From Candidatus Micrarchaeota archaeon (lineage in GTDB: Archaea > Micrarchaeota > Micrarchaeia > Burarchaeales > JAKAKT01), in NCBI GenBank assembly GCA_021813385.1, contig JAKAKT010000009.1, positions 1 to 63,363 on the forward strand: a stretch of 63,363 bases of DNA, in the 5' to 3' direction. Position 1 is the first letter of the stretch; each line of letters starts with the position of its first letter. The notes under the pieces were generated by a model. That model saw only the letters and a program-made list of their open reading frames with translations, made no database searches and had not been told where the DNA came from. Positions 1 to 63,363 of this stretch are shown piece by piece. The position numbers were made by a program, and so were the translations under genes.

Positions 1-1563
1 GAGACTTTCAGGGCGATTTTCGGGGAATGCAACGTTACCCTCGAGGAGCTGAAGCCCTATCTCCTGAGGAACCACTACCAGCCAGCTGTTCTGAGGAAAT
101 CCTCGGTCTCCGGGAAGGATGTCGTTGTTTCCCACTCCAGGTACCCGGAGGATGCGAGGTATGTTTCTCAAGACGAGATTGATTACCTGAAGAAGTTCCA
201 GCCCCTTTCAATAAACGAGATAAAGGACATCGACTCGCTGCTGGAAGCGATTGGCGACAGGATTGCCTATGCCGGGAACAAGGTTTTCGGCAACTGTGCA
301 AACTTCGAGAAGGCGGACAACTGCACGGACAGCTTTCACGTTTATGACGCCCACACAATCGTCTCTTCGAAATATGTCGCCTTATCGGCTTACGTAAGGA
401 GCGACAGCGAATACATCTTCGGTTCCTCCCCGCTGATTCGCGGGAAATATCTCATAAGAGTCATTGGGTCTGACAGGCTCACCCGGGCCTTTGAGACCTG
501 CGTAACGACAAACTCCTCCGACATGTTCTTCTGCCTGTACTGCCACGGCTGCAGCCAAGCGATGTTCTCGTTCAACCAGAGGGCGAAAAGGTATGTCATA
601 GGAAACCTCGGGCTTGAGAAAGACAAGTATTTCGAATTGAGGAAGAAACTGGTGGACGAGAGCAGGGAATACATCGAGAAGCACAAGTCCTTCTATTCCC
701 TCTTCGACTTTCCTCCGCCGACCAAGGAAGAACTGTCGCTTGTCAATGTCCCTAGGATTCCGAACCCGGAAGGTGACATGAGACCGATAGACGACGCGTT
801 TGCTGACGTAACGAAACTTGTGCTGGGAAAGGAGCTTCGGCCGGTTAAAAAATACGAAAAGTTCCTGACGAGGAGAGTTGAGAAAGTTGGCAAGGTGAAG
901 ACGCCTTTTGGCAATGAAGCTTACTACGCGAGATATTTCTGGGGTGCGAATGCACCGAAAGAGAGGATAATAAGGGTTGAAGAGGGATTCGAGACTGCGA
1001 AGGTGCACGTCAAGCCCGAGGACTGCGAGGGAGCGGACCTAAAGAGGATGATAAAACTCATGTCTCCTTTCGCCTACTATCCTATCCAGTTCAAGGAGGG
1101 TGAGAACATCAACACCACGGATACGGTCTGCATGTACCATTCGGCCGACACGTATCAGGTGGCTGACGCGACCTATGCGAAGAAATGCGCCTTCTGCGCC
1201 CACATGCAGGATTGCGAGGCGGTGTTCGGGTCCGGCACCCTTCTCGTTGGCTCGAAATACTCCGTAAGGTGCTATGACTGCGTGAATGTCACGATGTGCA
1301 TGGAGATGGACAGCTGCAAGAACTGCCACCGATGCATGTTCTGCCACAACTGCGAGGACCTTTCCGAGTGCCTTTTCTGTTTTAATGCGAAGAACCTGCG
1401 CTATGCCATCGGGAATGTGGAAGTGGGGAAGGAACAGTATGAACGGATAAGGAAAATGCTTGCTGGCGAAATTCTAAAGAGCATTGAAAAAGACGGGGAT
1501 GCCCCGTTTGATATATACGACCTGGGAAGAAGGAGCGGGATTAGGCCATCAGCTTCTCGGTGA
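1..1563 (+). CDS. Cysteine-rich repeat protein, N-terminus lies outside the window (function unknown)
   Basis: Frame 1 is open from nt 1 to the stop at 1561-1563, so track ORF 523..1563 is only the C-terminal part. Two related modules each end in F-x-F-N-x5-R-Y-x-I-G-N followed by a K/E-rich helix. CxxC pairs are dense (CYDC, CKNC, CMFC, CLFC). No family recognised. Confidence 0.55.
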   Translation, partial: ETFRAIFGECNVTLEELKPYLLRNHYQPAVLRKSSVSGKDVVVSHSRYPEDARYVSQDEIDYLKKFQPLSINEIKDIDSLLEAIGDRIAYAGNKVFGNCANFEKADNCTDSFHVYDAHTIVSSKYVALSAYVRSDSEYIFGSSPLIRGKYLIRVIGSDRLTRAFETCVTTNSSDMFFCLYCHGCSQAMFSFNQRAKRYVIGNLGLEKDKYFELRKKLVDESREYIEKHKSFYSLFDFPPPTKEELSLVNVPRIPNPEGDMRPIDDAFADVTKLVLGKELRPVKKYEKFLTRRVEKVGKVKTPFGNEAYYARYFWGANAPKERIIRVEEGFETAKVHVKPEDCEGADLKRMIKLMSPFAYYPIQFKEGENINTTDTVCMYHSADTYQVADATYAKKCAFCAHMQDCEAVFGSGTLLVGSKYSVRCYDCVNVTMCMEMDSCKNCHRCMFCHNCEDLSECLFCFNAKNLRYAIGNVEVGKEQYERIRKMLAGEILKSIEKDGDAPFDIYDLGRRSGIRPSASR

Positions 1564-2752
1564 GCTCCTCCTCGGCAAATCCAAATGCTGCTCCAAGCTT
1601 CGAGCCCTCCCCTGCACCTGAGATGAAGTTGTCCTGCCCTCCTCCTTTCCCATTCATCTTCGCGAACGCCTTTTCCGCGACCTCTTTTATGTCAATATAA
1701 GTGTCTGGGCTCTTGGCGATAACCAGGAAACCCTTATCCCCTTCCTTGTTTGCCAAAAGGACTATCGTCCTGCCTGTCTTTATGAGCTCCCCGACTTTCT
1801 CCATCAATTTCTTGTTATCCATGCCAGAAAGGAGCTTTGAATAGAGGTAGTGGTCCTTGAGCCGAGCCGGCTTCATCTCATCAAGAATCCTCTCGTTGAG
1901 CGATTTCACGGCATATTCGAGCCTCTCCTTCTCGGCCCTCAGGTTGCCGGCAGTCTTCTCAAGCTTGTCGGATGTTGTTTGCAGGATTGAACAGGCCCTC
2001 TCGCAGGCGAGCTTGGTTTGGAGCAGGTAGTCCTGCGCATCCTGGCCTACGAGGAACGAAATCTTGTGCTGCCCGGTGCCTTCGCGTGTGAGGTTCGAAA
2101 TTGCTATTATTCCAATCTCGTCAGTTTTTTTGACGTGGAGCCCCGCGCATGCACATATGTCGAAATCGCCGATATGGATTACCCGCACTATTTCGGAATC
2201 AATATTTTCAAGTTTCGCCCGAGTCCCTTTTGGAATCTCTTCCTTCTTGTATTCCTTAACCGTGACTTTAAGGCGCTTGTTGGCTATGGAGTTGGCGCAC
2301 TTTTCTGCTTCAATGACATTATCCATGAGGAGTTCGCCAGGATATCTTACGAAAATGCTTGAACCGTCTTGGGCTATCTGCACCTTGACCATTTCGATGT
2401 CCTTGAGTATATCCTTGAGGCAATGAAAGAGTATGTGCTCTGCAGTGTGAGACTTCATCATCGTATAGCGCCGTTCCCAGTCGATGAGGCCCTCGACTTT
2501 CTGGCCGCTGGAAAACGAGCCGCTCATCTCACACTCATGCCAGATTTTCCCGTCCTTCTCGTATACGTTTATGACCTGGGCGAGGCCTGAGCCCGCATCA
2601 AGAGTGCCCTTGTCGCAACCCTGCCCTCCGCCGCCTGGGTAAAAAGCAGTTGAGTCTAGGACTATATGAAGCCGTTCGTCCTTTTCAAGCACTTCCCCTA
2701 CGAATGCGCTGAATTTCGACTCGTAAGCGTCCCTCTCGTAAATCTTTTCCAA
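1541..2752 (-). CDS. alaX: AlaX-L type alanyl-tRNA trans-editing protein
   Basis: 403-aa ORF with the HxxxH (HTAEH) and CxxxH (CAGLH) zinc motifs of the AlaRS editing domain and a C-terminal DHHA1-like region (GKGGGQ). Lies 9 nt downstream of cca on the same strand. Confidence 0.85.
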   Translation of the reverse strand: MEKIYERDAYESKFSAFVGEVLEKDERLHIVLDSTAFYPGGGGQGCDKGTLDAGSGLAQVINVYEKDGKIWHECEMSGSFSSGQKVEGLIDWERRYTMMKSHTAEHILFHCLKDILKDIEMVKVQIAQDGSSIFVRYPGELLMDNVIEAEKCANSIANKRLKVTVKEYKKEEIPKGTRAKLENIDSEIVRVIHIGDFDICACAGLHVKKTDEIGIIAISNLTREGTGQHKISFLVGQDAQDYLLQTKLACERACSILQTTSDKLEKTAGNLRAEKERLEYAVKSLNERILDEMKPARLKDHYLYSKLLSGMDNKKLMEKVGELIKTGRTIVLLANKEGDKGFLVIAKSPDTYIDIKEVAEKAFAKMNGKGGGQDNFISGAGEGSKLGAAFGFAEEELTEKLMA

Positions 2753-2761
2753 TAGAACACC

Positions 2762-4135
2762 TCAGGGGAGAGACCGGCAAAGGTAAATCGCGAGCAGTTC
2801 GAGGTTTTCCTTGATGGCTATCTCTTCGCCTTTGAGGATTCTTGCTCGTGTGAATGTTTCTGCAAGGTGTTCGGGAATCCCGTAATTTCTCGGGTTTTTT
2901 ACTAGTTCCTTTAGTGCAGATTCCGGGCTCGTGTGCTTTCTCTTTTCCAGGGCAACGAGCCTGTCCCCTTCAATCCAAACCCCATGAGGCGATTTCGCGT
3001 GCTTTTCCACAAAATTTTCACAATCTACGGGTTGGAATGTCGGAGGCCCGGGCGCTTTCCTGACTGCAGGCAGGCAGCAGGAGCTAAACTCGAAAAGGAG
3101 CGCGCAGTGCTTTTCTTCGTCTGACCAGTGTGCGTGGCCCAAGAGAACGAACTCTTCGAGCTCGAGCTGCTTCGCTAGGTTCTTCTCTGCTCTCTTGAGT
3201 TGCGGCCAGAGTATGTCTGGGACAACTTCTGGGGCTTTGAAGAAGAGGCAGATGAAGGTACTTCCCCTTGACTCCATTAGCTCTTTCGCCTTCTGAAGAG
3301 AAAATGGTTTCTTTTCTGAGAAGAAGAACTCCTCCTTCGGCTTCTTGAGGAATTCCCTTGCTGAGTAGACGAGCCTGCTTACCGATGTCTTGGAGACAAC
3401 TGCGGAAACGTTCCGGTCCCTGTCAACCGGGTCCACTACAACGAGGGGGGCGAGGAATCTCCCAGCGAGCTCGTGCTCGCCATAATGCCTCTCGATATCG
3501 AGAACTATCTGGCCCTTCCACTGCTCAGCAGACTTGAGGAGCTGCTTGAACGAACCGTAGTATGTGATTAAGAGTTCGCAAAGGTAGCCTGAGAACCCTT
3601 CTGTCTTTAGCTCGGCCCCGTAAATGCCTATGTTCTTGAGGAACCGTTTCAGCAGCCTCACTTGGTCCTTCTGGGAAGGCGTTAGCTTCGAATTGATGTA
3701 TTGGGTGTGAAGGGGCGAGCGGTCCACTGAGGAAGCTCTCTCGTCTATGTGGGAAATCTTGAACGAAGGCACTATGTCAAGTTTCGAACCCTTGTAATTG
3801 GCACGGAGATAGGGGTGCTCGGCATAGCCAATATGCCATTTGTGCGGTTCCACTGCCTTTTTCGCCCAATCGAGGCCCATCACTTCGAGGTCCTTGAGTG
3901 AGTGCGAGAGCGGGAACAGAAGGAAAAGGTCGAAGTCCCTGTCGCCCCGCAGGTTCGTGTCCTTGGCTATCGAGCCGGCCATCATCACTTCTATGAAAGG
4001 CGGAACGACTTTTCTCAGCCTGGCCGTTATCTCTTCAACGAGTTTTTCCTCTTCTCGCTTCTCGGCCTGAGTCGGCTTTATTCTCGCAATCACCTTAGCA
4101 AGAACCGAATCAACCTCGTGCTCAAGGACGTACAT
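2762..4135 (-). CDS. cca: CCA-adding tRNA nucleotidyltransferase, archaeal class I
   Basis: 457 aa. N-terminal class I nucleotidyltransferase signature (MAGSIAKDTNLRGDRDFDLFLLFP) and a length typical of archaeal CCA enzymes. Confidence 0.9.
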   Translation of the reverse strand: MYVLEHEVDSVLAKVIARIKPTQAEKREEEKLVEEITARLRKVVPPFIEVMMAGSIAKDTNLRGDRDFDLFLLFPLSHSLKDLEVMGLDWAKKAVEPHKWHIGYAEHPYLRANYKGSKLDIVPSFKISHIDERASSVDRSPLHTQYINSKLTPSQKDQVRLLKRFLKNIGIYGAELKTEGFSGYLCELLITYYGSFKQLLKSAEQWKGQIVLDIERHYGEHELAGRFLAPLVVVDPVDRDRNVSAVVSKTSVSRLVYSAREFLKKPKEEFFFSEKKPFSLQKAKELMESRGSTFICLFFKAPEVVPDILWPQLKRAEKNLAKQLELEEFVLLGHAHWSDEEKHCALLFEFSSCCLPAVRKAPGPPTFQPVDCENFVEKHAKSPHGVWIEGDRLVALEKRKHTSPESALKELVKNPRNYGIPEHLAETFTRARILKGEEIAIKENLELLAIYLCRSLP

Positions 4136-4239
4136 AATTAGCTATTGGGGGAGGGGTTTAAGAATTTATGGAACGCCAACTTTTACCCATTTTAACAAGT
4201 GGATACGGCGTTTACTGGAAACCTACCCTCCTAGCCCTT

Positions 4240-5400
4240 TTATTCGGAGCGACTGAGGGGTAATCATGCTATCATACAAATTCAGGCTTTACCCTTCAAA
4301 AACTCAAGAAAAGAGTCTCAGTTCTCACCTATGGCAGTCAAAGGAATTGTGGAATGAGATGCTTGAATTTGTGAAAGAGTTCTACAAAAACTTCGAAAAA
4401 TTTCCGACGAAGAGCGCCCTTATGGAATTCGTCAAGCACAGTGGTCTTTATTCACAAACCGCGCAGGCGGTTGCAAACAGACTCTACGATTCGGTGTGGA
4501 AAAAGAGCGGCCCAAAGGCCGGCTTTCCGCGCTTCAAATCATTTGACAGGATGAAGAGTCTTTATTATCCACAGTTTGGTTTTTTCCTTGGGAAGAAACT
4601 CAAAGTCACTCCTTTCGGAGAGATTTCAATCAAGAAGCACCGCGAGATTAAAGGATTTGTCAGAACGCTGACCTTGAAAAGAGAAGCTTCTGGAAAGTGG
4701 TTTGCAATATTCTGTGTTCAAAAAGAGAAACACTTTCCAAAAGAAAATAGAGGAGAAAAAGTTGGAATTGACTTGGGATTGACGAACTTTGCGGCACTCT
4801 CAAACGGAATAATCATCAGAAACCCAAAGCACTTCAAAAAGCACGAAGAGCGCCTTGCCTCTCGTCAGAAGCGCTTTTCAAGATGTAAAAAAGGCAACCG
4901 AAACAGGGAGAAGGCGAAATTAAAAATCGCAGTTGAGTATGAAAGAATCTCAAATTGCAGGAGCGATTTCCTTCACAAGCTTTCGAATGGGCTTGTGAAC
5001 AGCTATTCTTTGATTGCGCTAGAAGCTCTCAGGAGTAAGGAAATGGCTGAGCATAGGTTTGGAAAATCAATTCACGATGCAGGTTGGAACATGTTTGCGA
5101 ACATGCTCGTCTACAAGGCGGAAGGAGCTGGTTGCGAGGTAATGTTCGTAGACCCAAGAAACACGACAAAAGGTTGCAGCTGCTGCGGCGCTGTTGTAGA
5201 AAAGAAGCTTTCAGACAGAACGCATGCATGCCCTTTCTGCGGTCTGACTATGGATAGGGACATAAACGCCGCAAGAAACATACTCAATCGAGCTACCGCA
5301 GGAACTGCGGGAAGTAACGCTTCTGGAGATGAGATAGCAATTTCATCGAGGAAAGAAGATGCCACCCGATTTATCGGGTGGTAGTTCACATAAGGTATAT
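4240..5400 (+). mobile_element. tnpB-only IS200/IS605-family element (ends not defined)
   Basis: Inserted between cca and a small hypothetical gene. Boundaries are approximate because no terminal repeats or target duplication could be identified by eye. Hairpins sit at 5296-5310 and 5362-5381 at the 3' end of tnpB. Confidence 0.35.
4266..5384 (+). CDS. tnpB: TnpB-like RNA-guided endonuclease (IS200/IS605 family OrfB, IS1341-like)
   Basis: 372 aa. Typical N-terminus MLSYKFRLYPSKTQ. RuvC-like residues in GIDLGL, ALEAL and DRDINAARNI. Zinc finger CSCCG..x..CPFCG between RuvC-II and RuvC-III. No tnpA adjacent. Confidence 0.85.
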   Translation: MLSYKFRLYPSKTQEKSLSSHLWQSKELWNEMLEFVKEFYKNFEKFPTKSALMEFVKHSGLYSQTAQAVANRLYDSVWKKSGPKAGFPRFKSFDRMKSLYYPQFGFFLGKKLKVTPFGEISIKKHREIKGFVRTLTLKREASGKWFAIFCVQKEKHFPKENRGEKVGIDLGLTNFAALSNGIIIRNPKHFKKHEERLASRQKRFSRCKKGNRNREKAKLKIAVEYERISNCRSDFLHKLSNGLVNSYSLIALEALRSKEMAEHRFGKSIHDAGWNMFANMLVYKAEGAGCEVMFVDPRNTTKGCSCCGAVVEKKLSDRTHACPFCGLTMDRDINAARNILNRATAGTAGSNASGDEIAISSRKEDATRFIGW

Positions 5401-5425
5401 AAACGAATTTTAGGAGAATATTAGC

Positions 5426-5851
5426 ATGGTCGCGACGATGCCAATCCAGCAGAGGCCGGACATAAGCCAGCACGTCAGGGACATGCTCGACAGGAGGGAG
5501 AGCCTGGCTCCTAGGGAGATAAAGGAAAAGGCCCACGAATTCGCCAGCGCCCTTGCCCATGCCCAGAGCATCGACCACCAGAACCGCCTCACTGGAAAGC
5601 CCGATAGCAATGTGGCCCGGGTCAAGAAGGATATATACGAGGAATGCACGGGGAGCCCCGAGTTCAAGAAAGAATGGGAATCCGTTACAAAAGACATGCA
5701 CGATGCGTATTATGCGATGCGTGAGCAGAATGTGTTTTCGGATGGGGGACCCAAGAAAATCCAGCTCGACCCGATTGCGCTTGAGAAGGCGCAGAAGCTT
5801 GCTGAACTTGAAAAACTGCTCGGGCACATGAAAGACGCGCACAAAGGCTAG
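5426..5851 (+). CDS. Hypothetical protein (141 aa, helical, charged)
   Basis: ATG preceded by a TATA-like GGTATATAAAC about 30 nt upstream. No motif recognised. The longer antisense ORF 5111..5842 overlaps tnpB and is judged spurious. Confidence 0.5.
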   Translation: MVATMPIQQRPDISQHVRDMLDRRESLAPREIKEKAHEFASALAHAQSIDHQNRLTGKPDSNVARVKKDIYEECTGSPEFKKEWESVTKDMHDAYYAMREQNVFSDGGPKKIQLDPIALEKAQKLAELEKLLGHMKDAHKG

Positions 5852-5936
5852 CTTCCCACCAATCCCTTATCACTCGTCGCCGTTATTCTTCTCGCCCAGC
5901 TCGCGGAGCATTTTCTCGCCTTTTCCCTCGCACCCG

Positions 5937-6746
5937 CTAGCTTTTCCTCAATTCCTTGTCGCTTGTAATTTCGAGCCCCGAGTTCTTCGCGAACCCGGTT
6001 ATTTTCTCCCTCTGCGAGCCCTTCAGGCCTTTCCAGTCAAGGACGAGAAGTTTTGTTCCGCTCTTTTCAACTGCCTGCACGAATGTCTCTTCCTCCAACA
6101 AATCGACTGCGTAATTCGGAATAATATGCGCGAAAGCGAGGTCTGTCTCTAGTTCGAGCTTCGAGAATGAGGGGCAGTAGTGGGTCCCGCCAGCTCCAAT
6201 CGCTATTCTGAATTTCTGGAGTTCCGGACCCGTTATTTTCATTATGGCATCTGCGATAATCTCTCCAGCTCTTTCATTCACCCACTCCTTTTCAGTGCTC
6301 CCGATTTCGATGAACATGAGCGGAGTCTTCATGTTTGTCGGGCCGTGGTGCGTGCATTCCATAGTCAGCTCGAAGCCTTCCAAAGGGGTTTTCGCGAGGT
6401 GCTGGAATGCGACCTTTTTCGGGATTGGGGCTGAATAAGCTAGTTCTCTTTGCCTTCCGCCAACCTTCGCTTCTGGCCCCCAGTTCCCGCAGGTGTGGAC
6501 AGTGAAGCTCGGCTTGCCTGATTCACTCTTGTGCTTGCTTGCGAAAATGTAGAAATCAGCCGCGAAATATTCGTCCAGGTAATCGACTTCAACTAATTTC
6601 TCGGGGGCTTCAATCATCAGAAGCTCACCCTTCTCCCAGGCCTTGAATTTTTCGTGCTCCGCTTTCGCAAACCCGTGCTTCCTGATGAGCCATTCCTTGA
6701 TGTTCTGGCCTGCCTTGCACTGCTCGGAGCAGATTATAACTGGCAT
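5937..6746 (-). CDS. dtdA: D-aminoacyl-tRNA deacylase, archaeal DTD2 type
   Basis: 269 aa with DTD2-type motifs HTCGNWG, ECTHHGP, IEIGSTEKEW and GAGGTHY. Confidence 0.8.
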   Translation of the reverse strand: MPVIICSEQCKAGQNIKEWLIRKHGFAKAEHEKFKAWEKGELLMIEAPEKLVEVDYLDEYFAADFYIFASKHKSESGKPSFTVHTCGNWGPEAKVGGRQRELAYSAPIPKKVAFQHLAKTPLEGFELTMECTHHGPTNMKTPLMFIEIGSTEKEWVNERAGEIIADAIMKITGPELQKFRIAIGAGGTHYCPSFSKLELETDLAFAHIIPNYAVDLLEEETFVQAVEKSGTKLLVLDWKGLKGSQREKITGFAKNSGLEITSDKELRKS

Positions 6747-6797
6747 ATTTGGTTATTCGAGGGACTGTTTATTAAATTTGGTTTCCAGAGTGACTGT

Positions 6798-7292
6798 ATG
6801 GCTGAGCTGAAGAACGGGAAAGTTGTTGTTTCGAAGGACTTCGAGCCCATTGCCGAGCAGGGCTTCGGGGAAAAAGAGGGTAAATTGTTAGTGCTTGCCC
6901 CATTCGAAGCCCTTTACTTGGTTGAGAAGAAGAAAATCGAAGTTAGCAAGAAAAACAAAAAAATCGATTTCGCTTCGCTTCTCTCGGAATTCGAGAAGAA
7001 AAATAAAGGAATCCGGGACTTGTTCCTTGTTTTTAGGGATTTGAGGGCTGCTGGCTATGTGGCGAGGGACGGCAAGACTGAAACTCCGTCTTTTCGGGTC
7101 TATGCGAGGGGCTCGAGGCCTGAGGAGGAGCCTGCGAGGTATCTGGTCTGGGTTGTTGAAAAGGGGAAAGCCACCCTAAAAGAGCTTCGCGGAATGCTCG
7201 AGCGGGCGCATGCTGTCAGGAAGCGGGCTGTTTTTGCAGTTGTCGAGAAGGGCACCATAACGTATTTTAAGATTGACACGACTAAATTCTGA
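6798..7292 (+). CDS. endA: tRNA-splicing endonuclease subunit (short, single-unit form)
   Basis: The track ORF starts at a GTG at 6654 that overlaps dtdA. The ATG at 6798 (MAELKNGKVVV) gives 164 aa with the EndA N-domain (FEALYLVEKKKIEV, FRDLRAAGYVARDG) and C-terminal catalytic domain (FRVYARG..., AHAVRKRAVFAVV). Confidence 0.8.
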   Translation: MAELKNGKVVVSKDFEPIAEQGFGEKEGKLLVLAPFEALYLVEKKKIEVSKKNKKIDFASLLSEFEKKNKGIRDLFLVFRDLRAAGYVARDGKTETPSFRVYARGSRPEEEPARYLVWVVEKGKATLKELRGMLERAHAVRKRAVFAVVEKGTITYFKIDTTKF

Positions 7293-7298
7293 AGCATT

Positions 7299-7370
7299 GC
7301 CCCAGTAACTCAGAGGTAGAGTGTTTGCATGGTAAGCAAAAAGCCGCGAGTTCGATTCTCGCCTGGGGCT
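7299..7370 (+). tRNA. tRNA-Thr (anticodon GGU), intron-less, CCA not encoded
   Basis: Cloverleaf drawn by hand: GCCCCAG-TA-ACTC-AGAGGTA-GAGT-G-TTTGC-ATGGTAA-GCAAA-AAGCC-GCGAG-TTCGATT-CTCGC-CTGGGGC-T. Confidence 0.9.
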
Positions 7371-7446
7371 ATCTGATTCTGTAGTGATGGAAACGTTTAT
7401 AATTCTTATTTCAGAAATACAATTCTGAAAACCGAAAGTGATAATT

Positions 7447-8073
7447 ATGTACCTCGAAAGGATAACTGGAACAGGCACGAAAATAGGTATTCTTAATGTG
7501 CTGGTCAATCATCCAGATAAGGCTTATGTTGAGAAGGACCTTGCGAAGGCTGCCGGAACGGCTTTGTCAGAAACGAACAGGCAGATGCCGGACCTCGTCG
7601 GGAGCGGGCTTGTGCGTCTTGAGAGAGTCGGGAAAACGAAGCTTTACTCACTGAATAGGAAGCACTTTCTCGTGCCTGCCTTAAAGAGGCTGTTTAAGGA
7701 CTTGAACGCCGTTTACTTGGATGCTTCGCGGAAGATAACTGAATTTGCGGTTTCCTCATCCAAAAGCGTGGAGGCAGTAATCCTTTTTGGAAGCGTCGCA
7801 AAACGAAAGGTAAAAAGCGACCTCGTGAAGGCTCCGAGCGACATCGATTTGGTGTTTGTCTTAAAAGACGAAAGTGAGAAGGAGAAACTGTTTGATTCCC
7901 TTGTTTCGTACATAAACAACGAGATAAGTTTGGCGTATGGGATGGTGTGTTATCCGGTTGTGATGACTAAAGCTGAGTATGTTGAAGCCCTTGAGAGGAA
8001 GGACGCGTTCATTCTGAACGTGCAATCCGAAGGAGTTGAGCTGCATGGAAGGAAGCCGAGAAGATTTGGTTAA
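7447..8073 (+). CDS. Minimal nucleotidyltransferase (MNT) with N-terminal winged-helix domain, antitoxin-like
   Basis: GS-x(n)-D-x-D motif (LFGSVAKRK...SDIDLVFVL) and an N-terminal wHTH (GKTKLYSLN). The track start is a GTG at 7438; the first ATG is 7447. A TATA-like TTTATAAT lies at about 7394. Confidence 0.75.
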   Translation: MYLERITGTGTKIGILNVLVNHPDKAYVEKDLAKAAGTALSETNRQMPDLVGSGLVRLERVGKTKLYSLNRKHFLVPALKRLFKDLNAVYLDASRKITEFAVSSSKSVEAVILFGSVAKRKVKSDLVKAPSDIDLVFVLKDESEKEKLFDSLVSYINNEISLAYGMVCYPVVMTKAEYVEALERKDAFILNVQSEGVELHGRKPRRFG

Positions 8074-8455
8074 GTGGGCTCTTGAGAAAACTGAGCAATA
8101 TTTGATGTCGGCCAAGAACAACCTTGAGGAGGACAGACCGTTCGTTGCTGCAGAGGAAGTTTTCAGGGCGATTGAGAACTCCCTTGAGGCGATGCTTTAC
8201 CAGCAGGGGATAAAGAGGATAGCTTATCCTGGCGGAGAGAAAGAGTTCACCGGAAGGCTGGCGCTGCAGTTCTTGGTCAGGGACAACCTGCTTGAGAAAA
8301 AGATAATCTCGAGAGCGGATTACGACAGGTACCTCGGCTATGCCACAAAGCTCCACCAGGCCGGCTACAGGTACGGCTCATTTGAAGAAAAAGTGTTGCA
8401 GGATGCGCTCGAATACGCGGAAGATTTGTACCATCGAGCTTTAGCGAGAAAGTAA
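8045..8455 (+). CDS. HEPN domain protein, toxin-like partner of the MNT
   Basis: About 136 aa, all-helical. Overlaps the MNT 3' end by 29 nt. AGGAG lies 9 nt upstream of ATG 8045. C-terminal R/H-containing segment (RADYDRYLGYATKLHQAGYRYG) sits where HEPN Rx4-6H motifs occur. Confidence 0.65.
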   Translation: MEGSREDLVKWALEKTEQYLMSAKNNLEEDRPFVAAEEVFRAIENSLEAMLYQQGIKRIAYPGGEKEFTGRLALQFLVRDNLLEKKIISRADYDRYLGYATKLHQAGYRYGSFEEKVLQDALEYAEDLYHRALARK

Positions 8456-8481
8456 CTCATCGAAACGAGCTATCTGACCAA

Positions 8482-8500
8482 CGAGCTAGATTCTCGCCTG
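8482..8500 (+). repeat. Partial direct copy of the tRNA-Thr T-arm/acceptor junction (att-like)
   Basis: CGAGCTAGATTCTCGCCTG matches tRNA-Thr 7347-7365 CGAGTTCGATTCTCGCCTG at 17 of 19 positions, with 12 contiguous. Same orientation, 1.1 kb downstream. Confidence 0.5.
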
Positions 8501-9343
8501 AAGCCAATTTAGAGCCTCTTCGTTTTTGATTTCTCGTTCTTCTTCCAAATAGTCAAAGAATTTGAATAATGAGTAGTAAACCTTGTCTATATCTGGAGCT
8601 CCAAGTATATACCTTTTTACGTATTTCTTGAAATCCGTCTTAAGCATTGTCTTTGTAACTTTGCTAAACGAATCGACTTCAAGTTCGGTTTCCAGGAAAA
8701 ACATGAGTAAATTTACGTTTTCCGTGTGCTTGTCCGCCGTTTTCTCACTGAGATTTTCTTCAGAAACTAGGTATTTGAAAAAGCCCACTAAGTAATCGCT
8801 CCATGAATCGCGAAATTTTCTATGGTTCTTCATTTTTATGAAAAGCGTGTTATCCTCAAATGGGATAATCGGCCCTGGGGCGAAATACTTGCCATTCCCT
8901 TTTGAGTTGAGTCTTGCTATGACTGCGGTTCCTGTTTTGATAGTTTCCAAATTTATGGTGTCAACGAAAAAAGTTTTTCCAGATGTGTCCACTAATTTAA
9001 GTTCGCTCTCAATTTGTGATTTGACGTTAAAAACTCCGAATATGCTTTCCCTCGCGCCAAACAAAACTTCTGCTTCTTCTTTCGTGAGGTTGCGGCCGTG
9101 GTGCTTGATGTACCAGCGAATCAGTGGCTCATTTTCTTTCATAAAACATGGGATGAGCCAGGCTAGAAAAAACCAATTGAACATGTGTTCGTCAAAAGGA
9201 ATTTTATTGAAAAACCAATGGAGGTCGTAAGAAAAAACACGGGTTGCGGTCTGTAAGTCAGTCTTGTCAAGAGCTTTGACTATTTTACCTACGGCACTAT
9301 TCCAGATTCTCGCATGTTCGCTATTATCGTTCTGCCAATCCAT
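8486..9343 (-). CDS. Hypothetical protein with a C-terminal tyrosine-recombinase core-binding (SAM-like) type domain and no catalytic domain
   Basis: 285 aa in visibly AT-richer DNA. The last ~100 aa (YLVGFFKYLVSEENLSEKTADKHTENVNLLMFFL...YYSLFKFFDYL) resemble the four-helix core-binding domain of integrases. The ORF stops inside the att-like repeat. Confidence 0.5.
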   Translation of the reverse strand: MDWQNDNSEHARIWNSAVGKIVKALDKTDLQTATRVFSYDLHWFFNKIPFDEHMFNWFFLAWLIPCFMKENEPLIRWYIKHHGRNLTKEEAEVLFGARESIFGVFNVKSQIESELKLVDTSGKTFFVDTINLETIKTGTAVIARLNSKGNGKYFAPGPIIPFEDNTLFIKMKNHRKFRDSWSDYLVGFFKYLVSEENLSEKTADKHTENVNLLMFFLETELEVDSFSKVTKTMLKTDFKKYVKRYILGAPDIDKVYYSLFKFFDYLEEEREIKNEEALNWLQARI

Positions 9344-9468
9344 AGACGTACCTCGAATATCTTAACCTACGCAGACTATTATAATCTTGTTGCTAGAACC
9401 ATGTCGAAAATAAGCGCTTCTTGGAAGCTTCAAGACGAGCGCCTAGGGCTCTGAACCCAGGGGGCACA

Positions 9469-9525
9469 TCCGATTTTTCTCCCAAGAGAAAAATGGACCA
9501 CAAGTGCCAGAGCACTTGTCGGTCC
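9469..9525 (+). repeat. Double-hairpin element, copy A
   Basis: TCCGATTTTT, then hairpin TTTTTCTC/CCAA/GAGAAAAA (9474-9493), then TGGAC. A 13-bp hairpin follows, GGACC-A-CAAGTGC/CAGA/GCACTTG-T[C]GGTCC (9495-9525). Collinear with copy B at 43517-43574. Confidence 0.6.
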
Positions 9526-9579
9526 CCCTAGGTTTCAAGCTCCTCCTGACCCCCTGACGACTTATCTTTGCTTGGTTCA

Positions 9580-9646
9580 ACCCCAGATTTTGCGCTGGGG
9601 CGCAAAAACCCTCACAAAGGTTCGTTCTGTTCGGTCGCCTGGGGCC
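9580..9646 (+). pseudogene. Decayed tRNA-Thr-like remnant (D-arm missing)
   Basis: Blocks collinear with tRNA-Thr 7299-7370: CCCCAG, TTTGC, GCAAAAA, GTTCG, TTCT, TCGCCTGGGGC. There is no D-arm, the anticodon loop is altered, and no valid cloverleaf can be drawn. Confidence 0.55.
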
Positions 9647-9746
9647 ATAAGCCAAGAGTCCTATTTCTCCAGACTTGCTTATTTTTAACGTATTCTGTAG
9701 TAAGCCTTAAAACCCTTAAGCATCGTTAATTTATCGGGGTCAGGGT

Positions 9747-9914
9747 ATGGAATTGAAGAGCATCAAAATTCCAAACTGGCTCGTTTTCATTCTTTGGTTA
9801 GTGGCTCTATATTTTTCCCGGGGCGCAATACAATGGGCGCTTTCGTTCTTTGGTTGGTATTTTGCTTATTGGTTTGTTTTCAAGAGGGATAAAAAAGGTA
9901 AGTGGTGGATATAA
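9747..9914 (+). CDS. Possible small membrane protein (55 aa)
   Basis: Below the track cutoff. Reads MELKSIKIPNWLVFILWLVALYFSRGAIQWALSFFGWYFAYWFVFKRDKKGKWWI, with two hydrophobic segments and a basic tail. A 10-bp hairpin at 9935-9962 and a T-run near 10003 follow it. Confidence 0.3.
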   Translation: MELKSIKIPNWLVFILWLVALYFSRGAIQWALSFFGWYFAYWFVFKRDKKGKWWI

Positions 9915-10053
9915 CGCTTAATCTCCGTTATGGGGAGTAAATAAGGTTCTCTTTATTTACTCGGTTCCCATACTCCAGCTTTACTCGGCGAATTCTAGCC
10001 CGCTTTTTTAGTATCCTTGTTTACTCCTAGTTTCTTGTCCCGGGGTTTCTGGC

Positions 10054-10989
10054 TCAGTCCTTTTTCTTTCCCAATTCCTTTTTCGAAAGCCAGAAGAAAT
10101 AGCCGATTATTGCGAAAGTGGCTATCGGGGAAATGAAGCTCGGGATGTGGGCCCCGAATGCATCCAAGAGCATGATGACACCAAGCACGAGAATCGAATA
10201 CATTGCCCCATTCTTCAAGAATTTGTACTTCTTCACGGACTCGATGTTTGAAATTGTGACTTGTCTCACTATGAGCGCCCCGAGCCCGTTCCCAATCATT
10301 ATGAGCGGAACCGACATCGTGAAAGCAAATGCCCCGACAACACCGTCGATTGAGAAGGTCGCGTCTATCACTTCAAGATACAGGATTTTGCTCAAGTCGC
10401 TCATGTGGGCTGAACCTTCTCCCCCGAGAAGCTCCTTCTCCTTTTCCTCTGCATTCTGCTTGAACCCATGGGTGATGAAGAACGCAGTGGAACCGACAAC
10501 TGCCCCGAACGCCATCATCGTGTTCGCTTGCAGTGCGAACCAGACTATGGCGGTTAGGGCGATGGACACCACGGTGTAGAACCAGACTCCCTGCTTCATG
10601 AAGAACTCCTCAGCCGACGGGAGCCCATAGTGCTTGGGCTCGAGGAAAAGCCAGTGGAAGAAGAGGAACACAAGGAAAACCCCTCCCCCAGCGAGCAGTA
10701 TTGGGGAGCTCGCCTCAACTGCTTGCGCAATTTTCATGTCCCCGCTGAACGCAGCTAGAAGAATGTCGAGCGGGGAAAGCGACGGGTTTGCGACCCAGAC
10801 AATGGCGAGAGGAAGGGCAAGCCGAAGAACGAAAACTGCGATTAGGATTCCGTAGAGGAGGAACCACCTGCGGGCCCTCGCGCTCATCTTGGTGAGCACT
10901 TCGGCGTTTATCACGGCATTGTCGACGCTGCTGATGGTCTCGAAAAGCGCGAGCCCGGCGATTGTAAGCAGTATCGGGACGAAATCCAT
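10054..10989 (-). CDS. TerC/DUF475-family integral membrane protein
   Basis: 311 aa and polytopic. N-terminal FETISSVDNAVINAEVL motif is typical of the DUF475/TerC superfamily. Confidence 0.75.
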   Translation of the reverse strand: MDFVPILLTIAGLALFETISSVDNAVINAEVLTKMSARARRWFLLYGILIAVFVLRLALPLAIVWVANPSLSPLDILLAAFSGDMKIAQAVEASSPILLAGGGVFLVFLFFHWLFLEPKHYGLPSAEEFFMKQGVWFYTVVSIALTAIVWFALQANTMMAFGAVVGSTAFFITHGFKQNAEEKEKELLGGEGSAHMSDLSKILYLEVIDATFSIDGVVGAFAFTMSVPLIMIGNGLGALIVRQVTISNIESVKKYKFLKNGAMYSILVLGVIMLLDAFGAHIPSFISPIATFAIIGYFFWLSKKELGKKKD

Positions 10990-11023
10990 GGGCTAGTATT
11001 GGAAAACAAAGATATAAAATAAG

Positions 11024-11176
11024 TTAGACGTTGTCCTTCGGGCCTTCCTTCATCTTCCTTTCAAGCTCCTGTTCGCCTTTCCTGCTTTTCATAAAGAAGT
11101 ATATGGCGAGGAGCAGGGCAAGTATCCCGATTAGAAAGGAGCTGCCACAGCAAAAAAGCCCCCCGATTTCCGTCAT
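11024..11176 (-). CDS. Possible small single-TM protein (50 aa)
   Basis: Below the track cutoff. Starts 9 nt after the ybjQ-like stop. Reads MTEIGGLFCCGSSFLIGILALLLAIYFFMKSRKGEQELERKMKEGPKDNV. Confidence 0.3.
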   Translation of the reverse strand: MTEIGGLFCCGSSFLIGILALLLAIYFFMKSRKGEQELERKMKEGPKDNV

Positions 11177-11185
11177 TTTTTCATC

Positions 11186-11518
11186 TCACTGTGGATTTTC
11201 CAGTATCATCGCAGTCCCGGTTGCAGTGACAACTATGATTGAAGTCCCTAGGTCGGCTGTTTCGACATCGACGCTCACTACTGCGTTCGCCCCGAGCCCG
11301 AGCGCCTTCTCGCGCATCCGCTCAATTGCCTCGAATCTGGCTTTCTCAATCTCGGTGGTATATGCACTGACTTCGCCACCCCCAATCGCCTGGAGCCCTG
11401 CCAGGAATTGACCGCCCATCCCTCTTGTTCTTGAGGTAACGCCGGTAACTAAACCGAATATCTTCTTGACCTTATAGCCGGGCGGGACCGGCGAGTTCAC
11501 GAGCAATATATCAGGCAT
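11186..11518 (-). CDS. YbjQ/UPF0145 family protein
   Basis: 110 aa. Pattern IFGLVTGVTSRTRG...GGEVSAYTT...R..A..RM...A...GANAVV is typical of UPF0145. Confidence 0.8.
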   Translation of the reverse strand: MPDILLVNSPVPPGYKVKKIFGLVTGVTSRTRGMGGQFLAGLQAIGGGEVSAYTTEIEKARFEAIERMREKALGLGANAVVSVDVETADLGTSIIVVTATGTAMILENPQ

Positions 11519-11566
11519 CTAAATCACCTCTTGGAATAACGGAGTTCAACATTTTAACCTTTTGGC

Positions 11567-12487
11567 CTAATCCCCCAATTTCCCGAAAATCTCTTTCGCG
11601 ACTTTGGTATTCTGGAAGATGAAGAGGTGTATTCCCGGGGCCCCTGCTTTCTTCAATTCCCTGCAGAGTGAAACGGTTTGCTCGATTCCCTTTTTCCTGA
11701 ATTCCGACTCATCCTCGATTCCCGCGAGCGGGGCAAAGAACGACTCGGGCACAGGGATATTGAAATTCGATTCCGCAAGCTCGAGCTTGTTCTTCGAGTC
11801 AACCGGGAGAACGCCAGCAATAACCGGGATTTGGACCCCGAGTTCTCGAACCTCTTCAACGAATTCCTTGTATCGAGTTGGGTCGAAAACCATCTGGGTT
11901 ATCGCGAAATGGGCCCCTGCATCCACTTTCCTTTTGAGGTATTCCGCCCTCTTGCCCGGCACCTCCTGCGGATGGGCAGCGACACCTATGCAGAAATCGG
12001 TTTTTGCGCCGGGGTGATACTCGAGGGATTCGTCATCGAATCCTGCCCGCTTGATGTATCTCCCCCCGTTCGCCCTCGTTATCTGCTCGACCAGCTGGTA
12101 AGCGTATTTGTGCTCGCCCCTCCATTCTTTTCCTTTCGCCCCAGCAGGCGGGTCGCCCCTGAGCGCGAGTATGTTGTTTATCCCGAAGTAGTTCTGGTCC
12201 ACTACCAGGTTCTCTACCTCGTAGCGGTTTATCTCCCTGCAGGTGAAGTGCGCAATTGAGGGCATCTTGTATTTTGAATAAGCGAAATATGCGAGGGGAA
12301 GGGTCCCTCCCCGCAAGCTTCCTCCAGCGCCTTTGGTGACACTTAGAAAATCAATCCCGATTTCGCGCAATTCCTTGAGTTTTTCAAAAAGCTCGTCTAT
12401 GCCCGAGCAGTTTCTGGGCGGAACCAGCTCTACTGAATGGGTAAACCCGCTATCGAGCAGCTCGGTTATTTTTTTCATCCCTTTCAT
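11567..12487 (-). CDS. metF: 5,10-methylenetetrahydrofolate reductase
   Basis: 306 aa. MTHFR-type TIM barrel motifs (SVELVPPRN, FLSVTKGAGGS, ILALRGDPP). Lies immediately downstream of metH. Confidence 0.85.
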   Translation of the reverse strand: MKGMKKITELLDSGFTHSVELVPPRNCSGIDELFEKLKELREIGIDFLSVTKGAGGSLRGGTLPLAYFAYSKYKMPSIAHFTCREINRYEVENLVVDQNYFGINNILALRGDPPAGAKGKEWRGEHKYAYQLVEQITRANGGRYIKRAGFDDESLEYHPGAKTDFCIGVAAHPQEVPGKRAEYLKRKVDAGAHFAITQMVFDPTRYKEFVEEVRELGVQIPVIAGVLPVDSKNKLELAESNFNIPVPESFFAPLAGIEDESEFRKKGIEQTVSLCRELKKAGAPGIHLFIFQNTKVAKEIFGKLGD

Positions 12488-12495
12488 TTCATCAT

Positions 12496-15400
12496 CTAAA
12501 AATATTTCGCATTCGGGTTGTGGAACACGAGGGCGGAAACACTTGCCTCCGGGTCCATCATGAGCCCGCTGGAAAGCTTGACTCCGATATTCTCCGGCTT
12601 TAGAAGCTTAAATAATTTCTTCTGCTCCCCGAGGTCCCTGCACATCGGGTAGCCATAGCTTATGCGTATCCCCTGGGGCTTGTTTTTTTGGGCTCCTTTC
12701 GCCTCGATGCCCCATTCCTCCCGAATCCTCTTGTGGACCATGTCGGCGAGCGCCTCGGCGCACTCAAGCGCCAGGAGCTGGAGCAGGTGGGACTTCAGGT
12801 ATTCCCCAGATTCTCGGAGCTCTTCTGCCTTTTCCCGAACTCCCTTCCCGCAGGAAGTAACAAACAGGCATATTGAGTCCCTGCCTGCTCCCTCTTGGGC
12901 GACGAAATCGGAAACGCAAAGCCCTTCCCCTCCTTTCTGCCTCTCGAAATCCAAAGTCTCGGGTTCTTTTTCGCCTTGAAAGACGACTATCGAAGTTCCC
13001 CTTGAATTGCACTCGAAGAATTGGTAGATGGCACGGGGCTCAAGCAGGTTGTTTTTTATTATGAATGATTCCGTTTCCTCCACTTGCCCGGTCAGAATCT
13101 TCGCCTTCCCTTCGTTGCCCTCAAGGCCGAGGTGCATCGAGTAGAGCCTTTTTTTGTCAATGTTGGAGAAGACTTCCTGAAGGTCGAAATCCTTTAGGAT
13201 GCGGGGCAAGAGATCGGGGGCCTTTCTTGGATGAGCTGGGGCGGAGTGGGGAGGTGCGGGACCTTCTTTCATCTGCTCTGTTCTCGGAGGAACAGCTGCC
13301 TCTTGCGGAACCTTTTCCTTTTTCACTTTCCCCTTATGCGAGATTAATTCCTCCACTTGGCGGAGCCCTGCCATCGCATCCTTTGAGTAAAGAACAGGTC
13401 CGGAGTAAGCCTTCGCTATCTTTTCCTTAGTGAACTTCTCTGTGAGGGCTGCCCCGCCAACAAGGAGCGGAACCGAAATTCCTGCTTCCTTGAGCGCTTC
13501 AGCTGTCACGACCATCATCTCAGCGGATTTCACGAGAAGGCCTGAAAGGCATATCACATCCGGCTTATGCTCCTTGCAGGCGGCAATGATTTTTTCAGGG
13601 GGCACTTTAATCCCGAGGTCAATGACCTCATAATAGTTGTTCTTCAGCAGGATATGGACGAGGTTCTTGCCTATGTCGTGGACATCTCCCTTAACTGTCG
13701 CTAGAATGACCTTGCCCCTCTTTGCAGTAGAGCCCGTTTCCATGAAATTCTCCAGGTAAGAAATCGCAGCCTTCATCGACTCAGCGCTCTGGAGAACCTC
13801 GGAAACTATGAGCTTGTTCTCCCTGAAGAGGTCGCCCACCTTCCGCATTCCCCCCATTAGCGGGCCGTTTATTATTTCAAGCGGGGTTCTTGCTTTTCGT
13901 GCCTCTTTTAGAGCCTCGGTCAAGCCATCCTTTCTGCCTTCAGTTATGAATGACTCGAGCCGTTCGTCAAGCGGCAGTTCGCTCCTCTTAACCTGTTCCT
14001 CAACCTTGTCACGATACATATTCACAAACGGGGTTATCGGGTCCTTTGTGCGCTCAAAAAGCAAATCCTCTGCCAGCTCCCTCTCTTTTTTCGAAATTGA
14101 TGGGTACCGGATGAGCTTCTCGGAATTGACGATTGCCATGTCGAGCCCTGCATTCACCGCGTGATAAAGAAAAACGGAGTTGAGGATTTCCCTGCCTGCA
14201 GGGGGTAAGCCGAAGGAGACGTTGCTCACCCCGAGGATTGTCTTTGATTTCGGGAAAGCCTTCTTTAGCTCCCGAATCGCGTCAATAGTCGTTTTGGCAC
14301 TGCCGGAATAGTTTGCATCCCCGCTTGCTGCTGGGAATGTGAGCGGGTCGAGTATTATGTCCTCCTCTGGGAATCCCCATTCCTTAACCAGGTAATCGCG
14401 AGCCCGTTGAGCTATCGAGAGCTTTTTCTCGACTGTTTTCGCCATCGCCTGTCCGCCGTCCTCGTCGATAGTCCCGAAAACAATCGCAGCCCCGTATTCC
14501 TTGGCCAGCGGCATCACTTCCTTAGCCCTTCCGAACCCGTCCTCGAAATTGAGCGAGTTGATGATGCACTTCCCCTGGGTTCTCTCCAGCGCCATAACAA
14601 TTGCCTTTGGGTTCGTTGAGTCTATCATCAGCGGAACCCGGACTTTTTTAGTGACAATCGAATAGAATTTCTCGGTGTCGGAGGGCTCGTCCCTTTCCGG
14701 GTTTGCAAGGCAAATGTCGATGATGTGCGCCCCTTTCTCGACTTGCGCCCGCCCTATCTCCGCAGCAATTTCAAGCTGCCCTGATGCGATGAGCTCGCGG
14801 AACTTCTTGCTCCCTATGCTGTTCGTCCTCTCGCCAACAATAACCGGCCTCGTGTCTTCATCTATGGCTACGGTTTCGATTCCAGATAGAGCTGAACGGG
14901 AAACAGACGGGATGCGGCGAATTTCGGAATTCGAAATGAGCTTTCTTAGTTTTGCAATGTGCTTCGGGGTTGTCCCGCAGCACCCGCCGACAATGTTCGC
15001 GAGCTTCTGCTTCATTATTTTCTTCATGATGTTTGCGAATTCCGCTGGCGAAAGCGGGAAAGTGCCGTCTTCCCTGGGCATTCCGGCATTCGGATAGCAG
15101 ATTGTGTTGGTTGAAGCAATCCCTGAAAGCTCTTTTAAGTGCCCCTGCATCATGTCAGGCCCTAACCCGCAGTTCATGCCGACTGCGAATGGCTTTGCGT
15201 GCGCAATTGAGACATAGGCCGCCTCGATGTCCTGCCCTGCGAGCATGACTCCCCCTTTCTCGATTGTGAAGGAGAACGCGACCGGAAGCTCGCTGCTATC
15301 GGAGAAGAGGCGCTGAAGGCCTGAGAACGCGGCCTTTGCGTTCAGCGTGTCGAAAATCGTTTCAATTAGGAAAAAGTCGACTCCGCCCTTCGCAAGCCCT

Positions 15401-15840
15401 TTCGCCTGCTCGTAGTAGGAATCCCTCATTTGCCCAAATGTGACTTCCTGGGAAAGGGAGAGCGACTTGTTCGTGGGCCCAATCGAGCCAGCGACAAACC
15501 TGGGCTGTTCTTCTGTACTGAATTCATCAGCGCATTCGCGGGCTAGCTTTGCTGCTGCGAGATTGATTTCGAATGTCCTTTCCCCGAGGCCGAACTCGGA
15601 AAGCGTAAGCCTCGAGCCTGCGAATGAGTTTGTCTCTATGATATCTGCGCCAGCCTTCAGATAGTCCTCGTGCACTGAGCGGACTGCATCCGGGCGCGTG
15701 AGCGAGAGGATTTCATTGCAACCTTCAAATTTCTCTTCCCCGAAGTCCGATGGTGTTAGGCCCTTGCCCATGAGGCAGGTTCCCATGGCCCCGTCCAGGA
15801 GAAGTATTCGGGACTTAATCCTTTCGCTTAACTTTTCCAT
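12496..15840 (-). CDS. metH: Cobalamin-dependent methionine synthase, four-module MetH type
   Basis: 1,114 aa. Contains an Hcy-binding domain (GGCCGTTP), a pterin-binding domain, a B12-binding DxHxxG motif (GDVHDIGKN) and a C-terminal AdoMet activation domain (RISYGYPMC). Confidence 0.9.
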   Translation of the reverse strand: MEKLSERIKSRILLLDGAMGTCLMGKGLTPSDFGEEKFEGCNEILSLTRPDAVRSVHEDYLKAGADIIETNSFAGSRLTLSEFGLGERTFEINLAAAKLARECADEFSTEEQPRFVAGSIGPTNKSLSLSQEVTFGQMRDSYYEQAKGLAKGGVDFFLIETIFDTLNAKAAFSGLQRLFSDSSELPVAFSFTIEKGGVMLAGQDIEAAYVSIAHAKPFAVGMNCGLGPDMMQGHLKELSGIASTNTICYPNAGMPREDGTFPLSPAEFANIMKKIMKQKLANIVGGCCGTTPKHIAKLRKLISNSEIRRIPSVSRSALSGIETVAIDEDTRPVIVGERTNSIGSKKFRELIASGQLEIAAEIGRAQVEKGAHIIDICLANPERDEPSDTEKFYSIVTKKVRVPLMIDSTNPKAIVMALERTQGKCIINSLNFEDGFGRAKEVMPLAKEYGAAIVFGTIDEDGGQAMAKTVEKKLSIAQRARDYLVKEWGFPEEDIILDPLTFPAASGDANYSGSAKTTIDAIRELKKAFPKSKTILGVSNVSFGLPPAGREILNSVFLYHAVNAGLDMAIVNSEKLIRYPSISKKERELAEDLLFERTKDPITPFVNMYRDKVEEQVKRSELPLDERLESFITEGRKDGLTEALKEARKARTPLEIINGPLMGGMRKVGDLFRENKLIVSEVLQSAESMKAAISYLENFMETGSTAKRGKVILATVKGDVHDIGKNLVHILLKNNYYEVIDLGIKVPPEKIIAACKEHKPDVICLSGLLVKSAEMMVVTAEALKEAGISVPLLVGGAALTEKFTKEKIAKAYSGPVLYSKDAMAGLRQVEELISHKGKVKKEKVPQEAAVPPRTEQMKEGPAPPHSAPAHPRKAPDLLPRILKDFDLQEVFSNIDKKRLYSMHLGLEGNEGKAKILTGQVEETESFIIKNNLLEPRAIYQFFECNSRGTSIVVFQGEKEPETLDFERQKGGEGLCVSDFVAQEGAGRDSICLFVTSCGKGVREKAEELRESGEYLKSHLLQLLALECAEALADMVHKRIREEWGIEAKGAQKNKPQGIRISYGYPMCRDLGEQKKLFKLLKPENIGVKLSSGLMMDPEASVSALVFHNPNAKYF

Positions 15841-15893
15841 GAGCCTATTGGGCTTCCAATTGTTTTAAATGTTTTCGAGGCAAAGTCCATTCC

Positions 15894-16646
15894 ATGAAGC
15901 TCATCTTCCTCGGGACAAACGGCTGGTATTGCACGAAAACCGGAAATACTGTCTGCGCCGCGATTGTCGCAAAGGACAGGTTGATTGTGCTGGATGCCGG
16001 GGACGGGTTTGAGAAAGTCCCGGAACTCGCAGAAAAGGAAAAAAAGAAAAAAATCGATGTCTTCCTCTCGCACCTTCACCTCGACCACGCCGGGGGCCTG
16101 CACGCGCTCCCAAAATTCGAGAAAACGCACCGCGTCAGGATTTTCGCAGCCTGGGAATACATGAAAGACCTCGAGTATTTGCTTGACCATCCATTCACCG
16201 CGAATTTGAAGCAGCTGAAAGCCTGTGTGGAATTGCTTCCGCTCAAATGCGGCCTTAACCGGCTGCCTTATGCTCTCCATGCCCTTCCCTTGGTCCACGC
16301 GGACCCCTGCCTGGGATTCAGGTTCGAGCTTGAGGGGAAGGTTATTGCATATTGCACTGACACCGGGCCTTGCGGGAACATACCCGAACTGGGGAAAGAG
16401 GCTGATGCCCTGATAACTGAGTGCTCCCTTCCTCCGAGGACAAAGCCCCTCAGGCACTGGCCGCACCTCTCCCCTGAAATCGCCGCGAGACTGGCTAGGG
16501 AAGCAAGAGCGAAGCTTCTCATACTCGACCATTTCGACGCGAACAACTACCGCGAGATGGGCGAGAGAAAGATTGCAGAGCGGGTTGCGAGAGGAATTTT
16601 TGCGAAAACGATTGCCGCGAAGGACGGGCTGGTTCTTTCAGTTTAG
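15894..16646 (+). CDS. MBL-fold metallo-hydrolase (RNase Z/BN-like)
   Basis: 250 aa. HxHxDH motif (LSHLHLDHAGG) and downstream His/Asp ligands. Confidence 0.75.
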   Translation: MKLIFLGTNGWYCTKTGNTVCAAIVAKDRLIVLDAGDGFEKVPELAEKEKKKKIDVFLSHLHLDHAGGLHALPKFEKTHRVRIFAAWEYMKDLEYLLDHPFTANLKQLKACVELLPLKCGLNRLPYALHALPLVHADPCLGFRFELEGKVIAYCTDTGPCGNIPELGKEADALITECSLPPRTKPLRHWPHLSPEIAARLAREARAKLLILDHFDANNYREMGERKIAERVARGIFAKTIAAKDGLVLSV

Positions 16647-16730
16647 CAGTAATGAGATAAGGCTAAAGTGATAATATTTCTAGATAGCGAAATATGCTGC
16701 TGGCGTTAGGCTAAAGGAGGGGCGTAACAT

Positions 16731-17312
16731 TCATGGGTAGATATTCTGGAGCGTAGTCGAATAAGATGACGGGGTAGTGCCCTCAATCACAGTAGTTGAC
16801 CCGAACTCCGGTATCAGCTCGAACCTGAATTGGGAACGGGTCGGGAAATAGACTGTTGTTGCCGGGATTATGTTTATTTGAACGAGGGAGGATCCGTCGA
16901 TTACTGGAGTCTGAGGATTGAAGAGGTTAGTCGGGTCGCGAATTTCGGTGATATTGAAGAAATTGCCGGCGGCCGCAGATGTGCGGTTATATGTTAGAGT
17001 GCTCTGGTTGAAATTATTGCCAACCCTAACAACGAGGGTGCTCAGGTCGGTCCTGCTTGCACCTGCTGCTGCCGTAACGAATATTGTAAAGTTCTCGATG
17101 TTGGTCATGCCGGAGTTGGTAGTGCCGATGATGCTGGACACAAGAAGATTGCCTGAGACCTGGGAAATCGCTTCTTTCCCGGTCTTCATCGCCTTTTGCT
17201 GGAGAATCCCAGAGACGTTTATGAGAACTGCTGCTGCAATGGCGGCGACGAGAACCATTGCGATGAATATGATAAGCGTTCCTATGCCAACCGCACCCTT
17301 CTTGTTTGTCAA
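16731..17312 (-). CDS. Archaellin/type IV pilin-like protein with class III signal peptide
   Basis: The conserved N-terminus KKGAVGIGTLIIFIAMVLVAAIAAAVLINVSGILQQKA must be near the protein start. An in-frame TTG at 17312 gives M-TNKKG|AVGIG, with a TATA (TTTTTTATACC) 30-40 nt upstream. The track ORF extension to 17588 is judged non-coding for this gene. Confidence 0.7.
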   Translation of the reverse strand: MTNKKGAVGIGTLIIFIAMVLVAAIAAAVLINVSGILQQKAMKTGKEAISQVSGNLLVSSIIGTTNSGMTNIENFTIFVTAAAGASRTDLSTLVVRVGNNFNQSTLTYNRTSAAAGNFFNITEIRDPTNLFNPQTPVIDGSSLVQINIIPATTVYFPTRSQFRFELIPEFGSTTVIEGTTPSSYSTTLQNIYP

Positions 17313-17341
17313 ATTGTCACCAGGAATAATGTATATGGCTA

Positions 17342-17371
17342 GGTATAAAAAAGATTCAGTAGTATATATAC
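17342..17371. promoter_or_regulatory. Probable bidirectional TATA region
   Basis: GGTATAAAAAAG and GTATATATAC lie between the pilin start (17312, minus) and the small plus-strand ORF start (17385). Confidence 0.35.
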
Positions 17372-17384
17372 GTTGGGATTTGTT

Positions 17385-17597
17385 ATGGGTGAGGCGATAA
17401 GTGCAATTGGCAAGCTCGTTATAAGCATAATCGCTGCCGCCATAATAGCCGGGAGCGTCTACAACTCGTTCAACCTTTTCGGGCTCAACCGTTACTTGAA
17501 TTTCCCTTACTCGGTGGAAATCTGCGCTGGTTCGCTTGGGCTGCTTGTTTTGGTTATCGTTTACGCGCTTATGATGAGGCTCAAGCACCAGCTATAG
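17385..17597 (+). CDS. Possible small two-TM membrane protein (70 aa)
   Basis: ATG at 17385 within track ORF 17373..17597. Two hydrophobic helices (AISAIGKLVISIIAAAIIAGSVY and AGSLGLLVLVIVYALMM). Competes with the antisense pilin ORF extension. Confidence 0.35.
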   Translation: MGEAISAIGKLVISIIAAAIIAGSVYNSFNLFGLNRYLNFPYSVEICAGSLGLLVLVIVYALMMRLKHQL

Positions 17598-17610
17598 GCC
17601 CCGCAATAAT

Positions 17611-20600
17611 CTATTTCAGCCGCTCCATCTCCCTTTCGACTTTTCTCAGTTCCTCATCGTATTTCTGGGAGAGCTGGTCAAATGAGCCACGGTCCATGCT
17701 GCGTTCCACGAAGTAGTCGCTCTGGACTCTCCTTTGCTTCTCGACTATCTCTTGCTTCTGTTCGAGCAATTTCCTTAGTTTCTCCCTCTTACGTACGAGC
17801 TGCAGGTAATAAGCGGAAACGGACAAGGCAACGAGGAGTATGGCGATTATCGGAATCCAGTAGAGCTTGATGTAATACCAGGGGGAGTAGCCTTGGACCT
17901 TCAATGGAACTTGCGCAATTCCGTAGTTTTCATATGGGTCTCTCGCAAAAATAATCATTGTGTTTGCGCCCTGAAGACCTGGGTCGAGCTCGAGGGACGA
18001 GCCATAAACGCCACGTTCAACCTGCCGGGCGGTTATGCTCCTGTCCTTTAGCCTTACCAGTAGAACAATGTTGTCTGCTGGCTTTTCCTCTGAGTAAGAG
18101 GCCAGGACATTGATGGGGAGAGTCTCGCCTATCGAATAGTCCTGCTTCGCAGGCTCCGTTATCACCAATTTTATAGGGACGTCTGTTATCGCTACGACTG
18201 TCGAGGCAGCGCCTCCGTGGAGAACGCCGTTTTCAGTCTTATACACCCGGCTCTGCAATTCCCATATCCCGCTTGGGTCATCCAGGGATATCTTGTACGT
18301 CGAGCTGTAGACCCCGTCCCCGACCTCCTCAAGTGGGAATGCCTTGTGCTTCGGGCCATAAGCCTTGGCCTGGGCACCTGTGATTGGGTTCCCGGCATCT
18401 GTGACCTTGATGGTAATCGGGACATCCTGCCCTTTAAGGTAGGCCCCCGGCACCGGGCTTAAGTATTCAACTGAGAGGAATTTTTCCGGGACCGGCTCTT
18501 CAACTGCTATCAGCTTCGAAACCATTCTGGTATTGTTATCATCATCAATCACGGTGATGGTTGCAATCCAATTCCCGGCTGAATCAAGGAAGGATGTCCG
18601 GTATGCGAAATCAAAATCCCCCTTGGTCCTCTTGGATTGCTTGCTTATATCCGAATCGTACGCCGAGAGGTCGAGCAAAACTTCGTGCTCCGTGTCATCC
18701 GACCCTCCTGACACATTCCCCGATATGAACACGGTATCGCCAAGCTCAAGCGTTGGTGTGTCAAGGACCATATTTAGGGCAAGGTTGTTGGTTATGAGTA
18801 TTACTGAAGAACGTTTCCCGTTGGAATCCCCTACCCGGGCATCAAAAGAAATTGCCTGGGGCCCGTAGGGAACCCAGCTGCTTATATCGACGTAAGCCCC
18901 GTAAAGCCCATCTCCGGGTGCCCCGTCCCCGTGCATGCCATCATCGTATAGGATGACTTTTCCGAAGAAGCCTGAAGCGCTTACGATGGCGTTCGCGGCT
19001 GGGACGAACTCGGCAAAGACCTTTACTGCCAGGTGCATCCTGTCGCCACGCAAGAAATCTTGGCCGAAGCTTGGCGAGTATATCCTGAGCGAGAGGAATT
19101 CTGGCGGGCAATCGGTTGAGCATGTGAAGAAATTCTCCGGCTTCTCGCAGGCCCCGTTTCCGCAGCAATTTGGAATCGTCGTGCAGGAGCAGCCATCCGG
19201 AGTGCACTTGAACTGGGTGCAATCGCCTGCGCATTTCCCTGAGCATGACCCGCAGTCGGATGGGCAGTTGCATTTGTTCTCCTGCGCGTCGCAGAAGCCG
19301 TTACCGCAGGAGAGGAGGCAGTCTGTGGGACAATTCGTGTTTGACTCGCCGGCGGATGGCTCGCAGATGGAGTTCCCGCAACAGTCTGGCTTTAGGGACT
19401 CGATGCAATCTCCAAGAACGCAGGCGTATTGCTGGCAGGATTTCCCAGGCACGTCGCCCTTGCATGTGGGAGAGCAAGTGGGACTGCAGTCTGAATCATT
19501 AAGGGAAGTGCAGCCGGCCGGGCAGCATCCGTCTTTGCTCAAGCACGAGGTTATCGGGGCATGGGCGCAAATGGCCGAGCAGTTCGAGCCTGAGCATGAA
19601 TCGATTGTGCAGGTGTCGCCGTCGCTGCAGTCTTTCTGTGAAGTGCAGACGCTCTTGCACGAGCCGCCGCAACAGAGGCCACCGCCGGGGCAGGCGTTAC
19701 CGCCGATTGCCAAACCCAATGGGTCGCAGTCAGGGTCAGAGCCATAGCATGATGGACCGGGGCAAGTGCCATCGCAAATTCCACAAGTGCCGCAGTAACC
19801 GATAGTGAATCGCGCAGTAGTGGGATTGTAGCCGAAGAGCGAAGCTTGTACCTCGTATTGGCCAGTTTCGTTGGGAGTGAAGACGTATCTCCCGGCAGCG
19901 TCCGTGAAGCCGGTTTCGACGATTTGCCATAAAACACCTTGGCGGAGTATTTTGATGGAAACGCCTGGGACCGGGCCAGAATCGCTGCTTATTGTTATTG
20001 TCGAAGTCTGGTTCACGCAATTTCCGGATATTGAGGCAGACAGCGAAGGGGTTGGATGCGGGCAATTTGGCGGGCAGCCTGCAGGGGCAGCCTGGATATT
20101 AACGCTCGCGTTAGTTGCTGTCCCGTTTGCAAACCCGTCGAACGGGGTTACCTGGCAAGTCCAGGTCTCGCCGTTAGTGGTGTTCGCTCCTGCCAACAAG
20201 AATGTGGTGCTATTCGTAAAGGTTGTCGCGACTTGCGTGACCCCATTCCACCAGATGTATGTGAAGTTTATGCTGTCGCCATCTGCGTCAGTTGCGAGGG
20301 CCGAGCAAGTGACGTCGCTCCCCTGGGCTGCCGGAGAGGGCGAGATGGAGACGGCAGTTGAGGGCGGCGTGTTGATGATTGTCACAGAAGTCGAGATGTT
20401 CTCGAGCGAATATTTCGAATCCCAGCCTGTGTCAGAACTGTCCTGCGAGCAATTAATCGTATCTCCCCTGTTCCCTGCCCCTGCCTGGGAGAGGTCGAGG
20501 GTCTGCGAGATCTGCCCGGGAATAACTGTCCCATTCAGGAACCATCCCCAAACCCGCGAGCCCTCGGAGTCGTTGTCGGCGTCCGAGAAGGAGCCGTTGT

Positions 20601-23600
20601 TGCAAAGCAAGACCGAATCAGTGTAAGGCGAAGTGTCGTTTATCGACGGGGCTGTTACCCACGGGGCAGTGTTGTTTACAGTAGCTGCCACTGAACCATT
20701 TATCCGGTTTGAGGAATACTCGCCGTCATAAGCCGATACCTCGCAAATCCAAGTGTCGCTCTTTCGCAGGGCCCCTGGGGGGAAGCTGTTCGGGTAGGAA
20801 ATTGACGCATTCGGGACATTATCCAGCGAGACAACAGAATAAGCGGTGCTGTTCCTGTAGAATGTAAAGTTTACTTGCAGGATTGTCGAATTTTCTGCGT
20901 CGGTTATGTTGGCGGAGCAGTTTAGGGAGTCGTTAAGGTAAATCGCTGAACCGATGGGCAGGCACGCAGTTCCCTTGCAAAGGGTGGCGTTGTTTGGGAT
21001 AGGGGCGCTCGAGGTTGTGAGCGTCACCGTGGTGCTGTTCTGCCTCGTGCTGTTCTTCGGGTCATAGCCTGAATCCTCGGACATGTGCTCGCAGATTATC
21101 TGGTCAGTAGCCTGGGCCCCAATGGCGAGAAGGCTTAAGGATTGGCTCGTCTGCCCTCCAAGGACCGACCCATTCCAAAACCAGCGCCAATACCCCATTC
21201 CAGGTTGGTCACCGTCTGCGTCGGAGAATGTTCCGTTGTCGCAGCTGATGGTGCTCGTGTTTATCGGGGAGGTGTTGTTGATGCTCGGCGCACCTATTGA
21301 GGGTGCGGTATTGTTCACAGTGACAGTTGATGAGTTGAGCGCGCTTCCGAATTGCAGGCCATCGTAAGGCCTTGCCTCGCATCCCCAGGTGTCGCTCTTA
21401 TTGACGGCGGCGGCTGGAATGGGCGAAGCAGCATACGCAAATGTAGCATTCGGCACCGCATACCTGATGCTGTCGTATCCAGAAGAATAGCTCCCATTCA
21501 CGAACCATTTGAAGTAGACGTCTATGCTTGAATTGAAGTCATCCGTGACGTTGGCTGAGCAATTCAGCGAGCTTCCCCTGGATATTGGGACCGGGGAGCA
21601 TGTGTCATTTGCGCATATTTGCGTGTTCGAGACCGACGGGGCAATATCGACTGTGACCCAGAGAGGTCCGCTCGAGCCCGTGTTATTCACTGTGTCGTTG
21701 CAGTAAACTGTGAACGAGTGGTTTGTGGAATAGGAAAGCGGGGCCATAGTGGCATACCAAACCGTTGAATTGAGCTGGCTCATCGCGTAGAAACCGGAAC
21801 TGTTCTGAACCAAGCACGAAATTGCCGCTTCGCTTATGCTCACATTGAGGAATACGGAATTCGAGACCTGGTTCGAGTTGTTGCTCGGGGTCGGGGGAAC
21901 GAACGAGACTGTTGGAGTAATTGTGTCAATCCGGACAGTCCTTGGGCCGATGTTCCCGCTGTTGTTCGCCGAATCGTTCACATGCGCAGTGTAAGAGCAA
22001 ATTCCATCGCCCAAGCTCGTCATGTTCCTGTACCAAACAGTCGAGTTCAGTTGGCTCATCGAGTAGAATGTGCCGTTCCAATCTAGAAGAGCGGATATTA
22101 TTCGCTCGTTAGCGCTGACATTGATGTATGCCCAGTTGGTCGATAGGTTGGCATTGTCGCTCGGAGTCGGATAAACGAAAGTTGGAATCGGGTTCACCGT
22201 ATCAACTAAAACCCACCTGGTTTCGCTGTAGCCAAGATTGTTGAGGGAATCGTTGCCTCTTGCCTGGAATGAATAGTTTCCGTCGGCTAGGTTGCTCATG
22301 TTCAGGTACCATTCGATGGAGCTAGTGTTCTGCATGGAGTAATCGGTCCCATTCCAGTTGAGGGTTGCGTTGTCAAGAGCCTTGTCGGATGTCATGTTCA
22401 CGTAGCTCCAGTTGTAATTAATGAACTCGTCATTGTTGGTCGGGAAGACGAAAGTGAGCATCGGGGCGCTGGTGTCAACTGTGACGTTCTGGGTGAGTGA
22501 GGTGCCGTTGTTGCCCAGGGTATCATTTGCCGAAACATTGTATACGTAGGTTCCGTTCGCCAAGCCAGTTATGTTGAAGTACCAGTTTGTCGGTGATGAG
22601 TTGAGCAAGTAATAACTGGTCCCATTCCAGTATACTGATGCGTTATCCACACGCTCGTTAGTTGTCACATTTACAAAGACCCAGTCCCTCGAGGTTGTGG
22701 AATCCGGCCCAGGAGTCATCGACACGAAAGTTATGATGGGGCCGATTGTATCTATCAGGACCCATCTGGTTTCAGTCGTGTTCGTATTCGAGGCAAAATC
22801 GCTAGCATTCGCGAAGAAAGAATAATTGCCATCGCCTAAGCCCGTTCTGTTGAGATACCAGTTGATTCCGCTTCCCCCCATCGGATAGTCCGTCCCGTTC
22901 CAATTCAAGGTTGCATTGGCAAGATTTTCATTCGAAGACAGGTTTACATAACTCCAGGCATAATTCACAGATTCGTTGTTGTGCGTGGGGGAAACCAGGG
23001 TGAGGGCTGGCTGGGTCGTGTCTATCGTCAAGTTCTGAGTAGAGGACGTTCCGGTGTTGTTCGCGCTGTCGTTCGCTTGGACGTAATAGTCATAAGTCCC
23101 TTCGGAAAGGCTCGTCATGTTTCTATACCAACTGGTTGGATTCAGCTGAGAGAACTGATACCAAGTTCCGTTCCAGTTAATCAGGACCGATACCGCATAT
23201 TCGCTCGTCGTTATGTTTACATATGCCCAGTTTTGTGACAAGTTCGAGTTGTTGGGCGGGGTCGGGGTGACGAAGGTGATTACGGGTGAGACTGTGTCGA
23301 TTGTGAGGTTCCTTGTCTCTGAAATCCCCGTGTTGTTTATCGTGTCGTTGGCTGAGACGTTGTAGGTGTAGGTCCCGTTGCCTAGTACTGTCATGTTCCT
23401 GAACCAGTTTGTGGATGAGGATTGGGTCAATGAGTAGAAGGTACCGTTCCAGTTGATTACTGCTGAGATTATTGGCTCATTTGAGGTTATGTTGATGTAG
23501 GCCCAGTTCTGGGAGAGGTTTGAGTCGTTTGGAGGCGTTGGGGTGACGAATGTGATTGCTGGGGCTGAGGTGTCGATTGTGACATTCATCGTTCCTGTGC

Positions 23601-26600
23601 TGCCGGTGTTGTTCACTGAATCGTTAACGTAGACTCGGTAAGCGTAAGAGCCGTTAGACAGCCCAGTCATGTTGCGGTACCAATTTGTCGAAGAGCCCTG
23701 GGTCATTGCGTAATAAGTGCCGTTCCAATCAACTATGGCTGAAACTGTCTCTTCATTTGTTGTGACATTCACATAAACCCAGGATTGGGAGAGGTTTGTG
23801 TTGTTTGCTGGGGTCAGGGGTACGAATGTGACGACTGGGGCAGTATTGTCGATTCTGATTGTGACATATTCGGTTGCATTCGTGTTTGAATAAAGGTCGG
23901 TTGCGTTGATAGTCACATTGTAGTAGCCATCAGACAGGGCAGTTGTAATGAATGTTGCGTTGAAGCTTGTTGCAGTTGTGTTGCTCATTTGGATCCAAGG
24001 AGTTACGTTTCCTGTTGTGTTTGAGAGCCAGTAGTAGACTTTGGAGGCGTCGGGATTAGCATCAGTAACCGTCGCGTTAATCAGAGTTGGGCCACTCACG
24101 TTCTGGTTCGCTGAAGGGGCGGTTATTGTGACGCTGGGGGGCAAATTATCGCCCGCATAAAGAGTCAGGTTAACTGTTGATGACGAGGTTATGTTCATTG
24201 AAGTTGAGTTTATTGCATAATTAGCCAGGCTTGCGTTTATCGTGTGATTAGTGTAGCTCACGTTAGTGCTGCCGTTCATCACCATTTCAGTCACGATGAC
24301 GTAATTAGTTAGGCCTCCCGGATTAGTCAAGTTGTCCGTCATATTTGAAAAGCCAAGGATGTCCGAAATGTTTACGATTGCGTTCTGGAGCGGGGAGCCG
24401 GCTGAGTTCGTGACATTTACGCGGGCGTACCATTGGATTGTGAGATTGTTGATGTCAGTTGTGCCTATAACGACATTCGAGATGTTGAATGTCATGTTCA
24501 GGAATATGTTGTCGTAAACACTCGGGAGGCCGAAATCAGGGCCAACCGCGTAAAAGTTAGTGGCCGAACCATTCGTGATTGTTGAGTTTGCGAAGATTGC
24601 CCGGGTAACTGCACCGAAGTTTGCATCGAGATAAACGGAAGTCGCAGCAGTCGTGATGGTGTTGTTAGTAAGAGCCGTGTCAGTAACAGAGCGTGCAAGA
24701 TACATGCCGAAAGCGCTGCCCCCAGTGGTGGTTATCGTGTTCGAATACACTGAAGTGTTGTACATGTTCCTGTAAACGTATGCGCCATAGCCGGATGAGC
24801 TTAGGATTGTGTTCAGGTAAGCGGAGTTGTTGCTGCCTGTAGTGGAAAAAGTTATGCCCGTTCCTCCTCCGGATGCGTTTATGTTGTTCGAATAGAGCGA
24901 GTTGTTGTAAATCACTGTCACGGCGAATATTCCGCCTCCTGATGAGTTTGCTGTAAGGTTGTTAGAGTAGACTGAAGAGGAATTTGTCCTTGTGAGATAG
25001 ATTGCTGACGCGGTGGTTCCATTTGTTACGACTTTATTCGAGTAGATGTTGTGGAAGCCGCCAATGCTCGCGTAAATCCCGTAGCTCGAGGAGCCATAGG
25101 TGTAGATTGTGTTGTTTTCAACTGTGTTGTTGTCGGCCCCGGTTTGTATCGCGATGGCATAGCTGCTGCTTGTGCTGACATTCCCCTCTGAGAAAATGCA
25201 GTTCTTTATGGTGACATTATCGTAGCCTGTATTGTTTACCCCATATCTTCCATTTACCGAGCCAGTGTCGTATGTGACAATGTGCCCGTTGCAGTCGAGG
25301 AATACATTGTGGGCGGTTATGTTGAAGCATGTTCCAGATGAAGTCACATCGCTGACGAGGGTGGTATTTGCACTTACTTGGCTGCAAATTGTTCCAGGCA
25401 TTTGGTATAGCGTGAGGTTGGTTGTAGAGGTCGAGGTAATGTTTGCTGACGTGGTGTTGATGAGATAGCCCGTAAGGGTCGCGTTAATTGTCTGATTGTT
25501 CAAAGCGAAGTTCCCGGAACTTGAATAGTTTGTGTCGTTCACCACAACGAACCCGGTCAACCCGTTCGAGTTCGTCAGGTTAACGACCATCGCAGGCATC
25601 CCGTTGATGTCCGATATGTTGACAAGCGCGTTCTGCAAAGCAGTACCTGACGAACTGGTAACATTCACGCGCATAAACCACTGGACGAGGAAATCATCTG
25701 TGCCTGCCCAGGAAACGTTCGAGTAGTTCGCAGTCGTGTTCAGGAAAATGTTGTTCACGGAATTAGTCATGGACCGGATAACGTCTGTTGTAACCGAGGA
25801 GTGATGGATTATTGAGTCCGTGAAGTTTGTGTTGTTCGAGTTCTGCATGTATATCCCATAGATTGCGCGGTCCGAGGTGATGTTGTAGAGCCTGTTTGAG
25901 CGAGAGTTCAGCGAATAAATTCCATAACTAGTGCTGTTGATGGAGATATTCTGGAGTAGGTTCCAGTTAGTACTCGAAAACCGCAACCCATAGGTCGCGT
26001 TCTGAATTTTACCATTCTGGAAAGTATTGTTTTCCGGCGGGGGGTCGAGATCTGATTGAAGAGCGTAAAGGGCAGAAGTCGTCCCATTGCCCCTTGTTAT
26101 ATTGAAGTTTGTGACGTTGGTGCCAGAGGAAAGGGATTCGAGGTATATGCCCGTGCCATTGTAGTCATCAACAGAAAGACCCGTTATATTCACCGGGCAG
26201 TTTATCCGGAAGCCTATGTTGCTCACGTTTACGTCAATATTCTGGAAAGACAAGTTTGCAGCGCATGGGTAGACCGTATGAATTCCATATCCGTTTGACA
26301 TGTTCTTTAAGCTCACCTTGGACACTGAAGAGTTTGAGACGTATGTGAAGTAGAGTCCGTAGCCGCGGTAGACATACGTGTCGCCCCCTTGCAGGTAAGC
26401 GCGCCGTCCCGAGCCAAGAAACACCGACGTCTCATCCAGGTAAGCGCCATAGTGGCGGATGTCTTGCTCCAGGGCATTGCTGGAAATCGCCCCGATGCTC
26501 TCGCCTATTGCTTCGGACAGCGTGTAGTGGCGTGACTCATGGTCGTTTCCTGCCGGGTTGACGATGGTGGTGACCAAGGTTCCTGAATGGTTCCTCCCGC

Positions 26601-29600
26601 TGTAGTTGCTTATCAAGAGGCTATCCACTGTATTCGCGTAGATGCCGTAGGCGAAGCCGCCTTTGTCTGCGAATTGCCCGGTTGGCACGGAAGTCACTAT
26701 GTTCCAGTCTGTGTGGTTCGTAATGTTGACGAGACTGCAGCTTATCAGGTTGATTCCGATTGCATTGCTATAGATGGAGCTGCTGCCGTACCCGCAGTCA
26801 TGAATCGTGTTGTTCAGGAAAGAGAGGTTCTGGGAGTTTTGTGCCCATATGCTATTGATGAACTGGGTGATTATGCAGTTCTTTATTGTGATGTTCGATC
26901 TCCCGGACATGTAAACGGCATAAGCGTTGAGGGACGTGGTACCAGTTATTGTGTGGCCGCTGCAGTCTAAGAAAATGTTGTCTGCGGCCATCGTGAAGCA
27001 GGTAGAGCCGGTCTGCGCAGTCACATCGCTGCTTAATGTGGTGTTGTGGTAAACGCTCTTGCAGTCAGTTGTTGGGATAGTCAGATTCACTTGCGTCATT
27101 CCGGTAATGTTGTAAACAGTGAGATTGGATGACCCGTCTGCCCATGAGGCGTAGAACGTGTGGTTGTTGTAATTGAATGACTGGACTGAGTTCTGGGTCT
27201 CTTCGGTAATGGAGTAATAGGCAGTCGGATTGGGGGTCGATGAACCGGAATAGATTGTGCGGCCGTTTGTTTCGTTGATTTGGAACGAGCCGCCAGCTCC
27301 CAACTGGTCTCCGAATTTATCTGTGAAATTGATCCGGACAGGCCAGGCGAAGCTCAGGTTCCCGGACAAAAGTAAAATATTGTTCCTGTTGAACGACGTG
27401 CAGTTGAAGATTATGTCATCGGTCGACACGTCGGTGTTCACTGCATCGTACGAAGTAGCGGATGCGAAGGAGGAAGTGTTGATTGTGTTCCAGTTCGAGG
27501 AAGATGCAAACTCGAGGTTGTCCACATTCCCGATAAAACTGTTGTTAAAGACATTATTTAGACTTGATGACTCGATTGTAAGCCCTGAGCCGCTCGAGTT
27601 GAGCGTGTTGTTCGAAAGAAGTGAGCTATTGGTTGAGTTAAAGTAAACGGAACGCTGGTAATCGCTTACAATGCAGTTCTTTATCGTTATGTTTTTCCTG
27701 CCCTCGGCGTATATCCCATAGCCCGCATCAGCGGAGTCGTTCCCGGTTATCCTATGGCCGGCGCAGTCAAGAGCTACGTTGTCGGCCGAGAAAGTGACAC
27801 AGGTTCCGTTCGAGGCGAGGTTTGACAGGAGTGTCGTGTTCACGCTTACCTGAAGGCATTCCGAAAGGTAAAGGCTGGCATTATATGTCTGCGATGATGT
27901 GACGTTCAGGCTTGATGAGTTGAATGCGCCTGCCTTTGAAACGTTGATTGTGTAATTGTTGAACGTGAAATTGTTGGTTGAGTTCATGTAAGTGATGTTG
28001 ATTAGGGTGAAGTTGGTAAGGCCGCTCGAATTTGTGACGCTCTGGACCATTATCTGTTTTCCATAAGCATCTGTGATATTCACTAGTGCGCCGCTGACCG
28101 GGCCTCCGAGATAGTAGGTTGCATTTACCCGCAGGTAATGCTGGAGGGTCAGGTTGTTTGTCCCGCTTCCCCAGGCGAATGTTGATGGCCCAGAGTAGCC
28201 ATATTGTGGTGGACCCCGGATTATGTTGTTCAGGGAAGTCTGGTTCGAAGTTATTTCCCTGACATAAGTACTCGCAAATGACGAGTTCTCGATAACATTC
28301 GAAGAGCTCGCGTTGAGATATATTGAATAGTTCTGGTAATCGAAAAACTCGTTGATGAACTGGTTCGAGTTCGAGGACTCGAGGATGACGTCGTAATTGT
28401 TATAAAAGAATGTCAGGTCAGAGAAGTTGTTTCCAGACGAGGAGTTCAGGTAGGCGCCGATTTGGTTAAGGTAAACTTGGCATCCACTGGTATTCAATGT
28501 GTTGTTGTGGGAATCCGAGAGGTAGGCCCCATAGAAGTTTCTCCAAGGGCAGCCGAACCCCCGGATGCTGCTCCTGTTCGTTCCTGAGAGCATTATGCCG
28601 GCGGAATAATTTATCGGGTAGCAGTCCTTTATGGTTATGTTCGTCCTCCCGGGCGCATAAATGGCGTAGGTGCCCAAAGTATGGTTCCCGACTATCCCCT
28701 TGCTTCCGCAGTCGAGCGTTATGTTGTCTGCCCCGAAAGTGAAGCAGGTGTCGTTGTAGTATATGTCCACTCCCGTGTAAAGGCTCTGCGTCAATACTCC
28801 GCAATCGTACTGGGTGAATGTGATTGTCTTGGTGCTCGTCACGTTGTTGGTTTTTGTCTGGAACTGGGAGAATGATACGTTTATCATGTGGTTGTTGAAC
28901 GAGAAGTTCTGCAGCACCGAGCCAGATTTGTTCATAATCATCTCGTTGGCTATGGCCCAGTTGGTGTAACCGTTCGAGCCCGTTAAGTTGTCAATCATCA
29001 ACTGCTTTCCGTAGGCATCCGAGATGTTAACTATTGCCCCTTGTATCGGGGAAACGTTGGTCGCATAAACGCGCAAGTACCACTGGACGGTCAGGTTGCA
29101 GGGCGAGCACGTCCCGAACCCGACCTTGCTTGTATTGAAAGTGGAATTGAGAATTGTGTTGTTCTGGGAGCTCCCGTCTAGATAGATGTCGCTAGTTGAA
29201 GTCTGGGAGATTGTTGAGTTCGACATGTTGTAATCGGTCGTGCTCGCGCCTGTGAGATAAACCCCGTAGCCGTTCCCATAGGCGAGCCCGGTGCTCCCGG
29301 GGTTGCCACGAGTCGAGTTCGTGAGAGTAGATGTCTTGATAACCCCGTACCTGCCCGCGGCGGTGACGACGTAGCTCGTTCCCCCAATCCCGGCAGTACT
29401 CGAACATGCCGTTGGATCTCCCCCGTTCCCAGCGGTGAAGTACGAGAGGGTCGCGTTCTCAATGGTTGCGTTTGCATTTGTTGCGCTTACATTGAATCCG
29501 AAGGAATCTCCCCCTGCCCCTCCTGTTCCGCTACCAATGTCACCGCAGTCCCCAGCAGTCCCTCCTGACCCACCAGTTACGTTGTTTATCGAACCGGTGA

Positions 29601-32600
29601 ATATGTTGTTCGCCGAGCGCAGATAGACTCCGCCCCCGGCTCCGCCGTTGCCTCCGTTGGCGTTGGTGTTGACCGAGGGAGTCGTCCCTCCGTTCCCCCC
29701 TGTTCCGCCAAAGACCTGGGAGATGCTCATCAGGAGCATCGAATTGTTCGCTGAGCCGCTGTCAGTTATGTAGATTGCGTAGGTTAATCCTCCGGCGCTC
29801 CCGTTCCCTCCGTATTTGAGTCCGGTCGCATTGCCGCCGTCCCCTCCGTTCCCGCCCGTCAGTCTTGTGAGCGTGTCGCTTGTGAATGTGGTGTTCAAGG
29901 AGTTGCTAATCAGATAAATCCCGTAAATACTCCCACCCACTCCGCCGTTGCAACCATTGCTGCTCGCTCCAGACCCGTTCCCGCCGGTCCCGCCTTTCCC
30001 GCCCGAAAGGTTTGAAATCGCATTGCTCGCAATCGAATTGTTTTTCGAGTTCGTGAGGCTGATTCCGTACAGCGAGTACCCGTCTCCCCCATTAGTGCAG
30101 GAAGCGCCATTGTTCCCACCGGTTCCAGCGACTCCGCTCGTGTTATAAATCGTGTTGCTGGTTATGAAACTGTTATTCGTGCCGGTGAAGAGGATGGCGG
30201 TCGTGTAGTTGCTTATGAGGCAGTTCTTTACTGTTATGTTATTCCTACCGCTCGCGAGAACCCCGTAGGCATTGGCCTGGGTGCCGGTTATCGTGTAGCC
30301 AGCGCAGTCCAAGGTGATGTTGTCCGCCCCGATTGTCATGCAGGTACTCGTAGTCGAAGCGATGCTGTTTGTGAGCGTCGTGTCTGAGTATATTGTAGCG
30401 CAACCGGAGTATAAGGAAAAGTTCAGCGTTAATGTGCCCGTGATATTGATATTTGTCGTATTGAAGAGAGACGAACTGCTCACGTTGATTGTGTGGTTGT
30501 TGAATGTGAAGTTTTGGCTCGGCCCCATATACATCTCAGTGACTGTTGCCCAGTTCGTGAGGCCATCGGAGCCGGTTAGGTTGTTCGCAATTACTTGCTT
30601 CCCATAGATATCTGAGATGTTCACGAGCGCGTTTTGGACGGGCGAGCCTGACGGGCCGGTAACGTTTACCCTCACATACCACTGGAGAGTTAGGTTGCTG
30701 GTCGCATCCAGGGTCACTTGTGATTTGTTGAAAGTCATGTTGAGGAATATGATGTTGTAGGCATTGTAAGAAACAAGGTTAAGCGCCGAGCCGTTTGTTA
30801 TCGTTGAGTTCTCGAAGCTGTTGTTGCGGATATACCCCGTGCTTCCATCGAAATACAGCGAAGCTGCCGCTGTTGTTATGGTGTTGTTCCAGAACCTGTT
30901 GTCGTATATGATCTGTTTCAGATGTATCCCATAAGCACTGCTTCCGGTTGTAGTTATGGAATTTGAATAAACCAAGCTGTTTGAAACTCCAATCCAGAGA
31001 TAAAGGCCGTCACTGCTTGAACTGTTTGTAGTGATGTTGTTGAAGGAAATCGCCGTGTTGTTGACTCCGCCGCTAGCTAAGTAAACACCAATGCTTGAAG
31101 TGCCGTTCGTGGAGATTCTGTTCGAGGTTATGTTATTGTTGGGTGAGGTCGAAGCAACATAAACGCCTTCGCTGCCTGATCCATAAGTGGTGATTGTGTT
31201 GTTTATCACGCTGTTATTGTTCGCATTGGTGAAGAAGACCCCGTGCTTGCTGCTTGTGCTTGTGTTTCCATCGATTAGGACGCAGTTTTGAACAGTCGTG
31301 CGGTTGTAGCCGGTATTGTTGACGCCGTACCTGGCATTGTTCGGGCCTGTCCCGTAGGTTATTGAAAATCCGTTGCAGTCAAGCGTGATATCATTCGCCA
31401 ATATCGTGAAGCAGGTATCGTTTGAGTTTACGTTGCTGTTCAATGTAGTGTTCGAGGTTAGGTTTCCGCAGATTGAGGGGGTTAGGGATACTTCGGCGTA
31501 TGAAGACACGTTGTAGGTCGAGTCCGAGCAGGTGAAGTTCGCGCCCCAGGTGTCATACCAGCTCAAGTTGCCCGATGAGATATTCGACGGATTCATGCTA
31601 ACATTCGAGCTGATTGTATTATTGCCCTGGAAATAGGGGGAAATTGTAAGATTATCGAACTCGTAGAAGAGCGCCTGCGCGTTGCTTGCGTCATCGAGAA
31701 GGAAGCCGATTGTGAACATGCTGTTCGCAATGTTTTGGTTCATGAACGATGCGTTCGTTGCGCTCCAGGCGTTCCAGGTGGTGGCGGGGATGTAGTTGGT
31801 CTTGTTGCTCAGGGAATTTGTCGTATTGCCGGCGCCACAGTTGGTGGTCTGGGAGAGGTTGTGGCAAGGAGTGACGTTGCCTGCCCAAATGTACGCAGTT
31901 ACATTGAGCGCCTGGGAGGTGTGATATCCTCTCCACCACCAGGAAATGTTGTAGGTCCCGGAGGAAAGCGGGAGTTTGAATGCCCGGTAAGCCCACAAGC
32001 TCCCTTGCCCGGTGTTGTCAGTGCGGGCGTGGAAATCCGGGGAAGGAACCCCGTCGCTTGAGTTCTGAGAGACAATCCATCCGCTTCCTGGGTCCGATGC
32101 GGTATACCTGTCCTCGGAGATCCCATACCAGCCATTCGTGCAGTTCGTGCAGAACGAGTTGCTCGGCGAGCAGGATGACCAGGAAGCGCATGTCCAGTTG
32201 CCATCAAACAGGTTTCGGAGGTTCCATAGGTAAGAAAGGTTCAGCGTCGGATTGTCCGGGTCGTTGCAGGTTACGTTCAGTTTGAGGGTGTCTGAAGTTA
32301 TTGGGGAAGTTGGGGTGATTCGCGTCTCTACGACTGTCGGAGTGAGGTTGAGGTTGTGGGTGATTTCCAGGTACGGGCCGTTCGCCAATCCGCACACATC
32401 GAAACCGCGTTCGTAGTCAGGGTCAAGGATGGATCCAATATCGAGGGAATTTTTATAAGCGGCACCGACTACTGGGTAGTAGTCTGGATGGTTTATCCTG
32501 ATTGTGAGGTTCTTCTCGCCTGCCCCGTATGCCGCCTTGGTGATGTTCGTGACGTTGATGCACATGTAGCCGCCTGGCGCGTCATAAAAACTGTAGGCAG

Positions 32601-34374
32601 TCGTAACGTTGTCATAAACCATTGCTTGATATTGTGAACCGGTTAATGACCAGGTAGTGGTCCAGCTTTGGTTCGTTATATGGGAGACGTTCGCCCTGTA
32701 GTCGAGAAGAGCAGGAAAGGTGTTGGGGTGAAGGCACAACGTGGAGTTCTGTATCGTTTCCCCGCTTGCAAGATTCGAAATGTCCCACTTGATTTGGATT
32801 TCTATAGGCCAGGACCCAGCATTTTGATAACCATACAGGTGAATTAGGCAGTAAGTATCCGTGAACTGCGTCGTCGGGTCTATTTCAATCGGGTAAACCG
32901 AGCGCATCAGCCATGAGAGCGGGACTGAAGTTGCGTAAAACGTCCTGCCGTTCCCCTGGAAAATCCCTGCCGGCATTGCCTTCGTGTCCGGGTATGGGAT
33001 TTCCCTCCCGTCAATAAGGGCTTTCGAGGAGTCCAAAGCGAGCGAAGGGAGGAAGGAATAGGCTTTCGAGCCGGACGAATCGAGGAAATCTATTTTTGAA
33101 AGAGTTTCCTCCCCGTTGGGAAGAGCAACCCCGTTTGCTGTGGGCGTTAAGCCATCGATGTCGACTTCAGACAAGAAATATATCGGGGTATCCTGGGGCA
33201 GGCCCAAGCCGGCAACAAGGGACCTGAACTCATCAGTTAATGTTATCGTTTCCTTGAACCTTCCGCTCTCGTAATCATATCTTATGTCGGTCCCTGTGAA
33301 TACTGTCGGGTATGTGACTGAGTTCTCATTCGGGATTCCAATTGAGGATGAAGAAATCTGTATATACGAGAGCCCGCCCCAGGAAGGGTCCTTGTATGCT
33401 ATTGCGAAAGGCTTCATCCCGAGCTTCTTGCCTCCCTTCTCTGCGAGCACAGGCCAAGCTGAACTGGCATCAGGTTTGAAATACGCTTTATAGGCTCCTT
33501 TCTCAACACCAGTCCGGTAGTCGCTGGAATAAAGCGGGTTGTCTTCGGGAAGTTCCACAATCGAGAGGTTGATTGGCGAGTATTCGGACCCGTTCCAATA
33601 GTCGGAAGAGGTCCCGTAGAAAGTATCTGTGTCGCTGTTGCCTTCGATTAATCTCCCATGGGCTTCTCCTACCGGAGTCACCTCTTTCTTCGCCCTTGCC
33701 GCATTTACTGTTTCTTTGGCAGGGCAAATGCTTGCATAGCGGCCCTTTACGCTCGTAACACCAAAAGGCGAGTAGAATGATGCATTCCAGGTCCCATTTG
33801 TGCAGGGAGTGACGTTATAGCGGAGGAGGAACGCCCTCTTTGCGCCCTCCTTGAAGGAGAAATGGGATTCGTCGACAGGAATCCATCTGTAGTAATCAAC
33901 TTCCTCTTCTGAGCCGTCCGCCTTCTTCTTCGCCTCATGACCGAAAAACGTCGATTGCCAGAGGGTTGCTTCCCGCGGGGCTTCAGAAAAACCAAGGGTA
34001 AAGTAAACCTTGAAGTCATTTATCTCGCCCGCAAGGTTCTCGAGGTTGAACTGGGATTCGCACTTCCCATCCTTGGAGCACAGGGCCAGTTTTTCATTGG
34101 AGGCAAAGAAACCGCTCTCCTTCTGCAGTTTCTTTGCTTCTGAGGTGTGGCTCGGGCTTATTTCCGGTCTCGCCTTCGGAAGCTCGGAGTATTTCGAGAT
34201 GTCGAGCTTGTGCCCTATGACCTGCGCATCTTTCAGGCTCGCCTTGAATTCAGCTGGAGCCCCCGCGTCAACCCCCACTTGGGCGGGGAGAGCGAGGAGT
34301 AATAGTAGGGAAAACGCTAAGCCTAACGGGAGAATTGCTATTATCCCACGTGAAACTGAATGCTTTTTTTGCAT
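17611..34374 (-). CDS. Giant (5,587 aa) modular, membrane-anchored surface protein, putative glycosylated adhesin
   Basis: Uninterrupted 16,764-nt ORF with an N-terminal signal-like hydrophobic segment. Six parallel-beta-helix-like modules are followed by about nine tandem Ig-like units, PKD/cadherin-like units, a Cys-rich region and about four further Ig-like domains. One C-terminal TM (about 17806-17860) precedes a K/E/R-rich tail. N-x-S/T sequons occur throughout. Confidence 0.9.
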   Translation of the reverse strand: MQKKHSVSRGIIAILPLGLAFSLLLLLALPAQVGVDAGAPAEFKASLKDAQVIGHKLDISKYSELPKARPEISPSHTSEAKKLQKESGFFASNEKLALCSKDGKCESQFNLENLAGEINDFKVYFTLGFSEAPREATLWQSTFFGHEAKKKADGSEEEVDYYRWIPVDESHFSFKEGAKRAFLLRYNVTPCTNGTWNASFYSPFGVTSVKGRYASICPAKETVNAARAKKEVTPVGEAHGRLIEGNSDTDTFYGTSSDYWNGSEYSPINLSIVELPEDNPLYSSDYRTGVEKGAYKAYFKPDASSAWPVLAEKGGKKLGMKPFAIAYKDPSWGGLSYIQISSSSIGIPNENSVTYPTVFTGTDIRYDYESGRFKETITLTDEFRSLVAGLGLPQDTPIYFLSEVDIDGLTPTANGVALPNGEETLSKIDFLDSSGSKAYSFLPSLALDSSKALIDGREIPYPDTKAMPAGIFQGNGRTFYATSVPLSWLMRSVYPIEIDPTTQFTDTYCLIHLYGYQNAGSWPIEIQIKWDISNLASGETIQNSTLCLHPNTFPALLDYRANVSHITNQSWTTTWSLTGSQYQAMVYDNVTTAYSFYDAPGGYMCINVTNITKAAYGAGEKNLTIRINHPDYYPVVGAAYKNSLDIGSILDPDYERGFDVCGLANGPYLEITHNLNLTPTVVETRITPTSPITSDTLKLNVTCNDPDNPTLNLSYLWNLRNLFDGNWTCASWSSCSPSNSFCTNCTNGWYGISEDRYTASDPGSGWIVSQNSSDGVPSPDFHARTDNTGQGSLWAYRAFKLPLSSGTYNISWWWRGYHTSQALNVTAYIWAGNVTPCHNLSQTTNCGAGNTTNSLSNKTNYIPATTWNAWSATNASFMNQNIANSMFTIGFLLDDASNAQALFYEFDNLTISPYFQGNNTISSNVSMNPSNISSGNLSWYDTWGANFTCSDSTYNVSSYAEVSLTPSICGNLTSNTTLNSNVNSNDTCFTILANDITLDCNGFSITYGTGPNNARYGVNNTGYNRTTVQNCVLIDGNTSTSSKHGVFFTNANNNSVINNTITTYGSGSEGVYVASTSPNNNITSNRISTNGTSSIGVYLASGGVNNTAISFNNITTNSSSSDGLYLWIGVSNSLVYSNSITTTGSSAYGIHLKQIIYDNRFWNNTITTAAASLYFDGSTGYIRNNSFENSTITNGSALNLVSYNAYNIIFLNMTFNKSQVTLDATSNLTLQWYVRVNVTGPSGSPVQNALVNISDIYGKQVIANNLTGSDGLTNWATVTEMYMGPSQNFTFNNHTINVSSSSLFNTTNINITGTLTLNFSLYSGCATIYSDTTLTNSIASTTSTCMTIGADNITLDCAGYTITGTQANAYGVLASGRNNITVKNCLISNYTTAILFTGTNNSFITSNTIYNTSGVAGTGGNNGASCTNGGDGYSLYGISLTNSKNNSIASNAISNLSGGKGGTGGNGSGASSNGCNGGVGGSIYGIYLISNSLNTTFTSDTLTRLTGGNGGDGGNATGLKYGGNGSAGGLTYAIYITDSGSANNSMLLMSISQVFGGTGGNGGTTPSVNTNANGGNGGAGGGVYLRSANNIFTGSINNVTGGSGGTAGDCGDIGSGTGGAGGDSFGFNVSATNANATIENATLSYFTAGNGGDPTACSSTAGIGGTSYVVTAAGRYGVIKTSTLTNSTRGNPGSTGLAYGNGYGVYLTGASTTDYNMSNSTISQTSTSDIYLDGSSQNNTILNSTFNTSKVGFGTCSPCNLTVQWYLRVYATNVSPIQGAIVNISDAYGKQLMIDNLTGSNGYTNWAIANEMIMNKSGSVLQNFSFNNHMINVSFSQFQTKTNNVTSTKTITFTQYDCGVLTQSLYTGVDIYYNDTCFTFGADNITLDCGSKGIVGNHTLGTYAIYAPGRTNITIKDCYPINYSAGIMLSGTNRSSIRGFGCPWRNFYGAYLSDSHNNTLNTSGCQVYLNQIGAYLNSSSGNNFSDLTFFYNNYDVILESSNSNQFINEFFDYQNYSIYLNASSSNVIENSSFASTYVREITSNQTSLNNIIRGPPQYGYSGPSTFAWGSGTNNLTLQHYLRVNATYYLGGPVSGALVNITDAYGKQIMVQSVTNSSGLTNFTLINITYMNSTNNFTFNNYTINVSKAGAFNSSSLNVTSSQTYNASLYLSECLQVSVNTTLLSNLASNGTCVTFSADNVALDCAGHRITGNDSADAGYGIYAEGRKNITIKNCIVSDYQRSVYFNSTNSSLLSNNTLNSSGSGLTIESSSLNNVFNNSFIGNVDNLEFASSSNWNTINTSSFASATSYDAVNTDVSTDDIIFNCTSFNRNNILLLSGNLSFAWPVRINFTDKFGDQLGAGGSFQINETNGRTIYSGSSTPNPTAYYSITEETQNSVQSFNYNNHTFYASWADGSSNLTVYNITGMTQVNLTIPTTDCKSVYHNTTLSSDVTAQTGSTCFTMAADNIFLDCSGHTITGTTSLNAYAVYMSGRSNITIKNCIITQFINSIWAQNSQNLSFLNNTIHDCGYGSSSIYSNAIGINLISCSLVNITNHTDWNIVTSVPTGQFADKGGFAYGIYANTVDSLLISNYSGRNHSGTLVTTIVNPAGNDHESRHYTLSEAIGESIGAISSNALEQDIRHYGAYLDETSVFLGSGRRAYLQGGDTYVYRGYGLYFTYVSNSSVSKVSLKNMSNGYGIHTVYPCAANLSFQNIDVNVSNIGFRINCPVNITGLSVDDYNGTGIYLESLSSGTNVTNFNITRGNGTTSALYALQSDLDPPPENNTFQNGKIQNATYGLRFSSTNWNLLQNISINSTSYGIYSLNSRSNRLYNITSDRAIYGIYMQNSNNTNFTDSIIHHSSVTTDVIRSMTNSVNNIFLNTTANYSNVSWAGTDDFLVQWFMRVNVTSSSGTALQNALVNISDINGMPAMVVNLTNSNGLTGFVVVNDTNYSSSGNFALNNQTINATLTGYLINTTSANITSTSTTNLTLYQMPGTICSQVSANTTLVSDVTSSGTCFNITAHNVFLDCNGHIVTYDTGSVNGRYGVNNTGYDNVTIKNCIFSEGNVSTSSSYAIAIQTGADNNTVENNTIYTYGSSSYGIYASIGGFHNIYSNKVVTNGTTASAIYLTRTNSSSVYSNNLTANSSGGGIFAVTVIYNNSLYSNNINASGGGTGITFSTTGSNNSAYLNTILSSSGYGAYVYRNMYNTSVYSNTITTTGGSAFGMYLARSVTDTALTNNTITTAATSVYLDANFGAVTRAIFANSTITNGSATNFYAVGPDFGLPSVYDNIFLNMTFNISNVVIGTTDINNLTIQWYARVNVTNSAGSPLQNAIVNISDILGFSNMTDNLTNPGGLTNYVIVTEMVMNGSTNVSYTNHTINASLANYAINSTSMNITSSSTVNLTLYAGDNLPPSVTITAPSANQNVSGPTLINATVTDANPDASKVYYWLSNTTGNVTPWIQMSNTTATSFNATFITTALSDGYYNVTINATDLYSNTNATEYVTIRIDNTAPVVTFVPLTPANNTNLSQSWVYVNVTTNEETVSAIVDWNGTYYAMTQGSSTNWYRNMTGLSNGSYAYRVYVNDSVNNTGSTGTMNVTIDTSAPAITFVTPTPPNDSNLSQNWAYINITSNEPIISAVINWNGTFYSLTQSSSTNWFRNMTVLGNGTYTYNVSANDTINNTGISETRNLTIDTVSPVITFVTPTPPNNSNLSQNWAYVNITTSEYAVSVLINWNGTWYQFSQLNPTSWYRNMTSLSEGTYDYYVQANDSANNTGTSSTQNLTIDTTQPALTLVSPTHNNESVNYAWSYVNLSSNENLANATLNWNGTDYPMGGSGINWYLNRTGLGDGNYSFFANASDFASNTNTTETRWVLIDTIGPIITFVSMTPGPDSTTSRDWVFVNVTTNERVDNASVYWNGTSYYLLNSSPTNWYFNITGLANGTYVYNVSANDTLGNNGTSLTQNVTVDTSAPMLTFVFPTNNDEFINYNWSYVNMTSDKALDNATLNWNGTDYSMQNTSSIEWYLNMSNLADGNYSFQARGNDSLNNLGYSETRWVLVDTVNPIPTFVYPTPSDNANLSTNWAYINVSANERIISALLDWNGTFYSMSQLNSTVWYRNMTSLGDGICSYTAHVNDSANNSGNIGPRTVRIDTITPTVSFVPPTPSNNSNQVSNSVFLNVSISEAAISCLVQNSSGFYAMSQLNSTVWYATMAPLSYSTNHSFTVYCNDTVNNTGSSGPLWVTVDIAPSVSNTQICANDTCSPVPISRGSSLNCSANVTDDFNSSIDVYFKWFVNGSYSSGYDSIRYAVPNATFAYAASPIPAAAVNKSDTWGCEARPYDGLQFGSALNSSTVTVNNTAPSIGAPSINNTSPINTSTISCDNGTFSDADGDQPGMGYWRWFWNGSVLGGQTSQSLSLLAIGAQATDQIICEHMSEDSGYDPKNSTRQNSTTVTLTTSSAPIPNNATLCKGTACLPIGSAIYLNDSLNCSANITDAENSTILQVNFTFYRNSTAYSVVSLDNVPNASISYPNSFPPGALRKSDTWICEVSAYDGEYSSNRINGSVAATVNNTAPWVTAPSINDTSPYTDSVLLCNNGSFSDADNDSEGSRVWGWFLNGTVIPGQISQTLDLSQAGAGNRGDTINCSQDSSDTGWDSKYSLENISTSVTIINTPPSTAVSISPSPAAQGSDVTCSALATDADGDSINFTYIWWNGVTQVATTFTNSTTFLLAGANTTNGETWTCQVTPFDGFANGTATNASVNIQAAPAGCPPNCPHPTPSLSASISGNCVNQTSTITISSDSGPVPGVSIKILRQGVLWQIVETGFTDAAGRYVFTPNETGQYEVQASLFGYNPTTARFTIGYCGTCGICDGTCPGPSCYGSDPDCDPLGLAIGGNACPGGGLCCGGSCKSVCTSQKDCSDGDTCTIDSCSGSNCSAICAHAPITSCLSKDGCCPAGCTSLNDSDCSPTCSPTCKGDVPGKSCQQYACVLGDCIESLKPDCCGNSICEPSAGESNTNCPTDCLLSCGNGFCDAQENKCNCPSDCGSCSGKCAGDCTQFKCTPDGCSCTTIPNCCGNGACEKPENFFTCSTDCPPEFLSLRIYSPSFGQDFLRGDRMHLAVKVFAEFVPAANAIVSASGFFGKVILYDDGMHGDGAPGDGLYGAYVDISSWVPYGPQAISFDARVGDSNGKRSSVILITNNLALNMVLDTPTLELGDTVFISGNVSGGSDDTEHEVLLDLSAYDSDISKQSKRTKGDFDFAYRTSFLDSAGNWIATITVIDDDNNTRMVSKLIAVEEPVPEKFLSVEYLSPVPGAYLKGQDVPITIKVTDAGNPITGAQAKAYGPKHKAFPLEEVGDGVYSSTYKISLDDPSGIWELQSRVYKTENGVLHGGAASTVVAITDVPIKLVITEPAKQDYSIGETLPINVLASYSEEKPADNIVLLVRLKDRSITARQVERGVYGSSLELDPGLQGANTMIIFARDPYENYGIAQVPLKVQGYSPWYYIKLYWIPIIAILLVALSVSAYYLQLVRKREKLRKLLEQKQEIVEKQRRVQSDYFVERSMDRGSFDQLSQKYDEELRKVEREMERLK
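21655..24150 (-). repeat. Tandem array of about nine ~92-95-aa Ig-like units inside the giant ORF
   Basis: Recurrent unit boundary (I/V)D(T/N)xxPxx(T/S)FVxPTPxNxSNLSQxW.Y(V/I)N(V/I)T...WNGT.Y...W(Y/F)(R/L)NM(T/S).L..G.Y.Y. Boundaries seen near 23850, 23570, 23290, 23010, 22740, 22460, 22190 and 21910. Coordinates are approximate. Confidence 0.7.
24150..31490 (-). repeat. Six large beta-helix modules (about 260-560 aa each) inside the giant ORF
   Basis: Each module opens with C-x-T-x-x-A-D/H-N-(I/V)-x-L-D-C-x-G-x-x-I-T and N-(I/V)-T-(I/V)-K-N-C. Each closes with NLT(L/V/I)QW(Y/F).RVN(V/A)T...(A)(L/I)VNI(S/T)D..G. Module starts lie near 31480, 30395, 28800, 27850, 27060 and 25385 (approximate). 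Confidence 0.65.
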
Positions 34375-34403
34375 TATCGACGGTGAACATATGGGCTCGA
34401 TGC

Positions 34404-34412
34404 TAATAAATA
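34404..34412 (-). promoter_or_regulatory. TATA-like box upstream of the giant ORF
   Basis: Minus-sense TATTTATTA is centred about 34 nt upstream of the ATG at 34374, implying a near-leaderless transcript. Confidence 0.3.
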
Positions 34413-34540
34413 GGTTTTGTTTTTTTCGAATGCGTAGGAAAAGAGAACAGTACTCGAGGTGGAGCCAAAGGACGCCAAAAAACCTTGGAGGAACGAAAGA
34501 ATAAATAGTGGTTCGTGCAATTCTTCCTTAAGGTGATCGG

Positions 34541-35947
34541 ATGAGGCTGCTTCCAGTTGCTCTTAGCTTATTGTCCATTATCTTGATTTCCTCCTTTGCA
34601 TGGGGGCTTGCTTGCGAGAAATCAGTTGAAAAATATCTCGACTCTGGCGAGAGCTATTCTTACCTGAATGTGACAGCTGGCTCCGGCCAGAGCTACTTGC
34701 TCTTTTCGATAAATGGCGGATACTCGATGCTCGCCGAGTGCGGGTCTGAGCCGAAGTTCCTTGAGAGCTATGACGAGATTGAGGCTGTTTTGGGCTCTTA
34801 TGCTAAAACATACCAGAAACCAGCGGACATTGTCCCTGGCGAGGAATGGCAGAAGAGGATGGGCGGTTTGCTGGACAAGTTCTCAGCAAGCAGGGCCAAG
34901 GAGGCAGAGTGCAAGAGATACGTTGGGATTGACATGTTCCCCTGCAACGACAGGCAAAGCTGCATAAAATCCTGCTATACCCCGATGTGCAATGAGCTCA
35001 AGCAGTCGAACGAGTGCGACAAGGACCCAAAAGCCTGTGGATTCATAGATAGCATCGTCTCCTTTGCAAATAACCTGACAATTCTTGACAAGGGTACAGC
35101 CCAGCTACGCTCGCTCGTCTCGGGGATAGCGAAAATCGGGGGGACGGAGCCCCTTGACGCTGGAATCGAGGCTTGCGAAAATATGCTCGAGAGCGCGGAC
35201 CTGATAAACGGGAACGCCCTGATGCAAGAGAACGGGTATTATTTCTGCCCGAGAGTGGCGTATGACGGGGCATCGGTTCAGGCAATCAAGGACGAGCTAG
35301 TGGTCCTCAGGAACAAGTTCGCCCTCATGATAACGCCTGGGACGACCGCAAAGAACGTTGCCTCAGAAACGCAGAGGAGGCTCGAACTGATTGATAATCT
35401 TGACAGGTGCGCTTCGAACATTGAATATGCGAAAAAAGCGTTGGGGGAAATGTCGGGTTCGAAGCATCCTGCTGTGAATTATTCTGAAGTGACAGCACCA
35501 GTCGGGATGATGAACAATATTGCCGGTGAGCTTCAAAGCCTATGCGCTTCAAGGAAATTCCCTGAGGCTGGGGGCGCGATGAACAGGTTCCTCGAGGAAG
35601 AGGGAAGGGCGAAATCGGCGCTTGCAAATGTTTCTGCTGAATACGACGCCACAAAGGAACTGTACCAGACGGTCCTTGGTGAAATCAGCACGCTCCCCCC
35701 GGATGTGAACATAAGCAAATTTACGGAGAGCATGAAGATGGTTGATAGGGAAATCGCACTTGTGAAAAACGCCTCTGACCTCGGGGTGCTCAAGGGCGTC
35801 ATCCTTCAGAACCAAAAAGAGGCGGAGGAGCTTGCGAAACCAAAGCAAAACCCGCTGGACCAAGTCTGGGTCCCACTCGGGATAGCCATAGCAGTTACGC
35901 TCCTCTTGTATGTCCTGATGAGGAAGACGAAGCGAAGAGGACTCTGA
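34541..35947 (+). CDS. Hypothetical secreted/lipobox-like protein with C-terminal TM anchor
   Basis: 468 aa. Signal peptide ends in WGLAC. Contains a Cys-rich patch (CKRY..CNDRQSCIKSCYTPMCNELKQSNECDKDPKAC) and a long helical region. C-terminal TM (VWVPLGIAIAVTLLLYVLM) is followed by a basic tail. Divergent from the giant ORF. Confidence 0.6.
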   Translation: MRLLPVALSLLSIILISSFAWGLACEKSVEKYLDSGESYSYLNVTAGSGQSYLLFSINGGYSMLAECGSEPKFLESYDEIEAVLGSYAKTYQKPADIVPGEEWQKRMGGLLDKFSASRAKEAECKRYVGIDMFPCNDRQSCIKSCYTPMCNELKQSNECDKDPKACGFIDSIVSFANNLTILDKGTAQLRSLVSGIAKIGGTEPLDAGIEACENMLESADLINGNALMQENGYYFCPRVAYDGASVQAIKDELVVLRNKFALMITPGTTAKNVASETQRRLELIDNLDRCASNIEYAKKALGEMSGSKHPAVNYSEVTAPVGMMNNIAGELQSLCASRKFPEAGGAMNRFLEEEGRAKSALANVSAEYDATKELYQTVLGEISTLPPDVNISKFTESMKMVDREIALVKNASDLGVLKGVILQNQKEAEELAKPKQNPLDQVWVPLGIAIAVTLLLYVLMRKTKRRGL

Positions 35948-36679
35948 TTATTTCTTTCCAATAGCTTGGGAGTCCGGCAGGGCCATCCTCTTCGGCTCGA
36001 ACGAAGTCAGGGCCTTCATTTTCGCATCGAAGTCCTCGAATGTGCTCGACCGGCACGCCAGATCTATCGAGATGGTGAAGAATTGCCCGAGCCGCGATAT
36101 GAAGAGCTCTGAGTATTCCTTCTTTCCCTGCTTTTGCGGATGGTTTTTAAGAAGGAGGAGATAAAAATCAAGCATCGGGAAGCGGGGCGGGTTTTCTGAA
36201 CCAGTATCCGACCATAGGTAATTTGAGAGCTGCCCGTCAGATGGAGCTACCCCGAGGATGCTGAGTTCATCAAAGTAGCTTCTTCTCGTGGCTTGATCGC
36301 TTTTAAGGTATTCTTTCTTGAATGTCTTGAATGCGTTGCTCTCAACGAGCAAGTTCTTCGAATATCCTTCGACTACGTTGTCAGGAAAGCTCTTAGCGAT
36401 TGCCTCAATCTCCTGCAAGGTCTTCTCCCCTTTTGAAATTGAGTTCAGGGAATCTACAAGCCGCTGCGCGTCTCCCACAGTAACGCCTTTTGCGATGAGC
36501 GAAATCAAGTCTCCGAAAATCCAGAGCTTTTTCCCTGCGTTAATCTTTGATTGCTGCCCGCTTGCCTCGCTTTTGGTATAGGAGCGAAAGACCTTTTCGA
36601 ACTGGTCGAGGACTAAAAGAAACCTTTCGGCTTCTCCAGCTCCGTTTTGAACTGGTTGGGGGACCTGCGCTAGTGACAT
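35948..36679 (-). CDS. Hypothetical protein (243 aa)
   Basis: The ORF abuts the stop of 34541..35947 convergently. No motif recognised. Confidence 0.5.
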   Translation of the reverse strand: MSLAQVPQPVQNGAGEAERFLLVLDQFEKVFRSYTKSEASGQQSKINAGKKLWIFGDLISLIAKGVTVGDAQRLVDSLNSISKGEKTLQEIEAIAKSFPDNVVEGYSKNLLVESNAFKTFKKEYLKSDQATRRSYFDELSILGVAPSDGQLSNYLWSDTGSENPPRFPMLDFYLLLLKNHPQKQGKKEYSELFISRLGQFFTISIDLACRSSTFEDFDAKMKALTSFEPKRMALPDSQAIGKK

Positions 36680-36816
36680 GCTATGATTTAGGCGCTGAGT
36701 TTTAAAAAACGATATGGAAGGCTGCCGTATTATTCTCTAAAAAAACAGTTTAACGCGAAATCTGCACGGACAACGGCAGGATAGATATTTAAAACATCTC
36801 GAAAAAGTATTAACCA

Positions 36817-37092
36817 ATGATTCCGTTCAGGAAATTCTTTCTAATCTGGGTCTTGCCGAAGGACAGAGAGACCCTCAACGACTGGCTCGCCCTGATGGAA
36901 ATAACGAAAATAATCGTAGCCCTCATTTTCGTCGCCTCGCTCGCGATGACGCTGATGCAGACTGAGTTTGTGAGAATGGTCCGCTCAACTATGCTCACGG
37001 CGATGGTATTCATTTTCATATGGTTTTTGGCGATTGTCCAATATTTGATGGCGATTGAGTTCAACACGCGCAAGGAGGATGGAAAACGGTGA
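36817..37092 (+). CDS. Hypothetical small membrane protein (91 aa)
   Basis: Two hydrophobic helices (IIVALIFVASLAMTL and MLTAMVFIFIWFLAIVQYLMAI). Its stop overlaps the next ORF's GTG start by 4 nt. Confidence 0.45.
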   Translation: MIPFRKFFLIWVLPKDRETLNDWLALMEITKIIVALIFVASLAMTLMQTEFVRMVRSTMLTAMVFIFIWFLAIVQYLMAIEFNTRKEDGKR

Positions 37093-37964
37093 GCACAAGC
37101 ACTCAGATGGCGACCAGTCCTCGATTTAGCGGAGCGGGGCAAGCCCCCCTGGCAACACTCGAGTTTAGCAGAATTTCCCGCGAGCCTGGCCAGGTTCTCA
37201 GGGATGTCCAGCTTCAGCTGTTCGGGCTTTGGAACCCGGAACGAAAGGCCCACATCGAAGCGCTTGGGAGGGTATATGACATACTGAAACCACTTGGCAG
37301 GTTAGCCGAGGAAAAGGGGATTGGCCCAAGGTTGGCTTCAGTTCTTTCTAAGATTGAGGATTTCATGATTGACCTTGGGGGCGTTCATCTTCTCGAGCGC
37401 CTGAATGACGAGCGCGGGTGGGATGGACTGAACAAGATTGCGATGCACCACGAGGGGGAAGACAGGGTGCCTGCTGTCCGCGCTCTTGCCCGGCTCGGCC
37501 AGCTCAAGAAACTCGAGACGATTGCCGAGTGCCAGTCTGACCCCTTGGTCGCCTCTGCTGCTGTTCTCGAGGTGGGCAAGCGCCCGGTAATCAACAGGCA
37601 CGACCCTCCGTTCAATGAACCATATTCCGAGGTCGTTTACAATCTGGGGAGGCTCGCAACCGAAGCGAAGTCCCCCGAAGCTAAAAACGTCGCCATGTTC
37701 GAACTCGAGAAGCTGGCTAGGAGGGAGGACGAAGTTGGAAGGGCGGCAGAAAATGAGCTCAGGAGGATAAGTGTGAAAGGAGTAAACTTGATGGCTGCTA
37801 AAGCGGCCATTAAAAGAACCGCGAGCGAGGTGGAAGCTGGCGTTGAAGGAGTGCCCGATGTACCCGACGAGGCATTCAAGAGCAACGCTTGGGCTGATTG
37901 GCGTAAACACGGCAATCTTCAGAAACTCAATGACCAGATAGAGATTGTGGCCGGAATGCTTTGA
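37089..37964 (+). CDS. Hypothetical protein with HEAT/PBS-lyase-like repeats
   Basis: 291 aa with a GTG start. Contains VPAVRALARLGQ...DPLVASAAVLEVG-type helical repeats. Confidence 0.5.
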   Translation: MSTSTQMATSPRFSGAGQAPLATLEFSRISREPGQVLRDVQLQLFGLWNPERKAHIEALGRVYDILKPLGRLAEEKGIGPRLASVLSKIEDFMIDLGGVHLLERLNDERGWDGLNKIAMHHEGEDRVPAVRALARLGQLKKLETIAECQSDPLVASAAVLEVGKRPVINRHDPPFNEPYSEVVYNLGRLATEAKSPEAKNVAMFELEKLARREDEVGRAAENELRRISVKGVNLMAAKAAIKRTASEVEAGVEGVPDVPDEAFKSNAWADWRKHGNLQKLNDQIEIVAGML

Positions 37965-37972
37965 ACTCTTGG

Positions 37973-38728
37973 CTAGAGCACGAATTTTCCCTTCTGAAAA
38001 TCCCTCAAAACTACTTTCGCAGCCTCGAAAATGTTAGGCTCCCCTCCCTTGAGAAGCATGCCCCGTTTCATCGCAATTGATGAGAGGATGTCCAGGGAGT
38101 CGCTTGTGTTCTCGACACCATAGTTAAAGAGAAGTGAATCGTTTCCTGATTCTGCGAATTTTTCAATCAGTTTAATTGCCACTCTCTCCGGGTCCTTGAG
38201 CTTCTCGACATCAATTGCGGCATTGAGAACAAGCTCGTCTGCAGTTGCTGTGAGCCCAACTACCCCCGGAGTGTCGAGCAGGAGAATGTCGTCTTTCACC
38301 TTAATCCATTGCGGGCCGCGCGTGATTCCGGACCTAAAGCCCGTTGCCACTGTGTGCTTTCCTCTAATCGCGTTGATAAGTGAGGACTTCCCGACATTCG
38401 GGATTCCGAAAATTACGAGCTTGACGAATTTGAGCCCCCTCTTTTTCTGGCGGGCCCGTATCTCCTTGAATATTTCATCGAGCCCCCCGCGAGTTCTCGA
38501 GGAGAAAAATATCACTTGCTCGCCTTCGAGCGAGTTTTGCTCTCTTGATTTCTTGCTTGCCAGGTCCGCTTTTGAAGCCACAAGGATGACCTTGCTCCTG
38601 AATTCCCGGTCTAAGTTCCTCATCCTTGTCCCTTCGATGTCCCGCGCATCCACTACCTCGATGGCAAGGTCGCATCTTCGGAGCAGCCGATAGACCTGCG
38701 AAAAAGTCCTCTTCCTGAAGTCAGGCAT
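37973..38728 (-). CDS. Circularly permuted GTPase (YlqF/RbgA/YawG-like ribosome-biogenesis GTPase)
   Basis: The motif order G4 (ASKADL), G1 (GIPNVGKSSLIN), G3 (DTPGV) is diagnostic of circular permutation. The ATG at 38728 (MPDFRKRTF) is preferred over the track start at 38839, which overlaps the upstream gene. Confidence 0.8.
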   Translation of the reverse strand: MPDFRKRTFSQVYRLLRRCDLAIEVVDARDIEGTRMRNLDREFRSKVILVASKADLASKKSREQNSLEGEQVIFFSSRTRGGLDEIFKEIRARQKKRGLKFVKLVIFGIPNVGKSSLINAIRGKHTVATGFRSGITRGPQWIKVKDDILLLDTPGVVGLTATADELVLNAAIDVEKLKDPERVAIKLIEKFAESGNDSLLFNYGVENTSDSLDILSSIAMKRGMLLKGGEPNIFEAAKVVLRDFQKGKFVL

Positions 38729-38760
38729 GGTAATGGTTTGGGAGCGAAGATATAAGTAGG

Positions 38761-39459
38761 TTAGAGCTTGTGAAGGTCGTTTCCGCAAGATTCGCACGTG
38801 CCCGCGTTCCCCTTGTGGATTTTCAGGCACGCAACGCAATAGAGCATCCCCATTGTCGTCTGCTGCTTTGGTTCAGGTTCAGGCACTGGTTCTTTGTTGC
38901 TCTTGAGGAATACCACCAGGTTCCGAATCATCATTTCATGGCGCAATTCGTCGGATGCTATTCCTGAGACATCGGCTTTCTGGGAATCAGCAGCGAGAAT
39001 CTCGGCGAGCTTGTGATAGAGCGAATACGCGGTCTTTTCTTCCCCCGAAAATATATCGAGGGCCCGTATAGTCGCTTTGAGTGTTATATCGTGGGACTCG
39101 ATGAAATCCTCCATGCTGGAGTCCGAGAGGCCGCTCACCTTGTTCTTGTACCATTGAAATGCTTCGTCAGTCAGCCTGAACTTCGGATTTTTTGCGGCAA
39201 GTTCAGATACTCGCTGGTCTATTTCCTCGAGCTTGAGCGAGTGCTTCGATGCGAGTTCTAGTATTATTCCCGAAACTCTCGAGGCGTGCCCCTTGCTTTC
39301 CCTGATAAGTATTTCCAGGACGCCCATCACTTTTTGGTTATGGCACAGCTCGCGCACTTGCGAGTAGGTGTCTATCATCTGGAACTCTTCCCCGAGTGCG
39401 GTAAGTATCAGGGATTTCTCGAGCTCAAGCGATTCGTCGGGCATATTATCGATAACCAT
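38761..39459 (-). CDS. Ferritin-like/rubrerythrin-like helical protein with C-terminal zinc ribbon
   Basis: 232 aa. E..H-type pairs (ESKGH, DELRHE) lie in long helices. C-terminal CVAC-x12-CESC. Confidence 0.45.
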   Translation of the reverse strand: MVIDNMPDESLELEKSLILTALGEEFQMIDTYSQVRELCHNQKVMGVLEILIRESKGHASRVSGIILELASKHSLKLEEIDQRVSELAAKNPKFRLTDEAFQWYKNKVSGLSDSSMEDFIESHDITLKATIRALDIFSGEEKTAYSLYHKLAEILAADSQKADVSGIASDELRHEMMIRNLVVFLKSNKEPVPEPEPKQQTTMGMLYCVACLKIHKGNAGTCESCGNDLHKL

Positions 39460-39511
39460 TGGCGCGGTGGATATTAAATGATTGCCTGCCTAATTTGGGT
39501 AAACTGTGGTG

Positions 39512-40195
39512 ATGCGTATTCCAAAGGGGAAGCTAAGCTTTTCGGACGTGTCAGTAGTGATGGGTTCCAGGAACGAGGAGAAAGCGATACGAAAAGTCAT
39601 AACTGACATAAGGCAGGCGACCAAGGGCCAGGCCGAAATTGTTGTTGTGGATGGGTCAAGCGACAGGACTCCTGAGATTGCGGAAAAACTCGGGGCCAAA
39701 GTCATAAGGCAAAAGCCCCAAGGATACGGGGTTGCAGTGAAGGCAGCAGTCCTTGCTGCGAGCAAAGACATCATCATTACTGTCGATTGCGATGACACTT
39801 ATCCTGCAGAACGGATTCCAGAATTTGTTGAATTGATAAGGAAAGGGTATGATGTAGTCAGCGGGTCGAGGCTGGGGGGGAAAACGCGGAATATGACTGC
39901 GCTCAACAACTTCGGGAACACGCTGTTCGCGCTCATTGGCTCCCTGCTTTACGGCATCAGCGTAAGCGATGTAACAACTGGCATGCGAGCTTACAGGCGA
40001 AACGTAATCCAAAGCATCGAGTGGACAGAGAATGTAGGGCTTTCTGCAGAGCTTATCCTGAGGCCTGCAAGGCACGGGTATAAGATTACGGAAATCCCGA
40101 TTGCTTATCGGCCAAGGCTCGGGGACACAAAATTGAACCCACTCAGCGGTGGGCTCGGAATTTTCAAATCAATAATAAAGTGCCGCTTCTTTTAA
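39512..40195 (+). CDS. Family 2 glycosyltransferase (dolichyl-phosphate sugar synthase-like)
   Basis: GT-A fold motifs VSVVMGSRNEE, VVVDGSSDRT and TVDCDDTYP (DxD). The first ATG is at 39512 within the track ORF from 39506. Confidence 0.8.
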   Translation: MRIPKGKLSFSDVSVVMGSRNEEKAIRKVITDIRQATKGQAEIVVVDGSSDRTPEIAEKLGAKVIRQKPQGYGVAVKAAVLAASKDIIITVDCDDTYPAERIPEFVELIRKGYDVVSGSRLGGKTRNMTALNNFGNTLFALIGSLLYGISVSDVTTGMRAYRRNVIQSIEWTENVGLSAELILRPARHGYKITEIPIAYRPRLGDTKLNPLSGGLGIFKSIIKCRFF

Positions 40196-40218
40196 AAAAA
40201 ATTGGTCGAAAAATAAAA

Positions 40219-40371
40219 TGGGCCCGCGGTGAATTGAACACCGAATCTCCACCTGTCAGAAACCCCGAACGGAAAAAACGCGTGAGGTTTTGTAAGGGTG
40301 GCGTCTTAACCGTTGTCGGCTTTGCCGACAAGTTTTCGACACTTGTGGCGAAAGCATTCGACTACGGGCCC
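40219..40371 (-). tRNA. tRNA-Val (anticodon UAC) with two introns (D-loop ~40313-40356; anticodon loop ~40255-40290)
   Basis: Exons assemble to GGGCCCG-TA-GTCG-AACGGTTA-AGAC-G-CCACC-CTTACAA-GGTGG-AGATT-CGGTG-TTCAATT-CACCG-CGGGCCC-A, 73 nt. The locus is 153 nt. Splice junctions are uncertain by 1-2 nt. Confidence 0.8.
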
Positions 40372-41796
40372 CTATCCAACCTCTCTATTATCTGAACTTC
40401 CCTTTTTATAATGATAGTCGCTCATCTCGGCCTTGAACCAGCTTCCGTACTTGTCGTTGATTTGCTCCTCGACTCCCTTGCCTTTTATTGCCGCGACTTT
40501 CATGTGCTCTTCAGTTATGAACTGCGCTCCCTCGAGGGCAGCAATATCGCCGGCGAGCTTGATGATGCCTGAGAGGTCGCGAAGCCGCAGCGTCAGCCCA
40601 CTCGTATCATCGATTAGCTTAGCCCTCCTCTTCGCCTCTTGAATCAGGATCTCGATTGCCTCATGGGTCGCGTGGGGGATTTTCCCGTCCTTTCGTATCT
40701 CTTGCGAGGCGAATCGCGCGAGCGCATCCCTGTTCTCCTCCGTGTCAGGCATCACCGTGCTCATCAGCACTTCATAGCCATTCCCGGTTATCCTTGAGCG
40801 GAGGGGTGGGAGGAGCTTCGGCAAATCCGCAGTGTTGATTGCTCCAACAAATAGGAAATCACAGGGCACGTGCTCAACTTTCACAGCCGCCCCGGTGCTC
40901 GAGGGGTTCCTGCCCGCGATGGAGAATCTTTTCTCCTGCATGGCAGTGAGGAGGTATCTCTGCAGATAGCCGAGGGTCGAGAGCTCGTCGATGAACAAGA
41001 CCCCCTCGTGCGCCTCGTGGATTGCGCCCGGCACCACACGCTGGTATGGGGGAATTCCTGCTTCGGGATGCCCCCCGTATGGGTCGTGCTTTATGTCCCC
41101 GAGCAATTCGGTTTCGCTTGCCCCAGTCGCCTGAACAAACGGGTTTCTGTGCAGCGGCACTATTATTTTCCTCGGCCTCGCGAATGCGCCGTATTCGAGC
41201 CCCTTGAGCGAGTCCTTGTCATAGGAGACAATCTTCCCGTCCTTTGTCCTTTCGTAAATGACTAATTCCTCTTTCCCGTTCGGGAATGTCCTCGTCGTAT
41301 GGACCCTGTCCTCGAGAACTTCAGCCTGGAAACCGAAAAGCAAATCGTCGAAGGGCGTTGATTCTTTCCTGTACTTGTCTGAGCCGCACGATGGGCATGC
41401 GTGTATGTTGTGGGGGGAAAGCGCCCCACATCTCCTGCACCGGAAGCCGAGCCTCTCAGCGACGAAAACAGGCACCTGTGACGGCGAGTGGGACTTTCCT
41501 GCATCCTTCTTTTTCTTGAATGTCTTCTCTATCGAATCCTTCTCCCTCACCTCGACAATTGGCCGTTCTGGGTTGTTGGGGTTGTGTATGACCGATATTT
41601 CCTGCTGTGGCCTTGGAAGAAGGACAGAAATCGCCTGAGCGACCATGCTTTTCCCGGTTCCGGGCGGGCCTACAAGGAGCATGTTCCTGCGCTGGCGCGC
41701 GACGACGCGCGCAATCCTCACGGCCTCTTCCTGCCCTATTATCGTCTTGAGCGGGTCTTCGGGCAGCGGGATGTCTGCAGTGGTCGTGAAACGCAT
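40372..41796 (-). CDS. LonB-like AAA+ ATPase without protease domain, with a zinc-ribbon insertion
   Basis: Walker A GPPGTGKS, Walker B/sensor region GVLFIDEL and LonB-type PCDFLFVGAIN...LRSRITGNGYEV. CRRCG-x10-CPSCG is inserted where LonB carries its TM hairpin. The ORF ends after the alpha-helical lid. ATG 41796 (MRFTTTADIPLPE) is preferred over the track start. Confidence 0.75.
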   Translation of the reverse strand: MRFTTTADIPLPEDPLKTIIGQEEAVRIARVVARQRRNMLLVGPPGTGKSMVAQAISVLLPRPQQEISVIHNPNNPERPIVEVREKDSIEKTFKKKKDAGKSHSPSQVPVFVAERLGFRCRRCGALSPHNIHACPSCGSDKYRKESTPFDDLLFGFQAEVLEDRVHTTRTFPNGKEELVIYERTKDGKIVSYDKDSLKGLEYGAFARPRKIIVPLHRNPFVQATGASETELLGDIKHDPYGGHPEAGIPPYQRVVPGAIHEAHEGVLFIDELSTLGYLQRYLLTAMQEKRFSIAGRNPSSTGAAVKVEHVPCDFLFVGAINTADLPKLLPPLRSRITGNGYEVLMSTVMPDTEENRDALARFASQEIRKDGKIPHATHEAIEILIQEAKRRAKLIDDTSGLTLRLRDLSGIIKLAGDIAALEGAQFITEEHMKVAAIKGKGVEEQINDKYGSWFKAEMSDYHYKKGSSDNREVG

Positions 41797-41860
41797 GAAA
41801 AAATATTGGAGGGAAAATAATAAAAGAATGAAGTGGGCGCCAGAGCGCCCGTTTGCCCAA

Positions 41861-43219
41861 CTATTTCTTTGTGTGGATGAGCATCCCCTCAGGCCTCCTG
41901 AAGAGATTCCCGCTCCTGACACCAATCAGCATCGCCGTACCCTTGCTCTCGGCAAGGTCAACAAGCCTCTGGGTGATTATTCCATCGAAGACGACCGCGT
42001 GAATCCCGGGGGATTCCCCGAGCGTCTTGATGAGGTCCCGGACCGGAATCTCGTTCACCTGCTCGTTGTTTGGGCCGTAGAGCCTTGCCCTGAGGGTATT
42101 CTCGAGCTCGTCAAGGCTCTTCAGCAGCCCTTCAGGTGCCTGGGCAGCTGATGCAGAAGGGGAGGCTGTCTCAACGGGCGCGCTTGCCTGCTGGCCTTGT
42201 GCCTCAGAACGCTCGAACATCGGCTGTATCGATTCGGCTGGGGATTCCACAGGTTCCTTCCCCTCGCTAATGTCCTCTTCCCTCCTGGATTCAAAAGGCC
42301 TGCGCGTCCTCGCGAACCTCGACCTGTCTTCTTGCGCCTGCCTCGGCCTGTCGTCGGCGAGCTGCTCAAGCGGGAGCGCTGCCTGCCTTGGCTTCCCTCC
42401 GTTTATCTGCTCGAAAGGAACACGGCTTCTTATCGCCTTTATTATCTCCTTCCTTGAGAGTTCCTCCACTTCCCTTCCTGGAGGCGCCCTAGCTACGAAA
42501 TCGATTTCAGTCTGCTGGGAGAGCTCCTTGAGGATTATGTCCCCGCCCCTGTCCCCATCGAGGAAGACAGTCACTTCTTTCTCCCTGCATAGGCCGATGA
42601 CGGTCTTGGGAACATTCGCCCCTCCGATAGCAACCGCATTGTTTATGTCGTTCTTGAGCAGGTTTAGCACATCCGCCCTGCCTTCGACTATCACAATCGC
42701 ATCGGAAGTCCTTATGCCCGGACCAGCAGGCAGCTTCTCGGGGCCATAGCTCTCTATTTCAGCAATCTTGACCTCTTGCCTCACGAGTTCCGAAATCTCC
42801 TTGCTTTCAGGAATCTCGTTGGTGAGAAGAATCTTTAAGAGTCTCTTCGCCCTGTCGATGACTGCTTTCCTCTTCACGTTCCTCGTGTCCTCTATTTTCT
42901 CGACGTTTATCTTCGCGTCGCACGGCCCGACCCTGTCGACCGCCTCGAGCGCAGCTGCGAGAATGCTCGTCTCGACCATGTCGAGGCTCGAGGGAAGGAG
43001 AATCCTCCCCACGCTCTTGCCCCCCTTGCCCTGAAGCTCGACCTCGATTCTCCCGATTCTCCCGTTCTTCTGGAGCTCGCGCAAATCAAGCTCGTCCCCA
43101 AGAAGCCCTTCGGTCTGGCCGAATATCGCGCCAACAACGTCGGGCTTTTCTACGAGCCCGCCTATCTCTAGGTTCGCGTAAACCAAATATTTCACTGTGT
43201 CAATGTATGTCTTTCCCAT
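41861..43219 (-). CDS. dnaG: Archaeal DnaG primase (Toprim)
   Basis: The canonical archaeal DnaG N-terminus MGKTYIDTVKYLVYANLEIGGLVEKPDVVGAIFGQTEGLL starts at ATG 43219, preceded by GGTGA (43225-43229). Toprim motifs IVIVEGRADV and FLDGDRGGD. The ORF stays open upstream to 43600. Confidence 0.85.
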   Translation of the reverse strand: MGKTYIDTVKYLVYANLEIGGLVEKPDVVGAIFGQTEGLLGDELDLRELQKNGRIGRIEVELQGKGGKSVGRILLPSSLDMVETSILAAALEAVDRVGPCDAKINVEKIEDTRNVKRKAVIDRAKRLLKILLTNEIPESKEISELVRQEVKIAEIESYGPEKLPAGPGIRTSDAIVIVEGRADVLNLLKNDINNAVAIGGANVPKTVIGLCREKEVTVFLDGDRGGDIILKELSQQTEIDFVARAPPGREVEELSRKEIIKAIRSRVPFEQINGGKPRQAALPLEQLADDRPRQAQEDRSRFARTRRPFESRREEDISEGKEPVESPAESIQPMFERSEAQGQQASAPVETASPSASAAQAPEGLLKSLDELENTLRARLYGPNNEQVNEIPVRDLIKTLGESPGIHAVVFDGIITQRLVDLAESKGTAMLIGVRSGNLFRRPEGMLIHTKK

Positions 43220-43728
43220 AGTTTTCACCTTAATTGTTCGGTTTCCCTTATGTTCCCCGAATCTTTTGTCAAATTCCTGGAAATTCGAAAGGCCCAGGGC
43301 ATAACGAAACTTTCTCCTGCAATCGACGTTCGGGCGCACCCCGCATGCGCGGAGCGTTTCAGAGAGCCGTTCAAGCAGCTCCTCCCCCGCACAATCGAAA
43401 TCAGTGAGTATTATCGCCTCGTTCTCGCCAGCGAGCCTTTCGCAGGCTTCCCTTGGCCTTCCATTCACAGGAATTATCCTTTTTATCATTGTATTGGAAT
43501 TTGCTAATTCCAATGCGGACACAGTCATTTTCTCGGGAAAATGACGTCCATTTTTGCCTCGGGCAAAAATCGGAAATTTCCGTTGAAATTTGTCCTGCAC
43601 CTTTCCAAGGACTCCTTGTCCCTCTTTCCCTCAACTATAACCGGCTTTCCCGGCATCTCCTCGAGCGCCCGAAGAAGGGCTTTACGCCTCGCGACAAGCT
43701 TTCGTTCGCCTGCTGAACTCATCCTCAT
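43220..43728 (-). pseudogene. Small Toprim-domain gene split across two frames by a hairpin-dense segment; its 3' part reads into dnaG
   Basis: Frame A (43728..43525) encodes the Toprim Glu motif PVIVEGKRDKESLER. Frame B (from 43489) encodes IIPVNGRP...AIILTDFDCAGEEL (DxD motif). About 105-110 nt of stacked hairpins separate them. There is no stop before the dnaG ATG. Confidence 0.5.
43517..43574 (-). repeat. Double-hairpin element, copy B (inside the Toprim interruption)
   Basis: Minus-sense TCCGATTTTT, then hairpin ATTTTTGCC/CGA/GGCAAAAAT, then TGGAC. Hairpin GTCATTTTC/CCGA/GAAAATGAC follows, then TGT-GTCC. Collinear with copy A. Confidence 0.6.
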
Positions 43729-43933
43729 TTAGGTCCACCTCCAGGACCTTTTTCCTTGAGGTTAAGCCGCGAACAACCCTTATCCCGCACCCGAGCAGCT
43801 TTTTCATCTCGCGCTCAAGTTCGAGGTTCGCCTTCCCTTTTTCTGGTCTGGAAACCACACGGGCTTTCCATCCATCCTTATAGCGAAACCCGAACTTTTT
43901 CGAGTTGGGGGATACCTTTACCTCGAGCAACAC
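43682..43933 (-). CDS. DUF167/YggU-family protein
   Basis: 83 aa. Pattern VKVSPNSKK....RVVSRPEKGKAN.EL...........V.VVRGLTSRKKVLEV is typical of UPF0235/DUF167. Confidence 0.7.
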   Translation of the reverse strand: MLLEVKVSPNSKKFGFRYKDGWKARVVSRPEKGKANLELEREMKKLLGCGIRVVRGLTSRKKVLEVDLNEDEFSRRTKACREA

Positions 43934-44079
43934 AATAGCTCACCAGTTCGTATGAAATACAGATAGAACTAGGGCAGGAATATGTACTGTGCAATGTTGA
44001 CCGCATTTCATAGCTCGCTATTACTCCAGCAGCCATCCGTTGCACAGCACGTTAATTTGCAAGCGCGACGTATATAACC

Positions 44080-44622
44080 TTATACCTCATCCTCTTCCCT
44101 GCATTCGTCGCAAACGAATTTCCCGCGCGACTTCAGGAGGGTTTCGGAATATGAGCCGCAGCTCTCGCAGACGCCAACAAATGAAGCCTCATCGCCGAAC
44201 TCGTGCATCTTGTAATCCTCGATGAGTACTTCGACAAGGTCCGGGAAGACGCTGATGAGGTCGTCATCGGATATTATCCCGACGAGCCTCTGCTCGCTGT
44301 CAACCACTGGGACCCGTTTCACCTTATGCTCACGCATCAGGCTGGCGACTTCCGCTATTTTCGCATCAGCCTTTGTCGTCTTGAGTGGAGAGCTCATAAT
44401 CTTATTCAAGGGCGTTTTCTCGGGGTTCATCCCGCCAGCCACCACCTTGTAGGCCAGGTCGGTTTCAGTCACTATCCCGACGGCTTTCTGGTCTGCTGTG
44501 ACAACTATGCTCCCTATGCGGTGCTTTTTCATGATTTTTGCCGCATCGATGGCGCTGTCAGTGGCTTTGAGGGTCACTACCCCCTTTCGCATGCAATCTC
44601 CTACCCTTAAGTCTGTTTTCAT
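44080..44622 (-). CDS. CBS-domain pair protein with C-terminal zinc ribbon
   Basis: Two CBS repeats (GIVTETDL and GIISDDDL) and a C-terminal CESCG-x12-CDEC. Confidence 0.8.
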   Translation of the reverse strand: MKTDLRVGDCMRKGVVTLKATDSAIDAAKIMKKHRIGSIVVTADQKAVGIVTETDLAYKVVAGGMNPEKTPLNKIMSSPLKTTKADAKIAEVASLMREHKVKRVPVVDSEQRLVGIISDDDLISVFPDLVEVLIEDYKMHEFGDEASFVGVCESCGSYSETLLKSRGKFVCDECREEDEV

Positions 44623-44698
44623 ACTGGGATATGTTGTGTAGTGGAAAACTTTTAAACCTACTATATGGAGGGGAGTATCAACTCGATTTGATAAACCT

Positions 44699-46165
44699 CT
44701 AGTTGTCTAGTGAAGAGGCTACGATGCTTTCTATGGGCGCACGGTCATCTGTCAGGACGAGGCCCGGTTCTATGGTGCCTGAATAGGGGCCTGGGCCATT
44801 TCCCTCCGGAAAAAACTGCGCCCGGAGTTCTGAAAGCTTCTCCTCGTCAAGTTTCGTCTCGTCAGTTGCAAAAAATACTACGTTCTGGACCTCTTCCGGC
44901 TTTTCTGGATTGGTCAGAAAAACGTAGAGTTCTGGGAAGACTTGGGAGTAGGTTGAAACGATTGCGCAAAAAACCCCAGAGCGGCTTCCCTTTGCTGCTG
45001 AGATTACGTTCACTGCGACTACTCCTCCGGGCTTAAGTTTTGCCTTCATTCTTTCGACAGCCTCGACTGTCGTAAGATGGTATGGCATCGAATGCCGGGA
45101 TGCATAAGCATCAACAAAAATGATGTCATAGTTAGAGTTCTCATCGCTGTTCAGGAAGACCCGCGCATCCTGTGCGAATATCCTGGTCCTGCCCGGGATT
45201 TCCGGAAAACCGAAGTATTTTTTAGCGACCTCGACGACTGCCGGGTCTATCTCGATTGCATCAACCGATGCATCGGTATTCTCGAGAAAGTAGCGGCCTA
45301 TCGTGCCTCCTCCCATTCCGACGAGCAGCACCTTGCCCGGATTTGGCACGAACGCCAGTGAGAACGGGAAGACCCGGACGTAGTGATAAAGGTAGTCATT
45401 CGTGCCCAAGTGCATGGCGCTCTGCATATCGGAATCCAGCGCAAGCGTACGCGTAGAGTTTGCATCTCCAACTATTATGTGATAGTATTCCGAATCCGAC
45501 TGGAAAAGTGGAGGCTCTTTTGTTGCAAAAAGCATGTTTGGCGCCCAAAGCGCGATTATAAGAAGGGCGGCAAAAAAAGCAAAGACCATACGGCTTCTCA
45601 AGAACATTAGGCCGGTTGCCATCACCAGTGAAGCAGTGAGCAAAAGCGTCGCCTTAATCCCAAAGTTTGGAATCAGGAAGAAGCCTGCGAGCAGTGTGCC
45701 GGTTATGCTTCCAATAGTGGAAAAAGCATACAAGGAGCCTGCAACCCCGCCAACCTTTTCGACCTCTTTTGCTTTTAGCCTTATGGCAAATGGAGAGACG
45801 AGCCCAAACAGAAAAGACGCTGGTGAAAAAAGGATGAGTGACGCAACTAGCGGCCCATATTTTGCCCCCATTGGGACGCCCAGGTACATTGCAACCGGGA
45901 CTAGCGCCTGGATGAAAACCACTGAAGCCCCGCACAGGAGGACAACCGCGAAATATGTCTTCTCGCTCGGGCCTCTGTCTGAGAGCCTTCCCCCGTACCA
46001 ATATCCTGCGCTGAGGGAGCCGAGGATGACTGCTATGATGCTTGCCCAGGAATATAGCGATACACCGAGGTAGGGAGCGATTATCCTGCTCCCAGCAATC
46101 TCGACAATCATTAGGGCTGCTCCGCAAACAAAGACAGAAAACTCGAGGCGCCCGAACCCTTTCAT
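44699..46165 (-). CDS. Membrane-fused spermidine synthase-like methyltransferase-fold protein
   Basis: An N-terminal domain of about 7 TM helices is followed by a spermidine-synthase-like domain (VLLVGMGGGT, AIEIDPAVVEVAKKYF, YDIIFVDAY). Confidence 0.7.
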   Translation of the reverse strand: MKGFGRLEFSVFVCGAALMIVEIAGSRIIAPYLGVSLYSWASIIAVILGSLSAGYWYGGRLSDRGPSEKTYFAVVLLCGASVVFIQALVPVAMYLGVPMGAKYGPLVASLILFSPASFLFGLVSPFAIRLKAKEVEKVGGVAGSLYAFSTIGSITGTLLAGFFLIPNFGIKATLLLTASLVMATGLMFLRSRMVFAFFAALLIIALWAPNMLFATKEPPLFQSDSEYYHIIVGDANSTRTLALDSDMQSAMHLGTNDYLYHYVRVFPFSLAFVPNPGKVLLVGMGGGTIGRYFLENTDASVDAIEIDPAVVEVAKKYFGFPEIPGRTRIFAQDARVFLNSDENSNYDIIFVDAYASRHSMPYHLTTVEAVERMKAKLKPGGVVAVNVISAAKGSRSGVFCAIVSTYSQVFPELYVFLTNPEKPEEVQNVVFFATDETKLDEEKLSELRAQFFPEGNGPGPYSGTIEPGLVLTDDRAPIESIVASSLDN

Positions 46166-46271
46166 GAACTATAGTCTAATTCCGAACTCTTATATTGTTA
46201 GCGCTGGCGGATGTGGTTAATATCTCGAAATCTCGGTACGTTTTTCTTGTTTCGAGTGACCTGTAACATAT

Positions 46272-47762
46272 TCATTTCGGGACCATGAAGTAGAGCCCCT
46301 CGGTTTCCGATTCAACCTTGTAGTGCTCCCAAATATACTTGTCTATTAACGGCTCGTACTCGCTGAAGTTCTTTCCCCACTGCGGGAGTTTCGAGTATAT
46401 GACAATTTTCGGCTTCCTTTGCCCTAAGTCGAGAACAGCATTCGGCTCTACATCATCCGGCTGGCCCCAGGGCCCAAGGCCCAGATAACGGTAACCTGGT
46501 TCCCGCTTGAGCAGAAGGTAGTTGATGTGCCCGTAAGGGGTGATTAGAATTGTGTCGCTGGGAGTTGTTCGCAAGAGGACGAATCCGCGGATATTGTCAA
46601 GGTCAGTGCCCCTTGTCGACGCAACCCAAAGGGCGGTGAGGAGAGCAAGGGCAAACAAGACTCCAAAGCCGCAGATGAACCGCCTCTGGCTCTTGTCGAG
46701 GTACTTCACAAACAGGGTCCCACCCATGATTGAGAGCAGCGGGAGCGCATGGAAAACCCTGTTCGGCTGGAATCGAACGACAACGGCGTACATTGCGCCG
46801 AGGGCGAGGAGCAGGAGGAGCAGGCTCGCCCTCTTGCCTTTCCTCAAGTCTTCCCGGGCAACCCAGATATACGCCGCAGGAATTACGAGGATGATGAGAT
46901 TTATCGCAAGGTCGAACGGGTCTGACAGCAGCCGTTCATTTGTCTTAAAGAGAATCTGGACCACTACTTGGATGTATGCGTCTCCGAGGGCGCCTAAGGA
47001 GGATAGCCAAGCCAAAACGAGAATCAACGGAATTGAAAACCCGAAAAGAATTTCCCCGCATTCCAAGAGGACTCGAACGGGTTTCCCTTTTGTTAGGAAA
47101 AATCTCGCAATGATGAATGCGAGGGAAACGAGCAGGAGCGCGAGCCCGGGTATTTTGAGGAGAACGAGGATTCCGCAAACGATTCCGGATGAAAAAAGCC
47201 ATTTTGCCTCTCCTTCTTTATCGAAGTGATAAAGGCAAATGAAAAGCAGAAGAACGAGCGGGGCCATCAGCGGCTCTGGCAAAAATATCAGGCTCCCGAA
47301 AGCCGGGGCGAGCAGGACAAAAGCGAATGATGCCGCAATCGCCTCTTCTTCGCCGTATAGTTTCCGGGCCAGGTAGAACGTCATGAAAGTTGTGAGGAGC
47401 ATCGCTGCAGCGAGGAAAAGCCTGGCTGAACTCAGTTCAGGCCCGAGAAGCGCGTATGAGGATGCGGCTATGAGCGAAGTCCCTGGAAGGTATTGGAGAA
47501 GGGCGAATTCCTTGTAAGGAATCCTTCCCTTGTAGAGGAGCCACCCCCCCGTAACATGCGTGCCCTCGTCATTCATGAAAAAAACATTCAAGCTGAGCAG
47601 ATGGCATGCCAGTTGGAAAGCGAGCAGTATCGCAAGCGTTTGGGTTGCTGTCAATTTCACGCTTATGTTTGGAGCTTCATCCCATAAAAACTTTTCACTC
47701 GAGGAGAAATCGGCAACGACCCTTGCCGGGTGCACCCGCCGCTCTTCGCTGTCGGGGAACAA
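46272..47762 (-). CDS. GT-C fold glycosyltransferase (family 39/ArnT/PMT-like)
   Basis: 496 aa and polytopic. The first extracytoplasmic loop carries an acidic motif (MNDEGTHVTGGW). The C-terminal domain is soluble. The call rests on architecture, not on a search. Confidence 0.55.
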   Translation of the reverse strand: MFPDSEERRVHPARVVADFSSSEKFLWDEAPNISVKLTATQTLAILLAFQLACHLLSLNVFFMNDEGTHVTGGWLLYKGRIPYKEFALLQYLPGTSLIAASSYALLGPELSSARLFLAAAMLLTTFMTFYLARKLYGEEEAIAASFAFVLLAPAFGSLIFLPEPLMAPLVLLLFICLYHFDKEGEAKWLFSSGIVCGILVLLKIPGLALLLVSLAFIIARFFLTKGKPVRVLLECGEILFGFSIPLILVLAWLSSLGALGDAYIQVVVQILFKTNERLLSDPFDLAINLIILVIPAAYIWVAREDLRKGKRASLLLLLLALGAMYAVVVRFQPNRVFHALPLLSIMGGTLFVKYLDKSQRRFICGFGVLFALALLTALWVASTRGTDLDNIRGFVLLRTTPSDTILITPYGHINYLLLKREPGYRYLGLGPWGQPDDVEPNAVLDLGQRKPKIVIYSKLPQWGKNFSEYEPLIDKYIWEHYKVESETEGLYFMVPK

Positions 47763-47887
47763 TCACCCGCCCGTACCTGCCGGCCTTGCTAACCATTCGA
47801 AGAAACGGGGCCCGAGCCCCGCAAAGGTTTGGGTTGTTTGTTAAAGTGAGAAGGCGATTAATTAAAATAAGCCAGTCATATTGAATC

Positions 47888-48274
47888 ATGGCGTTTGGAA
47901 CTTATGCCAAGGGGGCCCGAACCGAGCGGGAGCTCATATCGATGTTCTCGGAAAAAGGCTATTCCGTAATCAGGGCGGCAGGAAGCGGGGTTAATTCCCT
48001 TTCCCCTGACTTGCTCGTATTCAGGAAGGGAGCCCAATATGCATTCGAGTGCAAAGCCTGGGGCTCCGGCAGCCTCGGGATACAGAAGGAAAAGTTCCTC
48101 GGGTTGTTGGAATGGGAGCGAAACAGCGGCATAACCACGATGATTGCGTGGAGGATAAACCGGCTCGGCTGGAGGTTCATGCACCTGGCAGAGCTCGAGG
48201 AGAGGGAGAAAAACTACACTGTAACATTAAAAAGGGCCCTTGCGATAAATAGGACATTCGAGGACTTGCTATGA
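47888..48274 (+). CDS. hjc: Holliday junction resolvase Hjc
   Basis: 128 aa. Archaeal Hjc motifs KGARTERELISMFSEKGYSVIRAAGSG, SPDLLV and AFECK. Confidence 0.8.
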   Translation: MAFGTYAKGARTERELISMFSEKGYSVIRAAGSGVNSLSPDLLVFRKGAQYAFECKAWGSGSLGIQKEKFLGLLEWERNSGITTMIAWRINRLGWRFMHLAELEEREKNYTVTLKRALAINRTFEDLL

Positions 48275-50163
48275 GAACCTTATTCGCAATTCTCGCTCTC
48301 GTGCTCCTCTGCTCAACACCCTTGTCGAAGACGTATTTTTTCCAGGAGATTAAGACTGATGCATGGGTAAACCCGGATGGCTCGTTTGATGTCATCGAGA
48401 ACATGACCGTGTCTTTCCTTGGCAGCTTCACCTGGATGCACAAGGAAATACCATTGAAAAGCCCGCAGGGGCAGGAAATAGATATTTCTGAGATTCGGGT
48501 TTTCGATGGGGAGGTAGAAGTTGAGCCCAGGCTCAGCACTGTTGGGGAGAGCCAGAGGATAAACTGGAGCTTCATCGCGAACGATGAGGAAAAACAATTC
48601 GTGCTCAGGTATAAGGTGAAGAATCAGATTCTGAAATACGACGATGTCGCAGATTTCTACTGGGCTTTTCTCGGGGGCCAGTGGGACGTCAGAACGGAAA
48701 ACCTGCTGGCAATCGTCCACCTCCCAGAAGGAGTGACGGACGCAGAAACGCTCGCTTGGGGCCATGGGCCAAAGAACGGGACCACTGCCATTCGCGGTGG
48801 AATTGTCGAGTTTTCTGCAACTGGCATCCCTCCAAGAACTTTCGTTGAGGGGAGAGTGGTTTTCCCCAGCCGAGTAATAACTGGCAACTTCACCACGAAC
48901 AAGGCCGGGAATGGTCTGCAGTCGATAATTGCAGAGGAGAAAAACATTTTCGAAACCAAGGAGAGGAACAAGCAGATATCTTCGGTTCTGCTCGTGCTCC
49001 CGCCTGTTTTGCCCCTGCTGCTGGCGCTCCTCGTGGGGATTTTGTGGTATCTTTATGGAAGGGAGCCGAAGGTGGAGTTCGACCAGAAATATTTCCACGA
49101 GCCGCCCTATGACTACTCCCCTGCAATCCTCGGATGCCTGATGGACGCGGAGAGCAAGAAGCCGGAGATGAAGGCATTCACTGCGACTGTTGTTGACCTG
49201 GCGCAGAAAGGATATTTGAAAATCGAGGAGATAGTGCGAAAAAAAGGCAAGCTTGAGCTCTTCACCTCGGGCAAGGACATAAGGCTCACTGTCCTCAAGG
49301 AGCCTGGCGAAGGCCTGAAGGATTACGAGCGAAACGCTTTTGACATGCTCTTCAGGAAGAACGACCCGTTCGTGCTCGCGATGAAGGAGACAAGCGGGTG
49401 GGGCAAGCTCTTTGGGATGTTTGAGGAAGATGAAAAGGGGAAGAGCGGACAGGCTGCCCCGCTGGCGACATCGGTAACTTTAAGCGAACTTGCGAAGGAC
49501 ATGAACTTCAAGAGGAGCTTCTCGATTCTGTTCGAGAGATGGCAGACGGGCGTAGAAAGGAAGGCAGCAGAATACACATTCCACGAGGAAAAGGCTGCAC
49601 GCATAGCAGTTTATGCGACAGGCGCGGGGATTGCCCTTATCATTCTTTCGATTGTGGTGTTCGTGTTCCTATTCAATAGCGCCTTCCCCTCAGGCGAAGT
49701 TCCTGGGGTCATTTTCTTCGCTTCCGCACTCCTCTCGTTATTCCTCTGCGCTGTGATATTGAAGTACGGCCACAAGGCGCTAGAGAAAAGGACCCCGAAA
49801 GGTGCGCTTCATTATGCGAAGTGGGTGGCTTTCAAGAACTTCGTCTCTGACATGACCCTGCTCAAGCAGTACCCTCCGTCTTCAGTTGCGATGTGGGACC
49901 AATACCTGGTCTATGCGACAGCTCTCGGGTGCGCGGACAAGGTAATCGATACGATGAAGATTCAAATAAGCGAGAAGGAGTATACATCAACCTGGTTCTC
50001 CTCACCCTCTGGGATTGTAGCTCTTGGCGGGCTTGGCAATTCCCTCAACTCTTCCTTCAGCTCCTTTTCCGTATCGCCTAGTTCAGGCGCATCCGGCCAC
50101 GGGGGAAGCTTCGGCGGTGGGGGCGGTGGCGGAGGAGGCGGAGGCGGCGGGGGAGCGGGCTGA
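48271..50163 (+). CDS. DUF2207-family membrane protein with poly-Gly C-terminus
   Basis: 630 aa. An N-terminal signal is followed by a beta-rich ectodomain (VNPDGSFDVIENMTVSF.GSF), internal TM helices and a terminal GGSFGGGGGGGGGGGGGGAG. ATGA start/stop overlap with hjc. Confidence 0.7.
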   Translation: MRTLFAILALVLLCSTPLSKTYFFQEIKTDAWVNPDGSFDVIENMTVSFLGSFTWMHKEIPLKSPQGQEIDISEIRVFDGEVEVEPRLSTVGESQRINWSFIANDEEKQFVLRYKVKNQILKYDDVADFYWAFLGGQWDVRTENLLAIVHLPEGVTDAETLAWGHGPKNGTTAIRGGIVEFSATGIPPRTFVEGRVVFPSRVITGNFTTNKAGNGLQSIIAEEKNIFETKERNKQISSVLLVLPPVLPLLLALLVGILWYLYGREPKVEFDQKYFHEPPYDYSPAILGCLMDAESKKPEMKAFTATVVDLAQKGYLKIEEIVRKKGKLELFTSGKDIRLTVLKEPGEGLKDYERNAFDMLFRKNDPFVLAMKETSGWGKLFGMFEEDEKGKSGQAAPLATSVTLSELAKDMNFKRSFSILFERWQTGVERKAAEYTFHEEKAARIAVYATGAGIALIILSIVVFVFLFNSAFPSGEVPGVIFFASALLSLFLCAVILKYGHKALEKRTPKGALHYAKWVAFKNFVSDMTLLKQYPPSSVAMWDQYLVYATALGCADKVIDTMKIQISEKEYTSTWFSSPSGIVALGGLGNSLNSSFSSFSVSPSSGASGHGGSFGGGGGGGGGGGGGGAG

Positions 50164-50234
50164 ACTTCCCGGCTAGAAAATGTTTATATTCTTTTTTTGT
50201 GATAATAGTTCTCTTATTCTTGGAGGTGCATTCT

Positions 50235-50939
50235 ATGAATCAAGTAAGACCGCCCGCAGGTACTGCTACCAGAACTAATGGAACCACTGTGGACCCAGAG
50301 TTGGCTGCATTGGCTAGAAGACGAGAATTTAAGTTGGATGACAGGACCAGGATGGAACGAACACATAGCATCAGGATAACCGAAGACCCGAACACCCACT
50401 ATGCTGAACTTCGCGAGTTGAGGAGATTGGTAAAGGATCAGGGAGGACACTCGACGCAGACAATCAGGATGCTGTGCGAACTCGCCTCCACTAGAACTCT
50501 TTCTGATTGCGATGTCGGCGGCATGCCCATCAGTAACGAAAACCTAACTGCAGCATCTATGGCAAGGGACGACCTTAAGAAAGAATTGAGGACTTGTGAG
50601 GACATCAATATCACTTGGCTTGGGCTCGTGTTGATGACGCGTGTTGGTGGAGGGCATGAGTTCATACTGGGAATCGCAAAGGATAGCGAGATGCCCGAAG
50701 CTGTAAGGATACGAGCCCTGCAGGCCGCCCACGTTGCCACGCCGTTGGATTCTAGCGAACTCAAAGAAGTCATAGCTACAATCAAACAATTCTCTTCGGA
50801 AACGGGGCCAATCGGGGAAGAAGCAAAGAAATTACTCCGTCTGATGGTTGAGAAAACCCGGTCCATAGCGATACAACTTGGGTTTATGGTCTCAAACGCA
50901 CCAGGACATGTACTTGAGCCGACGCAGGGATGGCCATAA
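50235..50939 (+). CDS. Hypothetical protein, helical-repeat (HEAT-like)
   Basis: ATG 50235 is preceded by GGAGGTG (50222-50228). No catalytic motif recognised. Confidence 0.5.
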   Translation: MNQVRPPAGTATRTNGTTVDPELAALARRREFKLDDRTRMERTHSIRITEDPNTHYAELRELRRLVKDQGGHSTQTIRMLCELASTRTLSDCDVGGMPISNENLTAASMARDDLKKELRTCEDINITWLGLVLMTRVGGGHEFILGIAKDSEMPEAVRIRALQAAHVATPLDSSELKEVIATIKQFSSETGPIGEEAKKLLRLMVEKTRSIAIQLGFMVSNAPGHVLEPTQGWP

Positions 50940-50991
50940 CGGATAGACGGATTATTGCCCCACGCTAAAAACCTGTACTTGTCTCGAGCCG

Positions 50992-51663
50992 CTAGAAATA
51001 GTAAATCCTCGCCAGCACCAATCCCCCGAGAACCAGGAGCGCGAACCAGTCCATCGTCTTCATCTTTAGGTCGTATGGCATCGGAATCCTGTCCGGGTCG
51101 AATGCCCGCGCATCGAGCGAAGTCGATAGGCTTTTTGTTTTTCTCAAGACAGAGTGCATGAGGGGGACTGCGAGCGGTATCGGATTTTTCCCGGAATAGC
51201 CCCGCGAGGATTGCGCAACCCTGACCAAGTCAAACTTCTTCTCGAAAACAGGGAGGAAATGGAGGGAAAGCGCGAGAGAGAATGCAGTTGAAGGGGGAAG
51301 CTTGAAAAAGCGCAGGGCAGCGACTATGGCCTTCCTTTCAGTTGTCAGAATGAACAGTACTGGCATCGTCAGCGCTGATAGGAGTATGGCTGAGTTTATG
51401 ATTCCATATTGCGGGGAAACGAAAAAATAGCCGAAGAGGAAGGGCATCGCAAGTATGAAGGCGAGAAACCTTGGTTTCGGGAAAACCTCTGAGAACGATA
51501 CCGAGGAGAAAACGCACGCGAACAGTGCGATAATGAGCGAGAGCTCCGCCATCTCGATAGTCCTTGTCGAGAACATTATCCCCATAAGCACAACGACCCA
51601 GATTATTTTCACCCTGGGGTCCGATGAATGGCCGAGCGAGTTCCTTTGGAGGTAAGTGAGCAA
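50992..51663 (-). CDS. ecfT: ECF transporter transmembrane (T) component, CbiQ/EcfT family
   Basis: 223 aa and polytopic. Conserved A-x-x-x-R-G coupling motif region (VAQSSRGYSG). Lies downstream of the ATPase. Confidence 0.7.
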   Translation of the reverse strand: MLTYLQRNSLGHSSDPRVKIIWVVVLMGIMFSTRTIEMAELSLIIALFACVFSSVSFSEVFPKPRFLAFILAMPFLFGYFFVSPQYGIINSAILLSALTMPVLFILTTERKAIVAALRFFKLPPSTAFSLALSLHFLPVFEKKFDLVRVAQSSRGYSGKNPIPLAVPLMHSVLRKTKSLSTSLDARAFDPDRIPMPYDLKMKTMDWFALLVLGGLVLARIYYF

Positions 51664-51670
51664 CGGGCCA

Positions 51671-52495
51671 TCACCTTTTTTTCAGTTTTACCTTCTGCTT
51701 GAGGCGGGTTATGAGCTGGGACGGGGTCAGGAGGGATTCCCCGATCTCTTTGGATATCTTCACCGCGCAGGGCACCTTCACTCCTGCGGCCTCGAATTTA
51801 TTATCGAAAAGGATCTGCGGGCCCCCATCAGCTTCTATTTTCCCATTGTTCAAAAACAGTATTCTTGATGCGTATTCAGCAAGCCATTCGGTATCGTGCT
51901 CTGCGATGATGATGGTCTTGCCTGACTTATTGAGTTTCCCGAGAATCGAATATACCTCGTCTGAGCTAAAGTGGTCGAGGTTCGAGACAGGCTCGTCGAG
52001 AACGAATATCTCCGGTTCGACAGCGAGGGCGCAGGCGAAAGCGAGCTTCTGCTTCTGGCCGTACGAAAGCGTGTGCGGGTCGGAGTCGAGATGCTCCCCG
52101 AGGCCGACAGTCCTGAGGGCTTCAAGCGCCCTTCTCTTCGCTTCATCCCCGGCAATCCCGATATTCGAGAGCCCGAAAAGGACTTCGTCCTCAACTCGGA
52201 GCGAGAAAATCTGGTCCTCGGGGTCCTGGAAAACGAAAGCGACCGAGCGGGCAAGTTCGTGGACAGGCGTCTTTGTCGCATCTTTCCCGAGAGTCAGCAC
52301 GGTTCCTGAAAAATTCCCGTTTACCATCTGCGGTATTATCCCATTCAGTGTTAAGAGAAGGGTGCTCTTGCCGCAACCCGTCTTTCCGACAAGCCCCACG
52401 AATTCCCCCTGCTTTATCTTTACCGAAATGCCGGACAGTATTGGTTTGTCGGAATAAGAGAAGGAAAGCTTGTCAATCTGGACTGCGAGCATCAC
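51671..52495 (-). CDS. ecfA: ECF/ABC transporter ATP-binding protein
   Basis: Walker A GKTGCGKST, signature LSYGQKQK and Walker B IFVLDEP. Confidence 0.85.
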   Translation of the reverse strand: MMLAVQIDKLSFSYSDKPILSGISVKIKQGEFVGLVGKTGCGKSTLLLTLNGIIPQMVNGNFSGTVLTLGKDATKTPVHELARSVAFVFQDPEDQIFSLRVEDEVLFGLSNIGIAGDEAKRRALEALRTVGLGEHLDSDPHTLSYGQKQKLAFACALAVEPEIFVLDEPVSNLDHFSSDEVYSILGKLNKSGKTIIIAEHDTEWLAEYASRILFLNNGKIEADGGPQILFDNKFEAAGVKVPCAVKISKEIGESLLTPSQLITRLKQKVKLKKR

Positions 52496-53262
52496 ATAGA
52501 CCCATAATACTGGGAGAACTTGAACTTAAAAGCTATCGCCCAAGCGAATCCCATCTCGATGGCGCCTTGAATTACGTTCCAGCCGAATATTAGGTACCAG
52601 GGAACGGTTTCCATGAATTTCTCAGTGCTAATTCCAAAAAATATAGGGCCAGCATAGTAATAGTTGGCAACCACCATGGACACCCCTCTAACGAGCAGTG
52701 CGAGAGCAGTCACTATTATTATTGACTCCGATTTCGCAAGCGAGGACATCTTCACCTCATGCCCGTATTTCGCCCAAAGGTGGGATATGAAAAGGGAGGA
52801 TAACAGGAGTCCGATGATGGGGGCAATTCCCTCGACGACGATATTGTTGGTGAATGGTTTCAGGGAGGTGTTTATCAGCCCTGAAAACACGAAGAGGATT
52901 AGCGGAAGGGTGAGGGTGAGCAACATGATGGCCCCGAGCCTCCCGAAATCGTTCTTCTTCTTTGATATCAGGAGCCATAGGGCCGGGGCAAGTATCATGG
53001 GAAGGGTTGCCGCAAACTTCATGCTTGCACCGAGCCAAGTCTCCGGGGAAACTAAGGTGACAATGAGGGCTACGAGAACGCAGACTGCAAGTGCCGACTC
53101 AAAGCCGAAGAGAAAAAAGGCGAGCAGGATTGGCATTCCTACAAGGTCCACGGTCATGCCGAAACCGGTAGGGATTCCGATGACCCCATGCAAGAGCTGG
53201 AATATGACCGCTGCTGCGGAAAAAAGCGCGACTGCGACCATCCTAAAGGTTTTCATGCCCAT
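52492..53262 (-). CDS. Putative ECF substrate-capture (S) component
   Basis: 256-aa polytopic membrane protein with a 4-nt overlap with the ATPase start. Assigned from operon position only. Confidence 0.45.
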   Translation of the reverse strand: MGMKTFRMVAVALFSAAAVIFQLLHGVIGIPTGFGMTVDLVGMPILLAFFLFGFESALAVCVLVALIVTLVSPETWLGASMKFAATLPMILAPALWLLISKKKNDFGRLGAIMLLTLTLPLILFVFSGLINTSLKPFTNNIVVEGIAPIIGLLLSSLFISHLWAKYGHEVKMSSLAKSESIIIVTALALLVRGVSMVVANYYYAGPIFFGISTEKFMETVPWYLIFGWNVIQGAIEMGFAWAIAFKFKFSQYYGSM

Positions 53263-53309
53263 GCTTATCCGGCTTTCCCATTTTAACCTTAACTACCCAT
53301 TTTTAAGTA

Positions 53310-54371
53310 TTAACTCATTAATTTGTCGGCAATGAAGAGGAGCCTCCCGCCATCGGGCCTCCCTTTTCCCCTCACCTTTATGCTTGAGCCTGCCAAGGCC
53401 CCGCCTTTCAGCTTGAGCATCGTCTCGAGGGCCACGTCTTCCGGGAGAGATTTCAGGCCGAGCAGGCGCAGCGAGAGGGTCTTTGACAGCAGGACGGCCC
53501 CTTCGCCCCCGCCCTCGAGCCTTAGCTCTAGCCCCTCCCCCAGGGCGGCAATCCCTTCAATTTTTCCCTCCAGTTCGCCTTCGAAATCAGCTGTCAATTG
53601 CCCGGGCGAAATCGGTTTCGCCATCAGAATCACTTTGCTGAACCTTGAGGTCTGTATCTCGCCGTTCTTAAGCCTCGCGCCCTCAATCCGTACTGAGTCG
53701 CCCAGTTTGGCTCCCTCGAGCGCCCTCTCGTTAGGCTCCCAAAGGACAAGCCGTATTTTGCCTGTGCCATCTTCGAGCGTGCAAGAGCCCATCTCGTGGG
53801 TTACGCCCTCTCTTTCATATCTCCTCAGGCCAGAGTATTCTGAAATACTCGCTGTGATGCTCACTGCTTCGCCCTCTGAAAGCCCGGCCAGTTTTTTTTC
53901 AGGCTGCCTTTCAAGGACCGATATGCTGCCCCCATAGCCAAGGGCAAGCTCGTCCCCTTTCATGTAGATTCCGCGGGCCTCGATTAGGTCCCCTTTCATT
54001 ATTTTCCCCCGCTCGACATAATCCACGTCGTCGTTCCAGAGGACCAGCGCCCGCTCGGAGGATTCGTCGCCGACAAACACCCTGCAGACTCTCCCTTCTT
54101 GCCCGTTCTTCTCATAGCGCTTCACGTCAAATATCCGGTTCACTTTCGCGAGGATTGTGGCGCGCCTTATGCCGGGCCCCATCTGGGAGACAGGAATTGG
54201 TTTCTGCGGGGCCTGCAGGTTCATCTCTTTGGAGATTGCAAACAGGGCGGCCTCGCGCGTCAGGAGCCCGTGGAATTTCTCCTCCTTTTCCCGAATCAGT
54301 TCCTCGAGCTTCCCCTCGTCCATCTGCTTAAGAAGTTCTTCTTTCAGCGCTTTCGATTCGTCTGGCTCCAT
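53310..54371 (-). CDS. RPA-like single-stranded DNA-binding protein with repeated OB folds
   Basis: Two OB-fold-like repeats have the archaeal RPA pattern (RVCRVFVGDESSERALVLWNDD...GDLIEARG and MGSCTLEDGTGKIRLVLWEPN...GDSVRIEGA). Confidence 0.6.
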   Translation of the reverse strand: MEPDESKALKEELLKQMDEGKLEELIREKEEKFHGLLTREAALFAISKEMNLQAPQKPIPVSQMGPGIRRATILAKVNRIFDVKRYEKNGQEGRVCRVFVGDESSERALVLWNDDVDYVERGKIMKGDLIEARGIYMKGDELALGYGGSISVLERQPEKKLAGLSEGEAVSITASISEYSGLRRYEREGVTHEMGSCTLEDGTGKIRLVLWEPNERALEGAKLGDSVRIEGARLKNGEIQTSRFSKVILMAKPISPGQLTADFEGELEGKIEGIAALGEGLELRLEGGGEGAVLLSKTLSLRLLGLKSLPEDVALETMLKLKGGALAGSSIKVRGKGRPDGGRLLFIADKLMS

Positions 54372-54423
54372 GGGTTATGATTTGCCGCAATGTTATATAA
54401 AATATGGCGGGCCATTTTTTCGC

Positions 54424-54951
54424 ATGGGAGCTGATGAAGTCGCCAGGGGCGTTAAGGTTATTTATGGGCAGGAATTGAGCTCGAACGTCTATTTGTTGGA
54501 CGATGGAAGGGGAAAAATCCTCGCAATCGATTCAGGCGCCTATCCAGTTATTAACTCCGAACCCGCGATGCTCATCCTCACCCACGCTCACTTCGACCAT
54601 ACGGGAGGGGTCGATGAAGATTGGAAGAACGTCTATCTGCACGAGGGGGATTTCTTCGACGGTCCATTTTTCAAGATTCCGGGGCAGGCAAAAAAAATCG
54701 ATTTCGAGAAATTGAGATGGGGCAACTTCAACCTCGAAATCCTCCACACTCCAGGGCATACCCTCGGCTCGATTTGCCTTTTTGACAGGAAAAAAGGGAT
54801 TTTGTTTTCCGGGGATACTTTATTCGCCGATGGTGTGGGAAGGACCGACCTGGGCGGGGACGAGGAACTCATGGAGAAATCGCTTTCGCTCATCAGGGAA
54901 TTGGATTACAAGTTGCTATGCCCTGGCCATGGACCTGTTTGCAAAAGATGA
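54424..54951 (+). CDS. MBL-fold hydrolase (glyoxalase II-like)
   Basis: Motifs THAHFDHTGG, HTPGHTLGS and GDTLF. ATG 54424 lies about 25 nt downstream of TTATATAAAATA (54393-54404). The track start at 54157 runs antisense through the RPA gene. Confidence 0.75.
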   Translation: MGADEVARGVKVIYGQELSSNVYLLDDGRGKILAIDSGAYPVINSEPAMLILTHAHFDHTGGVDEDWKNVYLHEGDFFDGPFFKIPGQAKKIDFEKLRWGNFNLEILHTPGHTLGSICLFDRKKGILFSGDTLFADGVGRTDLGGDEELMEKSLSLIRELDYKLLCPGHGPVCKR

Positions 54952-55434
54952 GGGCCTCTTTATCGGGGTTGGATTTACGAGAGGACATCCCGGGCTACAA
55001 GCCTGGCAGATATGGAGGCACATCAAGGTATTCTGCACATCAATCGTTGTTGGCCCGGTGGATTTTTCAGCTTGCTTTTTCCTCGCAGCATCCACTTCTG
55101 TGTTAATCGCACCCACTATTTCGGTGCACCTTCCCCGAAGTCCGTTTTGGGTGGTCCGCACAAATCCCTCGAGCATGAACAAGACCGTAAAATAGTCGCT
55201 CTTTACCGTGCCGTCCGAGCCGACTGGCTTATAGTCTCTCGAAATCAAGCCGAGGAACCTCCCTGCGAGTTCAGGACCGTTGTTTAGGAGCGGTTCCATG
55301 AGGTAGTAGGAGTCGCTTTGGCCGCTCTTAAGAAGCAGCTCGGCCCCCGAGAGCATCTTGTCCGCATTGCCTTCGGTAAGCCCTTGGCTTATCATCCTCG
55401 ATGCATTTGAGTGGACATCCGAGTAGATACTCAC
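54916..55434 (-). CDS. Hypothetical protein (172 aa) downstream of nikR
   Basis: ORF only; no motif recognised. Its 3' end overlaps the convergent MBL gene by 36 nt. Confidence 0.4.
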   Translation of the reverse strand: MSIYSDVHSNASRMISQGLTEGNADKMLSGAELLLKSGQSDSYYLMEPLLNNGPELAGRFLGLISRDYKPVGSDGTVKSDYFTVLFMLEGFVRTTQNGLRGRCTEIVGAINTEVDAARKKQAEKSTGPTTIDVQNTLMCLHICQACSPGCPLVNPTPIKRPSSFANRSMARA

Positions 55435-55489
55435 TCCCCCACCGAGCTAATTGCTCGTTTAAGGTATAAAAAGGTATGCGGTAGTATGA

Positions 55490-55897
55490 CTAGCCTGTTC
55501 TTGAGCAGACAAGCTTCCCGCTCTTGACTCCCCGGGCGCTTATCAGGGAGTTGGCGAGCTTCTCGATTCTCTTCGCATTCCCTTTCGCGACTATGACCTC
55601 GAGGCAGTTGTCGTGGTCCAGGTGAACGTGCAGGGAAGAAAGGATTGCCCCCCCGAAATCGTGCTGCATTTCGGTGAGCTTATCGGTTACCCCCCGGGTG
55701 TGGTGGTCATAGAGGAGGGTTATCGTTCCCACCACGTTTCCCCTCCCGCCCTGCCATTCGAGGCCCGAAAGGTGCTCCCTGAAAACGTCCGCCACCGCCT
55801 TCGAGCGGTTCGAATAAGCCCGTTTCCTTATCGCCTTCTCGAACTCCTCGGCAAGCCCTGCTGGAAGCGAGACGGCCATTCTCCTCACTTTTTCCAT
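55490..55897 (-). CDS. nikR: Nickel-responsive regulator NikR (RHH plus ACT-like metal-binding domain)
   Basis: Ribbon-helix-helix N-terminus (RMAVSLPAGLAEEFEKAI). C-domain His/Cys ligand pattern (LYDHHTRG, HVHLDHDNCLEV). ATG 55897 follows GGTGGTTTG. Confidence 0.85.
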   Translation of the reverse strand: MEKVRRMAVSLPAGLAEEFEKAIRKRAYSNRSKAVADVFREHLSGLEWQGGRGNVVGTITLLYDHHTRGVTDKLTEMQHDFGGAILSSLHVHLDHDNCLEVIVAKGNAKRIEKLANSLISARGVKSGKLVCSRTG

Positions 55898-55937
55898 CAA
55901 ACCACCTGGATTTCGGTATTACGGCCAATTCCAAAAA

Positions 55938-55964
55938 GTATTACGAAAATCATGTTTTTAATAC
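55938..55964. promoter_or_regulatory. Candidate NikR operator dyad overlapping the divergent promoters
   Basis: GTATTA-N15-TAATAC. The half-site GTATTACG is also repeated directly at 55916-55923. Confidence 0.4.
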
Positions 55965-55994
55965 TTAACCGGAAAAGGAAACCCGGTGGTTTCA

Positions 55995-56279
55995 ATGGTG
56001 TGTTATGCTGTCCCGACCGCGGCTGCCATGCTGATATTAGGCGGAAGGAAAGTGCTCCATCGGGAGAACGACAAGAACTTCAGGTTCGGCCTTATGATGG
56101 CAGGCGGCTCGATTTTCGGGGTTGTCGACCATCTCTGGAACGGCGAGCTCACGATGGTGGGGCCGGACTTGGCGTCGGACCTCATGCTCGGCCTTGCGAT
56201 AACCGGAGTTATAACAGTCGCTTGGCTCGCAACTGAAGCCCTCTCGCTTGCCCCGCGCCCTGCCCGAGCCGGGGCCTAG
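55995..56279 (+). CDS. Small membrane protein (94 aa) divergent from nikR
   Basis: ATG 55995 follows GGTGGTTTCA, the same context as nikR. Two or three hydrophobic helices. Function unknown. Confidence 0.45.
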   Translation: MVCYAVPTAAAMLILGGRKVLHRENDKNFRFGLMMAGGSIFGVVDHLWNGELTMVGPDLASDLMLGLAITGVITVAWLATEALSLAPRPARAGA

Positions 56280-56953
56280 AAAAAGCCCGCGAGCAGGATT
56301 GCGCCGTAAACCACGCTGACGGTTCCCACCGCGAGATTTACGAATTGGCTGATTCTGGCGCTTTCCATTTTTATTAGCGGGTATGTGAAGAGGAGGCCGA
56401 ACGCCACCATCCCGACCACCACGCCCACTGAGAAAACGAAAACCCCGAAAACCATCTCGAGCAGGCTTGAGAGCCCGAGCGAAACTGTGAGGAGCATGAG
56501 AAGCTCGTCATTGCTCGCGAGACCATGCACAATCCCTATCCCGAACATGTGCTTGTGGGAGTGGTCCGTCTTGGGATGATTTTGCAAGCCCGGGCTTTGG
56601 CCGGCGATGTGGATATGCCAGTGCGGGTGCGTCTCGTCATCGTGAGTGTGCTCATGGGAGTGCCAGACGCGGGAGTTGAGAATCCCGAGAAGCCCGATAC
56701 TTATGAGCATCAGCGCAACGAGAATCTCCATCTTGTCGAGAATGAGCGGGAGGAGCTCGTCCTTGAACACGAACAGCATTACGGTTATGGCCGTCGCCGT
56801 GAGCAAATGCCCAGCAGCCCAGCTGATAGACATCTTTACGGAGTTCCTGACGGATTTTGCGCGAGACAGCAGATTGGAGACTGCTATCAGGTGGTCTGCG
56901 TCGAAGCTGTGCTTGAGCCCGAGGAAAAATGCTAGAACGGCGAATTGGAACAT
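56276..56953 (-). CDS. NicO/NiCoT-type nickel/cobalt transporter with His-rich loop
   Basis: Signature HSFDADH in TM2 and a second GLASNDE-type motif. Central loop HSHEHTHDDETHPHWHIH. Confidence 0.8.
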   Translation of the reverse strand: MFQFAVLAFFLGLKHSFDADHLIAVSNLLSRAKSVRNSVKMSISWAAGHLLTATAITVMLFVFKDELLPLILDKMEILVALMLISIGLLGILNSRVWHSHEHTHDDETHPHWHIHIAGQSPGLQNHPKTDHSHKHMFGIGIVHGLASNDELLMLLTVSLGLSSLLEMVFGVFVFSVGVVVGMVAFGLLFTYPLIKMESARISQFVNLAVGTVSVVYGAILLAGFF

Positions 56954-57042
56954 GAGGATGGTTTGACGGGAAAGAATAAATAATGGGTGATTACCCCGTA
57001 GTTGACCAATATATTTTATAACCTGAAAACCAAAATCCTCGT

Positions 57043-57687
57043 ATGGACAAGCCTAAAGCGGTGCTCTTCGACTGGGACGGGACGCTTTATGATTCCGTGA
57101 AGCTGTGCTTCGAGATTTACGAGGAGCTGTTCGAGCGCTTCGGGGCCGGGAAGATAACTTTCGAGGAGTTCAGGAGCGATTTCTCCGGGGATTACCACCG
57201 CTACCAGGCGAAGCACGGGCTTGGCGAGAAGATGTGGCCCAAGGTCGATGCAGCTTGGTATGATATTTATTATGCAAAGCAGGACGGGGCAAAACTTTTC
57301 TCAAAAACTAAGCCGACTTTGATGGCTCTTGAAAAGATGGGAATCCCGATTGGGCTGGTGACGAATGCCACGAAAAAAAGAATCGAAGGCGAACTCTCGA
57401 AACTCGGGCTTCTTGGCTATTTTGGCACTGTTGCCGCAATCGAGGATGCTGAGTGGGAGTTCAAGCCCTCCCCGAGGCTCATCAACATCGCCTGTGAGGA
57501 GCTTAGGGTTAATAAGGGGGATGCGCTCTACATAGGAGATATGGCGGAGGACGTGATTGCCGGCAAGAGGGCTGGGGCACGGACAGGCGTTGTTGCGACC
57601 GGAGTCCACACCATAAGGAAGCTCGCGCTTGAGGAGCCTGATTTCATTTTTGAGAATGTTGGTGATGTTCTCGGTGTTTTCGTATGA
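57043..57687 (+). CDS. HAD-superfamily phosphatase (phosphoglycolate phosphatase-like)
   Basis: Motif I VLFDWDGTLYDS, motif II VTNA and motif IV GDMAEDV. Confidence 0.8.
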   Translation: MDKPKAVLFDWDGTLYDSVKLCFEIYEELFERFGAGKITFEEFRSDFSGDYHRYQAKHGLGEKMWPKVDAAWYDIYYAKQDGAKLFSKTKPTLMALEKMGIPIGLVTNATKKRIEGELSKLGLLGYFGTVAAIEDAEWEFKPSPRLINIACEELRVNKGDALYIGDMAEDVIAGKRAGARTGVVATGVHTIRKLALEEPDFIFENVGDVLGVFV

Positions 57688-58715
57688 GGAGAGTGACTGC
57701 GATAGCATTGCTCCTGCTGCTAGCTGCATTCACTTACTCACAGACTGCAGAGGAGTCGATGTATTGGGAGCTGTTCGGAATCCTTTCTTACCTCGGAGTC
57801 CTGCTCCTCAGTTTCCTCTTCGCCCTCATTGCCGCGATACCGTTTGTCGAAGAAGTAATGGGGAAAAAGGAAGTCGATGTCGTTATCGGGCCAGCCACGG
57901 ACAGGCGGATATGGGCGATTGAGGTGCTGATAGGGATATTCCTTGTTTCGCTGACGTTAACCCCGGAGGGGAGGCGGACGTTTGGCGACAGCGAATTGCT
58001 CGCCTACGCCATAGCGGCCATCTGCGCGCTACTGCCCTTTGTGATATTCGCGGTTATGGCGTTCATCTCGAACGTTTATCGGCGCAATCTCCTGAAGAAC
58101 ATCTTCTCACTGATGCTTTGGGGCGTATTCGCTGGGGGCGCCGCATTGTTTCTGAACCAATCTGCAGGGGGAGTCATCAGGTCTTATGCCGGCCTGGGCG
58201 CAGCAGTCGTGGTGTTTACGGTCATATCAGCATTCTTCGAGGAAGCCCTTAAAGGCCTCGGGCTTGCCGAGTTTATAAAGAAAAAGGGAACGGCCCGGGT
58301 TCTCGGGATGCTTTATGGGTTCTCAATCGGGGTCGGGTTCTCAATGCTTGAGAACTGGCTTTACTTCTCATATGGGAATACTCCTTACACCATTGGAGTC
58401 CAGGGATGGACACAGGTTCTTTTCTACCGCTCGTTCTTCACCACGATGGCGCATGGGTTCTTCACTGCGTTCAACGCATTCGTTGTGTGCAGCTTGCCTG
58501 GCAACAAGTCTAAGTTCGGGCTTGGGCTATTAACTGCCTTCATCCTTCACCTATCGTATAATGCCGCACTGCTTTCTAATCTTGGGCTCGTAGGCCCGTT
58601 CATCGTGCTTGGCTTGTCGGTCGTATTCCTGTATTTGGTATATTCGGAGATGAAGCGCGAGAGAGGAGCCAAGCAGGGGAAAGCGAGGCGCAACCCCGCA
58701 ACTAATTTATATTAA
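57684..58715 (+). CDS. PrsW-family intramembrane protease
   Basis: Polytopic. Motifs FFEEALKG and FSMLENWLY, plus the MAHGFFTAFN His motif. ATGA overlap with the HAD gene. Confidence 0.7.
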   Translation: MRRVTAIALLLLLAAFTYSQTAEESMYWELFGILSYLGVLLLSFLFALIAAIPFVEEVMGKKEVDVVIGPATDRRIWAIEVLIGIFLVSLTLTPEGRRTFGDSELLAYAIAAICALLPFVIFAVMAFISNVYRRNLLKNIFSLMLWGVFAGGAALFLNQSAGGVIRSYAGLGAAVVVFTVISAFFEEALKGLGLAEFIKKKGTARVLGMLYGFSIGVGFSMLENWLYFSYGNTPYTIGVQGWTQVLFYRSFFTTMAHGFFTAFNAFVVCSLPGNKSKFGLGLLTAFILHLSYNAALLSNLGLVGPFIVLGLSVVFLYLVYSEMKRERGAKQGKARRNPATNLY

Positions 58716-58733
58716 ACCCCCAAATAAACGAAC

Positions 58734-59138
58734 ATGAAAGAGTTCGTGATAGTGACCAACGACAGGGTAGGTCTTCTCGCTGACTTATCTGGCGCCCTCG
58801 CGAAACGAAACATCAATATCGAGGGAGTGGACGTCACGGTTGTCGGCAAGAAGGCAGTCTGCCGTGTGCTCACCCGCAAGAAGGATGAAGCGGTTGCGAG
58901 GGCCGAACTTGAGAAGATTGGCTTCAAGGTGCTCGACTCGGATGTCCTCGTCGTGAAGCTCGAGAATAAGCCTGGGGAGCTGTCTGGAATCGCAAGGAAG
59001 CTCGCGGACGGCGGGGTTAATATAAAGAACGTCCACCTATTGGGGAGCTCCGGGGAGGATATCCTCTACGCGCTCGAGGTGGACAAGCCTTCAGCAGCGA
59101 GGGGGCTGTTGGATAGCTATCTGCATATAAGTGATTAG
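58734..59138 (+). CDS. Tandem ACT-domain protein
   Basis: Two ACT-like beta-alpha-beta-beta-alpha-beta repeats (VTNDRVGLLADLSGALAKRNINI and LENKPGELSGIARKLADGGVNI). Confidence 0.7.
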   Translation: MKEFVIVTNDRVGLLADLSGALAKRNINIEGVDVTVVGKKAVCRVLTRKKDEAVARAELEKIGFKVLDSDVLVVKLENKPGELSGIARKLADGGVNIKNVHLLGSSGEDILYALEVDKPSAARGLLDSYLHISD

Positions 59139-59897
59139 ATGGGCCTTCTCGACATCCTCGGCGGAGGGAACACCCTCTATTACCCGGGCTGCCTCACCAA
59201 GGTCGTTCTTCCGGAAATCGAGGCCAACTACAAAACCATCCTTGGCAAACTCGGGGTGGATTTCATCATGCTCGGGGAGAAGGAGCTCTGCTGCGGCTCG
59301 CCCCCGAAGAGCCAGGGCTACGACGCGGATGTGGAGGAACTCGCAAGAAAAAATCTCGCTCTCTTCAAGGCTCACGGAGTGAAAAAAATCGTCACATCCT
59401 GCCCGACTTGCCATTCGGTATTGAACGGGCACAAGAAAGTTGTGGACTGGGACATCCCGGTCGACCACATGGTCACTTATATCGAGAAGTCGCTCGGGAA
59501 GGTCAAGTGGCCTGGCTACAAGGGCCTTAAGGCGACCTACCACGACCCGTGCCACATGGGCAGGTATTCGGGAATGTATGAGCAGCCGAGAAAAATACTC
59601 TCTTCGCTTGGGATTGAGCTCCTTGAGATGAAATATTCGCGCGAGCGGGCGATTTGCTGCGGAGGCGGGGGAGGGGTTAGGGCGAACTACCCGGAGCTCG
59701 CGCGAACAGTTGCCGAGGAAAGGATGAGTTATGCTGAAAAGACCGGGGCCGACATCCTGGTGACCCCCTGCCCGATGTGCTACATCTGCCTCAAGGAAGC
59801 TTCAAAAGGGATAGAAGTTTACGAACTCTCGCAGCTGCTTGTTGGGATGAAGAAGGAGAACCTCCCGAAGAACTCGAAGCTGGCGAAATACTGTTAG
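59139..59897 (+). CDS. CCG-domain (Fe-S) oxidoreductase subunit, HdrB/GlcF/LutA-like
   Basis: Two cysteine-rich CCG motifs (YYPGC...CCGSP and YHDPCH...CCGGGGG). Starts on the base after the ACT gene stop. Confidence 0.75.
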   Translation: MGLLDILGGGNTLYYPGCLTKVVLPEIEANYKTILGKLGVDFIMLGEKELCCGSPPKSQGYDADVEELARKNLALFKAHGVKKIVTSCPTCHSVLNGHKKVVDWDIPVDHMVTYIEKSLGKVKWPGYKGLKATYHDPCHMGRYSGMYEQPRKILSSLGIELLEMKYSRERAICCGGGGGVRANYPELARTVAEERMSYAEKTGADILVTPCPMCYICLKEASKGIEVYELSQLLVGMKKENLPKNSKLAKYC

Positions 59898-59970
59898 AGA
59901 TGTTGAAGCTCGAATTCAAATCGGCCAGATATCGCTAAACAACTAAAAACTCGCTCGAGGGCTCGAGCCA

Positions 59971-60204
59971 TTATGGTTTTTTTGTCTCTGTATTGCACTT
60001 CTCTTTCATCACTGAATCATTTATGTCCAGGCAAACGGTTGTGTCGTTGGTCTGTTTCGCGACGTCGAAAAAGCACGCGTCCTGTTCGGTCTGGTTGTCT
60101 ATGAACTCGCAGGGCGTCGAGTCCTCGGCTGTCCTTGCGACCCGGGCGCACCCGAAAATTGAGAGTGCGAGGAGCAGAAACGCGATTGTGGCCATCATTT
60201 TCAT
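59971..60204 (-). CDS. Small secreted/lipobox-like Cys-containing protein (77 aa)
   Basis: Signal peptide ending LSIFGC, followed by four further Cys residues. Confidence 0.45.
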   Translation of the reverse strand: MKMMATIAFLLLALSIFGCARVARTAEDSTPCEFIDNQTEQDACFFDVAKQTNDTTVCLDINDSVMKEKCNTETKKP

Positions 60205-60272
60205 TCCATCACCAATGTCTCTCTTTTATCCGCTCGCCAATTTTTTAAAACCTTCCCTCCATAAACACCTCC

Positions 60273-62402
60273 ATGCAGCTCATAGTTTGCGAGAAGCCAA
60301 AGGTCGCCGAGAAGGTGGCGAGGGCCCTGGGGAACGGGAAATACGAGAGGAAGTCCAAGGGCCAAGCCAGCTACTATGAGCTTGAGCGCGGCGGGAAAGA
60401 GATAACTGTCGTCGCCGCTGTCGGGCACATCTATGGATTGAGGCAGAAGGTTAGCGGGGGGGGATACCCTGTCTTCGATATCGAGTGGGCGCCTGCCTAC
60501 GAGGTGAGCGAGGGCTCAGCCTTCACGAAACAATACCTGAAGCTTATAGAATCGCTGGCGAAGGGCTGCAAGGAGTTCGTGAACTCCTGCGACTATGACC
60601 TCGAGGGCTCGCTCATCGGCTATAATGTGATTAGGTTTGCCGGAAAGAGCGAGAAAGGGATGAGGATGAAGTTCTCGGCCCTGACTGACGATGACCTGAT
60701 CGAAGCATACGAGACTATGGGCGAACTTGATTATAACAACGCCCTTGCAGCAGAGACAAGGCACATTCTCGACTGGTATTATGGGATAAACTTGAGCCGG
60801 GCGCTCATGCACGCTGTCCGGGCTGCGGGGATTTACCGGGTTCTGTCAATAGGGAGGGTGCAGGGCCCGGCGCTTTCCATTCTCGCGAAAAGGGAGAGGG
60901 AGATTTTGGCTTTCAAGCCAGAGCCTTATTGGCAGCTCTATGCACTCGTGAAGAGCACGCGTTTCCTTAATACGCGGGGCAGCATGAAGGACAAGGCAGA
61001 GGCTGAGAAGGCGCTTGCCGAGTCGTCTAGGAAAGGATTAGTGGAGAAAATTGACCGGAAGGCGTTCAAGCAGGCCCCGAACCCGCCTTTCGACTTGACG
61101 AGCCTACAGGTCGAGGCGTACAGGCTTTTCGGTTTTTCACCTACGCTCACGCTCCAGCTCGCGCAGTCGCTCTATGAGGACTCTCTCATAAGCTACCCTA
61201 GGACTTCGTCCCAGAAACTCCCAAAGAAGCTCAATTTCCCGAAAATATTCGGAGGCCTTGAGAGGAATTCAAGTTACTCTGCTCTTGTTGCGAAGCTGCG
61301 CTCGCAAAACCGCTTCACGCCTCTCGAGGGAGCGAAGAGCGACCCGGCCCATCCGGCCATTCACCCGACCGGGCTGTCTGGAAAACTCGATGGGGGCGCT
61401 GGGAAGCTCTATGACCTTATTTGCAGGAGGTTCCTTTCGTGCTTCGCTGAATTCGCCGAGAGGGAAAGCGTGAAAGTGACCCTCAAGCTCGGCAATGAAA
61501 ACTACCTGGCAGGCGGGATAAGGACCGTTTCCCCTGGCTGGTTCGAGTTTTACGGGAGTTATGTGAAGCTCGAGGACAAGGAGCTGCCTTCATTCAAGGA
61601 AGGCGAACCGGTCGAGGCCTCGGAGCTCGAGGTTGAGGAGAAGGAGACGAAGCCGCCGAACAGGTACACGCCGGCAAGCATTGTCCAAACACTTGAAACG
61701 AAGGACCTCGGGACCAAGGCCACCCGCTCCGTGATAATTGAGACCTTGTTCAAGCGCGGATATCTCGCTGACACGAAAATAAAAGTCACTGATTTCGGGC
61801 TGTCGGTCAACGACACCCTCACCCAGTACGCGCCCCAAATCCTGGACGAGGAGCTCACGAGGAACTTCGAAAACGAGATGGAGGACATCCAGGAAGGCAA
61901 GAAGGGCGAAGGGGAGGTAGTCGAAGAGGGAAGGGAAGTTCTTGTGAAGATTCTCGAAGAAATGAAGGGGAATGAAGGAAACATCGGAAAGGGGCTCGTG
62001 AGCGCCCTTCGCGGGATGGAACACAAGGACCGGGTGCTCGGCAAGTGCCCAAAGTGCGGAGGCGACCTCGTCAAGCTGAAATCCCGCTTCGGCAAGTTCT
62101 TCGTCGGCTGCTCCGATTACCCGAAGTGCACGAATACTTATCCGCTTCCGCAGAATTACCCAGTGAAAGCGACTCCGAAAGTTTGCCCATTCTGCAATGC
62201 GCCAGTAGTCTGGGTCTCCATGAAGAAAAGGGGCTTTGAGATGTGCATAACCCCGGGATGCGAGAGCAAGAAGGACTGGGGGAAAAAAGAGGAGACTGAG
62301 CAAAAACCTGAAGCCAAAACAACTCCAAAACCCGCGACTCCCCCGAAGGAAACCAAACCGAAGAAGCCGAGGAAAGCCAAGGCCAAGAAGCCTGCTGCCT
62401 AG
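60273..62402 (+). CDS. topA: Type IA DNA topoisomerase
   Basis: Toprim N-terminus MQLIVCEKPKVA, the active-site region SYPRTSS (catalytic Tyr), and C-terminal zinc ribbons (CPKCGG..CSDYPKC and CPFC..CITPGC). Ends in a Lys/Pro-rich tail. Confidence 0.9.
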   Translation: MQLIVCEKPKVAEKVARALGNGKYERKSKGQASYYELERGGKEITVVAAVGHIYGLRQKVSGGGYPVFDIEWAPAYEVSEGSAFTKQYLKLIESLAKGCKEFVNSCDYDLEGSLIGYNVIRFAGKSEKGMRMKFSALTDDDLIEAYETMGELDYNNALAAETRHILDWYYGINLSRALMHAVRAAGIYRVLSIGRVQGPALSILAKREREILAFKPEPYWQLYALVKSTRFLNTRGSMKDKAEAEKALAESSRKGLVEKIDRKAFKQAPNPPFDLTSLQVEAYRLFGFSPTLTLQLAQSLYEDSLISYPRTSSQKLPKKLNFPKIFGGLERNSSYSALVAKLRSQNRFTPLEGAKSDPAHPAIHPTGLSGKLDGGAGKLYDLICRRFLSCFAEFAERESVKVTLKLGNENYLAGGIRTVSPGWFEFYGSYVKLEDKELPSFKEGEPVEASELEVEEKETKPPNRYTPASIVQTLETKDLGTKATRSVIIETLFKRGYLADTKIKVTDFGLSVNDTLTQYAPQILDEELTRNFENEMEDIQEGKKGEGEVVEEGREVLVKILEEMKGNEGNIGKGLVSALRGMEHKDRVLGKCPKCGGDLVKLKSRFGKFFVGCSDYPKCTNTYPLPQNYPVKATPKVCPFCNAPVVWVSMKKRGFEMCITPGCESKKDWGKKEETEQKPEAKTTPKPATPPKETKPKKPRKAKAKKPAA

Positions 62403-62406
62403 TTCT

Positions 62407-63105
62407 TTAGATGTCGTGCGCGAGGAAATAGACTGCTTTCGGTCTTCCGACCACGAGGCGCTGGGTCGTTGATTTCACGAGCCCTCCCCGAATAAGGAGC
62501 CCCAGCCTCTTCCTTAAATTGGACTTGTTCATCCTTAGCTCCCTCGCGAGCTCTTCGATGTCCAATGGTCGGATTAGCGTTTCGGCGACTTTTGACTTGA
62601 ATAACTCCTGCTCTTTTGAGGAGACTTTCCTGAGATTCGAGCGAGAGCCTTCGAATCTCTCGCTCGAGGAGCCGGGCTGGGCAAGGCGGGTGACCTCTCT
62701 CACGATTACGCCAGCAGCCCCGGTGTCAAAAAGCCTTTCTTTGAGGGATTCCGTCTCTTTGCGCAGAAGGTTCAGCCTGCGCGTGTATTCCCCGATTTCG
62801 CCCTCGCAGACCCCTCTCTTCGCCCATTTCGAGAGTGCCTCGAGCTCATCAGCAAATTTAGTGCGGAATAGCTCCCCGTTTATCGGCACGAGGAGTACTT
62901 TCCCCTTAAGCCATCGCTCATTTGCGCTGTCGAGCTCCTTGTCCTCGATGTCGGCTTTCATTACTTTTCCTTTCCCGAGCCTTTCAAGATGCTCGCGGGC
63001 AGAAGTCGGGAAGATAGTCGTTGAGCGGGAGAGGTTAAGGTGTGGGTATCTCTGGGACCTGACCGGAACCTTCTCGCTGTGCACGAACAGGAGCGCTTTC
63101 GACAT
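62407..63105 (-). CDS. Hypothetical protein with C-terminal winged-helix DNA-binding domain
   Basis: C-terminus IEELARELRMNKSNLRKRLGLLIRGGLVKS...GRPKAVYFL resembles ArsR/TrmB-type wHTH. The N-terminal limit is uncertain. Confidence 0.5.
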   Translation of the reverse strand: MSKALLFVHSEKVPVRSQRYPHLNLSRSTTIFPTSAREHLERLGKGKVMKADIEDKELDSANERWLKGKVLLVPINGELFRTKFADELEALSKWAKRGVCEGEIGEYTRRLNLLRKETESLKERLFDTGAAGVIVREVTRLAQPGSSSERFEGSRSNLRKVSSKEQELFKSKVAETLIRPLDIEELARELRMNKSNLRKRLGLLIRGGLVKSTTQRLVVGRPKAVYFLAHDI

Positions 63106-63156
63106 AAAACTCCGATTAACGATGTGTCAGGTAAGGATTATAAGCCATTCTTTTGT

Positions 63157-63363
63157 CTAGGGTGGGAGAGGGTTGGCGGATATATCAATTCCGAACTTAG
63201 CAATCGTTTTTTGAGAATTGTCGAGGTATTGCTCAAAGAACTCCGAGACCTGCTCAATCGTGTGGATGTTGCTCCTGTCAAGGCTCCTTAAGATTCTCGC
63301 CCTGGTCTGGAGCTCGTCCATCACTTCCTTGGACGTTATACCGGCTGCTTCAGCGAGCCTGTC
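63157..63363 (-). CDS. Partial ORF (C-terminal 68 aa; start lies beyond the window edge), HTH-like
   Basis: The minus-strand frame is open from the window edge to the TAG at 63157-63159. Reads DRLAEAAGITSKEVMDELQTRARILRSLD... Absent from the track because no start lies in the window. Confidence 0.4.
   Translation of the reverse strand, partial: DRLAEAAGITSKEVMDELQTRARILRSLDRSNIHTIEQVSEFFEQYLDNSQKTIAKFGIDISANPLPP

Follow-up and report, generated by a model that had tools for sequence, protein, structure and literature searches.

The locus described here raises the question of how a hairpin that lies inside an intron of a tRNA gene comes to be shared with DNA outside any tRNA gene, and whether its presence there means that archaeal tRNA introns have moved. 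The source is an acid-mine-drainage Micrarchaeota archaeon, and the window, i.e., the whole stretch of DNA analysed, is the 63,363-nt contig JAKAKT010000009.1.

An old intron and its hairpin in tRNA-Val

The gene and the parts of it referred to below are the following:

40219-40371, minus strand: tRNA-Val(UAC) gene, TAC in the DNA, with two introns; ARAGORN gives a 73-nt cloverleaf after splicing
40313-40356, minus strand: D-loop intron of 44 nt, between tRNA-Val positions 15 and 16; placed from the fold and from relatives
40254-40289, minus strand: second intron, 36 nt, in the anticodon loop at the canonical 37/38 site; from ARAGORN on the spliced sequence
40325-40348, minus strand: lone hairpin unit, CC-ACAAGT-GTCGAAA-ACTTGT-C-GG, which caps the D-loop intron; lineage-specific
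40313-40331, minus strand: alternative perfect 8-bp inverted repeat TTGTCGGC-AAA-GCCGACAA; from a hairpin scan

Read on the minus strand, the gene is laid out as GGGCCCGTAGTCGAA / TGCTTTCGCCACAAGTGTCGAAAACTTGTCGGCAAAGCCGACAA / CGGTTAAGACGCCACCCTTACAA / 36-nt intron / GGTGGAGATTCGGTGTTCAATTCACCGCGGGCCCA. Unspliced, it is detected by neither ARAGORN nor Rfam; with both introns removed, ARAGORN returns a clean tRNA-Val(tac) cloverleaf. The base of the D-loop intron in the predicted pre-tRNA fold is a 4-bp helix between exon GUCG (40359-40362) and intron CGAC (40315-40318), accompanied by the 3-nt bulges AAU (40356-40358) and AAC (40312-40314) and by an inner helix of GCUUU (40351-40355) with AAAGC (40319-40323). 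The outer helix is absent, i.e., this is a relaxed bulge-helix-bulge motif of the HBh′ form, and we infer that the splice sites lie after the second base of each bulge. According to PMC3239211, relaxed motifs, including bulge-helix-loop, are cut by the splicing endonuclease of Ca. Micrarchaeum, and the D-loop intron is presumably cut by a broad-specificity Micrarchaeota enzyme of this kind. Coverage of the locus is zero in all three metatranscriptomes of the source study.

Above the inner helix, the fold continues into the hairpin C-GCC-ACAAGU-GUCGAAA-ACUUGU-C-GGC. Its 3′ arm and the 3′ end of the intron are the two halves of the 8-bp inverted repeat listed above, a pairing that competes with the splice-competent fold. 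The minimum-energy structure of the pre-tRNA is the splice-competent one, in which the hairpin is only an apical extension. The two single-C bulges of the hairpin (1-3-1 spacing) were considered as a miniature splice site and rejected, since their handedness mirrors that of the splice motif.

The age of intron and hairpin can be read from three relatives (L088, L089 and L090), which are loci around DnaG orthologues of 79–86% identity and in which the tRNA-Val orthologue adjoins the same AAA+ gene:

D-loop intron of the window: TGCTTTCGCC[ACAAGTGTCGAAAACTTGTC]GGCAAAGCCGACAA, 44 nt, with the hairpin
D-loop intron of L090: AGCTCGCCGCCTTTGGCGAAGCCGACAA, 28 nt, same site, without the hairpin
D-loop intron of L088: 27 nt, same site, without the hairpin
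D-loop intron of L089: 26 nt, same site, without the hairpin

The last 10 nt of the intron (GCCGACAA plus the preceding bases) are the same in all three relatives, and the GCC/GGC pairs that surround the hairpin are already present in their introns. A near-identical strain in run X3 of the same mine-drainage study has a D-loop intron 18 nt shorter. Its 980-nt contig agrees with the window in the exons and throughout the canonical intron apart from four substitutions, and the missing 18 nt are scattered over 40324-40352; the short allele of 26 nt, AGCTCGCCTTTTAGGAAAGCCGACAA, is a reconstruction from the alignment edit list. The second intron is identical in the X3 variant, has a different sequence in L090 and is absent in L088 and L089. 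By these comparisons, the D-loop intron is ancestral and orthologous, older than the hairpin, and has not itself moved. The hairpin is a recent addition at the tip of an old relaxed bulge-helix-bulge intron, since neither the introns of the relatives nor that of X3 contain it.

A family of hairpins, cassettes and carriers

Within the window, the pattern CCACAAGTG-N(4-12)-ACTTGTCGG has exactly two matches, the intron hairpin (40325-40348, minus strand, loop TCGAAA) and a hairpin at 9498-9522 on the plus strand (loop CCAGAGC). Two matches were reached in none of 100 dinucleotide shuffles of the window, and each 9-mer alone occurs at chance frequency. The second match belongs to an element, copy A, that lies between divergent genes, outside any tRNA gene:

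9451-9560, plus strand: copy A, carrier element CTGAACCCAGGGGGCACA...TCCCCCTAGGTTTCAAGCTCCTCCTGACCCCCTGACGA; from alignment with other MAG copies
9469-9522, plus strand: double-hairpin cassette TCCG-HP1-GGA-HP2, 54 nt, with TCC on both sides; from comparison with an empty carrier
9473-9494, plus strand: HP1, the variable hairpin, the unit reversed; from covariation in 12 copies
9498-9522, plus strand: HP2, the constant hairpin CCACAAGTG-CCAGAG-CACTTGTCGG, the unit in direct orientation; from arm identity

Both hairpins fold with a C unpaired on the 3′ arm, and the intron hairpin matches HP2 at 18 of 18 arm positions, with the bulged C at the same place. Sharing of a 6-bp stem would be unremarkable by itself (~1.5 pairs expected among the 96 hairpins of the window). 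The full geometry of 2 bp, a 1-nt 3′ bulge and 6 bp is found in only 18 hairpins over both strands, i.e., 153 pairs, for which ~6e-4 identical pairs are expected by chance, or ~9e-3 when the CC/GG flanks are taken as inherited from the ancestral intron. It is unlikely that the arm identity arose by chance. In its loop, G-TCGA-AA, the intron hairpin has TCGA in common with HP2 copies of loop CTCGAG (source metagenome and L036), and this loop is three changes away from the nearest family copy; the genome collection, the metagenome collection and the source runs yielded no donor whose loop is exactly TCGAAA.

A scan of 185,579 species genomes with the exact-arm HP2 pattern returned 55 matches, with ~150 expected by chance for 18 fixed bases. 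Seven of them are in Ca. Micrarchaeota MAGs, all with the same double-hairpin architecture, and the remaining 48 fit chance; three copies are present in JBDRKD01 and two, on one contig, in CAYMOY01. The metagenome scan added seven loci, which represent six distinct elements (one occurs in two assemblies), and the source runs are themselves mine-drainage metagenomes. The common architecture is (C)TCCG - HP1 - GGA - CCACAAGTG-loop-CACTTGTCGG - TC. Among 12 copies, the HP1 stem shows compensatory double changes at 6 of its 9 positions and one mismatch. The HP2 arms are identical in 14 of 14 loci from other assemblies (the assembly duplicate included), an invariance that is partly circular given that the external copies were all found by the exact-arm pattern. 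A similarity search of the source metagenome gave two further HP2 copies, whose differences are confined to the loop, and no degenerate HP2 was found in 190 kb of Micrarchaeota loci.

Every hairpin has the foot CC-A...T-C-GG and can be written as a unit of the form CC-A[stem]T-C-GG, reversed in HP1 and direct in HP2; in three copies both units have ACAAGT stems. Since all hairpins share one foot, in opposite orientations, the 54-nt cassette is an inverted doublet of one unit, of which the tRNA-Val intron carries a singlet. As duplex DNA, the unit is a 9-6-9/10 inverted repeat, laid out like a dimer site or the core site of a recombinase. A direct hairpin scan finds only two double-hairpin loci in the window, and the family is known so far almost only from Micrarchaeota. 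No description of it was found in the literature searched, and within this scope a hairpin-forming mobile-element family in and around tRNA genes appears to be previously undescribed.

The cassettes are nested in carriers of ~65 nt, and filled and empty carriers coexist in one metagenome: the source metagenome contains at least five carriers at similar depth, three of them filled (copy A and two others) and two empty. In the same run as copy A, an empty carrier joins ...GGGGGCACA to TCCCCCTAGG... and ...CCGAACCCAGGGGGCACA to TCCCCCTAGGTTTCA..., and therefore defines the borders of the cassette, with TCC on either side. An empty carrier is also present in L089. Between TTTCAGGG and TCCTCCTGACC lies a second site for a cassette, occupied in L052, L036 and L071 and vacant in the window, L039 and L023, and another carrier subfamily is empty in L075 and filled in L027, L030 and L063. 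One carrier subfamily has 9-nt inverted termini, CCGACAAGT...ACTTGTCGG; the cassette ends have only an ambiguous TCC/TCC.

Other readings of copy A were tried and rejected. Its segment TAGGG-CUCUGAA-CCCUA resembles the anticodon arm of tRNA-Gln, as might be expected of a hidden multi-intron tRNA; this is ruled out by CCGAA-CCC, which belongs to the element in every copy, and a brute-force ARAGORN scan that deleted every interval around HP2 gave no tRNA at copy A. A peptide on the opposite strand (an SD-like GGAGG plus an ORF) has its frame broken by loop-length differences. Inspection for a C/D-box or H/ACA sRNA found a tail CUGA, but no C box or K-turn. Rfam 15 has no match at E ≤ 10 in 9300-10100 and nothing at E ≤ 5 across the whole window besides tRNA-Thr. 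An intrinsic terminator or generic palindrome was discarded on the grounds of two copies in 63 kb, the divergent-gene site and conservation across genomes, and a viral origin on those of IMG/VR, where the HP2 pattern gives only noise and no empty carriers are seen.

Insertions at the Toprim gene and around tRNA genes

A third locus of the window, close to dnaG, contains a related structure:

43220-43728, minus strand: small Toprim-domain gene, interrupted and frame-shifted; from intact homologues
41861-43219, minus strand: dnaG, within a 579-codon ORF at 41861-43600
43489-43595, minus strand: Toprim insertion, 107 nt, four hairpins; from homologue alignment and sister-strain DNA
about 43520-43574, minus strand: central cassette of the insertion, TCCG-HP1-GGAC-HP2′-TGTG

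The small Toprim gene is intact in L088 and L089 (132–133 aa) and a decayed pseudogene in L090. Its stop codon has been lost (TAG>AAG) in the window and L090, and the window frame runs into dnaG. Joining ...GAAAGGTGC directly to ATGATAAAA... restores the full Toprim-domain match. A sister-strain DNA contig skips exactly the 107 nt, the site is likewise empty in a more divergent strain, and an allele at low depth keeps the outer two hairpins and lacks the central cassette. HP1 of this cassette is identical at 21 of 21 positions to HP1 of the L036 cassette (MAG JAPLWU01). The simplest reading would be that of a selfish insertion into a dispensable gene.

The preliminary description had claimed identical 9-nt arms with the same unpaired C for the intron and copy A, a link between copy A and the Toprim insertion, and, through these, a link among all three loci. 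The pattern search and the folds bear out the arms and the bulge. The second link is equally sound: TCCGATTTTT and AAAAATGGAC are common to copy A and the Toprim insertion in the same order, and between them the inner 3 bp of the first hairpin differ in a compensatory manner. The tRNA-Val intron, copy A and the Toprim insertion do belong to one hairpin-module family.

The family is often found in the company of tRNA genes. In L023, a ~184-nt intron in the anticodon loop of tRNA-Thr(CGT) contains carrier and cassette, as does a 136-nt T-loop intron of tRNA-Gly(CCC) in L030, and both tRNAs, when reconstructed in spliced form, fold as clean tRNAs. The same element is seen, in other genomes, at different positions of different tRNA genes; the window intron has the singlet only. 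The element also lies just upstream of a tRNA gene (L027, L039), 2–3 nt past a tRNA 3′ end (L063, L075, L089) or directly against a tRNA on the opposite strand (L074). Carriers sit, that is, in tRNA introns, leaders and trailers, and 8 of the 9 tRNA-linked copies are oriented like the tRNA. No tRNA was detected beside copy A, L011, L052 or L036, and about half of the copies have no detected tRNA neighbour.

Direct repeats of 12, 14, 16, 16, 25 and 24+18 nt flank the element at six loci. Past the 3′ end of tRNA-Val, the window, L088 and L090 have a plain T-rich trailer, and L089 has an empty carrier and then a repeat of the final 25 nt of the gene region, which is a target duplication made at the DNA level. 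The duplicated tRNA segment measures 25 nt in L089 and about 43–65 nt in L075. The duplicated sequence is different at every site and is therefore derived from the target, not an att core carried by the element. The carrier duplications are real but of variable length (12–25+ nt), unlike those of any standard transposase.

Neither a strict 3-4-3 nor a recognisable relaxed bulge-helix-bulge motif was found at the cassette borders (CACA/TCCG...CGG/TCC, the slash marking the junction), and no bulge-helix-bulge motif was found at the Toprim junctions (TGC/AGG...ACA/ATG). A strained 4-bp pairing, GGCA/UGUC, at copy A was rejected as a splice helix, as it competes with HP2 itself.

These observations divide the proposal of the preliminary description that intron-like modules move between tRNA genes, intergenic DNA and a protein-coding gene. 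Its pattern search, tabulated by context, yields the two window matches and family copies both in tRNA introns and elsewhere, and the filled and empty sites in relatives and strains make the modules insertion units. The double hairpin inside the tRNA-Thr(CGT) and tRNA-Gly(CCC) introns of other genomes agrees with the idea of moving intron-like modules, but the transposition of an intron into tRNA-Val does not stand, the intron being orthologous and at the same site in three relatives. Likewise, the Toprim insertion is movable, as its filled and empty alleles indicate, but is probably not an intron judging from its junctions. The counter-explanation that had been named, a REP-like motif unrelated to introns, is half right: the motif is REP-like, but it is strongly tied to tRNA genes and introns.

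Origin of the intron hairpin and known systems

We consider it probable that the intron hairpin was derived by copying the family unit, was gained at the DNA level and is kept as a passenger. The family would consist of non-coding, selfish, hairpin-forming DNA that inserts at the DNA level. Its preferred targets would be tRNA genes and their immediate surroundings (introns, leaders, trailers), with an occasional insertion into a protein gene that can be spared, such as the small Toprim gene. In a pre-tRNA the element may be harmless, since RNase P, RNase Z and the splicing endonuclease would remove it. In this strain, the apical loop of the inner helix of the D-loop intron would have been replaced by one unit, CC-ACAAGT...ACTTGT-C-GG, which is the sequence-constant half of the 54-nt inverted cassette, a doublet like that of a REPIN. 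The tRNA-Val hairpin would be a mere passenger, with splicing resting on the unchanged GUCG/CGAC helix and the two 3-nt bulges. The sequence data establish the identity with HP2, the family, its nesting, the filled and empty alleles and the link to tRNA genes; for the single unit, DNA-level mobility, a donor and a mobilising enzyme are what we infer, along with the actual splicing of the intron. The genes of the window are ordinary chromosomal ones plus one TnpB, the sole mobile-element gene, and no transposase, recombinase or reverse transcriptase linked to the family was found in the window.

REP/MITE-like DNA tolerated in tRNA transcripts is thus, on the sequence comparisons, a better reading than intron transposition. 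Insertion at the DNA level is suggested because duplications of 12–25 nt accompany the element and about half of the copies have no adjacent tRNA; intron transposition is disfavoured because the tRNA-Val intron has not moved, the pieces that did move have no splice motif, and carriers duplicate their targets. Several observations speak against a family copy in the tRNA-Val intron. The searches gave no donor with the same loop; only ~14 nt of the hairpin are certainly new, since the ancestral intron already had the CC/GG flanks; on the 5′ side, the arm of the intron helix has changed as well relative to the relatives (A>T, +TT), which is not what a clean insertion would leave; and the new 3′ arm is complementary over 8 bp to the 3′ end of the intron itself, which allows a local origin of the hairpin.

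Such a local origin, e.g., a template switch that inverted the 3′ end of the intron, GCCGACAA, with an accidental match to HP2, would account for the perfect TTGTCGGC/GCCGACAA repeat inside the intron and sits well with the ancestral CC/GG flanks, with the frequency of shared 6-bp stems (~1.5 pairs among 96 hairpins) and with the lack of a same-loop donor among the collections searched. However, an inverted copy accounts for TTGTC and not for the 5′ arm ACAAGTG, and it leaves the position and identity of the bulged C and the TCGA loop core without explanation. The chance expectation conditioned on geometry is 6e-4 to 9e-3, and the match covers precisely those bases that stay constant in a family active in this population and found in tRNA introns elsewhere, so we judge a local origin or coincidence quite unlikely. 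Mobility of introns at the RNA level is another explanation, which we regard as unlikely. In that case the modules would be, or derive from, bulge-helix-bulge introns; RtcB would re-ligate pieces into RNAs cut by the endonuclease, reverse transcription and recombination would fix them in DNA, and tRNA introns, copy A and the Toprim insertion would be products of one splicing-linked process. Modules do occur in tRNA introns of three genomes and are inserted where an older hairpin has its loop (the tip of the intron; GGGGG-CACA^TCC-CCCCC in the carrier), and 8 of 9 tRNA-linked copies share the orientation of the tRNA. PMC3239211 and PMC4090602 add, respectively, a Micrarchaeum endonuclease that accepts relaxed motifs, bulge-helix-loop among them, and the acknowledgement that the mechanism of archaeal intron transposition is unknown. 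Against this route, neither cassette borders nor Toprim junctions have a splice motif, the long target duplications at carriers are not a product of reverse splicing, about half of the copies have no detected neighbouring tRNA gene, and the window has no reverse transcriptase; moreover, the Toprim gene lacks its stop and is a pseudogene in the closest relative, so splicing is not required there.

We also weighed whether HP2 could be an RNA or DNA binding site for a host protein, selected in the pre-tRNA for processing, stability or transcription and not selfish at all. The arms are unchanged across MAGs while HP1, loops and carriers have diverged, the orientation agrees with that of tRNA genes, and the duplex has the 9-6-9/10 geometry noted above for a dimer or recombinase core site. 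The presence and absence of the element among near-identical strains and among carriers of one metagenome, its copies away from tRNA genes, one of them in a coding gene, and the different second hairpin of other cassettes make such a function very unlikely. The apparent arm invariance is inflated by the exact-arm search, and a site for the mobilising enzyme of the element itself would look the same. The four explanations, i.e., family copy, RNA route, local origin and binding motif, are not fully exclusive.

A further hypothesis, rather unlikely at present, is that carriers and cassettes are agents of intron gain in archaeal tRNA genes, spliced by a broad-specificity endonuclease and seeding introns. 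The 136-nt tRNA-Gly and 184-nt tRNA-Thr introns would then be examples, the tRNA-Val intron a case of an old intron remodelled, and the Toprim insertion either a failed landing or a nascent mRNA intron. Since a carrier within a tRNA gene has to be removed by splicing (L023, L030), new intron sequence may plausibly come from the family. According to reviews (PMC4090602), the mechanism by which archaeal bulge-helix-bulge introns are gained or move is unknown and only supposed to act at the DNA level.

The hairpin family is a concrete starting point for explaining how sequence is added to archaeal tRNA introns. The locus and its relatives combine target duplications and empty sites with a repeat family that is found inside introns and also as insertions standing alone, and at the Toprim site three alleles segregate in one natural population. 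The question of intron gain can be tested with existing mine-drainage samples and Micrarchaeota co-cultures. As a practical matter, standard tRNA finders overlook genes of this kind, and gene callers fuse or drop genes interrupted by the element.

Among known systems, the REP/REPIN sequences of bacteria are imperfect palindromes, either single or paired as inverted doublets, that RAYT Y1 transposases mobilise. The family resembles them in its imperfect palindrome of 20–25 nt with a conserved foot and an unpaired base, in the existence of a singlet (intron) and an inverted doublet (cassette), in having several non-coding copies per genome, and in conserved stems with variable loops. It differs in being archaeal, with only about five carriers per genome as opposed to hundreds, in its nesting within a second type of element, in its strong association with tRNA genes, and in that no RAYT or TnpA was found. 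MITEs and palindromic elements (Rickettsia palindromic and Correia elements) are likewise small, structured and non-autonomous, show presence/absence polymorphism and can occupy RNA and protein genes, and one subfamily described here has 9-nt TIRs. Unlike theirs, which are short and fixed, the carrier duplications are long and variable (12–25+ nt), and unlike the palindromic elements that invade genes, the Toprim insertion is out of frame; no autonomous partner is known.

PATEs derived from IS200/IS605 share end hairpins with an extrahelical base, a cassette without clear target duplication and a conserved short sequence (TCC) at the cassette insertion point; unlike in PATEs, the hairpin feet are at the very ends and not subterminal, and no TnpA was seen. 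IS605 ends were considered as a source and rejected: the TnpB element of the window (4266-5384) has a 3′ hairpin CCACCCGA-TTTA-TCGGGTGG and no ends like HP1 or HP2. The only sequence common to this element and the family is the 7-mer ACAAGTG, at 4198-4204.

Integrative elements that target tRNA genes, and casposons, as treated in the model of Sugahara et al. 2012 (PMC3293823), similarly insert at the 3′ ends of tRNA genes and leave part of the tRNA duplicated, and in that model an insertion inside a tRNA gene becomes an intron. Unlike them, the elements described here measure 65–130 nt and encode nothing, and their duplication is target-derived with no att core. There is also a parallel with the non-canonical bulge-helix-bulge tRNA introns of PMC3239211 and PMC4090602: multi-intron genes with relaxed motifs in D- and T-loops, related sequences in different tRNAs (Val here; Thr and Gly in other MAGs) and an intron content that turns over between close relatives. 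Unlike in those introns, what is shared is not a whole intron together with its splice motif but a hairpin unit or cassette, which is found outside introns too, and the tRNA-Val intron stayed in place. Unlike in the Thermoproteales work, target duplications and empty sites are available here as direct evidence of insertion at the DNA level.

tRNA-Val introns, an empty carrier and the small Toprim gene

Intron content varies among close relatives in the orthologous tRNA-Val genes of the window and of three external loci, which were compared over the following stretches:

Window, 40219-40371 (- strand): tRNA-Val(UAC) gene
L088, 12078-12215: orthologue
L089, 10256-10330: orthologue
L090, 4950-5085: orthologue

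The D-loop intron is present in all four genes and is the sole intron in L089. Additional anticodon-loop introns, different from each other, are found in the window and L090, while L088 carries a T-arm intron of ~35 nt in place of the anticodon-loop intron. Next to one of these genes lies the carrier, i.e., the hairpin-forming element that can harbor the double-hairpin cassette:

L089, 10356-10450: empty carrier, without the cassette, 2 nt past the tRNA-Val 3′ end

It is bordered on both sides by a perfect 25-nt duplication, GTTCGATTCACCGCGGGCCCATTCC; the window, L088 and L090 have nothing inserted at this site. Where the small Toprim gene would end, both the window (region 43205-43235, - strand) and L090 have AAG instead of a stop codon, so that the ORF continues in frame into dnaG; this 555-aa fusion is one public gene call (protein P0001). 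L089 closes the gene with TAG, and L088 with a TGA that lies in a different frame.

Recurrence of other hairpin modules

Recurrence was also seen for other hairpin modules (window 43493-43514 and 9588-9607). Hairpin 4 of the Toprim insertion, ATTGGAATT-AGCA-AATTCCAAT, recurs, apart from two differences, on a second contig sequenced to a similar depth, where it adjoins yet another palindrome. A solo hairpin, TTTTGCGC-TGGG-GCGCAAAA, is located 65 nt downstream of copy A, the filled carrier. On two metagenome contigs, sequences adjoining the element are dense with more perfect hairpin pairs, such as GCATTTTGC-TTCA-GCAAAATGC followed by CATCGCCC-TCTA-GGGCGATG:

L074, 1090-1281: hairpin-packed stretch
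L076, 1161-1300: hairpin-packed stretch

Both look like the inside of heavily interrupted tRNA genes and, given this density, some Micrarchaeota may contain hairpin modules in far greater numbers.

A TnpB element and a giant ORF in the window

Window, 4266-5384 (+ strand): TnpB-only IS605-family element (OrfB_IS605 and Cas12f-like TNB domain)
Window, 17611-34374 (- strand): single ORF of 5587 codons with many diverged internal repeats

Upstream of the TnpB element, the HP2 stem 7-mer ACAAGTG (4198-4204) forms part of an irregular inverted repeat, CCA-A-CTT...AAG-TGG, and its presence there is probably due to chance (about 0.02). The long ORF, with repeat periods of about 276 nt and 800-1600 nt, adjoins an archaellin-like gene (16731-17588) and probably encodes a giant surface protein.

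Viral contigs sharing the carrier 15-mer

Eleven IMG/VR viral contigs (L095-L101 and L103-L106; e.g., L097, 6570-6690) share a conserved hairpin element of ~100 nt that has no Rfam match; its invariant core includes the carrier 15-mer CCCCTAGGTTTCAGG, with TTGTTTCCGA ahead of it. This viral element is located between co-directional genes and its closing stem covaries. Compared with the Micrarchaeota carrier, the shared 15-mer has different base-pairing partners.

Follow-up and report, generated by a model that had tools for sequence, protein, structure and literature searches.

The small Toprim gene that adjoins dnaG in a Micrarchaeota (DPANN) archaeon has very probably been disrupted by the insertion of a small mobile element made of hairpins only. 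All positions given here are those of the window, i.e. the whole stretch of 63,363 nucleotides that was analysed; related loci are designated L001 and so forth. In the preferred reading, a non-autonomous, hairpin-only DNA element resembling palindrome-associated transposable elements (PATEs) and Rickettsia palindromic elements (RPEs) would have entered the coding sequence of the small Toprim protein. The element belongs to a new repeat family of this known kind.

The host gene codes for a small Toprim protein (PRK04017/COG1658-like), which comprises a Toprim domain of approximately 130 aa. A reading of the DNA made earlier from the letters alone (the sequence-only reading) had recognized two halves of such a protein in different frames, and joining them bears this out. 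The joined fragments score 23.6 bits against a Pfam Toprim cut-off of 23.1 and align to the PRK04017 models collinearly across the junction, with scores below the cut-offs of these models. E33 and D73-F-D75 are invariant in the alignment of small Toprim proteins. In this archaeal clade, the gene is always located between a DUF167 gene and dnaG, an order kept in L001, L003, L012, L014, and L015. The sequence-only reading had allowed for orthologues that are split or that carry the spacer; the opposite was found, as the seven closest orthologues are all single unbroken genes of 132 to 148 aa. The window holds no second intact Toprim copy.

The insert is seen as a clean gap in the DNA alignment with L001 and L002, whose uninterrupted orthologue is 87% identical in amino acids to the Toprim protein of the window. 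L001 and L002 read GAAAGTTGT directly followed by ATGATAAAA, and the window reads GAAAGGTGC, 107 nt, and ATGATAAAA, so that the insertion is flanked by AAAGGTGC on one side and ATGATAAAA on the other. Extra DNA of 110 nt (43490-43599) and a junction KESLER/MIKRII had been proposed at first. The extra DNA and the joining of the frames stand; the orthologue alignment sets the length to exactly 107 nt (43490-43596, minus strand), and the TGC Cys codon at 43597-43599 is native, which places the insertion point between this codon and the native ATG (KESLERC/MIKRII). Comparison of the filled with the empty site shows no target duplication beyond a 1-nt ambiguity. Terminal inverted repeats are absent, the ends AGGACAAATT... 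and ...TCCAATACA each being part of their own hairpin. The GC content of the element is 41%, compared with 49 to 53% in the flanks. The arrangement recurs with 100% identity in four contigs, each from a different sample (two NCBI metagenome-assembled genomes [MAGs], one ENA assembly, and one Logan assembly), which rules out an assembly artefact. A fifth contig with the same arrangement, L010, mixes sequence of the window type with that of the L001 type, as a chimera or recombinant, and is therefore not independent evidence.

Table 1. Features of the interrupted locus and copies of the hairpin family. Positions refer to the window unless a locus is named.
Feature	Position	Strand	Evidence or remarks
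107-nt composite hairpin element, long form, in small Toprim	43490-43596	-	L001/L002 alignment gap; covariance model R1, 47 bits
Hairpin A, first part: 5' arm GGACAAATTTC, loop AACG, GAAATTT (first 7 nt of 3' arm)	43574-43595	-	Homologous in L003, L011, L012, L016
Two-hairpin module, 53 nt (hairpins B and C), inside the 3' arm of hairpin A	43521-43573	-	
Hairpin B, ATTTTTGCC/CGA/GGCAAAAAT, perfect	43550-43570	-	
Hairpin C, GTCATTTTC/CCGA/GAAAATGAC, perfect	43524-43545	-	
GTCC, last 4 nt of hairpin A 3' arm; also closes hairpin C with GGAC	43517-43520	-	
Hairpin D, ATTGGAATT/AGCA/AATTCCAAT, followed by ACA (43490-43492) at the element end	43493-43514	-	22/22 nt identical in L003 and L011, host genes widely different
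Second B+C-type module, nested in hairpin GAACCCAGGGGG...CCCCCTAGGTTTC (9453-9537)	9472-9523	+	
Small Toprim, N-terminal 44 codons (MRMSS...KESLERC), with conserved Glu	43597-43728	-	Orthologue alignment
Small Toprim, C-terminal half (MIKRIIPVNG...DFD...), one frame off the N-half	43253-43489	-	Orthologue alignment
67-aa ORF as called: 44 native and 23 element codons, ending at TGA inside hairpin C	43525-43728	-	Called in L006-L010
2-nt deletion relative to L001/L002/L003; native stop out of frame, Toprim C-half fused to dnaG	43251-43252	-	DNA alignment
dnaG, archaeal primase, 452 aa; own GGTGA ribosome-binding site 7 nt upstream	41861-43219	-	
DUF167 gene, upstream neighbour	43682-43933	-	
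Family copy, 54 nt, dnaG/Mg-chelatase spacer	L003:7786-7839		Model R1
Family copy, 104 nt, long form, dnaG/Mg-chelatase spacer	L014:11883-11986		Model R1
Family copy, 54 nt, cmk tail	L011:554-607		Model R1
Family copy, 54 nt, cmk tail (L017 and L018 are the same contig region)	L016:10559-10612		Model R1
Family copy, 51 nt, spacer	L012:5888-5938		Model R1

The element is built from four hairpins named A to D (Table 1). Hairpin A has 11 bp (GGACAAATTTC/GAAATTTGTCC) and is split by a nested module of 53 nt, in which hairpin B, GGAC, and hairpin C follow one another. A palindrome, CGGAAATTTCCG, at 43571-43582 and a GGACA/TGTCC helix are present as well. All hairpins, the palindrome, and the helices listed by the sequence-only reading are found in the DNA. 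Two of them had to be redrawn: its third stem is perfect as described and has 9 bp (hairpin D) rather than 8, and its closing helix does pair, as the outer part of the split hairpin A and not as a separate feature. The structure of the element is far beyond chance. Its folding z-score amounts to -4.0 for the minus strand and -5.1 for the plus strand, with none of 200 shuffles folding as well. Perfect hairpins of at least 7 bp number 19 in the entire 63-kb window, four of them in this segment, and clusters of adjacent hairpins occur in none of 20 composition-preserving shuffles.

Deletion of the 53-nt module in silico yields the perfect 11-bp hairpin A and a unit of 54 nt with an open frame of 18 codons (RTNFNGNLSALELANSNT). 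The short copies of the family are devoid of this module. Modules of the B+C type are nested in other hairpins, too, namely at a second position in the window (Table 1) and in L005, for which L012 offers the matching empty site. The composite may have originated in two steps, with a 54-nt unit entering in frame and the 53-nt module nesting in it later, and this origin was first favoured. Arrival of the 107-nt composite in a single step is equally possible because L014 has a homologous long form at another locus.

Since 107 is not a multiple of three and the Toprim frame runs into a TGA of the element, a 67-aa N-terminal fragment and a separate C-terminal fragment are left of the gene. The predicted peptides around the interrupted region read ERC-RTNF... 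and MTVSALELANSNTMIK.... The 67-aa ORF stops within ATGA (43525-43528, minus strand), a 4-nt overlap with the start of a 555-aa ORF. Downstream, the C-terminal half and dnaG form one ORF of 579 aa, called as a 555-aa gene in L006 to L010, with the predicted translation ...GNRTIKVKTMGK... at the junction. Since gene callers record the 555-aa fusion, an exact look-up of the 452-aa DnaG returned no match. The 2-nt deletion behind the fusion is a second frame-changing lesion, which makes the Toprim gene a likely pseudogene; that it is now non-functional is considered probable. dnaG should be unaffected, as it retains a ribosome-binding site and a start codon of its own. Amino-acid changes have not accumulated in excess in the Toprim halves on the lineage of the window (dN/dS of 0.26 to 0.37 vs L001, with substitutions too few for dN/dS to date the inactivation). 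This leaves either a recent inactivation or continued constraint on the gene. In several public Micrarchaeota MAGs, the genes annotated with 67 and 555 aa reflect one insertion and one 2-nt deletion; the former is not a new small protein and the latter not a new long DnaG. The interruption is fixed in one species, and the gene is intact in a sister species from the same sample. The locus would present a natural knockout of a conserved gene beside dnaG.

Copies of the family were located with the covariance model R1, which was built from the family itself. They occupy six loci in six Micrarchaeota genomes, with two intergenic sites (copies in L003, L014, and L012) and three intragenic copies. 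The basic unit of 51 to 54 nt consists of two perfect hairpins in the order hairpin A (GGACAAATTTC-loop-GAAATTTGKCC), GC, hairpin D (ATTGGAATT-loop-AATTCCAAT), and ACA. Base pairing is retained in 95% of the cells across copies, with compensatory changes. The window and L003 agree in every base of hairpin D and of the 5' arm of hairpin A (100% identity), and dnaG dS between the two exceeds 1. Empty sites are available for three loci: the Toprim site in L001/L002, the dnaG spacer in L012, L001, and the window, and the cmk site in L019/P0041. Two cytidylate kinase genes carry a 54-nt copy in frame (18 codons) within their Lys-rich tail, namely L011 (...KNFGRNFSALELANSNT..., with P0041 as the empty orthologue) and P0059/L016 (...RTNFQRNLSALEYRNSNT...). 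A predicted Cmk peptide of such in-frame copies is NFGRNFSALELANSNT. Other hairpin arrays lie in frame in Cbf5 and S4 of L016. Independent copies have similar flanks at either end, with AAAG.T.. to the left and AT.ATAAAAAGG to the right, the element ending in ...ACA/AT.ATAAAAA. The left flank AAAG.T.. is found in four of six copies and the A-rich right flank (A[T].ATAAAAA/AAAAGG) in all six, in a small sample in which half of the sites are AT-rich spacers.

The copy number is low: the 63-kb window contains a single A-D copy, and six loci were counted across about 190 kb of related sequence, part of which was selected for carrying the element. Short-word BLAST, repeat finding, and model R1 detected nothing else of the family in the window than the second B+C-type module. 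Rfam returned only tRNAs, both at the gathering threshold for the whole window and at relaxed thresholds for 9300-9800 and five loci. A scan of genome contigs for hairpin B retrieved the relevant Micrarchaeota locus L005 and a locus of an Acutalibacteraceae bacterium (L004), the latter being judged an unrelated chance hairpin. The scan of metagenome contigs for hairpin D led to L011, and two scans of viral contigs gave no match. At the protein level, a concatenated 54-aa query of translated copies found no match at E up to 10, nor did the 38-aa window peptide in a HMMER scan of 1.84 billion representatives. The searched literature yielded no description of hairpin elements of this family.

That the Toprim gene is not dead, with the elements being tolerated by in-frame translation, by a restart at ATGA that places the C-half on DnaG, or by removal or bypass at the level of RNA or ribosome, is deemed unlikely. 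If true, the family would parallel, in archaea, the Rickettsia RPEs or the mitochondrial 'byp' elements and would act on core information-processing genes (cmk, cbf5, S4, and the dnaG neighbour). One form of this, a split gene that still works, would produce two polypeptides through termination-reinitiation at ATGA, the C-half extending the N terminus of DnaG and the fragments reassembling the Toprim fold. It is a rather improbable arrangement. The overlap of the TGA of the 67-aa ORF with the ATG of the 555-aa ORF speaks for it, as do Toprim codons without accelerated decay, the identity of the arrangement in four clean assemblies, and a break at a site where orthologues tolerate indels; moreover, a lone C-terminal AlaRS ORF in the window hints at split genes in this genome. 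However, ATGA is part of the GAAAATGAC arm of hairpin C, so that the overlap can be due to chance, and it is absent from the long form in L014. The C-fragment is devoid of a ribosome-binding site, whereas dnaG retains a strong one. Each fragment would carry 13 to 23 foreign residues at the break, and the fusion to DnaG by a 2-nt deletion resembles decay. Splicing of the element from RNA is far less probable still. Micrarchaeota possess a three-unit splicing endonuclease that accepts relaxed bulge-helix-bulge (BHB) substrates, and archaeal BHB introns occur in protein genes, e.g. cbf5 of Crenarchaeota. Like these introns, the element is a short and highly structured insert in an archaeal protein gene, and its excision, for instance by the broad-specificity ARMAN/Micrarchaeota endonuclease, would give the exact orthologous junction ...ERC/MIK... 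and restore the frame. Yet the central BHB helix has two of four and one of four pairs at the two registers that the orthologues allow. An explicit scan thus agrees with the earlier remark of no strict BHB at the junctions; its other candidates in the region would remove conserved codons, and weak ones are numerous throughout. Unlike introns, the family is also found in spacers, antisense to neighbouring genes, and its intragenic 54-nt copies hold the frame open, as expected if translated. The latter counts against splicing because a spliced element needs no open frame. Even after splicing, the product would still run into DnaG on account of the 2-nt deletion. The intron-like candidate of the sequence-only reading is therefore abandoned.

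Translational recoding, which that reading had listed along with a regulatory role, has hardly any likelihood. It would involve a -1 frameshift at A_AAT_TTC, with an insertion of 36 aa, or a hop between the ACA codons at the element ends (43591-43593 and 43490-43492). The insert is indeed open throughout in the -1 frame, which is the frame of the second half, and two 0-frame X_XXY_YYZ heptamers (A_AAT_TTC at 43585-43591 and 43573-43579) have hairpins downstream. These heptamers, however, are the two arms of hairpin A and, like ATGA, look like by-products of the palindromes; their distances to hairpin B are 14 and 2 nt, compared with the usual 5 to 9 nt. Thirty-six open codons arise at this composition by chance in about one case in ten, no orthologue has such a site, and the orthologues are without the insert. 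A hop would have to span about 100 nt, double the longest distance known, and the take-off codon is not followed by a stop. A dispersed gene for a small structured RNA or an array of regulatory hairpins such as terminators, i.e. something not mobile, is just as remote. Such a role would suit the pairing kept in 95% of the cells with compensatory changes and the location of some copies just 3' of genes, but covariation is equally expected of DNA hairpins recognized by a transposase. Rfam gives no match, copies are sense within coding regions and antisense in spacers, and orthologous sites that are filled in some genomes and empty in others bear the signature of insertion.

Insertion of a hairpin-only mobile element is hence retained as the best explanation. 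Judged by orthologue comparison, the sequence-only reading was essentially right in considering a MITE-type insertion that killed the gene. As in MITEs, the copies are short, non-coding, multi-copy, and present or absent at orthologous sites (six loci, six genomes, three empty sites). In the strict sense the label does not hold: because terminal inverted repeats and a target duplication are absent, the element is PATE/REP/RPE-like. Its movement would follow a single-stranded, hairpin-recognizing route, either as in IS200/IS605 (peel-and-paste) or as in REP/RAYT systems, with the machinery provided in trans. An IS200/IS605-type mechanism is put forward as a tentative possibility. More than 65% of Micrarchaeota genomes are reported to contain IS200/IS605 elements (PMC13343696). 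A TnpB gene of this family at 4266-5384 points to a plausible transposase supply; this element, the sole tnpB element in the window, has ends unrelated to the hairpin element, and no tnpA was seen in the window and related loci. A single conserved flank is sufficient for classical IS200/IS605 targeting, so that the likeness of the flanks on both sides is more than expected.

PATEs of Haloquadratum walsbyi include terminal-only forms of 52 bp derived from IS200/IS605-type transposons (PMC3119063). The present family shares with them a size of about 52 to 54 bp with two palindromes close to both ends, the lack of terminal inverted repeats and target duplication, and a length far too short for a transposase. 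A candidate short sequence preference at the insertion site and IS200/IS605 elements that are common in the host phylum, with tnpB in the window, add to the likeness. In contrast to PATEs, no full-length IS with ends of related sequence was found, mobilization by TnpA is putative, both flanks look conserved instead of one, the hairpins begin 1 to 3 nt from the ends, and the host is a DPANN archaeon, not a haloarchaeon. RPEs are bacterial elements of about 100 to 150 bp that are kept in frame within ORFs (PMC10969869). The 54-nt form in the two cytidylate kinase genes, and apparently the arrays in Cbf5 and S4, resemble these, whereas the sequence is unrelated and archaeal, and the window copy of 107 nt breaks the frame with an in-frame TGA. 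REP/BIME and REPIN elements are mobilized by RAYT transposases; REPs are extragenic and have a conserved GTAG-type tetranucleotide. Common to REP/BIME and the present family are short hairpin units, single or in mosaics of differing hairpins, that are presumably recognized as single-stranded DNA. Unlike REPs, the family is intragenic as well.

These very small two-hairpin elements (51 to 54 nt) with nesting modules of 52 to 53 nt occur in a DPANN lineage of tiny genomes, where they occupy spacers and are also found in frame within the coding sequence of housekeeping genes. As a small natural system, they lend themselves to studying how hairpin-only elements move without inverted repeats or duplications, and they raise the question of which foreign peptide load is tolerable in core proteins. 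The nesting has a counterpart in Haloquadratum, where small repeats insert into PATE palindromes; among these, SMR-A of about 110 bp has inverted terminal repeats and inserts into near-terminal palindromes (PMC3119063). Similarly, the B+C module of 52 to 53 nt is lodged within other hairpins, in an arm or in the loop (hairpin A, the G-rich hairpin at 9453-9537, and L005) without target duplication. It differs from SMR-A in being half its size and in consisting of two tandem hairpins joined by GGAC.

The two halves of the interrupted frame, when joined, match Pfam Toprim and, collinearly over the junction, the PRK04017 "small Toprim" models. Among 5.8 billion proteins, the joined sequence has 15 relatives, the best being uninterrupted proteins of 132–133 aa with identities of 87% and about 60%. 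They align gap-free at the junction (closest: KESLESC-MIKRIIPVNG); hence, these orthologues are neither split nor spacer-bearing, the arrangement that would have counted against an insertion. DNA of the intact orthologue loci L001 and L002 matches the window base for base save one block of exactly 107 nt (43596 down to 43490). The extra interval proposed in the sequence-only reading is thus a real insertion, of 107 rather than 110 nt. The alignment of the filled window with L001/L002 shows no target-sequence duplication, and the two insert ends do not form inverted repeats. All relatives examined keep the order DUF167, small Toprim, dnaG, and Mg-chelatase-like ATPase.

The minus strand across the region reads ...GGAAAGGTGC AGGACAAATTTCAACGGAAATTTCCGATTTTTGCCCGAGGCAAAAATGGACGTCATTTTCCCGAGAAAATGACTGTGTCCGCATTGGAATTAGCAAATTCCAATACA ATGATAAAAAGG... 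The three 9-bp hairpins, the 12-nt palindrome, and the GGACA/TGTCC helix described earlier are all present, and the hairpins are perfect. The folding energy of a 151-nt stretch is −45.9 kcal/mol versus −30.3 ± 3.9 kcal/mol for dinucleotide shuffles (z = −4.0; opposite strand, z = −5.1). The 63-kb window has only 19 perfect hairpins with stems of 7 bp or more, four of them in this segment; runs of adjacent hairpins occur in none of 20 shuffles, and the GC content is 41% versus 49–53% in the flanks.

The element is composite. Removing 53 nt (43521–43573: CCG, hairpin B, GGAC, hairpin C, and TGT) leaves 54 nt that form the perfect hairpins A (11 bp) and D (9 bp) and read RTNFNGNLSALELANSNT in the Toprim frame, in phase with both exons. 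Since this removal restores the 11-bp hairpin, the "closing helix" noticed earlier exists as a pairing but belongs to hairpin A, as its outer portion. The nested B+C module follows the plan ATTTTTnnn-loop-nnnAAAAAT, then GGRC(C), a hairpin, and GGYCC. Such a module also lies inside another hairpin at 9472–9523 of the window and twice in L005, from a Lac Pavin Micrarchaeota MAG; the 9472–9523-type host hairpin occurs without it in contigs L012 and L014. Herein, two kinds of mini-element interact: the two-hairpin A–D unit and the two-hairpin B+C module, which lands inside hairpins. Since L014 carries a homologous long form elsewhere, the 107 nt may have arrived either in one step or in two.

Positions of the insertion borders, related copies, and further features
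Feature	Contig	Position (strand)	Site or remark
Native Cys codon TGC	Window	43597–43599 (−)	5′ border of insert
Native ATG	Window	43487–43489 (−)	3′ border of insert
54-nt copy	L003		dnaG/Mg-chelatase spacer; AGGACAAATTTC CGCA GAAATTTGGCC GC ATTGGAATT AGCA AATTCCAAT ACA
104-nt long form	L014		Same spacer site as L003; homologous to window copy, all four hairpins
54-nt copy	L011		3′ tail of cytidylate kinase gene (cmk)
54-nt copy	L016/L017/L018		Tail of another cmk, position differing from that in L011
51-nt copy	L012		Spacer; first hairpin shared, second different
In-gene arrays	L016	13897–13987, 15649–15690	In frame, inside coding sequence
Spacer arrays	L016	14090–14132, 18615–18700, 20550–20625	
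Second hairpin cluster	Window	9453–9556 (up to 9650)	
tRNA region	L012	10257–10448	Downstream of Mg-chelatase-like gene
tRNA region	L014	13455–13760	Downstream of Mg-chelatase-like gene
Hairpin B match, exact, 21 nt	L004	1430–1452	Acutalibacteraceae (bacterial) MAG contig
tnpB	Window	4266–5384 (+)	
5587-aa ORF	Window	17611–34374 (−)	
Archaeal flagellin/archaellin-like gene	Window	16731–17588	Upstream of 5587-aa ORF
403-aa ORF	Window	1541–2752 (−)	Adjoined by CCA-adding enzyme gene

Related copies were found by public DNA scans and by walking along orthologous loci; the relatives reached through cmk carry the names Ca. Anstonellaceae and Micrarchaeota, and a protein clustering at 90% identity or more with the CBS-domain protein of the window is labeled "Candidatus Micrarchaeota archaeon", which places the window in a DPANN Micrarchaeota genome. 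A covariance model trained on five copies recovers all five and nothing further in about 190 kb, and pairing is retained in 95% of cells, with compensatory changes across copies. Empty sites are seen at the Toprim locus (L001/L002), in the dnaG spacer (L012, L001, and the window itself), and in cmk (L019/P0041, where the 91% identical protein lacks the 18 residues). The window and L003 have exactly the same hairpin D and first arm of hairpin A, despite a dnaG synonymous divergence above 1 between the two genomes; the element is hence much younger than the genomes or moves between them. The searched literature holds no description of such elements in Micrarchaeota, and we rate the family as new and its kind as known. 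A single copy breaking one small gene is unremarkable in itself; the wider family is of moderate interest.

Several copies reside within genes. The two cmk copies preserve the frame and share one phase (...NFGRNFSALELANSNT... and ...RTNFQRNLSALEYRNSNT...), and the 54-nt unit is open in four of its six frames. Relative to L019, other hairpin arrays of L016 form a 28-residue in-frame insertion in the Cbf5 PUA domain and encode part of the ribosomal protein S4 tail. Such in-frame residence resembles that of Rickettsia palindromic elements (PMC10969869). The window copy departs from this pattern: its 107 nt are not divisible by three, and the Toprim reading frame runs into a TGA at 43525–43527, inside hairpin C. 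Several L016 arrays share the plan hairpin–GGAC–hairpin.

The element hairpins lie 1–3 nt from each end. In each of the six copies, the D end borders A-rich sequence (ACA|ATGATAAAAAGG, ACA|ATAAAAATT, ACA|ATTAAAAAGG, ACA|AAAAGGAAAAGG, ...), and four of them have AAAG.T.. on the opposite side; such a site preference would account for two independent insertions into the Lys-codon-rich tail of cmk. PATEs as defined in the literature include 52-bp "terminal-only" forms, and small repeats insert into PATE palindromes (PMC3119063). The element matches that definition in its clean insertion, without duplication or inverted repeats, and its near-terminal hairpins, and its features also match the insertion of small repeats into palindromes (PMC3119063); the element resembles a PATE or REP in architecture and duplication-free insertion. 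Of the MITE-type insertion suggested earlier, the gene-disrupting insertion stands, but the element is no MITE in the strict sense, having neither terminal inverted repeats nor a target duplication. IS200/IS605 elements are reported in >65% of Micrarchaeota genomes (PMC13343696). The window encodes a TnpB (HTH_OrfB_IS605, OrfB_IS605, Cas12f1-like TNB) in an element of the IS200/IS605 family that lacks tnpA, a gene seen nowhere in the DNA analyzed; comparison of the ends of this tnpB element with the hairpin element showed them to be unrelated. The tnpB 3′ end carries a hairpin, CCACCCGA TTTA TCGGGTGG (5362–5381). Mobilization would occur in trans by a hairpin-recognizing single-strand transposase, although both flanks are conserved, which is more than the classical model requires.

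Exact look-up of the neighboring DUF167 protein led to 10 contigs, of which the five listed (two NCBI MAGs, two ENA assemblies, and one Logan assembly) come from five samples. All five carry gene calls of 83, 67, and 555 aa, and four are 100% identical to the window across the region; these identical contigs from separate samples rule out an assembly artefact as the source of the insertion. The fifth, L010 (an ERZ27237538 contig), mixes the interrupted and the intact, L001-type lineage, which co-occur in its study, through either chimeric assembly or natural recombination: its DUF167–Toprim–dnaG core is 99.8–99.9% identical to the window, whereas its Mg-chelatase end shares only 89% identity with the window and 99.3% with the L001-type strain. 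The ortholog DNA alignment further places a 2-nt deletion near the Toprim 3′ end (about 43251/43252). The native TGA is thereby out of frame and the C-terminal half reads into dnaG, which accounts for the 555-aa "DnaG" call and a 579-aa ORF in the ORF list; the GGTGA ribosome-binding site and the start ATG (43219) that belong to dnaG itself are both preserved.

Because a 400-bp gene bears two independent frame-changing lesions while its neighbors are intact, a pseudogene is the most economical reading. The Toprim dN/dS against L001 is 0.26–0.37, compared with 0.07 for dnaG and with 0.13–0.14 when the intact Toprim genes of L001 and L003 are set against each other; by inspection of an alignment with outgroups (A1), derived amino-acid changes are about equal on both lineages. 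Both observations argue against a long-dead gene, so that the lesion is recent or some function persists. The window holds no second Toprim copy. Rescue by termination–reinitiation at the ATGA overlap (43525–43528) is a weak candidate, as is a −1 frameshift at A_AAT_TTC, where the next hairpin is spaced 2 or 14 nt away. RNA excision of the insert, the intron-like option raised earlier, is also weak and lacks the bulge-helix-bulge of such introns.

The second hairpin cluster of the window consists of a conserved unit, roughly 100 nt long (GAACCNAGGGGG-loop-CCCCCTAGGTTTCA...TCCTCCTGACCCCCT), with a nested 52-nt B+C module. This unit also follows ftsZ in L005, and in L012 and L014 it directly follows a tRNA and precedes a repeat of that tRNA's 3′ end (TTCGATTCACCGCGGGCCCA, about 65–130 nt further on). 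This tRNA (99 nt), found by Rfam and missed by ARAGORN, probably has an intron. In the window, the unit is followed by 11 nt that repeat the 3′ end of tRNA-Thr (TCGCCTGGGGC, about 9636–9646), so that segment 7371–9650 may be the remnant of an integrated element with att-like repeats at its borders. The hairpin B match in L004, a contig with seven perfect hairpins in 4 kb, is judged unrelated to the family.

Elsewhere in the window, the single 5587-aa ORF is rich in diverged internal repeats, with periods of roughly 276, 800–950, and 1600 nt, and probably encodes a giant surface protein. The 403-aa ORF comprises only C-terminal parts of alanyl-tRNA synthetase (class II core end, SAD, and DHHA1) and may represent a split form of this enzyme like those of other DPANN archaea.
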